Of a stretch of DNA of 64,000 nt, positions 1-64,000 are shown one piece after another. This DNA is from Eledone cirrhosa. Its lineage: Eukaryota. The stretch covers positions 38,998,001 to 39,062,000 of the forward strand of contig OZ024741.1 of the NCBI GenBank assembly GCA_964016885.1. Direction: 5' to 3'. The translations under genes and the position numbers were made by a program. Every line of letters begins with the position of its first letter. Position 1 is the stretch's first letter. The notes beneath the pieces are model-generated. The model did no database searches, had not been told where the DNA came from, and worked only from the letters and a program-made list of their open reading frames with translations.

Positions 1-123
1 AATTAAAAGACTAATGGTAATAGTTTCCTTAGTACGACCTGATTGATGTTTGGATTCTTTCCTTTTTCAGAGCAGATTCCTACAAAAAAACACGACAAAT
101 TTATACATGTCTTAGTATGGAGA

Positions 124-310
124 ATAATTGTTTCTACTTTTGGCACAAGGCCAGCAATTACTCCAGTGCATTACTGGTACTTTATTTTATCGACCCCGTA
201 AGGATGAAAAGCAAAGTTGACCTCGGCGGGATTTGAACTCAGAATGGCAAGGGCCGTAACTCTATGCGTCAAAGCATGGCGTCCGACCCTCTACAGATAC
301 TGCCAATCCA
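124..310 (-). mobile_element. tRNA-derived SINE, family 1 (octopus-type)
   Basis: Minus strand has an A-box-like TGGCAGTATCTG, a B box GAGTTCAAATCC, the core CTTTCATCCTTACGGGGTCGATAAAATAAAGTACC and an AGAAACAATTATT tail. More than 10 copies occur in the window. Confidence 0.85.
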
Positions 311-691
311 AAATTAATAGTGTAGGATAAGGAGAGTGTGATGAAAAGCAACTCCATTATTTCCTCGTCTCCTATGCTTTCAGTATATAGTAAACAAAAT
401 ATGAAATATCTCTAACCCAATAACCAAGATAGAGTGCCACTATTCTACAGGGATTACGTATTGGCACCATAGTTGGCCGAAAAGACGTTTGTTATAAGAA
501 AAGCGTTGTGTTTAAATTGTAACATAAAACTGATAAGTAGCATTCCGTGCATGGCTGTCTGCAATGTACGACCTTCCTATAAAACCTGATGCTATAGAAA
601 GATTTGATGTCATACATAAGAACGATTGTCCTGCTTAAGATTTAAGAAAATACAAATGGGTTTTAATATATATATATATTTATATATATAC

Positions 692-723
<32 letters not shown>

Positions 724-881
724 TATATCCAGGGGGTGTAACTTGGAGTTACTGCAGGTTCACCCGGGAGAGCACTCGATGTTTAGGTTCACTTCTGTGA
801 TGAGGTGTAGAGCTATACAGAGTGTAATATATTGAAAGGATAACAAGGACGATTGATTACTCCTTCATTGCATTTATTGAT

Positions 882-968
882 AGGTGACGCGCGTTTCGCC
901 ACTGATCAGCTCAAGGTTCGATCTGTATCTATCCTACCCGACTCAATAATCGGCAGCTCGACGGACCC
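882..968 (-). ncRNA. Degenerate type I hammerhead-like motif
   Basis: Minus strand: GGGT-CCGTCGA-GCTGC...GTGGC-GAAA-CGCGCG-TC-ACCT. Stems I, II and palindromic III are present, but the core deviates from CUGANGA. Confidence 0.45.
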
Positions 969-1067
969 TTTTAAAATGCTATAAGAAAATGAAATACATG
1001 CTATGTGGTAAAGTCAGAATTTCAAGGGTTTGACAAAATGAGTTGTTTTGATTGGTGGGAAGGATCA

Positions 1068-1375
1068 AAACCAACTCGCTGTTTCGAAAATATTCTTACT
1101 TGACATTACAGTCGCTAAGTTTATAGCTTCTAATTTGAATGGAAACAGACAGGTGATGTGTTGGTGTAAATGGTAGCACAGTGGTCCGGATAACCAAAGA
1201 TGTGGGTTCGACTCCCATGTACGTCAATATTCATCGTTTTTCCATTTCTCCGAGGGTTCTTAACCCTACTATCTGGCTAAATAATTTATTTAATTTCTTT
1301 AGTCAAAATACGGCGATAGCTTACATTTATAATAATTTCAAACCAACTCGCTGTTTCGAAAATATTCTTACTTGA
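1068..1375 (+). mobile_element. ~270-bp repeat unit containing a tRNA-like gene, with a ~36-bp terminal direct repeat
   Basis: AAACCAACTCGCTGTTTCGAAAATATTCTTACTTGA occurs at both ends. A tRNA-like segment lies at 1155-1226. A second copy lies at 40619-41147. Confidence 0.7.
1155..1226 (+). pseudogene. tRNA-like sequence (SINE head or tRNA pseudogene)
   Basis: A box TGGTGTAAATGG, B box GGTTCGACTCC, acceptor GATGTGT/GTACGTC, anticodon stem TGGT/ACCA with non-canonical loop CCGGATA, and a T5 terminator shortly downstream. Confidence 0.65.
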
Positions 1376-1590
1376 TATATATATATATAAAATTGCAAGT
1401 TTGAAGAATTATTAGATAAAATATATACGGTATTTCCTCTCCCTCGTCCGTATAAATCCATCACGTAAATAATCATTTAAACGAGGCTATAAGTTTAAAA
1501 TGTAACTATGAAGAAATAATCGACAAATGATACAGACTATCTTCCGCGAGGAATATATATAGAAAGAGGGAGAGAGAGAAAGTGGGGGGA

Positions 1591-1792
1591 TAGTGAAGGC
1601 GCGTGGCTGAATGATTGCAGAATTTGATTGGCAATTGTGAGGTTGTGAGTTCGATTCACGGACGGGACGATGCGTTATGTCCTTGGGCAAGACACTTTAT
1701 TTCACGTTGCTCCTTCTGGAGTTGCGACCGATCGAGAGTATTAGCAATTAGAAAGACCTCGGTACGATTTGACGAATGTCAATCAACTGTCG
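1591..1792 (+). mobile_element. tRNA-derived SINE, family 2
   Basis: A-box-like GGCGCGTGGCTGAATG, B box GAGTTCGATTC and core GTCCTTGGGCAAGACACTTTATTTC. Homologous to the minus-strand copy at 56921-57339. Confidence 0.75.
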
Positions 1793-2182
1793 ATATATAT
1801 ATATAAAATAATTAAGTCAAATATGTAAAATTTGGCTTCGTTTATTATAATACTGCTATATATATTTCACTTCGTTTATTTTTGGCTTCATTTTTGACTT
1901 CGTTATTTTTGGCTTCGTTTATTATAATTGTTTCTACTTTAGGCACAAGGCCAGCAATTACCTAGTGCATTACTGGTACGTTATTTTATCGACCCCGTAA
2001 GGATGAAAGGTAAAAGCCATCATTGGCTGTGATCTCATCAGACAGTCTGAATTGGTGTGGGAAGGACAGGTACACATGCTGTTGAAGTGTTTTACTCCGT
2101 CAATACATCAATATGTCCAGCTCCTGGTTGTGTTGTTATTCTTCTGAGGAACTGGAATCATAACAACCAACATATACTCAAA

Positions 2183-2236
<54 letters not shown>

Positions 2237-2329
2237 CGAGAGAGAAAGAGAGAGAGAGAGAGCGAGAGAGAGATAGTGAGGGAGAGAGAGAGAGAGCGTC
2301 GAATATAATACCATTAAAGTATTTGTTCT

Positions 2330-2763
<434 letters not shown>

Positions 2764-2804
2764 TATATATATTATATATATATATAGGAACCAGTATATA
2801 TATA

Positions 2805-3113
<309 letters not shown>

Positions 3114-3205
3114 ATAATAATAAATTTGAAGACTAAAATCCAAAGAGGGCTCGATAAGGATAAATATATATCAAATATATAAGAACCGTAATAAATATAT
3201 ATATG

Positions 3206-3287
<82 letters not shown>

Positions 3288-3324
3288 TGCGTGTGTGTGT
3301 GTATGTGTGGGTGTGTATGTGTGG

Positions 3325-3446
<122 letters not shown>

Positions 3447-3449
3447 ATA

Positions 3450-3489
<40 letters not shown>

Positions 3490-3707
3490 TGCACATCCTG
3501 ATGAAGGAACACACTAAAACCAGGGCCTCGTCTTTCCGGAAACACATAGCCAAATACGGAAACAAAGACGGAAGGCCCATTGTCACAATTCTAGCGACAG
3601 AAAGAAACGTCGGCACGTTACGTATCAAGGAAGCACTTTGGATCAAACGCCTAGGACCACAATTAAACAACCGATCCGAGAGAAGCGAAATGAGGTGGTT
3701 GGTTTAA
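3490..3707 (+). pseudogene. PLE GIY-YIG endonuclease C-terminal fragment
   Basis: KEH...SSFRKH...RIKEALWIKRLGPQLNNRSE is a typical PLE endonuclease end and is similar to the peptide at 31294-31554. Confidence 0.7.
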
Positions 3708-3842
3708 GTTAACAAACGATGCAGCAACACACGCACATACACACACAAGCGAGACAGCAACACACGCACATACACACACACACAGTAGCATTCCACCATA
3801 CGAACATACTACACTGCCAATACAGAGGAACAAGGCAACAAC

Positions 3843-3902
<60 letters not shown>

Positions 3903-4441
3903 AAGCGAGACAACAACACACGTACACATACACACACACAGTAACATTCACCAGGTAGAGAATGGACTGAGAGCTAGCGCCACTCCACTCCCACAATTGA
4001 AAGAACTACTTCGGTCGCTGACCTCTGCCTGACCGACCCCATTTCACGCGCACGAGCGCTCTGCTGAATACCTCAGATATTCAAAACAACGAACAGCGGA
4101 GGATACATTTCGCCCCTTTCCGACAGACCCCCCCCCCGGAAAAAACCACCAGTTGATGGATGTGAATCCGAAATATATAGGGACAATTAAATCTCTCCCA
4201 AGGTAACTCTTTCTCGTGTTGTTATTTTTATTTGTATCCTTTACGCTCTTTCCTTCATTCCTCTACCACGTTACAGTCTTATACACGCCACGCATCTCAA
4301 CGTACATCCACTTACATCTCTCTCTCCACCACCGGATCTTGTTACCCGGAGATTTACCCATCTGCATTGTCGAGGCTTCCAAACGACTTAAAGAAATTTA
4401 CCTTATTATTCCACAATGCTTCAAGCAAACTTCAATACTCT

Positions 4442-4547
<106 letters not shown>

Positions 4548-4805
4548 GGAAAACTACACAAGATAAAATAAAAATTTACCAATTACATCGATGTTCCGAC
4601 TGCTGCGTAATTTCAATTTTGGATATACTTATAATTTAGGATATTCTCCTTTGTGAGACTTCACATCTCCTTGCGGAACTTCTCAATCCAATAACAAATT
4701 ATTTCCGGACAATGGTGAGTGACAGGGTTACTAGAAGGATCAGTCTGTTTCAGCCTATTTTTTTTTTACTCAACCGTAAGGGAGTACAGAGCAAAATTAT
4801 TGAAC

Positions 4806-4845
<40 letters not shown>

Positions 4846-5009
4846 GTTCAATAACAATGCGTTATGAAAAACATTAAATTGCCAAGATAAAAGAATCTTT
4901 CCTTACCAAATTTAACGATCGTTAAATTTGCTAACTTATTGTTTTGGTTTTCAAAATTTTAATTTGTAATTCCCATTCAACAATGGTTCAAGTAAGCCAC
5001 AAAAGTCTG

Positions 5010-5043
<34 letters not shown>

Positions 5044-5226
5044 CAGACTTTTGTGGCTTACTTTTATATATATATATATATATATATAAAAGTAATATAT
5101 ATGAGTAATATATATGTTGAAACAGATACCAACATATCTGTATTTATATTGCAAAAGAACAGCTTTATACACGGCTCAGGAATATTTCCTTTCGAGCTAA
5201 TTCCATTGTAAAAGAATTCCTTACAC

Positions 5227-5376
<150 letters not shown>

Positions 5377-5597
5377 GTAATAATAATAAATTTAAAGACT
5401 AAAATCCAAAGAGGGCTCGATAAGGATAAATATATATCAAATATCTAAGAACCGTAGAGCAAATATTTATTAAAATAACAGATTAAAGTTTAACCAAAGA
5501 ATCGCTGCTTTCACCCTTAACTGGATCTTCTGAAACTTCTGTGTTTCAGAAGATCCCGTTAAGGGTGAAAGCAGCGATTCTTTGCTTAGATTTTATC

Positions 5598-5600
<3 letters not shown>
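5377..5600 (-). mobile_element. Fold-back PLE terminus, family B (palindrome plus tail; HHR-like motif in each arm)
   Basis: Inverted arms around 5537-5543. The same sequence occurs at 3110-3192, 7488-7590, 23195-23416 and 33796-34886. Confidence 0.75.
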
Positions 5601-5655
<55 letters not shown>

Positions 5656-5804
5656 TAAGTATAGACACATATATGGATCGAGTTTAACTATTACCAGTTT
5701 TGCTCAATGAAGGAATTAATAAAAACTCAATTAGTCAGAGCATAATTAAATTATATGTGGAGAAAGTAAACAAGATAAAATTTAAAAAAATAGATTCAAT
5801 GTTC

Positions 5805-6590
5805 AAAAGACCAATATCCGAAGAGGTATCGATAAATGTTACATTTTAGTCTGACATTAATTAACAGCGAAGTCGTTGAGTATTCCAGAGTTACGTATAC
5901 ACTTAAACTAATTCCTAAACCTATTCAACGTGTCACAGTATGTGACAAGATAGGCGTTGCCAAAGATACCACGTAGTAGGATGGAACAACAGAATACATG
6001 AATGCACTCAATTGATTACACGAAACGTTAAAAGACAAACAAACGTGACTAACAAATGAGAAGTGAGATTTAACTCTGCAGTTATGTAGTTATGATTCTC
6101 TGTTTTCCTACCCGTATGTAATTCAACTTACGGTAAAAGTAGGCTCAGTTGAGAAAGTATTAATCTTACACACTGACTTTGTGGAGACAAACAATCCTGG
6201 TTCGGGAATATCAGAGTATCAGAAACCGGCAATTAATACTTTCTCAACTGAGCCTACTTTTACCGTAAGTTGAATTACATAAGGGTAGGAAAACAGAGAA
6301 GCATAACTACATAACTGCAGAGTTAAATCTCACTTCTCATTTGTTAGTCACGTTTGTTTGTCTTTTAACGTTTCGTGTAATCAATTGAGTGCATTCATGT
6401 ATTCTGTTGTTCCATCCTACTACGTGGTATCTTTGGCAACGCCTATCTTGTCACATACTGTGACACGTCGAATAGGTTTAGGAATTAGTTTAAGTGTATA
6501 CGTAACTCTGGAATACTCAACGACTTCGCTGTTAATTAATGTCAGACTAAAATGTACCTTTTATCGACACCTCTTTGGATATTGGTCTTT
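5805..6590. repeat. ~365-bp inverted repeat, probable fold-back PLE terminus
   Basis: 5805-6165 is a near-perfect reverse complement of 6232-6590. It shares a CCTCTTTGGAT..T.GTCTT motif with the family B tail. Confidence 0.75.
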
Positions 6591-6847
6591 CGTCCTATGA
6601 CAGCTGTTACATAAATATAAGTATACACACGTACACATATATATACATATATAGAGATATATTTGATATACCTCATATGAAATGATACAGCCAATTTTCC
6701 ACACAATACAATTAGTTAGCAACCCGAACGTTTAATTAGGAATATACTCAGGTATTTCCTAATGTTTGTTGAGTGAGCTGGAATTTGGCCGGAGTATCGC
6801 TTTTAGCTTTCTCCGATTATGTATTTATATATATATATATATATATA

Positions 6848-7048
6848 TGAACAAGTAAGACCCCGACGGCTGAGCTCAAGCCGTTTCGACAGCTAATTCT
6901 GGACTGAATGGAGTCCAGAATTAGCCGTCGAAACGGCTTGAGCTCAGCCGTCGGGGTCTTACTTGTTCCTATTACCCACTCTACTACCCTAAGTATTGAG
7001 TACTTTGGTGCGTTATGGTCCACCTGGTTCCTTACCACATTTCTTTCG

Positions 7049-7050
<2 letters not shown>
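6848..7050 (+). mobile_element. Fold-back PLE terminus, family A
   Basis: Same palindrome-plus-tail layout as 2805-2997, with (TA)n flanks. Confidence 0.85.
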
Positions 7051-7098
<48 letters not shown>

Positions 7099-7653
7099 AC
7101 ATACAAACACATATATACATATACATATGTACGTATGGGTTATACTGAGCATTAATAATAATGTACGATTCGTTTGTAACTCGCTTGGTATGCAAATGAG
7201 GCTACTCAGCCGATGTGTACTTAAGAAAATACTATATATTTTCAACCGTTCAACCGATTGGCAGAGGTATACAGTCCTGATGAAGGGTAATGACCAATAA
7301 ACATATATGTGTGTGTATGTACATATATATATATATGTATATATGTGTGTATATATGTGTGTGTATGTACATATATATATATATATGTGTGTGTGTATAT
7401 ATATCTGTGTGTACATGAACATACTTATATATATATATATACATACATAAAAAGTAAGTCCATAGAATCATTAGATAAATATATATATTTATTAAAATAG
7501 ATTAAAGTTTAAGCAAAGGATCGCTGCTTTCACCCTTAATGGGCGAACCCTCTTCGGATTTTAGTCTTCACATTTATTATTATTACTATATATATATATA
7601 ATTGAAAAAGTGGAGAATAACAAGGTCAACAGTACAAAAAAGGAGATTTATTT

Positions 7654-7764
7654 ACAGTCTAACAATTGTTTCACTGACAGAGTTGTCTAAAAATTGCTAA
7701 ACACTGAAAGTAGTGCCACTCAATTTAAAATACATGTTGGCCCCATCATATCTTCAGAAACTGT
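7654..7764 (-). ncRNA. Type I hammerhead ribozyme candidate with long stem II
   Basis: Minus strand: ACAGTTT-CTGAAGA-TATGATGGGG...CTCTGTCAGT-GAAA-CAATTG-TT-AGACTGT. A related palindrome lies at 55853-56103. Confidence 0.65.
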
Positions 7765-7997
7765 CAAAAAATATATATATATGTGTAACCGGCAAATTTA
7801 CAAATTCAAATTACAACATCAATAATAATATTAATAATAAAGATATAGGAAGGGAGATAGATATAGTAAAGAGAGAAAGGAATATATATATATATGTATA
7901 AACACATAGACATATTTATATGCATATATATATATGTATACACGCACACACATATTTATATGCATATATATATATATGCATATATATATATATGCAC

Positions 7998-8086
<89 letters not shown>

Positions 8087-8408
8087 TGCATATATATATA
8101 TATGTATATACATACATATATATGTACGCAAATATATCCATACGCAATATATAAACATGAGACGTTAACATCTTTGCTTGTGTTTATATTGCCAGCATGT
8201 GTTAGAACCAAACTCCTGGTGGTAGGGAAGGCCTGGGTGTATATATAGATATGTATATATGTAAAGATAGATCTTGGTTTCCATTATACATCAACGTACG
8301 GGGTGATATGGATAATTTTATATCAGCGCTCTACACGCCATCTTGTTTGGAACGCCATCTCAATTTCACATAGCTCACCGTAGAACAACAAATATGGCAA
8401 CCATATCT

Positions 8409-11890
<3,482 letters not shown>

Positions 11891-11898
11891 ATAACAAC

Positions 11899-11944
<46 letters not shown>

Positions 11945-12479
11945 GCAACAACAACAAAAGTAATAATAACAGTAAAAACAATACCATTTTATATAGTTTT
12001 ATCTCATACTAAGTGTGTTTTATAAACTAGTCATTTGTCTCTTGAATTGCATGCCATGCTGTATTCTTGTAAATTTAGTCAGTGTTTACAATAATTTTGC
12101 CCGCCGATGATTTGTTTTTATTATATCATTGTTTACATGGTGCCCTATTTTGACTGCGGAAACGACAGCTTTCATTTTCAGCCATTTATGAAAATATGCC
12201 TATTTTAAACACGTATATACCCACACTACGATTTTTTAGCTAAAGTAATGAAGACGATCAACACCCAAACTTTCCATTTGCCGAATGGAACAGCTGAAGT
12301 TATTCATGTGCAAGTAAGAAGGGCCACGACGCAGCCTTCTTTGCGAATTATAATGTCGCCTTTCTGTTTAAAAGTCGACCAAAACAATGCCATTATCCCC
12401 CCCCCCCCCACCGCCATCAGCGTGGCAACAACAGACTACAGGAGTAATACTGCTACCACCGTCACCAATGTGTGGGCAA

Positions 12480-13090
12480 GTGTTAGCAGAACCCTGTCCT
12501 TAGTTGGGGTGTGCTCAGATTCTCAAGGTTATGTAAGGAACTAAATAGGTTATGTATAGGGACTAAATAGAAAGACTTAGAAAGAGCAATGAATGAGAAA
12601 ATTGAAAGATGCCTCAGAACAATCTGAGAAATCTTAAACAATATATTCCGGAGCAATAGATTTAGCACGGTGGTGGTGAAGTTCCCCAATGAAATGAAGG
12701 CCAAAAGACATTAGACTATTAGTTAAAGAAAAACAGAAACTCTCCTCATTCCATCGTACTGCGGACGTAGTACTGTGACCTGACGTCTGCCGGGTGAAGG
12801 AGACAGTACGGGTAAAACTCGAGGCGCAAACAGAAATTCTACAAGTTCAAAATCTGAGAAAAGTATAGACTGAAGATTTGCGTGGATGGAGCTCTTGTCC
12901 AAACTGATCAAGAAAGCTTGAAAGCAATTTTTGACCTTATTAACCTGCCAGTTGGCAACCAAATATTCGTAGAAGGCAGAACGCCAAGGTTTACATGTGC
13001 TGCCAACTCACATCTGAAGACTTTCTGTCAACAATAACATATAGTACTCGTGCAAAAAACAATCCTCTAGATCTTAACACTTCACATCGT
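12480..13090 (+). pseudogene. Degraded Tx1-like LINE ORF1 remnant
   Basis: Peptides LLIPSYCGRSTV and IFVEGRTPR resemble IFFPTYMERTHNIRV and IRVEGRKPQ at 48180-48460. Confidence 0.45.
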
Positions 13091-13934
13091 CAACAACAAC
13101 AGATGCGACAGCATCAACAGCCGCAGTAACAACAACAACAACATCAGTATTAATGCCTATTATCTTATTCTGCGCATTTAGTTTTGCCTAAGTAGTTCTC
13201 TAGTATAAAGATTTGGTGAGAAAAATAACTTGGATGTGAAGGATGAAAACAGTAACAGTCGCTATAACATCAACGTCAACAACAACAACAACGATAACAA
13301 CGACGACGACGACGACAGCAACAACAGAAACAACAACGACAACAACAACAATAGCAGGAGCAGCAGCAGTAATAATGATAATAACAGTTTCTTCATTAGC
13401 CACACAGGGTGCTTTCATTAAGAGGACAATAAGGACGGCACAGAACCGTACAGTGTGTTTTTGTGTGTGAGGGAAAGGTTTATAAAGAAGACTAAAAAAT
13501 AAACATTTAAAATAAAACAACAAATTCCCCAAAAGTGAGGTGAAACCTGAAAAAAGTTAAATAGGGCTTCGTCGAAGAGGAAGTGCTTCTCTTCAAACAT
13601 TTCAGGCGCGTCCACCACATGACCTTTTTGCCATGGTCACCAGGCATATAAAACTACCTGTTCTTCCCCTCTAGGGGAAGACAGTGGGGTGACCTTCACA
13701 ATGAACTCAATAATAATAATAATTGTCTCTACTTTAGGGCAAGTTGATTAAATCGACCCCAGTTCGTTAGTGGTACTTCATTTTATCGACCCCGTAACGA
13801 TGAAAGGCAAGGGCTAATAATATGTGCTCTCGGAATCCTTAAGAGACCCTACACAGACATACATAAACAAAATCCCAAGAATTACAAATATATACAGCAC
13901 AGAGAAAATATAACTACCAGGCCCTATACACATA

Positions 13935-14081
13935 TAATTGTTTATACTTTCGGCACAAGGCCAGCAATTATTCCAGCGCATTACTGGTACTTTATTTTAT
14001 CGACCCCGTAAGGATGAAAGGCAAAGTTAACCTCGGCGGGATTTGAACTCAGAATGACAAGGGCCGTAACTCTATGCGTCA
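13935..14081 (-). mobile_element. SINE family 1 (another partial copy at 13720-13811)
   Basis: Same core as 124-310. Confidence 0.8.
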
Positions 14082-14340
14082 ATCCACATATAATGAAGAG
14101 TATTTTCAATACAAAAGGAACAACTACACCTAAAACAACACTGCAAAAAGTAGAACACCAAAAACAACACAGCACTGTGCTTGGTAATATAGCGACAACA
14201 GGCTATGGAAAGAACACAAATAATAATATAAATATTAATAATAAAGCTAATAAGTTTATCACACAGGCGTGAAGTTTCAGAGTTTTTAGAGCATGTGGGA
14301 GATGGATTAGTCGACTATTAGGTTGGTGCGCATTTATTTG

Positions 14341-14377
<37 letters not shown>

Positions 14378-14741
14378 ATGTTAAACATATACGAGGAAAA
14401 AAAGTTGAACATTAAACTCAACATGACTGCAAGGAAGCTATATGTATTATTTACTTCATTTATTTTCCCCTCGAGGGTTATTCACTGGTACAGGATAGCT
14501 CTTAGTCTCGCAATTCAAAGATCGTATGGATATAGACGATTGCACTACATATCCTTGCTTACATTTACTTACTGGGAAAGAAAGGGGAGAAAAAACCACA
14601 TGGGAGCTGGACGAAACAAAGAGTCGTTAGGACGGATTGCATTCTATTGTGCACATGTGTTACCGCCAGGGAGATATAAATTGCGTGGAATTGAATAATA
14701 TATGCATAAGTATGTATTTATGCATACATTTATCCCTCTCT

Positions 14742-14843
<102 letters not shown>

Positions 14844-14855
14844 TTAATATAGATG

Positions 14856-14906
14856 AGATTCTACAGGACTAGAACTGTTTCATTCATTAGAAATCATCAG
14901 GAATCT
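14856..14906 (-). ncRNA. Type I hammerhead ribozyme (family C, inverted copy)
   Basis: Exact reverse complement of 20766-20816. Confidence 0.85.
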
Positions 14907-15601
14907 GGGTATCAAAAAATAAATATGGTATTTATAGGTCTCTACAAGTGGTAGGAGAGGGTGGGGAGTGGGATGGGTGCAGGTCATTGGTTGATAGAAA
15001 AGGGGATTCATTAAAAGCTAATTCTACAAAGCTATAGTTTATTTTTATTTTTATTTATATTTATTTATGTTTTTAGAGTAACAAAGGCAGACAGAATTCT
15101 ATAAACAGGTTCCGGATGGCATACCATTCCTTGTCAATAAGTTTCTCTTAAGCTAACAGATGTCTATAAAATCAGTGGGGGGTCAGTCATGGTCGATAGA
15201 ATTAAAGAAAAGGGAGATTCTTTAAAAGCTAAAGTCATTAAGGTTCTACTAAGTGACAAAGGTCTAGAGAATTCTGCAGACAGATTCAAAATACTGAGTG
15301 CATATCTTACTATTATCTTCGAACTTCTCTTAAACTAATCAACTATATGCCAAAAATCAACAGACACATTCACAAAAAAACAAAAAAAACAAAAAAACAA
15401 AAAAACACACATACTCACTCACACACTTACGCGCAACCATAAACACACACACAAACACATATACACACATAAAAACACACACACATATATAAAAATATAT
15501 AAATATATATAAATATATATTCATGTACACACACATACATACACACATACATACATACATATACAATACATATACATACATATATATATATATATACATA
15601 A

Positions 15602-15730
<129 letters not shown>

Positions 15731-15879
15731 CACACAGATACACACACACATACACATACACACACACACACATATATACACAAATCAATACACTCACACG
15801 CATACATACAAACACGAGTATACATATGTATAAATATCTATACACACACACATATACACACATATATATATACATATAC

Positions 15880-15983
<104 letters not shown>

Positions 15984-16080
15984 CCATACATATACAAACA
16001 TACACGTACATACACAGACCTATACATAAATATACACATATATATACAGACATATAACGCATATATACACACACATATAC

Positions 16081-16139
<59 letters not shown>

Positions 16140-16741
16140 GATAAATCTACCAAGAGTTTACGGTAGTGTCCAATCCGTATGAAGAACTCAATGTATTCCG
16201 GATATCATGGAAAGAAGAGATGTAATGAAAAATCACTTTCGGTGAAAGATAAACGGTATACAGAGTCAAGATAAAATATTAAACAAATAATGAATAAAAC
16301 AATGAAACAGTTCCTTATATTAAACAAAAAAAGTTCATTATTTAACGATCGTTTCTAGGATATATATGTGTGTTTGCATGTTCGTAGTTATGTGTATGTT
16401 TATGCATATACGCGCGTGTGTGTGCGATTGTACTGATATGTGTGAGTATGAGAATATGTGTATACACTTATTTCATATTTATGTGTCTATACGCATCTTA
16501 TCTGTGCATTATAAACTTACAGAGACATTAACCTTGAAATTTTGTATTTGCATCCATCCTTTTGGTATGCGTATACAAGTTGAGCATACATTTTTGTAAA
16601 ATATGTGTAAGGGTAGTTACATGTATATACACACACCGAACTGCATTAAACCTTTTGTATTTTCATTGGTCAATTTTGTTCCCAAACGGACCTGAAATTT
16701 TGAATTGTTGTTATTATCAATAAATATATTTCATTATTTCT

Positions 16742-16861
16742 TTACGATCTGAGTTCAAATCCCGCCGAGGTTGACTTTGCCTTTCATCCTTACGGGGTCG
16801 ATAAAATAAAGTACCAGTAATGCACTGGGTAATTGCTGGCCTTGTGCCTAAAGTAGAAACA
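16742..16861 (+). mobile_element. SINE family 1, 5'-truncated, with 9-bp TSD
   Basis: ATTATTTCT at 16733-16741 and at 16862-16870. Confidence 0.8.
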
Positions 16862-17009
16862 ATTATTTCTGAAGACGGCGTATATATGTGTTGGTATGTA
16901 TATTTAATCTTGATAGTTTGTATAATTTTGTATAATTTTGTACATAGATCTGTTAAATATGCATGCCAATTCTAACACATATATATCCTAGAAACGATCG
17001 TTAAATAAT
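16862..17009 (+). ncRNA. Type I hammerhead ribozyme candidate with ~115-nt stem II
   Basis: ATTATTT-CTGAAGA-[TATATATGTGTT/AACACATATATA and GGTATGTATATTTAA/TTAAATATGCATGCC helices]-GAAA-CGATCG-TT-AAATAAT. Confidence 0.75.
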
Positions 17010-17066
17010 GAACTTTTTTTGTTTAATATAAGGAACTGTTTCATTGTTTTATTCATTATTTGTTTA

Positions 17067-17115
<49 letters not shown>

Positions 17116-17233
17116 ATACATATACATATACATATATATACACACACGCGCGCATACACACATACACACACCCCACACACAAAATATATATACACACTCT
17201 CTCTCTCACGCACATATATATATATATATACAC

Positions 17234-17267
<34 letters not shown>

Positions 17268-17273
17268 ATATAC

Positions 17274-17340
<67 letters not shown>

Positions 17341-17343
17341 TAT

Positions 17344-17385
<42 letters not shown>

Positions 17386-17507
17386 ACACACATACACACA
17401 TATATACATACATACACACATACACATACACAGACACATACATATACACATATATATATACTCACATATATACACACATACACACACACAAATATATATA
17501 TATATAC

Positions 17508-17556
<49 letters not shown>

Positions 17557-17563
17557 TACACAT

Positions 17564-17606
<43 letters not shown>

Positions 17607-17685
17607 TATATATATATACACACACATACATATACATACATATACACACACACACATACACACATATACATATATACATACAAAT

Positions 17686-17737
<52 letters not shown>

Positions 17738-17751
17738 CTGCCCACACAACC

Positions 17752-17821
<70 letters not shown>

Positions 17822-17839
17822 GCACACACATACATACAT

Positions 17840-17922
<83 letters not shown>

Positions 17923-17941
17923 TATACACACACACATACAT

Positions 17942-17988
<47 letters not shown>

Positions 17989-18113
17989 TACATATACACA
18001 TATATATACATATACACACACATACATACATACACACATACACATACATATACATAAACATACATACATACATACACATGCATACATACATACATACATG
18101 CACATATATACAC

Positions 18114-18176
<63 letters not shown>

Positions 18177-18267
18177 AATACACAAACATATACATACATA
18201 TACATACATAAATATACACACATAAAACACATATACACACAAACATATATATATATATACATATATA

Positions 18268-18341
<74 letters not shown>

Positions 18342-18559
18342 TACACATATACACATATACAAACAAATATATACACATACAAGTAAATAGGTACTCAATA
18401 AATATACCCATATACGCAGGCACATAAAGACACCTCTACAGGCAGAAAATGTAGATACGAAAGAGGTACTCACATAACCATAGTGGCCGTATTTCAGGTT
18501 GAGGAGGGGTGGGGGTAGGGTGGGGAGTAGGTATAGGGGCCAAAAGGGGGAGGTCGTTT

Positions 18560-19084
18560 TTAGCCATCGGGCTTTAACACTGGCTTAAAATGTTTGAATG
18601 TTGCAAGGTTCTTGTGCATGCAGTTCGGGCAGTGTTCAGAGACTTTGTTCAGTAGCGGGCCCTTGGCGAATAAAATTTCGTAGCTCTCTGAAATACAAAG
18701 GTCGCAGCCCTTGTGTCCTCCGTTGTAAGAGCGCGCTTTCTGGAGTATTTTCCAATTTAGCGTGAAGGGGGTGGAGTTCCTTTTGAGGTCCCAAACGTAG
18801 GAGGCGAGTGTTGTCTGATTTGATTTATCTGGTCTTCTGAAGGAGTGGGTATGGGCATACCAACGGGTCTTAAAGTTGTTGGAGGTCATGCCGATGTAAG
18901 TTTTTTTGCAATCCTCGGTGCCTGAGATGACATCGCATTTGTATACGATGTCATTTGTGAGGCATTTGTTTTCTAGTGGGCATGCTTCCTTATTTAGGCA
19001 ATTACATAGAGCCCCAGTCCGGGGATTGGTTTCGGAGGTGGTTGGCTTATTTAGTTTAGAGTTGTGGTTGGCTATATTCCTAGC
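18560..19084 (-). pseudogene. PLE GIY-YIG endonuclease domain (5'-truncated ORF)
   Basis: Open frame ARNIANHN...CNC...CPLENKC...IVYKC...[13 protein letters not shown]...CDLC..E...LLNK..CMH. Confidence 0.88.
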
Positions 19085-19113
19085 ACATACACATACACGT
19101 ATGTGTATGTGTA

Positions 19114-19202
<89 letters not shown>

Positions 19203-19336
19203 GTATGTATGTGTATATATATATATATATTTGTGTGTGTGTATGTGTGTATATATGTGTGTATATATATATGTGTATATGTATGTGTCTGTGTATGTGT
19301 ATGTGTGTATGTATGTATATATGTGTGTATGTGTGT

Positions 19337-19370
<34 letters not shown>

Positions 19371-19377
19371 GTGTATA

Positions 19378-19418
<41 letters not shown>

Positions 19419-19574
19419 GTATATATATATATGTATGTGTATATATATATATATATGTGTATATATATATATATATGTGCGTGAGAGAGAGAGTGTGTAT
19501 ATATATTTTGTGTGTGGGGTGTGTGTATGTGTGTATGCGCGTGTGTGTGTATATATATGTATATGTATATGTAT

Positions 19575-19654
<80 letters not shown>

Positions 19655-19751
19655 GTATATGTGTGTGTATATATGCGTTATATGTCTGTATATATATGTG
19701 TATATTTATGTATAGGTCTGTGTATGTATGTGTATGTTTGTATATGTATGG

Positions 19752-19817
<66 letters not shown>

Positions 19818-19968
19818 GTATATGTATATATATATGTGTGTATATGTGTGTGTGTATAGATATTTATACATATGTATACTCGTGTTTGTATGTATGCGTG
19901 TGAGTGTATTGATTTGTGTATATATGTGTGTGTGTGTATGTATGTGTATGTGTGTGTGTATCTGTGTG

Positions 19969-20088
<120 letters not shown>

Positions 20089-20765
20089 TGTATGTATATG
20101 TATTGTATATGTATGTATGTATGTATGTGTGTATGTATGTGTGTGTACATGAATATATATTTATATATATTTATATATTTTTATATATGTGTGTGTGTTT
20201 TTATGTGTGTATATGTGTTTGTGTGTGTGTTTATGGTTGCGCGTAAGTGTGTGAGTGAGTATGTGTGTTTTTTTGTTTTTTTGTTTTTTTGTTTTTTTGT
20301 GAATGTGTCTGTTGATTTTTGGCATATAGTTGATTAGTTTAAGAGAAGTTCGAAGATAATAGTAAGATATGCACTCAGTATTTTGAATCTGTCTGCAGAA
20401 TTCTCTAGACCTTTGTCACTTAGTAGAACCTTAATGACTTTAGCTTTTAAAGAATCTCCCTTTTCTTTAATTCTATCGACCATGACTGACCCCCCACTGA
20501 TTTTATAGACATCTGTTAGCTTAAGAGAAACTTATTGACAAGGAATGGTATGCCATCCGGAACCTGTTTATAGAATTCTGTCTGCCTTTGTTACTCTAAA
20601 AACATAAATAAATATAAATAAAAATAAAAATAAACTATAGCTTTGTAGAATTAGCTTTTAATGAATCCCCTTTTCTATCAACCAATGACCTGCACCCATC
20701 CCACTCCCCACCCTCTCCTACCACTTGTAGAGACCTATAAATACCATATTTATTTTTTGATACCC

Positions 20766-20816
20766 AGATTCCTGATGATTTCTAATGAATGAAACAGTTC
20801 TAGTCCTGTAGAATCT
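20766..20816 (+). ncRNA. Type I hammerhead ribozyme (family C)
   Basis: AGATTC-CTGATGA-TTTCTAATGAAT-GAAA-CAG TTCTAGTC CTG-TA-GAATCT. Perfect 6-bp stem I and a GUA cleavage triplet. Confidence 0.88.
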
Positions 20817-21117
20817 CATCTATATTAAAACTGTTATACTCTGCTATGTATTAAGTACCTTACTTACTGTGGTTACCTCCGATTCAACCCGGAATAACGT
20901 ATATATATATATATATTAATTTAAAATATAAAAAATAGACATTCGTGTGATCAAGTATATTTTATTATACATATTTTCAGATCACATGAACGTCTATTTT
21001 TGTTAATATTTTGAAATAATATTAATAACTCCGGAAAACCAACGCTGTGGAGTGCTTCTAATCTATTGTAAAACTTTATTCTTTGATTTATTCATTGAAC
21101 CTTGTTTAACCTTTAAA

Positions 21118-23194
<2,077 letters not shown>

Positions 23195-23198
<4 letters not shown>

Positions 23199-23737
23199 TT
23201 ATTAAAATAACTGATTAAAGTTTAAGCAAAGAATCGCTGCTTTCATCCTTAACGGGATCTTCTGAAACTAACTAGGGTTAGTTTCAGAAGATTCTTTGCT
23301 TAAACTTTAATGTTATTTTAATAAATATTTGCTCTACGGTTCTTATATATTTGATATCTATTTATCCTTATCGAGCCCTCTTTGGATTTTAGTCTTCAAA
23401 TTTATTATTATTACTATATATATATATGGTTTGTTTACTCCGGAGTAATGTAAAATAATTAAGTCAAATAGGTAAAATTTGGCTTCGTTTATTAATGAAG
23501 CCAAATTTGACCTTAATTATTTTACATTACTCCGGAGTAAACAAACCAACCTGCGTACAGTATATTTAATATAGAAATGTTTCATTTGGAAGAAATCATC
23601 AGGAAAGCCCTGATGATTTCTCGCGAATGAAACAGTTTTAGTCCTGTAGAAGCCATTTCTATATTAAATATTTATACTCTGCTATGTTATGAGTACCTTA
23701 TTTACTGTGGTTACCCCCGATCGAACCTGGGATAAAC

Positions 23738-23738
<1 letters not shown>
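23195..23738 (+). mobile_element. Cluster of three fold-back remnants (family B, unassigned palindrome 23428-23548, family C)
   Basis: Homologous to 5377-5600 and 20766-20899. A family C HHR core CTGATGA...GAAACAG...CTGTA lies at 23610-23648. Confidence 0.7.
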
Positions 23739-23782
<44 letters not shown>

Positions 23783-23799
23783 TATACACACTTTCTGTA

Positions 23800-24440
23800 T
23801 ACAAGGTGCATACAGAAAGTTTTTAGACTTCTTCAAGAGAGGCATTTTTTTTATTTCAAAGAAGTACAAACCTCTAATCTCTTTCAAAGTATAATCCTCT
23901 GACTTCAATTCACTTTTTGTGCTCCAACCATTTCGTGAAGTCCTCATGGAAGCCCTTCAAAGCGAAGGTATCCAGGATCCTTCTCACAGCCTCCTTCACG
24001 TTCTTAATGTTTTCAAAACAACTACCCCTGAGGTTATCCTTCAGCTTGAGGAACAACCAAATGTCACAAGGAGCAAGGTCTAGACCAGCCATAGGCAACC
24101 TGCGACCCGCGGGCCGCATTCGTCCCGCGAAGCTTTCTGTATGGCTCACCTAAGTCACCTAAGTGAAATCTTTCTGATATTTTTACCCCAACTTTTCAGT
24201 TGTAATTTATCTTTCTATCATTTTTGCAATCGAGGATAACAACGTGTACGAATTCTGAAGAAACAAATCAAAGCAACGTGAGTTACCGCCCTTTCTTTTA
24301 ATGTGGGCATGAATATAAATTAGCGCTTGCAACCCGCCTGATGATGAACCATATCTCATGTGGCTCGCTTATCGAAAAGGGTTGGCTATGCGTGGTCTAG
24401 ATTGTAGTGAGGGTGAAGGGACAGTTTTGATGCCCCTATC
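23800..24440 (-). mobile_element. mariner transposase 3' remnant, interrupted by a hAT MITE
   Basis: Rejoined frame reads HPHYNLDLAPCDIWLFLKLKDNLRGSCFENI, matching the mariner HPPYSPDLAPCDF.LF motif. Confidence 0.8.
24086..24394. mobile_element. hAT (Charlie/Buster-like) non-autonomous element
   Basis: Imperfect TIRs CAGCCATAGGCAACC / GGTTGGCTATGCGTG and an 8-bp TSD GTCTAGAC/GTCTAGAT. Confidence 0.8.
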
Positions 24441-25636
24441 TGTCCTTCCTACTGTTGTCATTGAGAACACTGGGAACAAACTTTAAATACATTAATACAA
24501 CCAAACACACTTTGACACCATCACAAACAATGTATGCCTCTACATCTACCAATAATGGTAGGCATGATATCAGATGGATTTGTCGTAATATTATTAAGAA
24601 GAATGGTAAATGTTCTCAAATATTCTTTCAAAGAAAAGAAGATCATTTTACATTTTAACTCGGCATTATGATATTTGTTAAAGACCAATTAATCGAAACA
24701 ACCTACTTCCAGTTAGATAGAAACTTTGTATTGTTGAAGTTCTGAAGTTATTATCTTTTCAACATCTTTTGCCATATCATAAACTCATCAATGCATCATT
24801 ATACGATATTGTTACTCAGAGGAATCATCTTTCTAAACAGTTTTTGTGACGGACGTTATAACTGAACTAATATTATCTTCTTCAATCGGATGTGGCATTA
24901 CATTATTTTTCTATATTGTAAGAGACCTTCATTATCCATTCGGTATCAGCATGAGATGGTGACTTCCAAATTCCTCTTTCTGTGTCTTAAACAATTCATG
25001 ATTTTTTGTATTTTATTCCTAAAAGTTTTCTTATATAACAAATACATAGATATTCTCTCATTACTGATCGATGGAAGAAAAACAAAATATAAAGATTCCT
25101 GTCAAAATTTCTGACATATATTTTTTTAGCACCAAGGGCTGACATTGGATCGAATTAACATTCTATCATATATATATCCAAAATCCCTACAGTATGGATA
25201 CAATAACACATAAACTAGACTACTCAAAGATATTAAAATAAGCGTGTATTAGAAAAGCCATAATTATATTACATATTACATGTTTAAAAATTTACAATAT
25301 TTTTTAGTTATTCATTTGAGAATAAATATAATATAACAAAAACAAACATGACCAAAAGTAAAATGCATATATTTCATAGGTGTCCTTTTAGAGAAATAGA
25401 CATAGATATGGTTGCCTCTTTCTTAATTTCTCTCACTTCCACAGAATCAGCTATGAGGCGGTCAAATCACACCATCGTTTTTATTGTCTCCAAAATTATT
25501 CACGAGAAAGTGAGAAGAATTGAAATACATGCGATCAGGCCTTTTTCTTCTACCGTGCTATAAATACCACATATAACGACTGTGGATATCATGGTCGTAA
25601 ATGAGTCAATGTGCACAAACCGGCAGTATCTATCTA

Positions 25637-25940
25637 TCAATCTATGGCGTGAGTGAATGGGCCTTCTCTCTATATAAACCTGTAGGTTGAGGAAGATAAA
25701 CAGAGGGAAGACGGAAACACCTACAAAACGTGTTCCTGGTGTTAAAGGTTATTCTATCCACGAGGTGTAAAATAACACTGTAGTAACGTTCCCTCTTATT
25801 GGGGATTTCAATTGTTATTTTATTATATTGTTATTTATTAATGTTAAAGTTATATGATTTTTTATGTAAAACCCCCCGCCGCCACGTCTTGTGATGTCCC
25901 ATTTTTGTACGCCCCTGTGGCAAATAAAGAAAGATATCTA
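25637..25940 (+). mobile_element. Tx1-like LINE 3' end
   Basis: Homologous to 51475-51765 (GGGCCTTCTCTCTAT..., CCCCTGTGGCAAATAAA) and preceded by (TATC)n. Confidence 0.75.
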
Positions 25941-25962
25941 TATATGCATACACACACACAGA

Positions 25963-26068
<106 letters not shown>

Positions 26069-26084
26069 ACATTAAATTAAAATC

Positions 26085-26585
26085 AATTGACATATATATA
26101 TAAAATAAACACATCAAACAATTACAGGGGATAATTTGTAAAGAGTGTAAACACACATAGTTATGGAGGTAACATATTAAAAATTAACGAGAAACTTGAA
26201 TATAAATACCTTGCAATAATGATTAATCTCCTTTGTATATATTCCATTAAAGAAATATATTTCACCATTAATCGGTGAATCACAGATGTTAAATCTTGGA
26301 TCATCGACAAAGTAGAAAATTTAACTCTCTATGATTACACACTAAAAGCAAATCAGGAAATAACGACGAAAAGCACATGTGGTTTTAAAAAATACACATC
26401 GCCCCACCGTTAAGCCTTGTAACTGTTTGATGTGTTTATTTTATATATATATATGTCAATCGATTTTAATTTAATGTTAATAAATGCTCGGATTTATTCC
26501 TTAGAATCTTTGAGCCTATTCTACAGGTCGTATGGCGCATGTTTCTGATATTCTCAGACATGACATCTTTAATTTAATTTTGGTA

Positions 26586-26588
<3 letters not shown>
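26085..26588 (+). repeat. Short inverted arms plus tail, probable fold-back PLE remnant
   Basis: 26068-26128 is inverted to 26415-26477. The extension runs to (TA)n. Confidence 0.5.
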
Positions 26589-26644
<56 letters not shown>

Positions 26645-26645
<1 letters not shown>

Positions 26646-26855
26646 TAGAAAGTGAGTTTTTTACAAAATGAAAAATAACCGAGGTGTCCTACACGAGTGA
26701 AAGTATAAAGAAAAAAAGATGAAATCGAAAATGCAACTGGAGTCTTATTTTAAAAAAAATATATATATTTATTTGGTTCCTTTACCGGTTTCGCAGTTCT
26801 TCTGCTTTTCAAAAGTAGAGTTGAGATGGACGGTCTGTGGTTTTTCTCACATATT

Positions 26856-26899
<44 letters not shown>

Positions 26900-29800
26900 C
26901 TTTATAAATAACAATCAAAGAGTGTTTAACAACATTTAATTACTAACGATCGTTTCATCTAAGCATAAGACCGATTTCATCGGAGTATAAATCAAAAGTT
27001 AGAACATAGATAACTTTGTTAAAGAACAGTCTGAGGATACCACATATGGGAAAAAGCGAAAATAATATATATTAACTTAGATTTAAGAGAGGAAAGCAAG
27101 AAGCACATGAAAAACATGATCATATATATATAATTAAGAATCAGCAGCTAGAGGCATTAAAAACAGGCTTATATAAAGCAAAGAAAAAGAAAAAAATCTG
27201 CTATAAGGAATTTAAGCATAAAGGAGGCATATCATGCATTGACAAATTTACGCACAATATAAGCATTACAACAATCTATAAAAGCTAGTGCATGGATCAA
27301 ATATAATCTTCAAGGTACATTTTTACTATATTTTTATAATAAAAAATTTAGCTCCATTTTTCAGTTCTAAGTATCTAGATGAACTATTATACTTCAAATG
27401 TAGTAATATCCACTGGGTGTAGTCAGCAAAATAGACATTAAATAGCTAAAATGTCGTTATTATCAAAGATGATCAAACCACTGGAGCTGATTAATATAGA
27501 GAGAATGATTAGCAAAGTAAGGTCCAATATATAATAGTTGCTATCATCTGCAAAAAGGTGCCACATATAAGAATAGGATGGAGAAAGTCATATATTAATT
27601 ATAGATGACACCATCTTAACATAAGATTTTTTAAATCTTTCAAATAACAGTTGATGGAGGAAGGGAATGAAAGGAAGATAATTCCTAAATATTTTTTAAA
27701 AGAGAGTTACATATTATTAAATGTTTATTTAGTAAGTCAACTATAACAATAACAGTAGTAAATATTAGGGCTAATGAATTATAGAACTAAGGAAATTATT
27801 TAAAAATTATTAATCTTAATTTTAGAATAATAGAATATTAAAACTAATCGAAATAACAATAAATTCGCTATGTATATTAAAATGCTGTATATTATTAACA
27901 TTATTAAAATATATCAAAGATTTAATCAAGAAAATAATTTAATTAAAAAGTTTCTATCAATAACTTTATATCAAAAGGACTTATAAAAAAATTAAAAAAC
28001 TTTCTAAAGAAACTTATTTAAAATATGAGTGGTTAAATGGAATAATAAATCACCTAAACGTTAACAGGAAAAAATGTTAATTAATAATTTAATAAATTAT
28101 GTAAAACTTAAAGGTATACTATTGGAGAGAGGCAATGACTAATGTCATGGTAAATACTAATAAAATAAAATAAGGATAAAAAATAAAAATATAAAGATAA
28201 TAATTTAAATATAATAAAATAAAATAAAATAAAATAAAATAAAATAAAGATTGCTAAATGTGATGGGGTGGTTATAATAGATTGTAATCAAAGTGGAAGT
28301 GAATAGGGATGATATAAGCATATAATGATATTAATATTACTAAAGAAATACATATACATATAAGTCTACATTGGTATAGATTGGTTACTAGGTTTAAAAT
28401 AGTTAAAAGAAAATGTTTACAAGTGGAAAAAATCTCACATTTCCTATTTAATAAATCTAATTTACAGAAGATAATAGTATGGGAGTCAAGAAGGCAAAGA
28501 TTGCAGAATTTATTGGGGGGGGGGGTCTATACGAAGCAGCTTTTGCGATCACCTTCCAGGTTAGGGTATAAAGTGTATTACTAGACTTCAGAAAAGATAC
28601 GAAATTTGATAACGAGGTTGCGTGTTTAATTAAGCCTAGAATTCTTAAAAGTATGAAGATGGGAATTATACCTCATCTTGAAACTAGTCGATGTAGAACC
28701 GATATATATTTTGAAGTTGGTAGAAGTTAGTGCAGGAATAAATAATATTTTTAACAAGGCAGTTTCCAGTAAGCGGACACACATTATTAAGCCTACAATT
28801 ACAATTATATCTATTGATTGGGCGGTTTTGAGAGTACAGGTTACAGGGTCATTGGTAATACGAGTGCTATAATTACTTTTATTATTCCTATAAGTCCTAG
28901 AAGCTACTGTATTATGAGGTTGTTTGTACAATTACTAGGCATAGCATTGCCAATCATTTCATCAGGTTGTGAATTACTATCTGAAGAGAAATATTTACTA
29001 ATTTTCTTTATTATTACTACTCGCTATATGATTAGCAATGTTAGGTGTGGTAGAATAAGAGATTTTAATGGTATTCTTATTAATGAAACTATGATACTTA
29101 TGCTCTATTGGGAACATTTTTTCCAAAATAGAGAAGAATACTCTAGGTATATTAGTAGAAACAGTTAGATTGAATGGTGGATTAAAATATGAATTAAGCC
29201 TTCTATTCTTTTTAATTTTGTTACTGATGAGTGGGTTCGTATGATTATAACAATCTCTTTTATATCTAGTATTACAGATTTTCGGTTTAGTTAATACACT
29301 ATTCGTTTTATTCATAATATTTCTCTTATTTTAAAGTTTATTTTATTACTTTTGGGAGGACCTGTAAATGGGTATATATCATCATTTAACCCACTGTTAC
29401 ACGCAATAACACTAGCATCATTATTCTGGATATTTTAATGCTTTTTATAGCAATATTATGAGAAATAATATTAGGTTATTTTTACAGTTGGTAAAGGAGT
29501 TTTTAGGCATAAACTTACTTTTATCTTTATAGTCAGAACGTGATAAAGCTTCATTATAATAATGCGCATTATGGTTAAATGCGTCTTCATTATAGGATAA
29601 ATTACTAATTCTATTTTATACACCTTTGATAATTGAGTTTAAGACAGATCTAGGGTGGTTAGAGTTGGTATCAACATAAAAAAGATTTTCATTATGTTTA
29701 TGGTAAGGTGTAAAGGTTTTAGAATTCAAGCAAAGGGTAACATCAAGGAAATTAACAGTTTGGTGTTCTAATCTAAAGTAATACTTAGGTTAACATTTTT

Positions 29801-30615
29801 GAGGAGTTTAAATAGATCCTTCATAGTTCTTTCAATTTTATATTTTTATAATCTAAAGTAAATAATGCATCGTCGCGATATAATCCACCCTTCAGGTAAG
29901 GTAAAGCCTTATACATTTCATTCGAGAGGTACAAACTGACTAAATCTGTGACCGGCACCGAATACCTAGATCCCATAGTGATATCAAAATTATCCGGTGT
30001 ATTCTTACAGGTCCATAATTGATCTTCAAATTTGATGATCGTCTTACGGGCCGCAAGAATCACATCTACCTGGGATCTAGTTAATTCGCTGTTATCCATG
30101 GCCATAATAAGAGCCTTATACAATAAGATAGGAGAGATAGATGTATAATACGAGTTAACAACATATTGAATAAACTTCTTATATATACTATATTAGAGAA
30201 CCACCCAATCAGTTCCCTAGTATTACCCAAGAGGTTGAAATGTTTTTTTACGTTTGATTTGGGGGATAATTTTGTTTAGAATCCTTTTGCTTATAAAACT
30301 ATATCAGACTTAGAAGGGCATATTAACCTAACTGTAGGATTAGTATTAAAGTCTTCCTTATGATCTTTTAATGTAAACTTGGGTGGGCTAGGGGTGTAAG
30401 GTTGAGTATACCTTTCAAGTTTTAATTTACTTACAATATTAAAGCCTTCAATATTTATGTCATCTAAATTGTTGTATGTAATTTTCTTGTAATGTTTATA
30501 CAATTCCTTCATATAGGTGTTATAATCTAGGCTATAAATATTTTTAGTTTTATCAGCTAGGACCAAGATGTTCTTATCTTTATCTAATTCACTTAATAAA
30601 TGAATTAACACTATT
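26645..30615 (-). mobile_element. Degraded near-complete PLE (RT + GIY-YIG + long AT-rich 3' region)
   Basis: Collinear peptides LADKT..., TLKDHKEDF..P.VRLICPSKSD, FDITMGS, GGLYRDDAL, YFNPPF...NTIKISYS and IYIGST.TSFK.R...H, with many frameshifts. Confidence 0.88.
26941..26987 (-). ncRNA. Minimal hammerhead candidate (C4 core variant)
   Basis: Minus strand: TACT-CCGATGA-AATC...GAT-GAAA-CGATCG-TT-AGTA, on the sense strand at the 3' end of the degraded PLE. Confidence 0.6.
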
Positions 30616-30625
30616 AATCACCAAT

Positions 30626-30841
<216 letters not shown>

Positions 30842-30889
30842 TAAATATATATATATATATGTATTATTATATATATGTATATATATATG

Positions 30890-30926
<37 letters not shown>

Positions 30927-30995
30927 GTATATATATATATGTATATATATGTATATATATATGTATATATATGTATATATATATGTATATACGTA

Positions 30996-31088
<93 letters not shown>

Positions 31089-31091
31089 GTG

Positions 31092-31122
<31 letters not shown>

Positions 31123-31293
31123 GTATATATAAATATATATATATATATATGGAGGATGTTATAGTTGACCTGAAGCATTGTGTAATGAGGTATAAACGTT
31201 TGTATATGTATAATAAAGCCAAAACAATGCAGGTATGGACATAGAATAAAGAATGCAAATGCAAAAGATATTGTTGACAATTAGTCTTTTACC

Positions 31294-31880
31294 TTAGATA
31301 GGTGAAACTAGGTGTTTCTTAAATGAGGAAGCGTTAGTATTGAGGTGTTCTTTTATTCTTATGCGGAGTGGTCTGGTGGTGCTACCTACGTAGAAGTTGC
31401 TGCATTTGTCGCACTCTAGTCTGTATACGACGTAAGCCTGGTGGCATAGGTCTCTGTCGTTGATGGGGCAGTTGGCTAGCCTGCAGCGGTTGTCATGTCT
31501 GGTGGAGTGTCTTTTGGTTAGCTGTCCGCGTAGAGAAGGACCTGAGTGGGCCAATTGGATATCTAGTCCCTCTCGTCTGATAGCTCTGCGGTTGGCTGTT
31601 GTTGTTTCGTCACTGAAGTGTGGGAGCTTCAGGAAGCAAGTGTTAGTGCCTCGGGTGTGGTGTCCTCTGTTCTTTCTGGCACGGTTTGTGGTGGATGTCG
31701 TGTTTCCGTTCAGTTTGAGTACTTCCAGGAAATGTGTGGTGTGTGTGTCTCGGTCTCAAGCGTCGGTGCATTTGTTCCGGATACGTGCCAATTCGTTCCT
31801 TATGTATCCTAACTTAGCGCTGGCTGGGATGGCCGATCTGAAATGTACGAAGAGGTCCCTGCTAGCGGCTTTTTGATAGA
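31294..31880 (-). pseudogene. PLE fragment: RT thumb + GIY-YIG (different subgroup)
   Basis: HFRSAIPASAKLGYIRNELARIRNKC...VVYRLECDKCSNFYVGSTTRPLRIRIKEH. Confidence 0.8.
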
Positions 31881-32660
31881 AGCATGCGTGGATGTTGACT
31901 TCCTGTTACCCTGAGCTGGAGGTCCAGTAGGGATAGGGATCCGCGGTCATCGGGGTGTTCCATGCTGAACTTTATACTGGCGTCCATGCTGGAGAATGTT
32001 GTGTATATTTTATAATGCATGGAACACCCCGATGACCGCGGATGTATGTATGTATGTATGTATGTATGTATGTATGTATGTATGTATGTATGTATGTATG
32101 TATGTATGTATGTATGTATGTATGTATGTATGTATATATGTATATATGTATATGCATGTATACATGTGTATATATATGCGCGGGGACATAGAAATAATCA
32201 GGCTGGATACCCGATCGCGCGGTTTAATTGAAGGACCCCTAGCCTTTCTCAGGGCATTTTTCTAGGAGAAGGCAACTCAGGAAACTGGGATAACTCCTAT
32301 ATAAAACTTGCCGCTCAGTAGTTACCGATGTTGATCTTTTCTTCTTTTCGGGTTCTAGCTACTGTCGCTCAGAGTGTGGGATTGGCTCAGTGCACAGTCT
32401 TTCCTCACTTTAAAAAATATCTTCCGCCACAGGCATTGCACGATAGCCTTAACTGATAATTATCAATAATGGTAATATCGTGCAATAGCTATACTCGATC
32501 ACGAGGGGGCAGCCATCATCATGTATGTATGTATAGATGCATGTATGTATGTATGTATGTATATATATATATGTATGAAATGCCTGGGACGGTTGGAGGG
32601 TCACTGATGAAGGACTTACCTTTTCATATGCCCCACCATTTGCAACGTGCAGCCATCATT

Positions 32661-32734
<74 letters not shown>

Positions 32735-33003
32735 TGTGTGTGTGTCTGTGTGTATAAATATATATATATATGTGTGTATGTATATAAATATATATATATA
32801 TATATATAGTATACAAAATACATTTAGAATTCATTTAGGGTGTGTGACACACTGCTGCAAATAGCAAATACCAAAAGTGGGAGGAGGCAGATGGTTACAT
32901 CTAGTTGACAATATCAACACCTGTTACAAACGATAAATGGTGGCATTACACACCCACCCACACACACGCACACATAAATGTATGTGTGTGTGTGGGTGGG
33001 TGT

Positions 33004-33265
33004 GTGTGGGTGTAATGTCACCATTTGTCGTTTGTAACAGGTGTTGGTATTGTCAACTGAAGATTTCCTTCGAATGAAACAGTTCTAGTCCTACAGAAGC
33101 CCGGACGCCATGCTTTGGCGCATAGAGTTACGGCCCTTGCCATTCTGAGTTCAAATCCCGCCGAGGTTAACTTTGCCTTTCATCCTTACGGAGTCGATAA
33201 AATAAAGTACCAGTAATGCACTGGGTTTTTGCTGGCCTTGTGCCAAAAAGTAGAAACAATTATTA
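33004..33265 (+). mobile_element. Chimera: unknown arm + decayed family C hammerhead + SINE family 1
   Basis: The same junctions recur at 48510-48796. Segment 32902-32956 is inverted to 33006-33058. Confidence 0.65.
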
Positions 33266-33610
33266 TATCAAATATTCTATATACCCTACAATGTATTCAG
33301 TACCTTACTACTCTAATATATATACACATATATATGTCTACCTACTGTATTATAAATGCACTTGACGACAAAACACCGTGTCAGAATTAAATCTTGCTTT
33401 TAAATGACTTGCTTTCTCTCCATATATATTTGATTAAACCCACTCTGCCTACCTTCTACATTTATCTCTCCTTAAATATTAACTCCACTATGATATTTAA
33501 CATTGCATCTCTAAGCATCAAGCACGCTTTGTTCCGACTATAGGCATCTAATATATTATATCAAAGTTCATTCTCCTCTATTCTTATGATATATGTCTCT
33601 TACTTTAATG

Positions 33611-33705
<95 letters not shown>

Positions 33706-33795
33706 GTTAAAATACTGGAGCGTGTTGGAGTTAAACACCCTCTTCGTATTATAGAAATGACAGTAAAAGGTATAGCTCAATGTAGTTAAATTATG

Positions 33796-34886
33796 TATTA
33801 AAATAACAGATTAAAGTTTAAGTAAAGAATCGCTGCTTTCACCCTTAACGGGATCTTCTGAAACTTACAAAGTCAATCTGTAAACGCAGAACTGGATATT
33901 TCAAAAAACGTTGCAGCCGGAGGAAGACAGGAAGACGATACTTTGGTTCGTGGAAACGTTCGCCGGCAAAGAACGGGAAAAAACGAATAATACGTCATTA
34001 ATAGGAGCGGTGAAAAACAATTACGCGCAAAGACAGAACCACGTTTATGGTATAAAAGAAGTCGTACACTAATATTCTATTAGGTGGTGCATAGAGACGT
34101 TCTCTGGCAATGAACGAAAAAACGAAGATAATAAGTCATATGTGGAGCGTGGAGAACAATAGCACGCAAAGACAAAACCACGTAAATGGTATAGCAGAAG
34201 TTGTAGACTAAAATTCTAACTAGGAGACCAAATGAATCTCCGCTACAGAGTTAAGAACAAAGTAAATAAATACAATACAGAAGTAATAGAAACAAATAAA
34301 TACATACACGCAAACAGATACGTACATACACAAGCATACGCAAAACCTTACCATAGGTATACAAAACCACGCACATATAATATGTGTGTGTGTGTATGAG
34401 ATCCTAGTTGGTTTTGTCTTTGCATGCTATTGTTCTCCACGCTCCACATATGACTTATTATCTTCGTTTTTTCGTTCATTGCCAGAGAACGTCTCTATGC
34501 ACCACCTAAGAGAACATTAGTCTACGACCTCTTTTATACCATAAACGTGGTTCTGTCTTTGCGCGTAATTGTTTTTCACCGCTCCTATTAATGACGTATT
34601 ATTCGTTTTTTCCCGTTCTTTGCCAGCGAACGTTTCCACGAACCAAAGTATCGTCTTCCTGTCTTCCTCCGGTTGCAACGTTTTTTTAAATATCCAGTTC
34701 TGCGTTTACAGATTGACTTTGTTAGTTTCAGAAGATCCCGTTAAGGGTGAAAGCAGCGATTCTTTGCTTAAACTTTAATCTGTTATTTTAATAAATATTT
34801 GCTCTACAGTTCTTATATATTTGATATATATTTTCCTTATCGAGCCCTCTTTGGATTTTAGTCTTCAATTTTATCATTATTACTAT
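33796..34886 (+). mobile_element. Fold-back PLE terminus, family B (~385-bp arms plus tail)
   Basis: 33796-34180 is inverted to 34409-34794, with a tail to 34886. Confidence 0.8.
34708..34783 (+). ncRNA. Type I hammerhead candidate with CAGAAGA (A4) core
   Basis: ACAGATTGA-(CTTTGTT bulge)-AGTTT-CAGAAGA-TCCC GTTAA GGGT-GAAA-GCA...TGC-TT-AAACT-TTAATCTGT. Inverted copy at 33806-33881. Confidence 0.7.
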
Positions 34887-34904
34887 ATTTATATATATAT
34901 ATAT

Positions 34905-35390
34905 ATACAATAAAGTATCCCTATAGAATCATTGTATAAAATATATACATTATTTCCTCTCCCAATCAGCATAATCAATCACACAAAAAACCAATTAAAC
35001 AAGGCTATAAGATTAAAAGGCACCTATGAAGAAATAATAGATAAATAAACGATAGCTATCTATCCGCGATCATCAGATATAGAATATTTACCCAGCATTT
35101 CTAATAGCACGTGGAAATCGATTAGATATATCGTCAACCATACACAATTAGGTACAAAATCAAAGTTATATAAGCATACCAAAATGTATATAAGCATACC
35201 AAAATTATGTTTCTACTCCATGAGGTTTCATTCGCTTTTTGGAAATATCCGATCAAGGATTAATTCACGAGTTTCGAAATCATCAGGAAACAAACTCAAA
35301 TGGACGAAGATTTTTCTTAAATGATCCCCGCCAGAGACGAATTCAAAATGGCTAAGAACTGTGATGTGGCCAGTGGTCAGGTCAGAAACT
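34905..35390 (-). mobile_element. PLE-type terminal fragment, family E, with hammerhead at 35209-35291
   Basis: Homologous to 39952-40400 and 1390-1550. Minus strand GTTTC-CTGATGA-TTTCG...CGAAT-GAAA-CCTCATGGAG-TA-GAAAC. Confidence 0.7.
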
Positions 35391-35413
35391 ATATATATAT
35401 ATATATATGTATA

Positions 35414-35537
35414 GTTTTAATATAGAAGAGCTTCTATAGGGTCCTGTAGAAGCTCTTCTATATTAAAACTTGTATACTCTGCTATTTATTGAGTATCTTA
35501 CTTACTGTGGTTACCTCCGATTCAAGCCGGAATAACT
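35414..35537 (+). mobile_element. Fold-back PLE terminus, family C (short palindrome plus tail)
   Basis: Homologous to 20803-20899. Confidence 0.75.
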
Positions 35538-35538
35538 G

Positions 35539-35620
<82 letters not shown>

Positions 35621-35782
35621 ATATTTGGGGAGGGTCATATTGTTGTAATAATATTGCCACAAATAATAACAGAACACACTCACTGTTTGGTTGGTGTTCG
35701 CTTCTGTATCTTTTATATCTCCACAGTTAATTTATTTGGTCCTCAATCTTTATCATTGACTGACCAACGGTCAAAAATACAA

Positions 35783-35857
<75 letters not shown>

Positions 35858-35862
<5 letters not shown>

Positions 35863-36057
35863 AAAAGAGTCAGAACCCCGACGGCAGAGCTCAAGCCGTT
35901 TCGACAGCAATTTCTGGACTCAGATATAGCTGTCGAAACGGCTTGAGCTCTGCCGTCGGGGTTCTGACTATTTTCCTATTACTCACTCTACTACCCAAAG
36001 TATCGAGTACTCTGGTGCGTTATGGTCCACCTGATTCCTTACCACACTTCGTTCGTT
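35858..36057 (+). mobile_element. Fold-back PLE terminus, family A subfamily
   Basis: Palindrome plus tail. Subfamily substitutions are mirrored in both arms. Confidence 0.8.
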
Positions 36058-36280
36058 ATATATATATTTCGTTTCTGAATTTGTTTAGCAAGATTCTTTA
36101 TCTGAAATCGTGTGTTGAAACCGATATTGTTATACTTTGGGAGGGTCATGTTGCCAATAAGAAACACAATAAGAAACCGGATGTGGCGCATGCGCAGACT
36201 GAGCACACAACACACACACAGAAACAAAATGGCGTAGGACAGAAAAAAGGAGAGGCACAGAAACAAAGAAAGGAATCCCC

Positions 36281-36325
36281 GGTCACTGAAGAGGTCACAG
36301 AGTGTGTGACGAAAGAACTATGACT
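36281..36325 (+). ncRNA. Minimal type I hammerhead candidate (family F)
   Basis: GGTCA-CTGAAGA-G-GTCACA GAGTG TGTGAC-GAAA-GAAC-TA-TGACT, inside the fold-back element 36060-36481. Confidence 0.7.
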
Positions 36326-36474
36326 ATATATAAACAACTATCTGGTTGTGGAACCAACGAACCAACCAGAAATTTATAAATTTATAAATTTATAAATTTA
36401 TGAATATATAATAAATTGAAGTGAAGCAACTGGTGCGTGTGTTTCTTATTGGCAACATGACCCTCCCAAAGTAT

Positions 36475-36505
<31 letters not shown>

Positions 36506-36507
36506 CA

Positions 36508-36594
<87 letters not shown>

Positions 36595-36785
36595 CATATA
36601 TATATATATATATAGTTGTCGGTACAAACGACATCACAACCAAATGGACTTGATCATATACACGTGGTTTCATCTGAAACCGCTGGTAGTGTGGAGTTAA
36701 GTCAAACTGTTAATGTAAATATACATATATAAATGTGTGTGTGTATATATATACGCATATATCCATACACAGACGCATATATACA

Positions 36786-36826
<41 letters not shown>

Positions 36827-37179
36827 TACCCTGCCCTAAAACTTTACGTTCCTATGGTACATCACAGAAGAAATACTGAAAACTATAACTATGCAGACGT
36901 CGGTTTCGGTTCATTGACAGTATAAAGACTGTTGTACCCTGAAAAGACTGGGTGCATTCTCTTTGGACCAAAGAAATTATTCAAAAATAGCATAACATTC
37001 TTTCGTGAAACAGTTGGGGGAAATGATATGTTTTTCACAAACTACTTGAAAATATCTTGGCACCACTTCTGATAAACCTCACAACTTTCAAGAATATAAA
37101 TACTGAAAAATACTAAAATATATGAAAATTCAAGAGTGAAATTTTCATGTAGACACCATAAATGTGTGGAGATAACAAA

Positions 37180-37250
<71 letters not shown>

Positions 37251-37252
37251 GA

Positions 37253-37298
<46 letters not shown>

Positions 37299-37314
37299 AA
37301 GAGACAGAGAAAGA

Positions 37315-37372
<58 letters not shown>

Positions 37373-37506
37373 TGCATATATACATATATATATATATATA
37401 AATACAGATGCATATATATTTACATATATATATATTTGTGTGTGTGTGTGTGTGTCGTGGGTGGGTCTGTTTGTGGGTGTCTGAGTTTATGTCTGTATAT
37501 ACACAC

Positions 37507-37555
<49 letters not shown>

Positions 37556-37659
37556 GGAGAGAGAGAGAGAGATTGTGTGTGTGTGTGATAAAGACAACAT
37601 TACTTTATTAAAAGACCATGAATTGGCAGCGCAATAGCTAGAACACCGTATAGAAATTC

Positions 37660-38975
37660 TTGTGATATCCTAACTCTCGTATTCAAATCTCTCTAAGGTC
37701 AACTTTACCTTTCATCGTTCGGGGTCGATAAAATAAAAAAAATCCCATTCCATGGCAATAAGTTGATAGAAATATTTGAGCGTTGGACGAGAAACATTGC
37801 AGTATCTGTTCCGGTAATTTGCATACTGAGTTCAAATTCCGCCAAGAAATTAAATTCTCCCCAAGAGCTTCGGCTAAACCAATGGGTCGAGGCTGATTTT
37901 GAAAGCTTCAGTGGGTAAAGTGTGTTGTGACCTTTTGCTACAGTAGATGGCGAAGACAACAGCTGTATGCAGGGAATGCTAGATGCACCTCCGTCGGTTT
38001 CAATGATAAGTGTTCCAGTTGTTCGATCAACGAAACAGCCTTCTCGTGAAATTAATGAGTAAATAGATGATTATTCACATGCTTCTCTGGAAGATTCTGC
38101 GTAACACAATCTATGATAAAGCTGATCCATTGAATTACAAATATATTCCACCGGACAACCCTCCAAACAGTTTCTAGCTACGCAATTTTACTCACAGTGC
38201 ATGGATCGACTTGAAGCTATGGTAAAAGACACTCGCGCAAGATGTCATGTAGTGGAATTGAATGCGGGACCTAATGATTGCGAAACAAACTTCTTAACCG
38301 TTCGGCTGGGCTGTGTCCACATAACCTGGTTCTCTGCATATTAAATAGCAAGAATAAACTACAAGTCATTCACAATGGTGCGATATATCAAAACACCACT
38401 GGTGAGGAACGTAGATAGATAATCCAGAACCTATTTCAGCCACCATAACTGTTTCATTCGTTCAGTCAAAGGAACAGCCATCTTGTCGAATTAATGTAAA
38501 AAGTGGTTGAATATTCTACGGATATGTATAACTTTAATGTAACTTCAACAAGGTATATTGTGTGAGAAGCCTGTTATATTGAATGACAGACCCTTGTGCA
38601 TTATACGGGTTTCTAAACAGTTGCTGTCAACCAAATGTAACTCACAAGACCTCGATCGTCCCATGAATATGATACATGACACCTGCCAAAGATGCTAAGC
38701 AGTGGAGTTGAACCGAGAACCTTATGAATATGAAGTGTACTTCTTAACCATCCGGTAATATTGGTTTCTGATTTTAGGTACAAAGCCAACAATTTGGAGA
38801 AGGGAAAAAGTTGATTAAATCGACACCAGTACATCACCAGTTCTTTATTTTATCGACCTCGTAAGAATGAAAGCAAAGCTAACCGCGGCAGGATTTGAAC
38901 TCCGATAGTAAAAGGACGTAACTCTATGTCATAAAGCATGTTGTCCGACGCTCTACCTATACTGCCAACCGCCCT
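37660..38975. mobile_element. Cluster of old degenerate SINEs
   Basis: Family 1 cores at 37680-37745 and 38758-38975. Repeated GGAACAGCC..CT.GT.AAATTAATG segments at ~38030 and ~38470. Confidence 0.55.
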
Positions 38976-39535
38976 TGCCTCTTATTTAATGTAGAAGTTT
39001 ATAGATTATATTAAACAATAGGCATTTATTTTAGAACATAGCAGTAAATATGTATATATGTATGTATGGATGTGTGGATGTATGTCTATTACGTAAGTAT
39101 CCCAATCAGTCACTTTCTCCCCCAACCCACCCTTCCTCTCTTTTTACTTTCTTAACTCCTCTTTAATACATCATTATTATTACCTCCCCTCCTTCTTTTC
39201 TCTCTCTTCTCCCCATATCCCGTTATATATTTCCTCTTATGGAGCATGCGTTGTATAGTAACTGCAACAGATTTCATCTTCTGTATTCCTGTATTCCTGT
39301 ATTCCTGCATTCCTACACCTTGTAATTCCGACTGAGTGACTAGTTCGAATACTATATGCCCTAAATATACTCTGATTGTATTTACCTCGTAATTTTTTAT
39401 TCCTTTAAAATTATATTTTATTGGAAGATTTAAGACAAATTTAATGTAGATAATAATTTTAATATTTTAATTAGAAGCTTTTATCGTGAATAAAATGGAG
39501 TGTAAATGCTTTCAAGTATTCTTCTATGGGCAAAC

Positions 39536-39676
<141 letters not shown>

Positions 39677-39766
39677 AACATGAATGGACCTGTTATTTTA
39701 ATCTAAAGACATTTTTTTCCAATTGCAACCCGCCCGTCCACTCAATCTATCTTATTTCTCATTCTT

Positions 39767-39802
39767 TCTTCTGATGAAGGACTAGCGTCCGAAACGTTAA
39801 GA
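39767..39802 (+). ncRNA. Minimal PLE-type hammerhead
   Basis: TCTT-CTGATGA-A-GGAC TAGC GTCC-GAAA-CG-TT-AAGA, with palindromic ACGT stem III. Confidence 0.75.
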
Positions 39803-39886
39803 CCCTCTTCCTGCTATATCAAGCGTTAACCTAATATATACCTTCCATATACTGTACCGATTATGTTGTTATTTCTGATTACCTTT

Positions 39887-39951
<65 letters not shown>

Positions 39952-39955
<4 letters not shown>

Positions 39956-40557
39956 TACAGTATGTCCATAGAATCATTTGATAATATATATACACCATTT
40001 CCTCTCCCAATTAGCATAATCAACCACACAAAAAACTAATTAAACCAGGCTATAAGATTAAAAGGCACCTATGAAGAAATAGTAGATAAATAAACGACAG
40101 CCATCTATTTGCGATCAACAGCTATAGAATATTTACCCAACATTTCAATACCACGTGGAAATCGATTAAATATACCGTCAACCATACACAATTAGGTATA
40201 AAATTAAAGTTAGAAGAAAAAAGCATATACACATACCAGGATTGCGTTTCTAACCTTAGGGTTTCGTTCGCTTTCGGAAATATCCTATCAAGGATAAAGT
40301 CTCGAGCTTCGAACTCATCAGGAAACAAACTCACTTGAACAAAGATTTTTCTTAAATGAACGCCGCCAGAAACGAATTCAAAATGGCTAAGAACTGTGAC
40401 GTGGCAGTGGTCAAGTCAGAAAGAATGTGATTGGTGCCTTACGGCGAGTGGGCTAGTTGCTAGAAAGCGCAGCCCAATATTGCCCAAATTGCATCTCAAC
40501 CTTATGGGAGATTATCAAATATAAAGATTTACATGTACACAAACTAGACAAAGTCAC
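39952..40557 (-). mobile_element. PLE-type terminal fragment, family E, with hammerhead at 40246-40326
   Basis: Minus strand GTTTC-CTGATGA-GTTCG...CGAAC-GAAA-CCCTAAGGT-TA-GAAAC. (TA)n lies on both sides. Confidence 0.7.
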
Positions 40558-40613
<56 letters not shown>

Positions 40614-40618
40614 ATTAT

Positions 40619-41147
40619 TATTATAAATGTAAGCTATCGCCGTATTTTGACTAAAGAAATTAAAGACATTATTTCGCCTGATAGTGAGGTTAAGAACCCT
40701 CGGAGAAATGGAAAAAGATGAGTATTGACGTACATGGTAGTCAATACTCATCTCTTTCCATTTCTCCGAGGGTTCTAAACCCCACTATCAGGCTAAATAC
40801 TTTCTTTAATTTCTTTAATCAAAATACGGCGATAGCTTACATTTATAATAATTTCAAACCCGCTCGCTGTTTCGAAAATATTCTTACTTGACATTACAGT
40901 CGCTAAGTTTATAGCTTCTAATTTGAATAAAAAAGGACGGGTGATGTGTTGGTGTAAATGGTAGCACAGTGGTCCGGATAACCAAAGACGTGGATTCGAC
41001 TCCCATGTACGTCAATACTAACCTTTTTCCATTTCTCCGAGTGTTCTTAACCCCACTCTCAGACTAAATAATTTCTTTAATCAAAATACGGCGATAGCTT
41101 ACATTTATAATAATTTCAAACCCGCTCGCTGTTTCGAAAATATTCTT
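40619..41147 (+). mobile_element. tRNA-containing repeat unit in inverted plus tandem arrangement
   Basis: 40619-40737 is inverted to 40740-40855, followed by about 1.4 tandem units. tRNA-like segment at 40943-41014. Confidence 0.7.
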
Positions 41148-41348
41148 ATTATATATATATATATATATTAGTTAGTATTTTTTTCACCTTAGCGAATCTG
41201 GTCCCTTACGATTTGAACACATATATGTATATCTGTATTTATCCCTCTTTTATATTCAATTATAATATACCGCTCGGAAAAATCTCTTTCATTGTAAGAG
41301 ACTATTTCATTGTAAGAGACTATTTTGAGTTTCTAACACAATATATAC

Positions 41349-41390
<42 letters not shown>

Positions 41391-41394
<4 letters not shown>

Positions 41395-41585
41395 AAAAAG
41401 TATGACCCCGACGGCAGAGCTCAAGCCGTTTCGACGGCTATTTCAGTCCAGAAATAGCCATCGAAACGGCTTGAGCTCTTCCGTCGGGGTCATACTTTTT
41501 CCTATTTCCCACTCTACTACCCTAAGTATTGAGTACTCTGGTGCGTGCGTTATGGTCCATCTGGTTCCTTACCACAATTCCTTTG

Positions 41586-41587
<2 letters not shown>
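41391..41587 (+). mobile_element. Fold-back PLE terminus, family A subfamily
   Basis: Palindrome plus tail in (TA)n. Confidence 0.8.
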
Positions 41588-41668
<81 letters not shown>

Positions 41669-41998
41669 TATAAACTCAAATAGTCTTTTACAATTAAATA
41701 GCTCAAAGAAAGGAATATTTCCGAACCGTGTAATACAAATGAATATATGATAGGGATAAACACTGATACAAGTATACATGTGTTCGTATTGCAAATGACC
41801 AAGTTACTAATTAAAATAATACGGTTTGCCTGTCTCGATTTAAAATAATAAATCAATAAAAACAAACCTATATTGGCAATAGCCGTGATACCCGGACAAA
41901 TTTAAAATTTAAAATTTAAAATTTTAAAAATTGTTTCGCAACAATTAAGTGAAAGTTCCTATTCCTGTATCAGTGTTTATCCCTATTCATTTGCATAT

Positions 41999-42030
<32 letters not shown>

Positions 42031-42146
42031 TGTTTATCATTATTTCGTGGGCCGAGATTCTGATTCTCGATTATTTACTTGTATATATATATATATGGGT
42101 ACCATTTGCGTTTCTGGCTAAGGATCCCTTTTTATTATCGGACGGA

Positions 42147-42285
42147 ACCCGTTGAGAAAGCTCTTCCGCGTCCAGTCCTTCTCTAGAAGTCTTATACATT
42201 TTTTTATGTGGGCTGATAGTGAATGGATTAAGGAATTGCAGAAACCCAAGAAGCTAGATTTAACACCCCTCTAGCGGGTCCGGGT
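42147..42285 (+). ncRNA. Type I hammerhead candidate with U3:A8 core
   Basis: ACCCG-TTGAGAA-AGCTCTTCC...GGAATTGCA-GAAA-CCC..(GCTAGA/TCTAGC hairpin)..GGG-TC-CGGGT. Confidence 0.65.
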
Positions 42286-42543
42286 AAGTTTTTTACATTC
42301 ATTTAATTTATTGATTTATTGATATTTTATTTGAGTGACCAGAATCTTCCTGGTCGTTCTTTTTCGGCTGTACGAGTGATTTTAGGCATAATCTCTATGT
42401 GTTGGTAATTTAACGATGGTTATAGCTCTGATTTATCCAAATTATTGAGCCCTCTGCCACACATATCGGATATTGTTTATCGTTAATTCGTGAGCTGTTT
42501 TTCCGATTCTCGATTATTCTACTATATATATATATATATATAT

Positions 42544-42734
42544 ATAGGAACCAGTAAGAGCCCAACGGCTGAGCTCAAGCCGTTTCGACGGCTAATTCTC
42601 AGAATTAGCCGTCGAAACGGCTTGAGCTCAGCCGTCGGGGTCTTACTGGTTCCTATTACCCACTCTACTACCCTAAGTATTGAGTACTTTGGTGCGTTAT
42701 GGTCCACCTGGTTCCTTATCACATTTCCTTCGTT
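42544..42734 (+). mobile_element. Fold-back PLE terminus, family A
   Basis: Palindrome plus tail in (TA)n. Confidence 0.85.
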
Positions 42735-42778
42735 ATATATATATATATTAGACATATATATATTTATATATATATATT

Positions 42779-42870
<92 letters not shown>

Positions 42871-44131
42871 TAGCGGGGATGGGATGTGATAATCTAGTGA
42901 AAGGTTGTGTAGTGTGCGCTGCTGGCATGGCATGTCATGTAACGCTATCTGAGTAAGGTGTAAGGTAAGTGAGTCCAGACAATAGTTCGTTGGTTCAGCG
43001 TGAAGGTAACATCTGCTTGTAAAGCCAGGAAACAGTGAGAAGTCGGCTGCTACTGTACTTGTACTTTCATTACAGCTCACATCATGTCAGTCACCGTCCC
43101 TCCTCCTAGTCATCCCCCCCCCCCCCCCTCCACGACGACTATCACCGTCGCTTCCACCACCACGACTACCATCGTCCCTCCCTCCTCCACGACTACAACC
43201 GCCCCTCTCTCACCACGATTACCCCCGTCCCTCCCTCCACCACAACTACCACCGCCCCTCCCCATCTCCCCGCTCACTCACTCAGACGCAGCTGTGCTCA
43301 GTTCGGATCAGTTGCACGATGGTAGACAGCAACAGAAACATATGTATATTACGTTATGTATGTATGTATGTTACGTTATCTTATGTATGTATGTATGTAT
43401 GTAACGTTTTGCTATGTATGTATGTACGTATGTATGTAACGTTATGCTATGCATGTATGTATGTATATATGTATGTATGTATTACACCCACATGTATATA
43501 TATATAAGCATATAACATTTATGTTAAGCTGTTTACTAATTTGTAGAAGTGGTGGTTCTGGTTGGTAAATCATGGTGCAACAAAACAATTAAAGCACTCA
43601 ACGTTATGCAAGTCATCCATCGTAGATGTGGTGTCCAATGGTTGGTGCAGGGACGGAGTAAAATGCAGAAGGAGGGGCTGGAAAAATTACCTTTATAATT
43701 TTAATCCCGCGAAAGCACTATATATATTTCGATGGACCAGCTCTATCATCCGACTCTGATGGTTATTTGACGAATTATATAACAGGATTACGTTTAGCCT
43801 AAACTAGAAAAGAAGGTAGGAGAGAAAAAAATAGATAGAAAATATAAAATTCGATTCGGGGACAGCTTGCTAATATAGTGTTATATCGATAGCAGCCGGT
43901 CATATAAATAAGTATGTATGTATGTATGTATGTATGTATGTATGTATGTATGTATGTATGTATGCATGTATGTATGTATGTATGTATGTATGTATGTATG
44001 TATGTATGTATGTATGCATGTATGTATGTATGTATGTATGTATGTATGCATGTATGTATGTGTGAGTGTATGTATGTAATGTGTGTGAGTATGTATGTAT
44101 GTGGGTGTGTATGTATGTGTGTATGTATGTA

Positions 44132-44162
<31 letters not shown>

Positions 44163-44390
44163 GTGTGAATGTATGTATCTATGTATGTGTGTATGTATGT
44201 ATGTGTGTGTGTATGTATGTGTGTGTATGTATGTATGTATGTATGTATGTATGTATGTATGTATGTGTGTGTGTATGGTTGTGTATGTGTGTATATATGT
44301 ATGTGTGTATATATGTATGTGTGAGTGTATGTATGTATGTATGTATGTATGTATGTATGTATGTATGTATGTATGTATGTATGTATGTAT

Positions 44391-44876
44391 GTTATCTCTT
44401 TCTCTTAATTTCGAGTATATTTTTCTGACCGGCCACCTTCCTGGTGGCAAGGTTGTAAAAGAAAAGATATTGTCATCCCTTGAATCGCTAGAATGTTTTG
44501 CAAATTTTGAAGGTGCCAGCTATCGCAGTCATTTGTAGACTATGAATTAGGGAGCTGCGCTATTTGTCCGCAAATACAAGTTCAGTCATACTTTGGTCCA
44601 AGCGAGTTGGTATATAACCCGTAGCTCCAATAATGATGGGTATGAAGCTAAAGGAGTATCTTGGATACTGGATTTGTAAACTCCTCATCAATGGTCCGTA
44701 GATGTCCTCCTTCTCCTGTATTTTTCTGACAACGTTTACATCAAGTGGGCAGCTGATCTCTACAACAGAACACGTTTTCAATGTGTGGTCCCAAACAACA
44801 ATATCAGGCCGGTTGTGCTTTAATTTGGTGGCAGTTTTTATTTTCAGGTTCGACCAGTATTCCTTAGTGCCATCTG
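44391..44876 (-). mobile_element. 3' fragment of an RLE-type (R4-like) LINE in a (TATG)n tract
   Basis: KHNRPDIVVWD...VVEISCP.D...EKE..Y...FIPIIIGATG. (TATG)n lies on both flanks. Confidence 0.8.
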
Positions 44877-45102
44877 TCTGTATGTATGTATGTATGTGTG
44901 TGTGATTGTATGTAAATATGTGTGTGTGTATGTATGTGTGTTTGTAGGTATGCATGTATGTGTGTATGTGTGTATGTATGTCTGTATGTATGTATGTATA
45001 TGTGTGTATGTATGTATGAATATAAAGGGCTGTAACTCTTTGCTGCAAAGCATGGCGTCCGCCCTCTACCGATACTACCAATCCATTATATATATATATA
45101 TA

Positions 45103-45427
45103 TAATTGTTTCTACTATTGGCACAAGACCGGCAATTATATCAGTGCGTAACTGGTACTTTATTTTATCCACCCCGTAAGGATGAAAGGCGAAGTTAACC
45201 TTGGCGGGATTTGAACACAGACCGTAAAGGGACGTAACTATATGCTGGAAAAAATGGCGTCCGACCCTCTACCAATACTGCCAATTCCCCGCCCTTTATA
45301 TATATATAATTGTTTCTACTTTTGGCACAAGGCCAGCAAATTACCCAGTACATTACTGGTACTTTATTTTATCGACCCCGTAAGGATGAAAGGCAAAGTT
45401 AACCTCGGCGGGATTTGAACTCAGAAT
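45103..45427 (-). mobile_element. Two tandem SINE family 1 copies
   Basis: Copies at 45103-45297 and 45308-45427. Confidence 0.85.
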
Positions 45428-45491
45428 TATATATATATATAACGATATATAATTATATATATATATATATATATATAATTATATATATAAT

Positions 45492-45534
<43 letters not shown>

Positions 45535-45536
<2 letters not shown>

Positions 45537-46349
45537 AGGTGTGTCAGAAATGTTCCAGGACTGATGTCACAAAAGATTTATTTCAAACCAAAACTTCACA
45601 CTAAGAGTTTTCTCCTTCAAAGTAATCCCTCTGGAGCCTAATGCACTTTCCATCCTTTTCTGCCACACTTGCATGTACTCCTGGAAGGATTCTTCCGGGA
45701 TCCTCCGCAGTTCCGTCGTCACGGCCTTTTTGATGTCGTCCACGTCTTCAAAACGGGTCCCCTCCGGGTCGTACTCGAAGATCCATGACTCATCACCGGT
45801 GATGACTGTCCCTAGCAAGTCTGGTTTCAAGACGCTCGAGGATGTCCTGGCACACTTGCATGCGTCGACCCTTCTGGTCATCGTTCAGCAGTTTTGGCAC
45901 CATCTTCGCGCAGACTTTCCGCATGACCAAATCCTCAGTGAGAATCTTCCAGGCACTGTCCCGTTTCATACCCAGCTCATTTGCCATCAGTCGAACAGTC
46001 AGCCGACGATTGCTACGCACCATCTGCCTGACGCGCTCAACGTTGACCTCAGTCCTGGTTGTTGAGCGCCTTCCACTCCTGGGGTCATCTTGCACCACTC
46101 AAAAACACGTGAGCGTAACATCGTCTCAACTCCATACACTTGCTGCAGCAATCCCAGTGCTTCTGATGGAGTTTTCCCCAAACGTACCAGAAACTTCAAT
46201 TATGAAGAAAAAAGTTTGATCGCTGCAGAGAGCTAAGATTACAATTACATACTCCAGGGGGATTACTTTGAAGGAGAAAACTTTCAGTGCGAAGTTTGGT
46301 TTTGAAATAAATCTTTTGTGACATTATATGGAGCTTTTCTGACACACCT

Positions 46350-46351
<2 letters not shown>
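45535..46351 (-). mobile_element. Internally deleted mariner element
   Basis: ~100-bp inverted termini beginning CGAGGTGTGTCAGAAA. Peptides KFLVRLGKT, DDPRSGR, CAKMVPKLL and ITGDESWIFEYDPE joined directly to GTRFEDVDDIK, so the catalytic core is deleted. Confidence 0.9.
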
Positions 46352-46407
<56 letters not shown>

Positions 46408-46781
46408 AGAATGAAACGAAATTTCATTTCTCACTCTCAGTACGGCACCCACCCAAATGTAAGTATGTATGTATGTATAATAAATGTTCCGTAAACCGAT
46501 ACGTGCATATATATATATATGTATGCATGTATGTATATATATACATGCTGCTGTACGTCTGTATACATATATGTATGTACGTATACATACATACTTACAT
46601 TTGGGTGGGTGCCGTACTGAGAGTGAGAAATGAAATTTCGTTTCATTCTATTCCATTTATCGTTTTCGGTGTGCCCCGCCGACTAAACTCACTCGATATG
46701 CAAACTAGGCTGCTCAGCCGTTAATATGCATAAGGAAAGTATATACTTTCAGACGTTCACCCATCTGAAAGGAAGGTATAC

Positions 46782-46820
46782 GATGCTGACGATAGCTAAT
46801 AAGCTTGAAACTAGTACATC
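46782..46820 (+). ncRNA. Minimal type I hammerhead
   Basis: GATG-CTGACGA-TAGCT AATA AGCTT-GAAA-CTAG-TA-CATC, with palindromic ACTAGT stem III. Upstream flank is homologous to 7180-7290. Confidence 0.78.
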
Positions 46821-47435
46821 ATTCCTGTGTCAGTGTTGAACAAAAAGGTGACGTGGTTGTCTAAACACTGTACGGCGTAATTCGGGCTGTTTGTTTGTTT
46901 ACAAACAAACAAACCGAGCATTATAATAAATGTTCGGTAAACCGATACGTGCATATATATATATGTGTGCATGTATGTATATATATACATGCTGCTGTAC
47001 GTCTGTATACATATATGTATATACGTATACATACATACATACTTACATATATATATATATATATATATACATCCATATATATATCCATATATAGTTAAGT
47101 ACGGCTATATACAGGTAGCTGCCTGTCTATTCCAGTGCACACCTATTATGTACTGATCACACAATTATTTTGAGAAATATAGTTTACCAACGTTGAATGA
47201 CCACCTGAGGCTTACGAAATACTCCCTTGCTGTTTAGATGATGTGAGAAACAATAGTAAGATCTGTGATACAGACACCACCAAATGATAATTGCGTTTGT
47301 CATTTTTACACCTCACTGAAGTGAAAATCAAAAACTAACATTATTTCTCTAGAGGACGACTGTGAATAAAAGTGAGCGATTTTTGTCTCAAAAGGTTACA
47401 AATTTGATAGTGTAACCTGTCTATCTATCTATATA

Positions 47436-47520
<85 letters not shown>

Positions 47521-50500
47521 GACATAAAATATGTCAAAAGGAACGCTCCTGGACAAGAAGATGTAAAAGAAGACGGTATGCCTTCTACTGGAGCTATGTC
47601 ATATGTTGCCATGACAACAGTCTCAACAGACAGTAGCATCAGCACTTTTCGTAATGAGGATATTACGAACATCAACAACAGCAACTCAACAACTGGAAAA
47701 ACAAAAACAACACAAAGACAAATGTTACAAACAAAACCAATAACAACGGGAACACGAACCAAGTGAAAAACAACAACACCAACAACAATCAAAATAACAA
47801 TCAAAATGACAAAAACAATAACAGCAACAGCAGCACAAGTGAAATCAAAATCAAATACAGATGAAAGAAACATTTGCAACAACAGATGCCAAACAGACGG
47901 AATTTATAGACATAGACATATCAAATAAAGCGCAGTATCTGCAGGGTGTTGTTCAATATATAATTGTTGAGGGTTTTCGGATCAACACCCCACCAGAAAT
48001 TAGGGCCGCAACCCTAACGAAACAATTTTCTATCGAACTGTGTCTATAGAATCAAGAAAACATGCTTCTTTGCCTCAGAATACAGTAAAAGGTGTGTTGA
48101 GGGAGGAAATGCAAGACATTGCCTACCTTCAGAAAGCAAACGAGGCACTTCCACAAAAATATTCGGTGGCTCCAATTAAAACGAGCCAATGCATCTTTTT
48201 CCCTACATACATGGAAAGAACACATAATATAAGGGTGTCCAGATCCCACCGAACACCAACATTTGGTGGATCCTGGGCGGCTTTTTGAAGCCTTCTCTCT
48301 GTAAAGAAGTCAACCAGGTATAAATGGAATGGGACTCGGTGGAGCACCTGGTTCAAATGAAACCAGAAAGAATTTCGAAGATACCCGAAAGAGTAGCTGT
48401 TGATAACAACTATGTTATCAACATCAGAGTGGAGGGCAGAAAACCACAGCGTTTTCGATGTGGAAAGGATACCCATATAAAAGCATTAGAAACCATTATT
48501 ATTACTATTGTGTGGGTGTGTAATGTCACCATTTGTCGTTTGTAACAGGTGTTGGTATTGTCAACTGAAGATTTCCTTCGAATGAAACAGTTCTAGTCCT
48601 ACAGAAGCCCGGACGCCATGCTTTGGCGCATAGAGTTACGGCCCTTGCCATTCTGAGTTCAAATCCCGCCGAGGTTAGGTTTGCCTTTCATCCTTATGGG
48701 TTCGATAAAATAAAGTACCAGTAATACACTGGGGTAGTTTTAATCGACTTTCCTCTCCCTTCAAATTGCTGGCCTTGTACTTAATGTAGAATCATCATTA
48801 TTACTATTTACGTTCTGAGTTCAAATCCCGCCAAGGTTAACTTTGCCTTTTTTTCATCCTTACAGGGTCAATACTAAATAGAGTCGACCATCAATACTTG
48901 GAAGCGGTTCTCAAGGCGGCCGGTTTCGTACCCGTGTTAATAGGCTGGATCGCTACCAGGCACAGAAACATCTGCTCGGCAGTCATGGTGAATGGCTAAC
49001 TGTCAGAGTCATTCCAAATCACGCGTTCCATCCGTTAGGGATGGCCTCTCTGCTCCATTCTGTATGTATTGACTCTCGGAAGTTGGAACTGATGTAGGGC
49101 ATTTCAATAGAACCAGAACTGCGAAAAACAGCGTCGGTCTATGCCGACGTGTGATGATAATGGTGTCGAAAACATCGGAAATCGGGGTGATCGGCAACTT
49201 AATACAGGAATACGAAAATCTGACGGAAGCAAAACTGACACGGACAAGTCTGTCGGCTTGCAACTCGGCATGTGGAGAGGAAAACCGATGCCGTCCGACA
49301 GCGTCGTTGGACGCTGGACGTGAAATTGCTCGGGGTCTGGTTCGGTCCAGATCACCGGGTGGAGTAAAACTGAAACGAGGTCACGGCAAAGGTATTTGCT
49401 CTCACGCAGAAGTGGGCTGAGTGCAAACTCTCCTTAAAAGGTCGAGTGGAGGTGGCGAACACTTACATAGCGTCCGTCATCTACTACTGCTTGTCAAACG
49501 TGACTTGTCCCCTTGATCACCTCGCCAAAATGGAACGCCTACTCTTCAAGTTCCTTTGAAAGAAACAGGCTCGACTGGTGAGGAGATCCATCTGCTGCCA
49601 ACACCCTTCTAACGGAGGGCTGGGCATGTCATGGCTGATGATGTGCAAACCCGTACTAGGGCTACGCCATCTCCAGGTATTCCTGACTGGTGAACCGGTG
49701 TGGTCGTCGCTTGTGAGACAAGCTTTTCCGCAACTCGTCTCGCTAATGGAACTGCAGTCCTGGGTCAAGCGAAGACCGAAAATGGGTGCTTGGCACCTCG
49801 AGTGCACTCAGGCGCTCGCAATCCTCTATCAGGAGGACACGGCAATCAGCGGGGACTCCACGTCAACATTCTATAGAGGGTTAGTGGAGGATAAGTGCGA
49901 CAACGTTCTCGGGGAGACTCTAGACGTTGAAGAGGACGAAGTGGCAACTCTGTTCGGGAGGTCTTTCCGTACAGGACCTATGGAAAACTATGGATCCTGC
50001 CAAAAAGACCTGTCCAAGATGCGAGCGAGACATTGAAACCGTTCTGCATGCAATTATTCAGTTCCCGGGGTTGGCCTACCTGTGGAACTAAGTCGAACAG
50101 CTACTGTTATGTGTGGGACAAATCCAGTTGACAGCCGAGTCCATCGTGAGGATCAACCCGCCGCCTTCATTTAAAAACGGAGAGGCGGTTTTCCTCTGCC
50201 TGGTGGCTATGGCGAAAGAGGTAATATGGTGGACGAGATTAAAAGGACTGAGGACAGACACCTTCCTCTCCGGACAACAACTCATTCCCTTCTTTAAATA
50301 CCACTTTAGAAGGAAAATGAGAGTGGAGAGAGAGGTGCTTCACCCAGTAAATTCGCTGAAAGGTGGGTGAATGCGGCGAAAATGGCCCGAGTAATTAGGC
50401 TTTCTCTGTATATAAACCTGTTGGTTGAAGAAAAGAGAGAAGACAGAAGCACTCACAAAACATGCTCCAGGAGTTGGAGGTTTTTCTATCTACGGGGTGT

Positions 50501-50643
50501 AAAACAACCCAATTGTAATGTTCCCCCTATTGGGGATTTCTATTTTTATTTATTATTTTATATATGTTAAACTTTTGTTTACACGCTTAAATATAACGTC
50601 CTGTAATTTCCTGTAATTTCTTGTGCGCCTTTGTGGCAAATAA

Positions 50644-50684
<41 letters not shown>

Positions 50685-50686
50685 CT
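47521..50686 (+). mobile_element. Degraded Tx1-like (L1 group) LINE: ORF1, RT and 3' remnants
   Basis: ORF1-like VEGRKPQ.FRCGKDTHIKA. RT-like RVDHQYLEAVLKAAGF and a decayed QGCPLS region near 49030. HPSNGGLGM motif. Ends AATAAA-(TCTA)n. Confidence 0.75.
48510..48796 (+). mobile_element. Hammerhead-SINE chimera with 12-bp TSD
   Basis: ATTATTACTATT at 48498-48509 and at 48797-48808. The body matches 33004-33265. Confidence 0.65.
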
Positions 50687-51766
50687 GCGGCACCTGCACG
50701 TATTCCTCACCGGACAACTGGTGTGGGCCCCGTTCGTGAGGCGAGCCTTCCCACGACTCGTCTCGCTGACCGAGCTGCAGTCCTGGGTCAAGAAAAGACC
50801 GAAGAAAATGGGCGACTGGCACATCGAATGTGCTCAGGCGCTCACAGTCCTCTGGCAAACGGACCCGGCGATCAGTGGAGACTCCACTTCGACATTCTAT
50901 AGAGGGTTGGTCCGCAGCAAGTGCGACGACGCGCTCGGAGAAACTCTAGGCGTAGAGGAGGACGAACTGGCCAGTCTATTCGGTAGGACCTTCCGCCCGA
51001 GACCAATGGACAACTTCCAAAAGTCCCTGGCCTGGCAGTGCTACCGAGGAGCTCTACCAGTTCGAGACAAGCTCTACAGACACGGGCGCCCGGGCAGGGA
51101 TTCTTCGAAAAAGATCTGTCCGAGATGCGTGCGCGACGAGGAAACCGTACACTGCCCGGGCGTTACCGACCTGTGGGGCTATGTGGAACGACTATTGTCG
51201 CGGGTGGGACCAATCTAGTTGACCACCGAGTCCATTGTCATGATCAAACCGCCACCCTCCTTCAAAAACGAGGGAGTGGCGGTTTTCCTATGTGTTATAG
51301 CTATGGTGAAAGAGGTTATATGGTGGACGAGGTTAAAAGGGCTGAGGTCAGGAACCTTTCTCTCCGGCGAGCAACTGATTCGTTTTTTCAAATATCATTT
51401 TGGAAGAAGAATCAGGATGGAGAGAGAGGTGCTGTACCCCAGCAAATTTTATAAAAGGTGGGTGAATGTGGCAAAGATGGCCCGAGTGGTTGGGCCTTCT
51501 CTCTCTATAAGCCTGTAGGTTGAGGAAAAAGAGGAAGAGAAGAAGGGAGTACTCACTCTTGGTGCTCCTGGAGTTGAGGTTTGTACATTTTTTCGGGGTG
51601 TGTACAACCTCTGTGTAACGCCTCCCCCTATTGGGGATATCAATTGTTATTTGTTATTTTATTAATAGTTTTATTTTCATATACCTGTATGTAAACTCCC
51701 CATTTGTATTTGTCCCCTTCTTTTGAGCCCTTGTGGCTAATAAAGAAATTTATCTATCTATCTATC
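50687..51766 (+). mobile_element. Tx1-like LINE 3' fragment (second copy)
   Basis: LAWQCYRGALPVRDKL...CPRC...ETVHCP zinc-finger region. It starts in the (TCTA)n tail of the first copy and ends in (TATC)n. Confidence 0.85.
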
Positions 51767-52276
51767 TGTGATGGCAATTGTGAAAGAGGTTGTATGGTGG
51801 ACGAGGTTGAAAGGGCTGAGGTCAGACACCTTTCTCTCCGGCCAACAACTGATTCTTTTTTTCAAATACCACTTTGGAAGAAGAATCTGGATGGAGAGAG
51901 AGGTGCTGTACCCCAGCAAATTTTATGAAAGGTGGGTGAAAGTGGCGAGAATGGCCCGAGTGAATGGGCCTTCTCTCTATATCAGCCTGTAGCTTGAGGA
52001 AGAGGAGGAAGAGGAGGAAGAGGAGGAAGAGGAGGAAGAGTACAAACTCTTCGTACTCCTGGAGATGAGGGTTGCACATTTTTTTTCGGGGTATGTGTCA
52101 CCCATAGTTAATGTCTCCCCCCGATTGGGGAAAATCAATTGTTTTTCTTTAATTTTCATCTGTGATATTGTTTTACACGTTTTTATTGAATGTAAACTTC
52201 CCTCATTGTACTTGTCCCCTTCTTTTGTGCCCTTGTGGCTAAAAAAGAAATATATCTATCTATCCACCTACCTATC
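51767..52276 (+). mobile_element. Tx1-like LINE 3' fragment (third copy)
   Basis: KEVVWWTRLKGL...SLYISL* plus the homologous 3' UTR and TATC tail. Confidence 0.85.
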
Positions 52277-52890
52277 TCAGCAAAGAACAAGCATATTATG
52301 TCTTTTGTATAATAATATAATCATTCTTTTACTTTTACTCGTTTCAGTCATTAGACTGCGGCCATACTGGGGCACCACCTTTCACGGGATTTAGTCGCTC
52401 ATATCAACACCAGAGTATATTGTTTTCAAACCTGTGACATGTTTATTTTATTCATCACCATTGGTCGAAGTACTAAATCCTTAACCATACAGCAATGCTT
52501 GTACCTAAAGTCAACATATATATAAAATTTAGGAGTGACAATAATAACTATTTCTAATTTAGGCAGAGGCCAATCAATTTGCTGAGAAGGGAAGTTCGAC
52601 AAGTTCGATACCAGTATTTCATTGCTATTTTATTTTGTCGGACTCGGAAAGGTGAAAGGCAATGGTCACCATGCCGAAATTTAAATTAAGAAAGTTAAAG
52701 GTTGGAATAAATAACACAGAATATTCTGTTTGATGCTCTACCTATTTTGCTAATTCATTGCCTTTAGTGACGAAAATATAACATTCACTACCTAGTCATG
52801 ATACTGAAAACTGAAAACGGTAAGTTTCTTAGTAAATAAAACAACATTTATATTGAATTTATCCTCTCGCTAACGACTTCTCTGCACACA

Positions 52891-52953
<63 letters not shown>

Positions 52954-52954
52954 T

Positions 52955-52988
<34 letters not shown>

Positions 52989-53032
52989 TATACATAGACA
53001 TATACATATATGTATACACAGACATACACCCA

Positions 53033-53120
<88 letters not shown>

Positions 53121-53154
53121 CATACATGTACGATATATATTTATATACATATGT

Positions 53155-53908
53155 ACGATGTGTATATGAATGTATATATACTGTATTTTGCAATACACTA
53201 TGCTTAATTAAAAGCATTTTGAAGACCTTACGCTATTGTTTTAAAGTAGTGACTATTTCACTTACTTCTTTTTTCAACAAACAAAGGGAGATAAGCTGAC
53301 AGATCTCTGTTTCATACTGTTGGTATTCCTCAGAGCTTAGCATTCCCCTTGAATTATGAATGTTGGATTCTTATAGATCTCCAGTAATAATCAGGAACTG
53401 ATTATACAGAGCGGTTGCCGGTCCAGTAAAAATTTAAAATTAGAATTGGTGCTCTGAAATAGCGATGTATATATGAATGTATATATAGTGTATTTGCTTA
53501 ATTAAAAGCATTTTGAAGGCCTTATGCTATTGTTTTAAAGTAGTGACTATGTCACTTACTTCTTTTTTAAACAAGAATCTGACAGATCTCTGAAATAGCG
53601 ATATATATATGAATGTATAAATAGTTTATTTTCAATTTTTACTGGACCGGCAACCGCTCTGTTATAATCAGTTCCTGATTATTACTGGAATTCTATAAGA
53701 ATCCAACATTTATAATTTTCAACAGACGAAGGGGAGTGCTAAGCTCTGAGGAATACCAACAGTATGAAACAGAGATCTGTCAGCTTATCTCCCTTTGTTT
53801 GTTGAAAAAAGAAGTAAGTGACATAGTCACTACTTTAAAACAATAGCGTAAGGTCTTCAAAATGCTTGTAATTAAGCATAGTGTATTGCCAAATACAGTA
53901 TATATACA

Positions 53909-53915
<7 letters not shown>
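53155..53915. mobile_element. Fold-back PLE terminus (~300-bp arms, internal rearrangement)
   Basis: 53163-53432 is inverted to 53635-53915, with a partial third copy at 53466-53600. Confidence 0.75.
53732..53793 (+). ncRNA. Canonical type I hammerhead ribozyme
   Basis: GGGAG-TGC-TAAGCT-CTGAGGA-ATAC CAACA GTAT-GAAA-CAG AGAT CTG-TC-AGCTTA-T-CTCCC, with a GUC site. Inverted copy at 53286-53347. Confidence 0.9.
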
Positions 53916-53974
<59 letters not shown>

Positions 53975-54186
53975 TACATGTGTACGTATGGGTTATATCG
54001 AATATCAATCATAATGTTCGATTCGTTTGTAAACAAACGGCCTCTCATGAAGCTGTGCCGGTGACCGATCGTCACCTGTTTGTTCAACACTATTATTATT
54101 AATGTTCGATATAAGCCATACGTACATATGTAGATGTGTGTGTGTGTATGTATGTATGTATATATGTACTTATGTGTGTATGTGTG

Positions 54187-54235
<49 letters not shown>

Positions 54236-55588
54236 TTCGTTTTTGAATTTGTTTTGCAAGATTTCTTATCTGAAAAGGTGTTGAAACAGATATTGTTATA
54301 CTTTAGGAGTGTCATACCGTCAATAAAAACAGACTCACCTGTTGGTTTTCACTACAATTTACTATAAATTTCCGGATATATATATATATATATATATATA
54401 ATATGAGAATGTAGGCGGTAAAATCCAGTTGGACCATTACTGACCAGAGTACTCGATACCTGGGGTAATAGAGTGTTGAAACGGCCGGAGCTCAGCCGTC
54501 GTTGTTTCTAGTTAAGATCAGTAAGGACATAATTTAACATAGTACTCTATATTGAATAAAATAGAATGTCGATATTACTATAAAGAGTCACTGCCCCTCA
54601 TCAGGTAATCAGATAAAAATACGAAAAGAAACTACTTTAACTGAGTATATTTGGTTTTATAAAGAGGAAAGTCGCATTTTGGAAACATTGGAGATAATTC
54701 TGGAGTTTAGATATGTGTTTGATGAGTATAGACCCTGCAAGATCCTAAATTTGTCGCTGAAGGAGAGTGGGCATACCGTACAAAAATGGTAGGAAGTGAT
54801 GCCTGCTCTGCCTTAGCGAGAAATTTGGGATTCTGTGGGGTTTATACTCACACAGTCTTTGACGGAAGTCTTTAGACATTGTTTCCATCAGAAGGCCTAT
54901 CTCTTGTACAACTGGAAGCCTACACTGCAACAAGCCCCTCACCGGACCTGCTAAATCCGCCATGATCCTATTTCTCTGTGTTACATATCCACGCACAAAA
55001 AAATTTGAATACATCACATCCACACTAATAATGTTGAAAGAGGATTTTGTATTACAATATCACATTGCACCCAAACGATCAACTATCAACAATTTAAAAA
55101 GAAAATTCTTTTTGTATATTCTGACTTTAGGTATTGGGAGGTTATCAGAAGTGGCTTAAATACTTTAAATATTTGCAATATAGCTGACGAGCCAGATTAC
55201 AGACATTTGCACTCCCAAAGTTGCCTCTCTTGATCCCCTAGAAGTAAACATTCTACTATCTCCGTTGGCAACGATCTCATTCAAAGGGTTAAGTTTTGTT
55301 AGATAATTAGCACACAGCTCATACCACATGTATATTACACACAGATAAATTAAATTATCTCCCTTGTTCCCGAAATGCGGCTTTCCACTGTTTAAAACCA
55401 AATATAGTTAGCTAAAGGGTTTTCTTTTCATATTTTTGTCTGAGTGCCCGACGTAGGCCAGATTTGAATAGGCTCTTCCACTATACAGTGGTGACCATAT
55501 GAGGACCCCGAAACCTAGGGACACGCATACATGCTAAATGTTTGAAATGAAACTTTAATTAAACTATGTATATATATATACACACACG

Positions 55589-55628
<40 letters not shown>

Positions 55629-55852
55629 TATATATATATATATAAATATATATATATATATCTATATATACATACATATATATATGGGAAAACAAATGAT
55701 CATTATAGGTAATCCAGTAAGAGGTTGTGAATACTCCGTATTATGGATAGTTTTAGCGTACGGCGTTGTTTGACTCAACAAGAGGTTTCCTTAGGTAGCG
55801 AGTTTGCGAGTTCTTGGGAATTCCTATGCAGGTTAATCTTGGAGTAATAATG

Positions 55853-56103
55853 GTGAAAGAGTGCAGAATAACATGGTCAACAGTACAAAAATGGTTTTAT
55901 TTACAGTATTAACAATTGTTTCATTGATTAAGTTGTCTAAAAATTGCTAATTATCCGATGATTTGATTAAGCATACATTGTATTTAAAATTGAGTGACAC
56001 AATTGATTAGCAATTTTAGACAACTTAATCAATGAAACAATTGTTAATACTGTAAATAAAACCATTTTTGTACTGTTGACCATGTTATTCTTCACTCTTT
56101 CAC
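55853..56103. repeat. Fold-back remnant related to 7605-7765
   Basis: ~100-bp inverted arms containing GAAACAATTGTT. Confidence 0.7.
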
Positions 56104-56342
56104 TATATATATATATATAAAATATAATCTTTTTAAAATAACATTATCTCTAATACGATTCTTTAACCGCCATATCCTTTCTCTCACAAACCCTAACCAT
56201 ATATATATTCCCCCATCATTGCCTTATTACTATATTTTTTGCGGGAGGGGGGGGGGGGGCTTAATCTTTGCACTTTTAACCATGATATCATAATGAGTGG
56301 TTTTATGACTTATATATTCTTAATACTACAGAAGCATTTTAA

Positions 56343-56442
56343 TAAACTCTGAGGACACCTGTATTGAGTTCTAACCAGGAGTTACTAAACAAAGTGACTC
56401 TCTATACATGACTCAATACAGGTAGAAACGATTGTTAGTGTA
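56343..56442 (+). ncRNA. Type I hammerhead candidate with 13-bp stem II
   Basis: TAAACT-CTGAGGA-C-ACCTGTATTGAGT...ACTCAATACAGGT-A-GAAA-CGATTG-TT-AGTGTA. Confidence 0.7.
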
Positions 56443-56920
56443 TAAATGATTTAACTCTTTGGTGTTATTTAAACTATTAATGTATAACAGCCCTGCATGA
56501 CCCTCATTGCATTGAGCAACAAAACACCCTGTAGATAAGTATAATTACTCACATTAATATTATATTATTAGTACTAGTATTCTATATAAAGGGTCATTCC
56601 ATCTCAAATCACACAAGGGGTCCCAAGTCACACCTTCAGATCCCCCCTGAACAAATTCATACTAGCTCCTGTACCTATATGATGGGAAAATATCAAGTAT
56701 TAGGTCAATATCTTTGATAGTTTTGAAATTGTAGGCCTTTAAAATATTAATTGATTATACATTTTTTTCCGAACGAGTCTCTCAGACCAACTTGAGACAG
56801 CCATTTCTCCTCTAATAAGGTAAGCACAATTTTGAAATCATGGGTTTGGGCTTATTTCTTCTGTAGAGTTCATTTTTCTGAAACTGTGTGATTTGATATG
56901 GAATAACCCTATATATATAT

Positions 56921-57339
56921 CAGTCGATCGACTTTCGTCAAATCGGACCGAGGTAACAATGTTTCCATTGGACTTTCCAATTGCTACTACTGATCGACTT
57001 TCGTCAAATCGGACCGAGGAAACAATGTTTCCATTGGACTTTCCAATTGCTACTACTGATCGACTTTCGTCAAATCGGACCGAGGAAACAATGTTTCCAT
57101 TGGACTTTCCAATTGCTACTACTGATCGACTTTCGTCAAATCGGATCGAGGAAAAAATGTTTCCATGGGTTTTTCCAATTGCTAATACTATCTACCGGTC
57201 GCAACTCCAGGTAGAAGGAGCAACATGAAATAAAGTGTCTTGCTCAAGAACATAACGCATCGACCGGTCCGGGAATCGAACTCACAACCTCACGATTGCG
57301 AATCCAGTTCTCTAACCACTCAGCCACGCGCCTTCACTC
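56921..57339 (-). mobile_element. SINE family 2 with a 3' tandem array
   Basis: Minus strand A box TGGCTGAGTGG and B box GAGTTCGATTCC. Homologous to 1591-1792. Confidence 0.8.
56926..57189. repeat. 66-bp tandem repeat, 4 copies
   Basis: GATCGACTTTCGTCAAATCGG starts at 56926, 56992, 57058 and 57124. Confidence 0.95.
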
Positions 57340-57558
57340 TATATATATGCGTGTATGTGTGCGTGTATGTGTGTGTGTATGCATATAAAAGTGTATTCCT
57401 TCGGTTCAAGAGAATTTAGCTATGATGTTTCAGCAAAGCGAGCTGGTTATTTGCTTCGAGGAACTTTCATGGCTAAGTTATAAGAAACTGAATAATATAG
57501 ACTTTATTGTCAATATCGATATCTACCAGACTTCTGTATTACTAACCAGGATCATTAG

Positions 57559-57603
<45 letters not shown>

Positions 57604-58276
57604 TCACACACACAAGAGCTCATACACACACCACACACTCACACACACACGAACTCATACACACGCTCTCACACACACACACGCACAAACTCGCACACAC
57701 ACACTCACACACAAACTCACATACACACTCACACCCACACACGCTCACACACACACATACTCACACACACACACACGAACTCATACACACATTCTCTCAC
57801 ACACACAGGCACAAACTCGCGCACACACACACTCACACACGAACTCACACACAGACATACGCACACTCACACACACAAACTCGCACACACACACGCAAAC
57901 ACACACACACGCACACACACACAAACACAGAGTCACAAGTACACACAGACGCTCACACACTCAAACACACACAAACGCTGACACACACACACATACACAC
58001 ACAGACACACAGACACACAGACACACACTCACACACCCACACACACACACACACATACACACCCACAAATGTACACACCCACACCCATACACACACATAT
58101 ATATATATATATATATATGTATATCTTTCTATCTATCTATCTATATATATATATATATATTGACTGCCAAGACTGGAATTGAACCATCAGCACAGTTGAG
58201 GTGTGTCAGACATCAATTTATTTTATCTGATGAGGACGTTCTGAGGAAACAGCACAGTACCTCTGAAATATATATA

Positions 58277-58470
58277 TAATTGTTTCTACTTTTGGCACAA
58301 GGCCAGCAATTACCCAGTGCATTACTGGTACTTTATTTTATCGACCCCGTAAGGATGAGAGGCAAAGTTCACCTTGGTGGGATTTGAACTCAGAATGGCA
58401 AGGGCCGTAACTCTATGCGTCAAAGCATGCCATCCGACCCTCTACCAATACTGCCAATCCACCGCCTTTT
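58277..58470 (-). mobile_element. SINE family 1, full-length
   Basis: A box TGGCAGTATTGG, B box GAGTTCAAATCC, core and tail. Confidence 0.88.
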
Positions 58471-58536
58471 ACTGATATATATATAATAAAATATATTTTG
58501 ATTACGTTGAATGTCAATATTTATTAATATTTTGAA

Positions 58537-58643
<107 letters not shown>

Positions 58644-60030
58644 CGAAGGAAATGTGGTAAGGAACCAGGTGGACCATAACGCACCAAAGTACTCAATACT
58701 TGAGGTAGTAGAGTGGGTAATAGGAACCAGTAAGACCCCGACAGCTGAGCTCAAGCCGTTTCGACGGCTAATTCTGGACTAAATGAAAATTTATCCTGGT
58801 ATTTAAATAGCCGATCTTCTCAAGGGGTAATTCCATATATGGTCAAAGTGATTGTCAAAAATCAGTAGTAATTCTGTGGTTGCAAATTAGTAGGGGAGAT
58901 GGTGGCTAAACCTGCCAGTAGGAGAAAGAGGGGAGGGGGTGGAGTAGACCCAATCAAGCGTTGGTAGTGCCAGCTACAGCTGGGCATGAGGTCAAAGAAG
59001 ATACAGGGGAGGGGGAGGGGGAGGGGGAGGAAGTCGGAACGGTAGGTAGAACAATGGGGGGTAGAAATATAGGAAGGAAAAAATACTGAGAGTGAAGAAA
59101 AGCAAATAAGTGTAAAGAAAAAAGTAAAGTAAATTAAATTCTACGACCTAGGTGTCAGGCTATTGTTAGGCTAGAATAAAATAAATAAAGAAAGAAAGAA
59201 GTAAAGAAATAAATAAATAAAGAAATAACGAAATAAGTAAAAGAACTAGGTGGGACGAAATAGGCAAAGACCCTTTTAAGAGGTATAAGTACGTAAATGA
59301 TACGGTGACGGGTCAACAAAAGGGGCCAAAATACTAAAGAGACTACCACGAAATAAACAATAAAGGTTTCCATCCCGGGCCAGCAACGACCCAGTGCAGC
59401 AAAGTGAACTTGTACGAGATAATAATTCTGAGTCCCGAGAAAAATATATACTAATGCTAACTCTAAAAGATCTAAAACAAGCTACATGAAAGTTCGTACG
59501 AAATAAAGGTAGAATACGGAGAAATAAATTCAGAATCCACCCCGCCCAGAAGAAAAGCGAAGCAAGAAATACTGAAACGAAAAAATAAGGCATAAGTGCC
59601 ACTAAGAAATATAGAGGGCACAGAGAATAGTGGGAGCAGTCGGAAAGAGGGGGCAAGTATCCGGGGTCTAAGCCAACTGCTATAAAGGGCGGAGTCCGCC
59701 AAATCTATCATAGACTAGGGGAGGGGGTGGTGGGGGTACTAAAGCTACATGGGGCCAAAGGGCAGCCTCGGGTGGGCGAGAAAAGACGCCGACAAAGGAG
59801 AAGAGCTGGGGTAGAAGGACAGGAGCTGGGGTAGAAGGACAAAGGAGAGAGGGGGGAAGGAAATAAAGGAAGCGATAAAAGAATACAAAGAAGATCTTAC
59901 GTCTTCCTTGGCAAGCAGGGGTTACCCATTGCAAAATCGGCAAGTGGGGTGTTATAGCCCTAGTCTACCCCCCCCCCCCCCCCGGGTCATTATGGGGTTT
60001 GAGGGCGAGGTAAGTCCTACGCAATCTATG

Positions 60031-61358
60031 TTAACATGCAGTAACCAGTTCATCTTTCTTGTTTAGGAGTTGGTCCGTCGAAAACAGCATTTGTAAAGTT
60101 TCCTCCGAGCATAAATTGCACGGACGGCGTCCTCCCGTGTAAGAATTGGCTCTGGACAGTAATCTCCAAGTGAGATCATAGGTGATGTTGTTGTCCTTGA
60201 GGTCCCATATGTGGCCCGAAAGTGTAGTGGCGTGACGCCGGGCCGGGTTTCGGAAGGTATGTCTATGTTGGTATAGCCGGGTCTTGAAGTCACATGCGGT
60301 AAGTCCTATATAGGCTTTGTTGGAGGTATCCGTCCTCACGTTGCACTGGTAGATCACATTACGGTCTCTACATCTATTGTCGAGTGGGCAAATAGATCTA
60401 TCCGGGCAGTTACACCTCCTGGTCGGGTCTCCACTGCTATTTAGGTTATTTCTGACATCGGGGTTGAGTTTTTTGTTGTTAGAGGAGACGATGTTTTGTG
60501 CGAAGTTTGGTGTAGTGCTGTAAGAGAGTTTGATGGTATTTTTGTTAATTATGTTGTGGTAGCGGTGTTGTAATGGGAAGTGTTTTTCAATGAGCCTAAA
60601 GAATAGTTTCTCGATGGGAGTAGTCACCTCTGCGTTGTGGGGAGGATTGAACCATGTTACATTGCGTGAGCGGCGGTGTCTCCTGCTGGTTCCGCTAATG
60701 GGAGCTGGACAGTAGGATATTTCCTCCCGGAAACCACTCCGCTTGAGGGCCTGGTTGTAATAAGGCGCATGTTCATCGAATATCCGCTCATTAGCTGACA
60801 AACGGGATATGCGGAGGGAGATGTTTTTGACCAGGTTGTTTGTGATGTTCCTAGGATGGTTTGATCGGCGGTGGATGTAGTGCAGATTGTCATTAGGTTT
60901 CCTGTATGGGTAGTACAGGTCGTTTTCGAGGTCGAGGGTCACGTCCAGGAAGTTTGCTCGGGTCAGGGACGTTTGTAGGGTTATTTTAAATCCCCAGTCG
61001 CGGAAGAATCTGATTAATTGTTTCCGGACCCGATCTGTACTACTGGGGTTGTACCCTTTAAGGGTAAGGAGCCCATCATCACGGTACAATCCACCACCGA
61101 ATGCAGGAAACATATCAGTGAGTTTGGCTATTAGGAATAATCCTATAAGATCTGTGACCTCCGCCGAATCCGTGGCGCCCATGCTGACGTCGAAGGGTGA
61201 GTCGGGAGCTCTTTTTATCCATCTATAGTCGTCAAAGAGTAAGACTGTCTTCCTGGCGTGGAGAATGATTTTTCTTTCCTGGTCGGTGATGGGCACAAGT
61301 GTTTCGGCGAAGTCCAAGGCGGCAGTAAGTAGCGGTAAGGTGATTGAAGCATAGTAGC
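60031..61358 (-). pseudogene. PLE RT (from motif A onward) + GIY-YIG endonuclease
   Basis: SYYASI, FDVSMGATDSAEV, GLYRDDGL, NFLDVTL, SNHP, WFNPP, CNC..CPL..C..NVIY..YIGLT..FKTR..H, CNLC..E..LLNK. Premature TAA at 60031-60033 (AAA in the other arm). Confidence 0.93.
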
Positions 61359-62574
61359 TGAACTGGTTACTGCATGTAAACATAGATTGCGTAGGACTTA
61401 CCTCGCCCTCAAACCCCATAATGACCCGGGGGGGGGGGGGGGGTAGACTAGGGCTATAACACCCCACTTGCCGATTTTGCAATGGGTAACCCCTGCTTGC
61501 CAAGGAAGACGTAAGATCTTTGTATTCTTTTATCGCTTCCTTTATTTCCTTCCCCCCTCTCTCCTTTGTCCTTCTACCCCAGCTCCTGTCCTTCTCTACC
61601 CCAGCTCTTCTCCTTTGTCGGCGTCTTTTCTCGCCCACCCGAGGCTGCCCTTTGGCCCCATGTAGCTTTAGTACCCCCACCACCCCCTCCCCTAGTCTAT
61701 GATAGATTTGGCGGACTCCGCCCTTTATAGCAGTTGGCTTAGACCCCGGATACTTGCCCCCTCTTTCCGACTGCTCCCACTATTCTCTGTGCCCTCTATA
61801 TTTCTTAGTGGCACTTATGCCTTATTTTTTCGTTTCAGTATTTCTTGCTTCGCTTTTCTTCTGGGCGGGGTGGATTCTGAATTTATTTCTCCGTATTCTA
61901 CCTTTATTTCGTACGAACTTTCATGTAGCTTGTTTTAGATCTTTTAGAGTTAGCATTAGTATATATTTTTCTCGGGACTCAGAATTATTATCTCGTACAA
62001 GTTCACTTTGCTGCACTGGGTCGTTGCTGGCCCGGGATGGAAACCTTTATTGTTTATTTCGTGGTAGTCTCTTTAGTATTTTGGCCCCTTTTGTTGACCC
62101 GTCACCGTATCATTTACGTACTTATACCTCTTAAAAGGGTCTTTGCCTATTTCGTCCCACCTAGTTCTTTTACTTATTTCGTTATTTCTTTATTTATTTA
62201 TTTCTTTACTTCTTTCTTTCTTTATTTATTTTATTCTAGCCTAACAATAGCCTGACACCTAGGTCGTAGAATTTAATTTACTTTACTTTTTTCTTTACAC
62301 TTATTTGCTTTTCTTCACTCTCAGTATTTTTTCCTTCCTATATTTCTACCCCCCATTGTTCTACCTACCGTTCCGACTTCCTCCCCCTCCCCCCCCCCTC
62401 CCCTGTATCTTCTTTGACCTCATGCCCAGCTGTAGCTGGCACTACCAACGCTTGATTGGGTCTACTCCACCCCCTCCCCTTTTTCTCCTACTGGCAGGTT
62501 TAGCCACCATCTCCCCTACTAATTTGCAACCACAGAATTACTACTGATTTTTGACAATCACTTTGACCATATAT

Positions 62575-62684
62575 GGAATTACCCCTTGAGAAGATCGGCT
62601 ATTTAAATACCAGGATAAATTTTCATTTAGTCCAGAATTAGCCGTCGAAACGGCTTGAGCTCAGCTGTCGGGGTCTTACTGGTT

Positions 62685-62686
<2 letters not shown>
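62575..62686 (+). ncRNA. Type I hammerhead with U3:A8 core (family A)
   Basis: ACCCC-TTGAGAA-GA(T)CGGCTA...TAGCCGTC-GAAA-CGGCT..AGCTG-TC-GGGGT, with a distal GGAA/TTCC extension. The sense-strand copy is at 58723-58834 (-). Confidence 0.78.
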
Positions 62687-62763
<77 letters not shown>

Positions 62764-63112
62764 GGAAGCAGAAAATTGCTTATTGTGATCCAGTTCGTGG
62801 TTAAGAAAGGCAGTTTCATGGACGGTTTCAACGTACGGTTAGGGGTAACTCCACAAGTTTATAAGAATTCCGTTCAATCTTGGAGTATAAAGTATAAAAG
62901 AGAAAACACAGGTAAGCATTAAGAGAAGTATTTTATCCAGGTATTTACGACCGTTTCATTGGTAAATGCAACCTTATATTGCTATACTGCAAATAGCAGC
63001 CACTCAATTATAATTGTTGTTCATGTCCAAATTTTCAAAATAGTGAGTAAGTTACTCTTGAAATAGTTCTTAATATATAGAGAAAAACATTTTTTGGGAA
63101 ATGTATTTACTA

Positions 63113-64000
63113 GTATAGAGAGAGAGGAACAGGAATTAGAAAGTGAGGGGACAAACGGAATAGTATAGAGAGAGAGGGAGGGGGAGAAGAGTTAGGAAGT
63201 AGAGTGACAAACTGAGATGGATGGGAGGGGTAGAGGTGGAAGGATTCCTTGATCAGTTTTGATACGTAGACTTCATGTCGTCGATTGTAGTGAGTTAAAT
63301 ACACCCTGAAGTGGAAAAAATTATCGAACGCGTCCCAATATCGGAGTGACATGAGAAACTGTCGATTATGTGAGCTGTTCCACATTTTGAGTGCGAAGAA
63401 TAAGTTACTCAACAATAAAATCGAAAGATCAATTTATTGTAACCATAGACTCAAAGAAAAGTTTTCGCACTACAAGTGCAAATCGAACCCTTAATCTCTT
63501 ACTACCAACTGACAAACTGCATATACTTAGACTTTATACCCTCTTATTATATCTAACCCCTTTAATTACCCACAAAAACCAATACCTATATCCCTCCCTT
63601 CTCCTTCATTCCTCTTCTATTTCTTTTTGTTTTCTTCCTTTCTTCCCTCCCCTTTTTGGCTATCTTTTCTTTTCTTCTTTCTCCCCTTTCTTTATTTTTA
63701 TCATTATTATTTTTATCTTTATTATTTTTTATATATATATTTATCTCTTTATATCTCCCCCCCCTCTCTCTCTCTCTCTCTCCATCCCTCCCACTATGAT
63801 CAATTTAATTCTATTTAACTCACTACAATCGACGACATGAAGTCTACGTATCAAAACTGATCAAGGAATCATTCCACCTCTACCCCTTCCTCCATCTCAG
63901 TTTGTTACTCTACTTCCTAACTCTTCTTCCCCTTCCTCTCTCTCTATACTATTCCGTTTTCGCCCTCACTTTCTAATTCCTGTTCCTCTCTCTCTATACT
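63113..64000. repeat. Inverted arms of another fold-back element, running off the window
   Basis: 63113-63297 is inverted to 63815-64000. Confidence 0.75.

Follow-up and report, generated by a model that had tools for sequence, protein, structure and literature searches.

Two loci with a circularly permuted, tRNA-containing unit

The window analyzed here, a 64,000-nt stretch of the Eledone cirrhosa genome to which all coordinates refer, consists of AT-rich, microsatellite-dense DNA whose repeat types agree with those listed for Octopus vulgaris (PMC13282606). Two loci in the window carry a 272-bp unit composed, in order, of a tail, a leader, a 72-nt tRNA cloverleaf, a run of five T residues (T5), and a trailer: copy A at 1068 to 1375 and copy B at 40617 to 41148. 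Searches by BLAST, masked self-BLAST, nhmmer, and an 18-nt word from the tail recovered just these two loci. The four strong nhmmer matches all fall inside them (next best, E = 1.5), and the tail word has four matches against 0.02 expected, a number that none of 100 shuffles attained. Masked self-BLAST aligns copy A with 40856 to 41148 of copy B at 90.1% identity across 303 nt, which bears out the initial annotation, where a unit of ~270 bp with an internal tRNA-like gene and a T run had been placed at two loci. The unit has a GC content of 36%, its tandem extent at these loci is at most ~1.5 units, and its longest ATG-initiated open reading frames (ORFs) span 52 to 65 amino acids. Upon inspection of the sequence, neither poly-A nor a target site duplication (TSD) is discernible at either copy, so the earlier report that poly-A, TSD, and ORF are all absent holds.

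Copy A lies on the plus strand and has the 36-nt tail also at its 5′ end (1068 to 1103), as an exact 36/36 repeat of the 3′ tail (1340 to 1375) that adjoins (TA)n. Between the two lie a leader (1104 to 1154, of which 1104 to 1140 is invariant between copies, with a TATA-like AT-rich stretch that is visible by eye ~30 to 36 nt upstream of the tRNA), the cloverleaf (1155 to 1226), and a trailer (1227 to 1339) that is variable at 1227 to 1302, invariant at 1303 to 1339, and includes the T5 run (1237 to 1241), which resembles an RNA polymerase III (Pol III) terminator. Copy B begins with an inverted, 5′-truncated arm on the minus strand (40617 to 40737), which extends from the T-arm of the tRNA up to the tail without including it, and terminates on (TAT)n/(TA)n. 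On the plus strand there follow a 5′-truncated upstream repeat equivalent to a pseudo-LTR (40740 to 40891, with an interrupted T run and including a tail at 40856 to 40891), a leader (40892 to 40942), a cloverleaf (40943 to 41014) identical to that of copy A at 70 of 72 positions, a T5 run (41024 to 41028), and a trailer with a 9-nt deletion plus the 3′ tail (together 41015 to 41148, the tail being 41118 to 41148), after which (TA)n begins.

Both copies are terminally redundant, by exactly 36 nt in copy A and by ~150 nt in copy B (41011 to 41148 being repeated by 40740 to 40891), and the left repeat of copy B continues into the sequence that opens copy A; that is, the copies are circularly permuted. 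The inverted arm forms a 236-nt palindrome of 91.5% identity (BLAST), over which Rfam microRNA and snoRNA matches were dismissed as artifacts of the inversion. Permutation, redundancy, and inversion had each been recognized in the initial annotation and are confirmed here. Its placement of the ends at (TA)n also stands, all three cassette 3′ ends lying on (TA)n or (TAT)n/(TA)n, but the coordinates need adjustment: the 3′ end of copy A lies 5 nt beyond that of copy B, and copy B begins ~2 nt farther to the left. The repeat period is 272 bp in copy A and 262 bp in copy B, and the tail runs straight into the leader; an ORF therefore cannot fit, which makes the element nonautonomous.

Variation among the partial copies

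Comparison of the four partial copies at the two loci reveals an uneven distribution of differences. The trailer at 1227 to 1302 contains 16 substitutions and two indels, almost all of them confined to a single copy, whereas the next ~110 columns (the 3′ trailer, the tail, and the first 37 nt of the leader) contain a single adjacent 2-nt difference. That difference sits in the tail, such that tails are identical within a locus and differ between loci. A quiet stretch of this length arose in 97 of 20,000 simulations with random placement and, for the segment at 1223 to 1370 with 19 hand-listed events, in 101 of 50,000 runs (p of about 0.002 to 0.005, in tests that treat events as independent and whose statistic was chosen post hoc). 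Since decay after insertion would be even, the likelier reading is that selection acted on the ~110-nt block around the tail in the source copies. Within copy B, the three segments differ from each other by 6 to 8% (92 to 94% identity in the trailer), versus 1326 of 1329 identical positions in the arms of a young insertion described below; this pattern suggests that separate units or RNA molecules gave rise to them. Heterogeneity among unit RNAs has been reported for the retrozymes of mussels (PMC7229834).

Neither the ~110-nt block nor the circle folds into a significantly stable RNA, and nothing but the tRNA itself is significant; a candidate pairing between leader and trailer around the tRNA was dropped, being equaled in 264 and 950 of 1,000 shuffles. 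A bacterial, phage, or plasmid origin was likewise rejected: the unit yields chance matches only (E ≥ 0.09), and two patterns have no exact match in genome contigs. The initial annotation had reported no convincing hammerhead, and our scans agree: Rfam finds none in the unit at the gathering cutoff or at E ≤ 5, a structured scan across the entire window places none of its eight sites there, and a relaxed core scan of the unit returns a single core, unstructured and with 1 mismatch, on the minus strand of copy A.

Insertion geometry and Penelope-like elements in the window

Penelope-like elements (PLEs) insert as partial tandems with an inverted, 5′-truncated copy at the 5′ end and with a tail of 30 to 40 bp, often at one end only (PMC8557442), and they prefer (TA)n, including the Naiad and Hydra families of Octopus (supplement of PMC8557442). 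In vitro, the tail represents the stretch between two internal start sites of the reverse transcriptase (RT), and hammerhead cleavage is dispensable (PMC11167929). The origin of tandem, inverted, and tailed insertions is called a still open question (PMC8557442).

Copy B has this published layout of a partial tandem, an inverted 5′-truncated copy, and a one-sided tail. In copy A, the pseudo-LTR-type tandem corresponds to the 36-nt repeat, and the arm is a candidate one of heterologous sequence. The cassette tail measures 31 to 39 nt and is absent from the inverted arm, which fits the published one-end tail; 35 nt separate the arm-equivalent end from (TA)n. Moreover, the 5′ end of copy A falls within ~4 nt of the tail start that is set independently by the inverted arm of copy B.

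Controls for this geometry exist within the window. A PLE on the minus strand (58643 to 62686) encodes RT motifs and, after them, a cysteine motif and a GIY-YIG-type domain; Pfam assigns no family to its protein (60034 to 61770), whose domains were read from motifs and homologs, and the four of its 89 homologs that bear species names all belong to Argonauta or Octopus (33 to 40% identity). This insertion is young and 5′-truncated, with 1.33-kb inverted arms that are identical at 1326 of 1329 positions and an 80-nt one-sided tail. By eye it resembles Hydra-1_Obim; scans detect no canonical hammerhead at its end, and hammerheads are called universal in Hydra PLEs (PMC8557442). Five very short, inverted-arm stubs of the same element sit in (TA)n (2807 to 2996, 6850 to 7049, 35861 to 36056, 41393 to 41586, and 42547 to 42733), and all six inverted-arm copies show an 80- to 84-nt extension on one side with the other end flush on (TA)n. 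The chance of an end abutting (TA)n is about 0.03 each. Ordinary SINEs in the window also end at (TA)n or AT-rich runs, so (TA)n ends by themselves are not diagnostic of a PLE.

Several other repeats accompany these elements. At least six further inverted-arm families occur at (TA)n (53169 to 53910, 21274 to 23133, 14841 to 20899, 5377 to 5600, 23198 to 23414, 33781 to 34883, 5806 to 6590, and 55853 to 56103), and structured type I hammerheads are found among them at 53746/53333 and 22869/21425. Decayed PLE ORF regions were located by tblastn at 18575 to 19096, 28386 to 30632, and 63300 to 63473. A LINE with an RT domain (PF00078; 8798 to 11626), which we take to be Dong/R4-like, lies directly behind (TAA)n and is split by one stop at 10751 to 10753. 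Ordinary tRNA-SINE heads are present at 1592 to 1758 and 57168 to 57338, and an abundant SINE-like 3′ segment is represented at 123 to 310 and by about a dozen related copies. Transposase remnants, presumably mariner-like, occupy 45535 to 46351 between ~100-bp inverted repeats with (TA)n flanks.

None of the ten PLE-like ends in the window resembles the cassette end: among 20 comparisons, none was significant, the best being equaled by 23 of 300 shuffles. The ~110-nt block scores at best 32 against the masked window (shuffles, 30 to 40), and the four PLE ORF regions located in the window with tblastn show no resemblance to the unit. For nonautonomous Chlamys elements, shared 3′ ends with autonomous families are the usual condition (PMC8557442). 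Longer copies of the unit linked to a PLE ORF, for which the initial annotation had suggested searching, are absent from the window; at both loci, another tail lies upstream of the leader.

The left neighbor of copy A (here called W; 729 to 1067, minus strand) is probably the 3′ end of another PLE and forms the candidate heterologous arm, head to head with copy A. W spans from (TA)n to the cassette, and its junction with copy A contains no (TA)n. A minimal hammerhead-like motif on its minus strand (909 to 886) lies 157 nt from the (TA)n end; the pattern matches nowhere else in the window (expected, 0.06; at least one match in 6 of 100 shuffles), and the motif scores 16.6 bits (E = 1.2) against Rfam Hammerhead_1, under the cutoff of 34. 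There is also an 11/12 match to the start of the cassette tail 16 nt from the junction, of modest, scoring-dependent significance (15 to 160 of 2,000 shuffles; 13 of 1,539 genomic 60-mers). That W is an inverted arm copied from the RNA of another PLE during insertion of copy A, forming a chimera, we regard as evenly balanced between true and false; a deletion between two neighboring insertions would be expected to look the same. If true, the chimera would link the cassette with the PLE machinery. The idea that W is a diverged relative of the entire unit was rejected (not significant; 77 to 210 of 500 shuffles).

Taken over these two loci, the geometry, the PLE controls within the window, and the published tail signature (PMC8557442, PMC11167929) give good support to the initial proposal of a nonautonomous element mobilized by PLE proteins and not by a LINE. 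The 272-bp element is quite likely nonautonomous, ORF-less, and copied in trans by a (TA)n-targeting PLE.

The tRNA-like gene and the form of the template

The tRNA-like gene has a cloverleaf, promoter boxes, and a terminator. Rfam (RF00005) scores the cloverleaf at 42.4 bits in copy A and 36.4 bits in copy B, both above the cutoff of 29; ARAGORN calls copy A as Ser(gga) and misses copy B. The A and B boxes are intact in copy A, and copy B has one B-box change. The T5 run (starting at 1237 and 41024) is the only run of four or more T residues on the plus strand of either copy and is located 10 nt past the tRNA, ahead of the tail. In functional tRNAs the anticodon loop has U33 and a purine at position 37, and tRNA-Ser does not normally have a 4-nt variable loop. 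Here, the loop is noncanonical (C33, U37), the Ser anticodon GGA is combined with a short 4-nt variable loop in the Rfam alignment, and the acceptor stem contains three G-U pairs; from these features, a working role in translation appears unlikely. The D-arm, judged by eye, presumably resembles that of tRNA-Gln. A self-complementary hexamer spans the anticodon loop (1185 to 1190 and 40973 to 40978), and it could permit loop-loop dimers or be due to chance.

With T5 between the tRNA and the tail, and with 87 nt of tail plus leader upstream of the tRNA promoter, a monomeric Pol III transcript cannot yield the observed copies. A plain Pol III transcript would be ~85 nt long, the tail lies ~100 nt farther on, and the leader is outside as well; only a multimer or a circle can therefore have served as the template, whether through tandem read-through, as a Pol II multimer, or as a circular RNA. 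The earlier designation as a Pol III element thus survives with respect to the A and B boxes, but not as a monomeric Pol III template. Because neither locus contains two tRNAs, a master copy giving rise to read-through must be elsewhere. Both truncation points of copy B (40736 to 40742) fall within the T-arm and acceptor stem of the tRNA, near A58, which is what stalling of RT on a folded or modified tRNA would produce, albeit in a single event.

Proposed mechanism and alternative explanations

Very probably, a PLE protein would bind the conserved ~110-nt block, nick (TA)n, and start reverse transcription internally at two sites 31 to 39 nt apart, the far site giving the main copy with its tail and the near site giving the inverted arm without it. 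Diverged tandem units would likely supply the template as a multimer or circle, with more than one RNA molecule usable per insertion. As to how such RNA could be made, we tentatively favor, among the three template variants, Pol III transcription from the tRNA of one unit with occasional read-through of T5 into the next, a step that we hold short of probable. Transcription from one unit into the next has precedents in SM-alpha (PMC6765202) and Cassandra (PMC10886601), and a tandem layout would give back the upstream flank that ordinary SINEs lose.

Two variants of this reading keep PLE-mediated copying and assign the tRNA another part. In one, which is possible if unlikely, the tRNA fold would act not as a promoter but as a signal for cutting: host RNase P/Z, or cleavage in the anticodon loop followed by RtcB ligation, would reduce a multimeric read-through transcript to RNA of unit length, linear or circular, the tRNA doing the job of the hammerhead in retrozymes. 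The whole cloverleaf is indeed kept, including acceptor stem and discriminator (70/72), beyond what A and B boxes need; the unit lacks a hammerhead; its size is within the 170- to 400-nt range of RtcB-closed retrozyme circles (PMC7229834); and both copy B truncations fall in the last 15 nt of the tRNA, as if the template folded as a tRNA. However, cuts at both tRNA ends would remove the tRNA from the template, the circular fold does not stand out from shuffles (8 and 52 of 100 fold equally well), and the truncations amount to one event. In the other, decidedly unlikely, the tRNA gene is cargo without a part in mobility, a stand-alone Pol III gene (upstream flank, boxes, and terminator) that was captured with a PLE recognition signal, rides Pol II read-through RNA, and makes its own ~85-nt RNA. 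A terminator shortly behind the acceptor stem is typical of tRNA genes and not of SINEs, and the 10-nt spacing here has the tRNA gene layout. PLEs can also retrotranspose host genes in trans (PMC8557442). Cargo sits poorly with C33, U37, Ser(GGA) on a 4-nt variable loop, and three acceptor G-U pairs, and no benefit of carrying the gene is apparent.

The remaining alternatives dispense with a nonautonomous PLE passenger. It is improbable that each copy is simply the 3′ terminus (pseudo-LTR) of a longer autonomous PLE in which a tRNA-like sequence happens to lie: most short inserts with PLE geometry in the window are such stubs (five of the PLE at 58643 to 62686), but another tail lies upstream of the leader at both loci with a period of 272/262 bp, such that the circle closes without an ORF twice independently, and none of the four PLE ORF regions or ten PLE-like ends is similar. 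This case, which the initial annotation had named as fatal to its proposal, is thus not borne out. A tRNA tandem array had been named in the same way and fares differently: a diverged array is the likeliest source of the template and is compatible with the PLE reading, while dispersal of array fragments by DNA-level events stays a rival, albeit a highly improbable one. Head-to-tail units differing by 6 to 8% within one locus would suit such fragments, yet both 3′ ends fall at most 5 nt apart, three ends abut (TA)n at a chance of ~0.03 each, and the inversion is without exactly the tail. Very remote is the case of a common tRNA-SINE that a LINE (RTE or Dong/R4) mobilized, the inversion being due to twin priming and the local duplication to chance. 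The unit is short and tRNA-derived with a microsatellite end, as are the SINEs of the window, and an RT-encoding LINE is at hand (8798 to 11626); against this, the tRNA is internal, with 87 nt before it and a terminator straight after, both copies show terminal redundancy, the inversion has duplicated sequence instead of rearranging it, and BLAST finds no similarity to LINE or SINE ends of the window.

Relationship to known elements

Judged from its sequence, the 272-bp unit works like a nonautonomous PLE or retrozyme, with five geometric and coding features of these elements. Animal non-LTR retrozymes, which have been proposed to be nonautonomous PLE derivatives (PMC7229834; bioRxiv 10.64898/2026.07.22.740005), are likewise low-GC, ORF-less, heterogeneous tandem units of 170 to 400 nt (PMC7229834), but their defining feature is a type I hammerhead in every unit, which the 272-bp unit lacks; in the accessible text of the preprint (10.64898/2026.07.22.740005), a word search gives no occurrence of "tRNA" or "polymerase III." Schistosoma SM-alpha/Sj-alpha also consists of short, ORF-less tandem units (335 bp in SM-alpha; PMC8490949) with an internal Pol III promoter, and its upstream unit transcribes the next one (PMC6765202). 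SM-alpha differs by an active type I hammerhead, in place of which the 272-bp unit has a full cloverleaf with T5 behind it, and PLE tails or inverted arms do not appear in the accessible parts of its descriptions (PMC6765202, PMC8490949). Nonautonomous Chlamys elements (MRC1) and short nonautonomous Penelope elements of butterflies share the lack of an ORF, the pseudo-LTRs, and the head-to-tail arrangement (PMC8557442, PMC6685494), whereas a tRNA gene goes unmentioned in what is accessible of their descriptions, and the usual shared autonomous 3′ end is not found here.

Among elements of other classes, TRIMp3 (Helenus, Ajax, and Cassandra) is alike in having a Pol III promoter that stems from a gene for a small RNA, in being nonautonomous and LINE-independent, and, for Cassandra, in transcription from one repeat into the next; it is unlike in its true LTRs, PBS, PPT, 4- to 5-bp TSDs, and dependence on LTR retrotransposons (PMC10886601). 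At the two loci, by comparison, repeat lengths are unequal, an inverted arm is present, a TSD is absent, and neither PBS nor PPT is seen by eye; a word search of the TRIMp3 paper (PMC10886601) for "Penelope" gives no match. SINE2 elements, including the window family at 1592 to 1758 and 57168 to 57338, have tRNA-derived A and B boxes, short lengths, and microsatellite ends in common with the unit. The window SINE2 family, however, has its head at the 5′ end, no terminator behind it, no tRNA call, and no terminal redundancy, and the 87 nt upstream and T5 10 nt downstream of the tRNA in the unit do not conform to a 5′ head with an element-spanning transcript. Comparisons within the window show no LINE-derived 3′ tail, poly-A, or TSD in the cassette. 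The unit is therefore outside retrozymes and SM-alpha (no hammerhead), SINE2 (internal tRNA, terminator, and redundancy), and TRIMp3.

Among accessible full texts, we found no description of a tRNA-gene-bearing, PLE-dependent element, and words from the cassette have no exact match in the supplements of PMC8557442, PMC8967140, and PMC4758252 (four of five files; FASTA line breaks may hide matches). The family may already be in Repbase, Dfam, or the O. vulgaris library under a SINE or unknown label. In the annotation of such genomes, copies would come out as tRNA-Ser genes or unclassified SINEs, and the O. vulgaris library counts 893 unclassified SINE families among recently active insertions (PMC13282606).

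The most far-reaching reading, which is speculative and unlikely, is that of a ribozyme-free retrozyme: a PLE parasite with a full tRNA mimic in the hammerhead's place that would recruit Pol III and tRNA-processing enzymes for unit-length or circular RNA, with the PLE RT jumping between RNAs, including, at locus A, a hammerhead-bearing PLE RNA. As for the passenger that we prefer, its ~110-nt conserved block and two mapped end points would make the 272-nt natural substrate a minimal template on which the cis signal, internal initiation, and template jumping could be examined. SINEs accompany LINEs, and TRIMp3 accompanies LTR elements; SM-alpha hints at a counterpart among PLE passengers yet has a hammerhead. 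If the present reading is true, a PLE passenger bearing a tRNA gene would be the counterpart for the third class.

Follow-up and report, generated by a model that had tools for sequence, protein, structure and literature searches.

The sister subfamilies of a hammerhead ribozyme carried by a Penelope-like element (PLE) of Eledone cirrhosa differ in the state of the 3-8 pair of the core, and a phylogeny of the linked reading frame suggests that the pair was broken as C3.A8 and only later restored as U3-A8 (hyphens denote Watson-Crick pairs, dots mismatches and wobbles). On balance, we think it probable that U3-A8 is a second-site repair of this ancestrally broken pair, in a slow ribozyme that individual jumps probably do not require. 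More tentatively, and with somewhat less than even confidence, we propose that C3-G8, U3.G8, C3.A8 and U3-A8 form a natural allelic series in which the pair was broken through more than 1,300 sites and then restored, together with stem II, by selection. The position numbering used for hammerheads, like the role of G8, is general background that can also be found in the papers cited below.

What is new here is the states of the 3-8 pair in sister subfamilies and their order, not U3-A8 itself. The variant alone changes nothing, as it is already in print (PMC3088659, PMC4209133), which the sequence-only reading of this DNA had missed. The subfamily ladder is relevant to the question of how far Penelope-type elements depend on their hammerheads. 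A lineage whose 3-8 pair was mismatched while it spread, and was re-paired later, provides natural alleles for that question, together with a rare instance of compensatory RNA evolution in which the intermediate was a C.A mismatch and not a wobble. If the proposed series is correct, it would show in vivo that transposition can do without PLE hammerhead cleavage even though such cleavage is favoured in the long run, and it would supply an immediate means of testing what these ribozymes do.

A U3-A8 hammerhead in both arms of the element

The window, a 64,000-nucleotide stretch of contig OZ024741.1, contains a type I hammerhead of subfamily A at 62575-62686 on the forward strand, within the inverted pLTR arm of the element, as judged by sequence, fold and descriptor. 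The core UUGAGAA spans 62586-62592 (TTGAGAA in the DNA; U3 at 62586, N7 at 62590, A8 at 62591, A9 at 62592), and its register follows from ungapped alignment to C3-G8 relatives and from variation in contigs. Stem I is formed by 62581-62585 and 62670-62674, with an extension (62575-62580/62681-62686) across a 6-nt bulge. The long stem II occupies 62593-62646 and in the predicted fold consists of the closing pair G62593-C62646 (G10.1-C11.1), an A-U pair, one bulged U, six pairs, an internal loop and a distal hairpin. The segment at 62647-62669 comprises GAAA from 62647, a stem III of six pairs with a palindromic loop (62650-62655/62663-62668) and GUC (62667-62669), with the cut predicted after C62669; it is followed by the 3′ strand of stem I (62670-62686, forward strand), where the inverted arm ends about 17-20 nt beyond the predicted cut. 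A second, identical hammerhead lies on the reverse strand at 58723-58834 (core 58823-58817, predicted cut after 58740), in sense with the reading frame; as had been claimed, the motif is the same in both arms, with no difference over the 127 nt compared.

The canonical CUGANGA core is absent from the window hammerhead, which instead has the published variant UUGAGAA and in which a Watson-Crick pair is possible at 3-8 (U62586-A62591); G10.1-C11.1, GAAA, A15.1-U16.1 and H17 are all present. The three-helix fold, open at stem I, is the minimum-energy structure of 62570-62690, which together with the positions above confirms the earlier description of a UUGAGAA core with stems I, II and III, GAAA and GUC in register. 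This fold was no more stable than those of shuffled sequences (z -0.46). Local pair probabilities were 0.97, 0.62 and 0.63, and in a 400-nt context predicted stem probabilities were 0.06-0.13; there a competing fold with GAAA locked in a hairpin is predicted to win, in subfamily A too. A descriptor composed after the motif was seen, and covering long-stem hammerheads with C3-G8 or U3-A8 only, matched exactly two sites in the window, namely the hammerheads of both arms, and had no match when the 2.7-kb main copy was dinucleotide-shuffled 1000 times. None of the 47 Rfam matches in 50000-64000 at E ≤ 5 was a hammerhead; standard searches thus overlook the UUGAGAA motif, and the expectation that a CUGANGA-type search would miss it was borne out. 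As judged from these features, the motif is a genuine copy of the hammerhead carried by PLEs, for which self-cutting is predicted.

Two further features of the fold were noted. ACCAG at 62609-62613 is complementary to CUGGU at 62679-62683, a possible contact between stem I and loop II, but this complementarity is not kept in sister subfamilies, which lend the pseudoknot no support. Stems II and III also share CGGCU/AGCYG words (62596-62600, 62640-62644, 62651-62655 and 62663-62667), so that two mutually exclusive folds are possible; such alternative folding could conceivably serve as an off-switch for the ribozyme.

Assignment of the host element to the Hydra clade

The main copy of the element is 5′-truncated and lies on the reverse strand (58643-61360). 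Joined to its truncation is the inverted pLTR arm (61356-62689, forward strand), which is 99.3% identical to 60055-58720 over 1338 nt. The 3′ part of a reverse transcriptase (RT) plus GIY-YIG frame, starting near residue 324 of 786, occupies 59965-61360 (reverse strand) and is interrupted by a premature stop at 60031-60033, making this a dead copy. A one-sided tail of about 80 nt (58643-58722, reverse strand) brings the long end to about 100 nt beyond the predicted cut, and (TA)n target tracts border the insertion at 58544-58642 on the left and 62687-62758 on the right.

Elsewhere in the 3.0-Gb assembly that we searched, tandem copies have a 3543-bp unit with a single 786-codon frame, whose first ATG is located some 190 nt beyond the predicted cut. 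The frame encodes RT followed by a C-terminal GIY-YIG endonuclease (YRDDG at 415, IYQC..YIGLT at 659-677), along with RWR (104), DKT (184), CNCPDRSIC (639), CNLC (737) and CKH (765); CCHH is absent, and one C lies within the GIY-YIG core. A Pfam scan returned no families. In a protein search, 2027 of the 7997 proteins scored matched at E ≤ 0.001, with 38-54% identity among the 120 matches listed. The published description of the Hydra clade of C-terminal EN+ PLEs (PMC8557442), as far as available, shares the RWK-like, DKT, CxCX5C, CxxC and CxH motifs, with RWR standing here where that clade has RWK. The same description includes (TA)n targets, tandem and inverted pLTRs, a one-sided tail and a hammerhead downstream of the ORF; these targets, pLTR arrangements and tail were all found here, as expected of a Hydra-clade PLE. 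The 3.5-kb unit and the U3-A8 core fall outside the descriptive Hydra traits (generally less than 3 kb, canonical hammerhead), which are not diagnostic. File S2 of that study (Craig 2021), in its Hydra rows, gives CUGANGA in all 26, and the ribozyme here is unlike that of Hydra-1_oBim. By motifs and traits set against published descriptions, the element is best placed in the Hydra clade; an assignment to Naiad was rejected given the C-terminal endonuclease. The context proposed earlier, a young PLE, also agrees with these data: the hammerhead sits in both arms of a young, 5′-truncated Hydra-clade element.

Insertion ends were classified for 186 distinct cores, of which 71 end at 13-26 nt and 79 at 93-109 nt beyond the cut, with 17 continuing and 19 unclassified. 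Since both classes lie beyond the predicted cut, the template would have been uncut or re-joined there. The PAc Poseidon PLE of Anolis (PMC11167929) similarly has two fixed ends past its hammerhead, described there as two RT start sites, and its insertion is likewise independent of an intact 3-8 pair; it differs in belonging to another clade with a canonical core and in having been studied through engineered mutants in vitro, whereas the present subfamilies are natural and known from sequence.

The lineage of the element has also left five short fold-back stubs in the window (2804-2999, 6845-7052, 35858-36059, 41390-41589 and 42544-42736), in each of which the ribozyme is reduced to its 3′ half, with the tail. 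Contigs cover this 3′ half about 20 times as deeply as the core, indicating that stubs far outnumber cores.

Core states across genomic copies

Genomic counts come from pattern searches and refer to exact-match sites, often two per insertion. UUGAGAA occurs in 2151 of the 2207 sites that share the same 16 flanking letters. Position 3 varies at 17 of these sites (14 C, 2 A, 1 G) and position 8 at 15, with no CUGANGA among either set; 24 further variant sites lie outside that listing. UUGAGAA is the norm of the family to which the window copy belongs, and we rejected the possibility that this copy is a private mutant of a CUGANGA family, which the sequence-only reading had raised together with the count that resolves it.

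Other states are found in sister subfamilies. At least 1321 sites, in older sister subfamilies (e.g., at L137, L154, L155 and L185), have the C3.A8 mismatch, and there the second pair of stem II is mismatched as well; a sister subfamily with U3-A8 and a mismatched second stem II pair accounts for 694 sites. A looser pattern requiring G8 recovered 21 sites: four C3-G8, 13 U3.G8 belonging to an older subfamily, and four private changes within subfamily A. The four C3-G8 sites share GUCGG at the cut as well as stem III; as they lack an ORF in the loci examined, they are placed by ribozyme similarity only. Among metagenome loci of protein relatives, canonical cores were present in five of eight (two distinct sequences).

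Register of the core

These states depend on the assigned register (U3, a G at N7, A8), which was proposed earlier and is the best supported. Across the core, the alignment of 12 relatives is gap-free, as is that of the window family with its C3-G8 homologs. TGA, GAT and TCGAAACGG are invariant in the 12, partly through construction of the search patterns, and GUCGG at the cut is present in 12 of 12, though outside those patterns. Contigs compared with an older copy are about evenly split at position 3, while N7 shows G>A at 11-13% and G>U at 2-4% of depth (X1-X3) and position 8 no variation at 2%; a further contig comparison gave a similar picture. The four contig runs come from one study, give no linkage between positions, and are not independent because they may be the source of the assembly. 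A variable N7 next to a fixed position 8 favours U3, G7 and A8 over a deleted N7. Covariation over the 12 relatives was not beyond that of shuffles, 98 of 500 of which reached the score.

It is highly improbable, in our judgement, that the core is instead to be read as CUGA-GA-A, with N7 deleted, an A inserted before stem II and 62590 as G8, so that the C3.A8 subfamilies would be C3-G8 and the window copy a U3.G8 wobble rather than U3-A8. Such a register would explain the success of the CUGAGAA subfamilies and keep G8 in every subfamily, and PLE hammerheads commonly have an additional base between 9 and 10.1 in the data available from PMC4209133. It needs two indels, however, where two transitions suffice; the relatives are gap-free, 62590 varies as N7 would while 62591 is invariant, and we found no publication on an active N7 deletion.

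A core with N7=A and A8, seen at L071:1512, makes up 11-13% of contig depth and is absent from the loci examined; this form may represent an unsampled older subfamily. No copy with A, C or U at N7, A8 and intact flanks was found among 201 loci, and a UUGAAAA match at L198 was set aside as weak, its stem III having just two pairs.

Order of core changes

The phylogeny was built from ORF DNA linked in cis to the core, using 29 copies, or 33 with the outgroup, out of thousands. Of 40 ORF matches, 11 had no core at a distance of 0.9-1.5 kb behind the ORF and were left out. For the 33-copy tree five U3.G8 copies were put back, two of them inverted relative to the core, and one duplicate was taken out. 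The ordering applies to few copies with one long-branch outgroup.

The resulting tree is a ladder that runs from C3.A8/GUU through C3.A8/GCU and U3-A8/GCU to U3-A8/GAU. The split between C3.A8 and U3-A8 has support of 95.6/98 in the 29-copy tree, and the U3.G8 outgroup attaches at the C3.A8/GUU end (support 98), across an interval in which no intermediate subfamilies were sampled. Monophyly of C3.A8 was rejected, as this constraint costs 60 log units (KH p 0.0005). Tip lengths drop in ladder order (0.045, 0.021, 0.014 and 0.003; fuller list of means 0.045, 0.021, 0.021, 0.014 and 0.003). Since U3-A8 is nested within a C3.A8 grade, A8 would have come first, breaking the pair, followed by U3, and by a sum of trunk branches the mismatch stage appears to have lasted for about 0.04 substitutions per site or more.

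The least probable of the alternatives we weighed is that U3-A8 was first reached through the U3.G8 wobble and that C3.A8 is a temporary lapse that later reverted. The presence of U3.G8 in the oldest ORF-linked subfamily (13 sites) and the N7=A, A8 form described above, in which position 3 is unlinked, speak for such a path; no such subfamily occurs among the 201 loci, however, and one more change is needed. It would affect the early history only and leave the C3.A8 stage unchanged.

For the earlier claim of a compensatory double change, the tree order thus has two consequences, in that U3 appears to have arisen on an A8 background, supporting "compensatory", but the partner change came after a long mismatch stage, weakening "needed". 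The presence of at least 1321 C3.A8 sites in ancestral subfamilies likewise implies that the 3-8 pair was not required for the spread of the lineage.

The ribozymes of the C3.A8 grade and subfamily A differ at eight positions. Two of these differences restore the 3-8 and 10.2-11.2 pairs, which adjoin the active site, while one gives distal stem I a wobble and another weakens stem III from G-C to G-U at 62666. For G10.1-C11.1 the predicted pairing probability is 0.62 in the window copy but 0.01-0.05 in the three B copies that were folded, and the preferred fold predicted for these B copies is a hairpin that traps GAAA. On these models, the GAAA hairpin of the older C3.A8 subfamilies is predicted to be inactive.

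Role of the ribozyme

We favour the repair of C3.A8 as the origin of the present core, and the steps may have been as follows. The ancestral state would be C3.A8 with a broken stem II pair, on which U3 arose to give U3-A8, with stem II being re-paired last, in the youngest subfamily. Some tandem or read-through transcripts would then be cut after C17 to give unit-length RNA, perhaps with assistance from the element's protein, and the benefit of cutting would be weak enough for temporary loss and strong enough for regain. The ribozyme would thus likely be slow, dispensable in the short term, and engaged in trimming tandem transcripts.

Published systems bear on this proposal. Natural U3-A8 cores were described by Perreault et al. 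2011 (PMC3088659), where covaried cores are stated to be active in vitro with reference to another paper; the covariation is the same as here, and the available text describes neither a retroelement lineage nor a mismatch intermediate, unlike here. Cervera and de la Pena 2014 (PMC4209133) give about 1,300 U3-A8 matches in Schistosoma PLEs, and in its available parts characterize metazoan PLE hammerheads as having low activity. The min-hammerheads of the Schistosoma mansoni Cercyon PLE in that study are, like those here, U3-A8, type I and pLTR-borne, with more than 1,000 genomic matches. The present ribozyme differs from them in its full six-pair stem III (with a monomer fold predicted), its long stem II and the lack of an extra base between 9 and 10.1, and its copies are young and near-identical and belong to a Hydra-clade element. 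The function of PLE hammerheads is called unclear in the consulted portion of Craig 2021 (PMC8557442). In the literature searched, which included few subscription papers, we found neither U3-A8 described in a Hydra element nor transposition of a C3.A8 subfamily, and the accessible portions of PMC6765202, PMC7151607, PMC6257768 and bioRxiv 10.64898/2026.07.22.740005 hold nothing on a UUGAGAA core.

Repair is favoured by the family-wide consensus, the gap-free C3-G8 homologs, the variable N7 beside a fixed position 8 and the tree order, and the dispensability of intact hammerheads for insertion reported by Frangieh 2024 fits it too; the unexceptional stability of the fold, the competing GAAA hairpin in a 400-nt context, the weakened stem III pair and covariation no higher than in shuffles speak against it. 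Also against repair stand the data available from an exhaustive double-mutant screen (Roberts 2023, PMC9901934), in which the G3-C8 swap alone rescued activity and other doubles were low, and the long success of unpaired elements at 1321 C3.A8 sites. Both would fit a ribozyme that has been inert since the loss of G8, in which U3 arose by chance as a transition in the master lineage and another job, such as an RT signal or promoter overlap, preserved the fold. This we consider unlikely, if the most serious of the alternatives. It would also be consistent with the finding of Frangieh 2024 (PMC11167929), in the parts available, that 3-8 mutants had no effect on insertion in vitro and that cutting needs protein, so that insertion can proceed without cleavage; moreover, the ribozyme and the ORF evolved at similar rates, with eight differences in about 110 nt of ribozyme compared with about 0.09 substitutions per site on the trunk (branch sum). 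An inert ribozyme is harder to reconcile with the sole core change on the trunk restoring the 3-8 pair while another change restores stem II, two restorations that together have a probability of about 0.005 under neutrality by rough, post hoc arithmetic, or with the retention of GUCGG at the cut in all 12 relatives, outside the search patterns.

Other elements in the window

Further hammerhead-like motifs with canonical cores were observed at 21271-23023, 53333-53746, 36286, 39771 and 46786, two of them as inverted pairs. Another element with inverted arms spans 14840-20832 and contains the remnant of a GIY-YIG-like frame near 18560-19080. Long RT frames at 8798-11626 belong to an unrelated element, which we take to be of LINE type.
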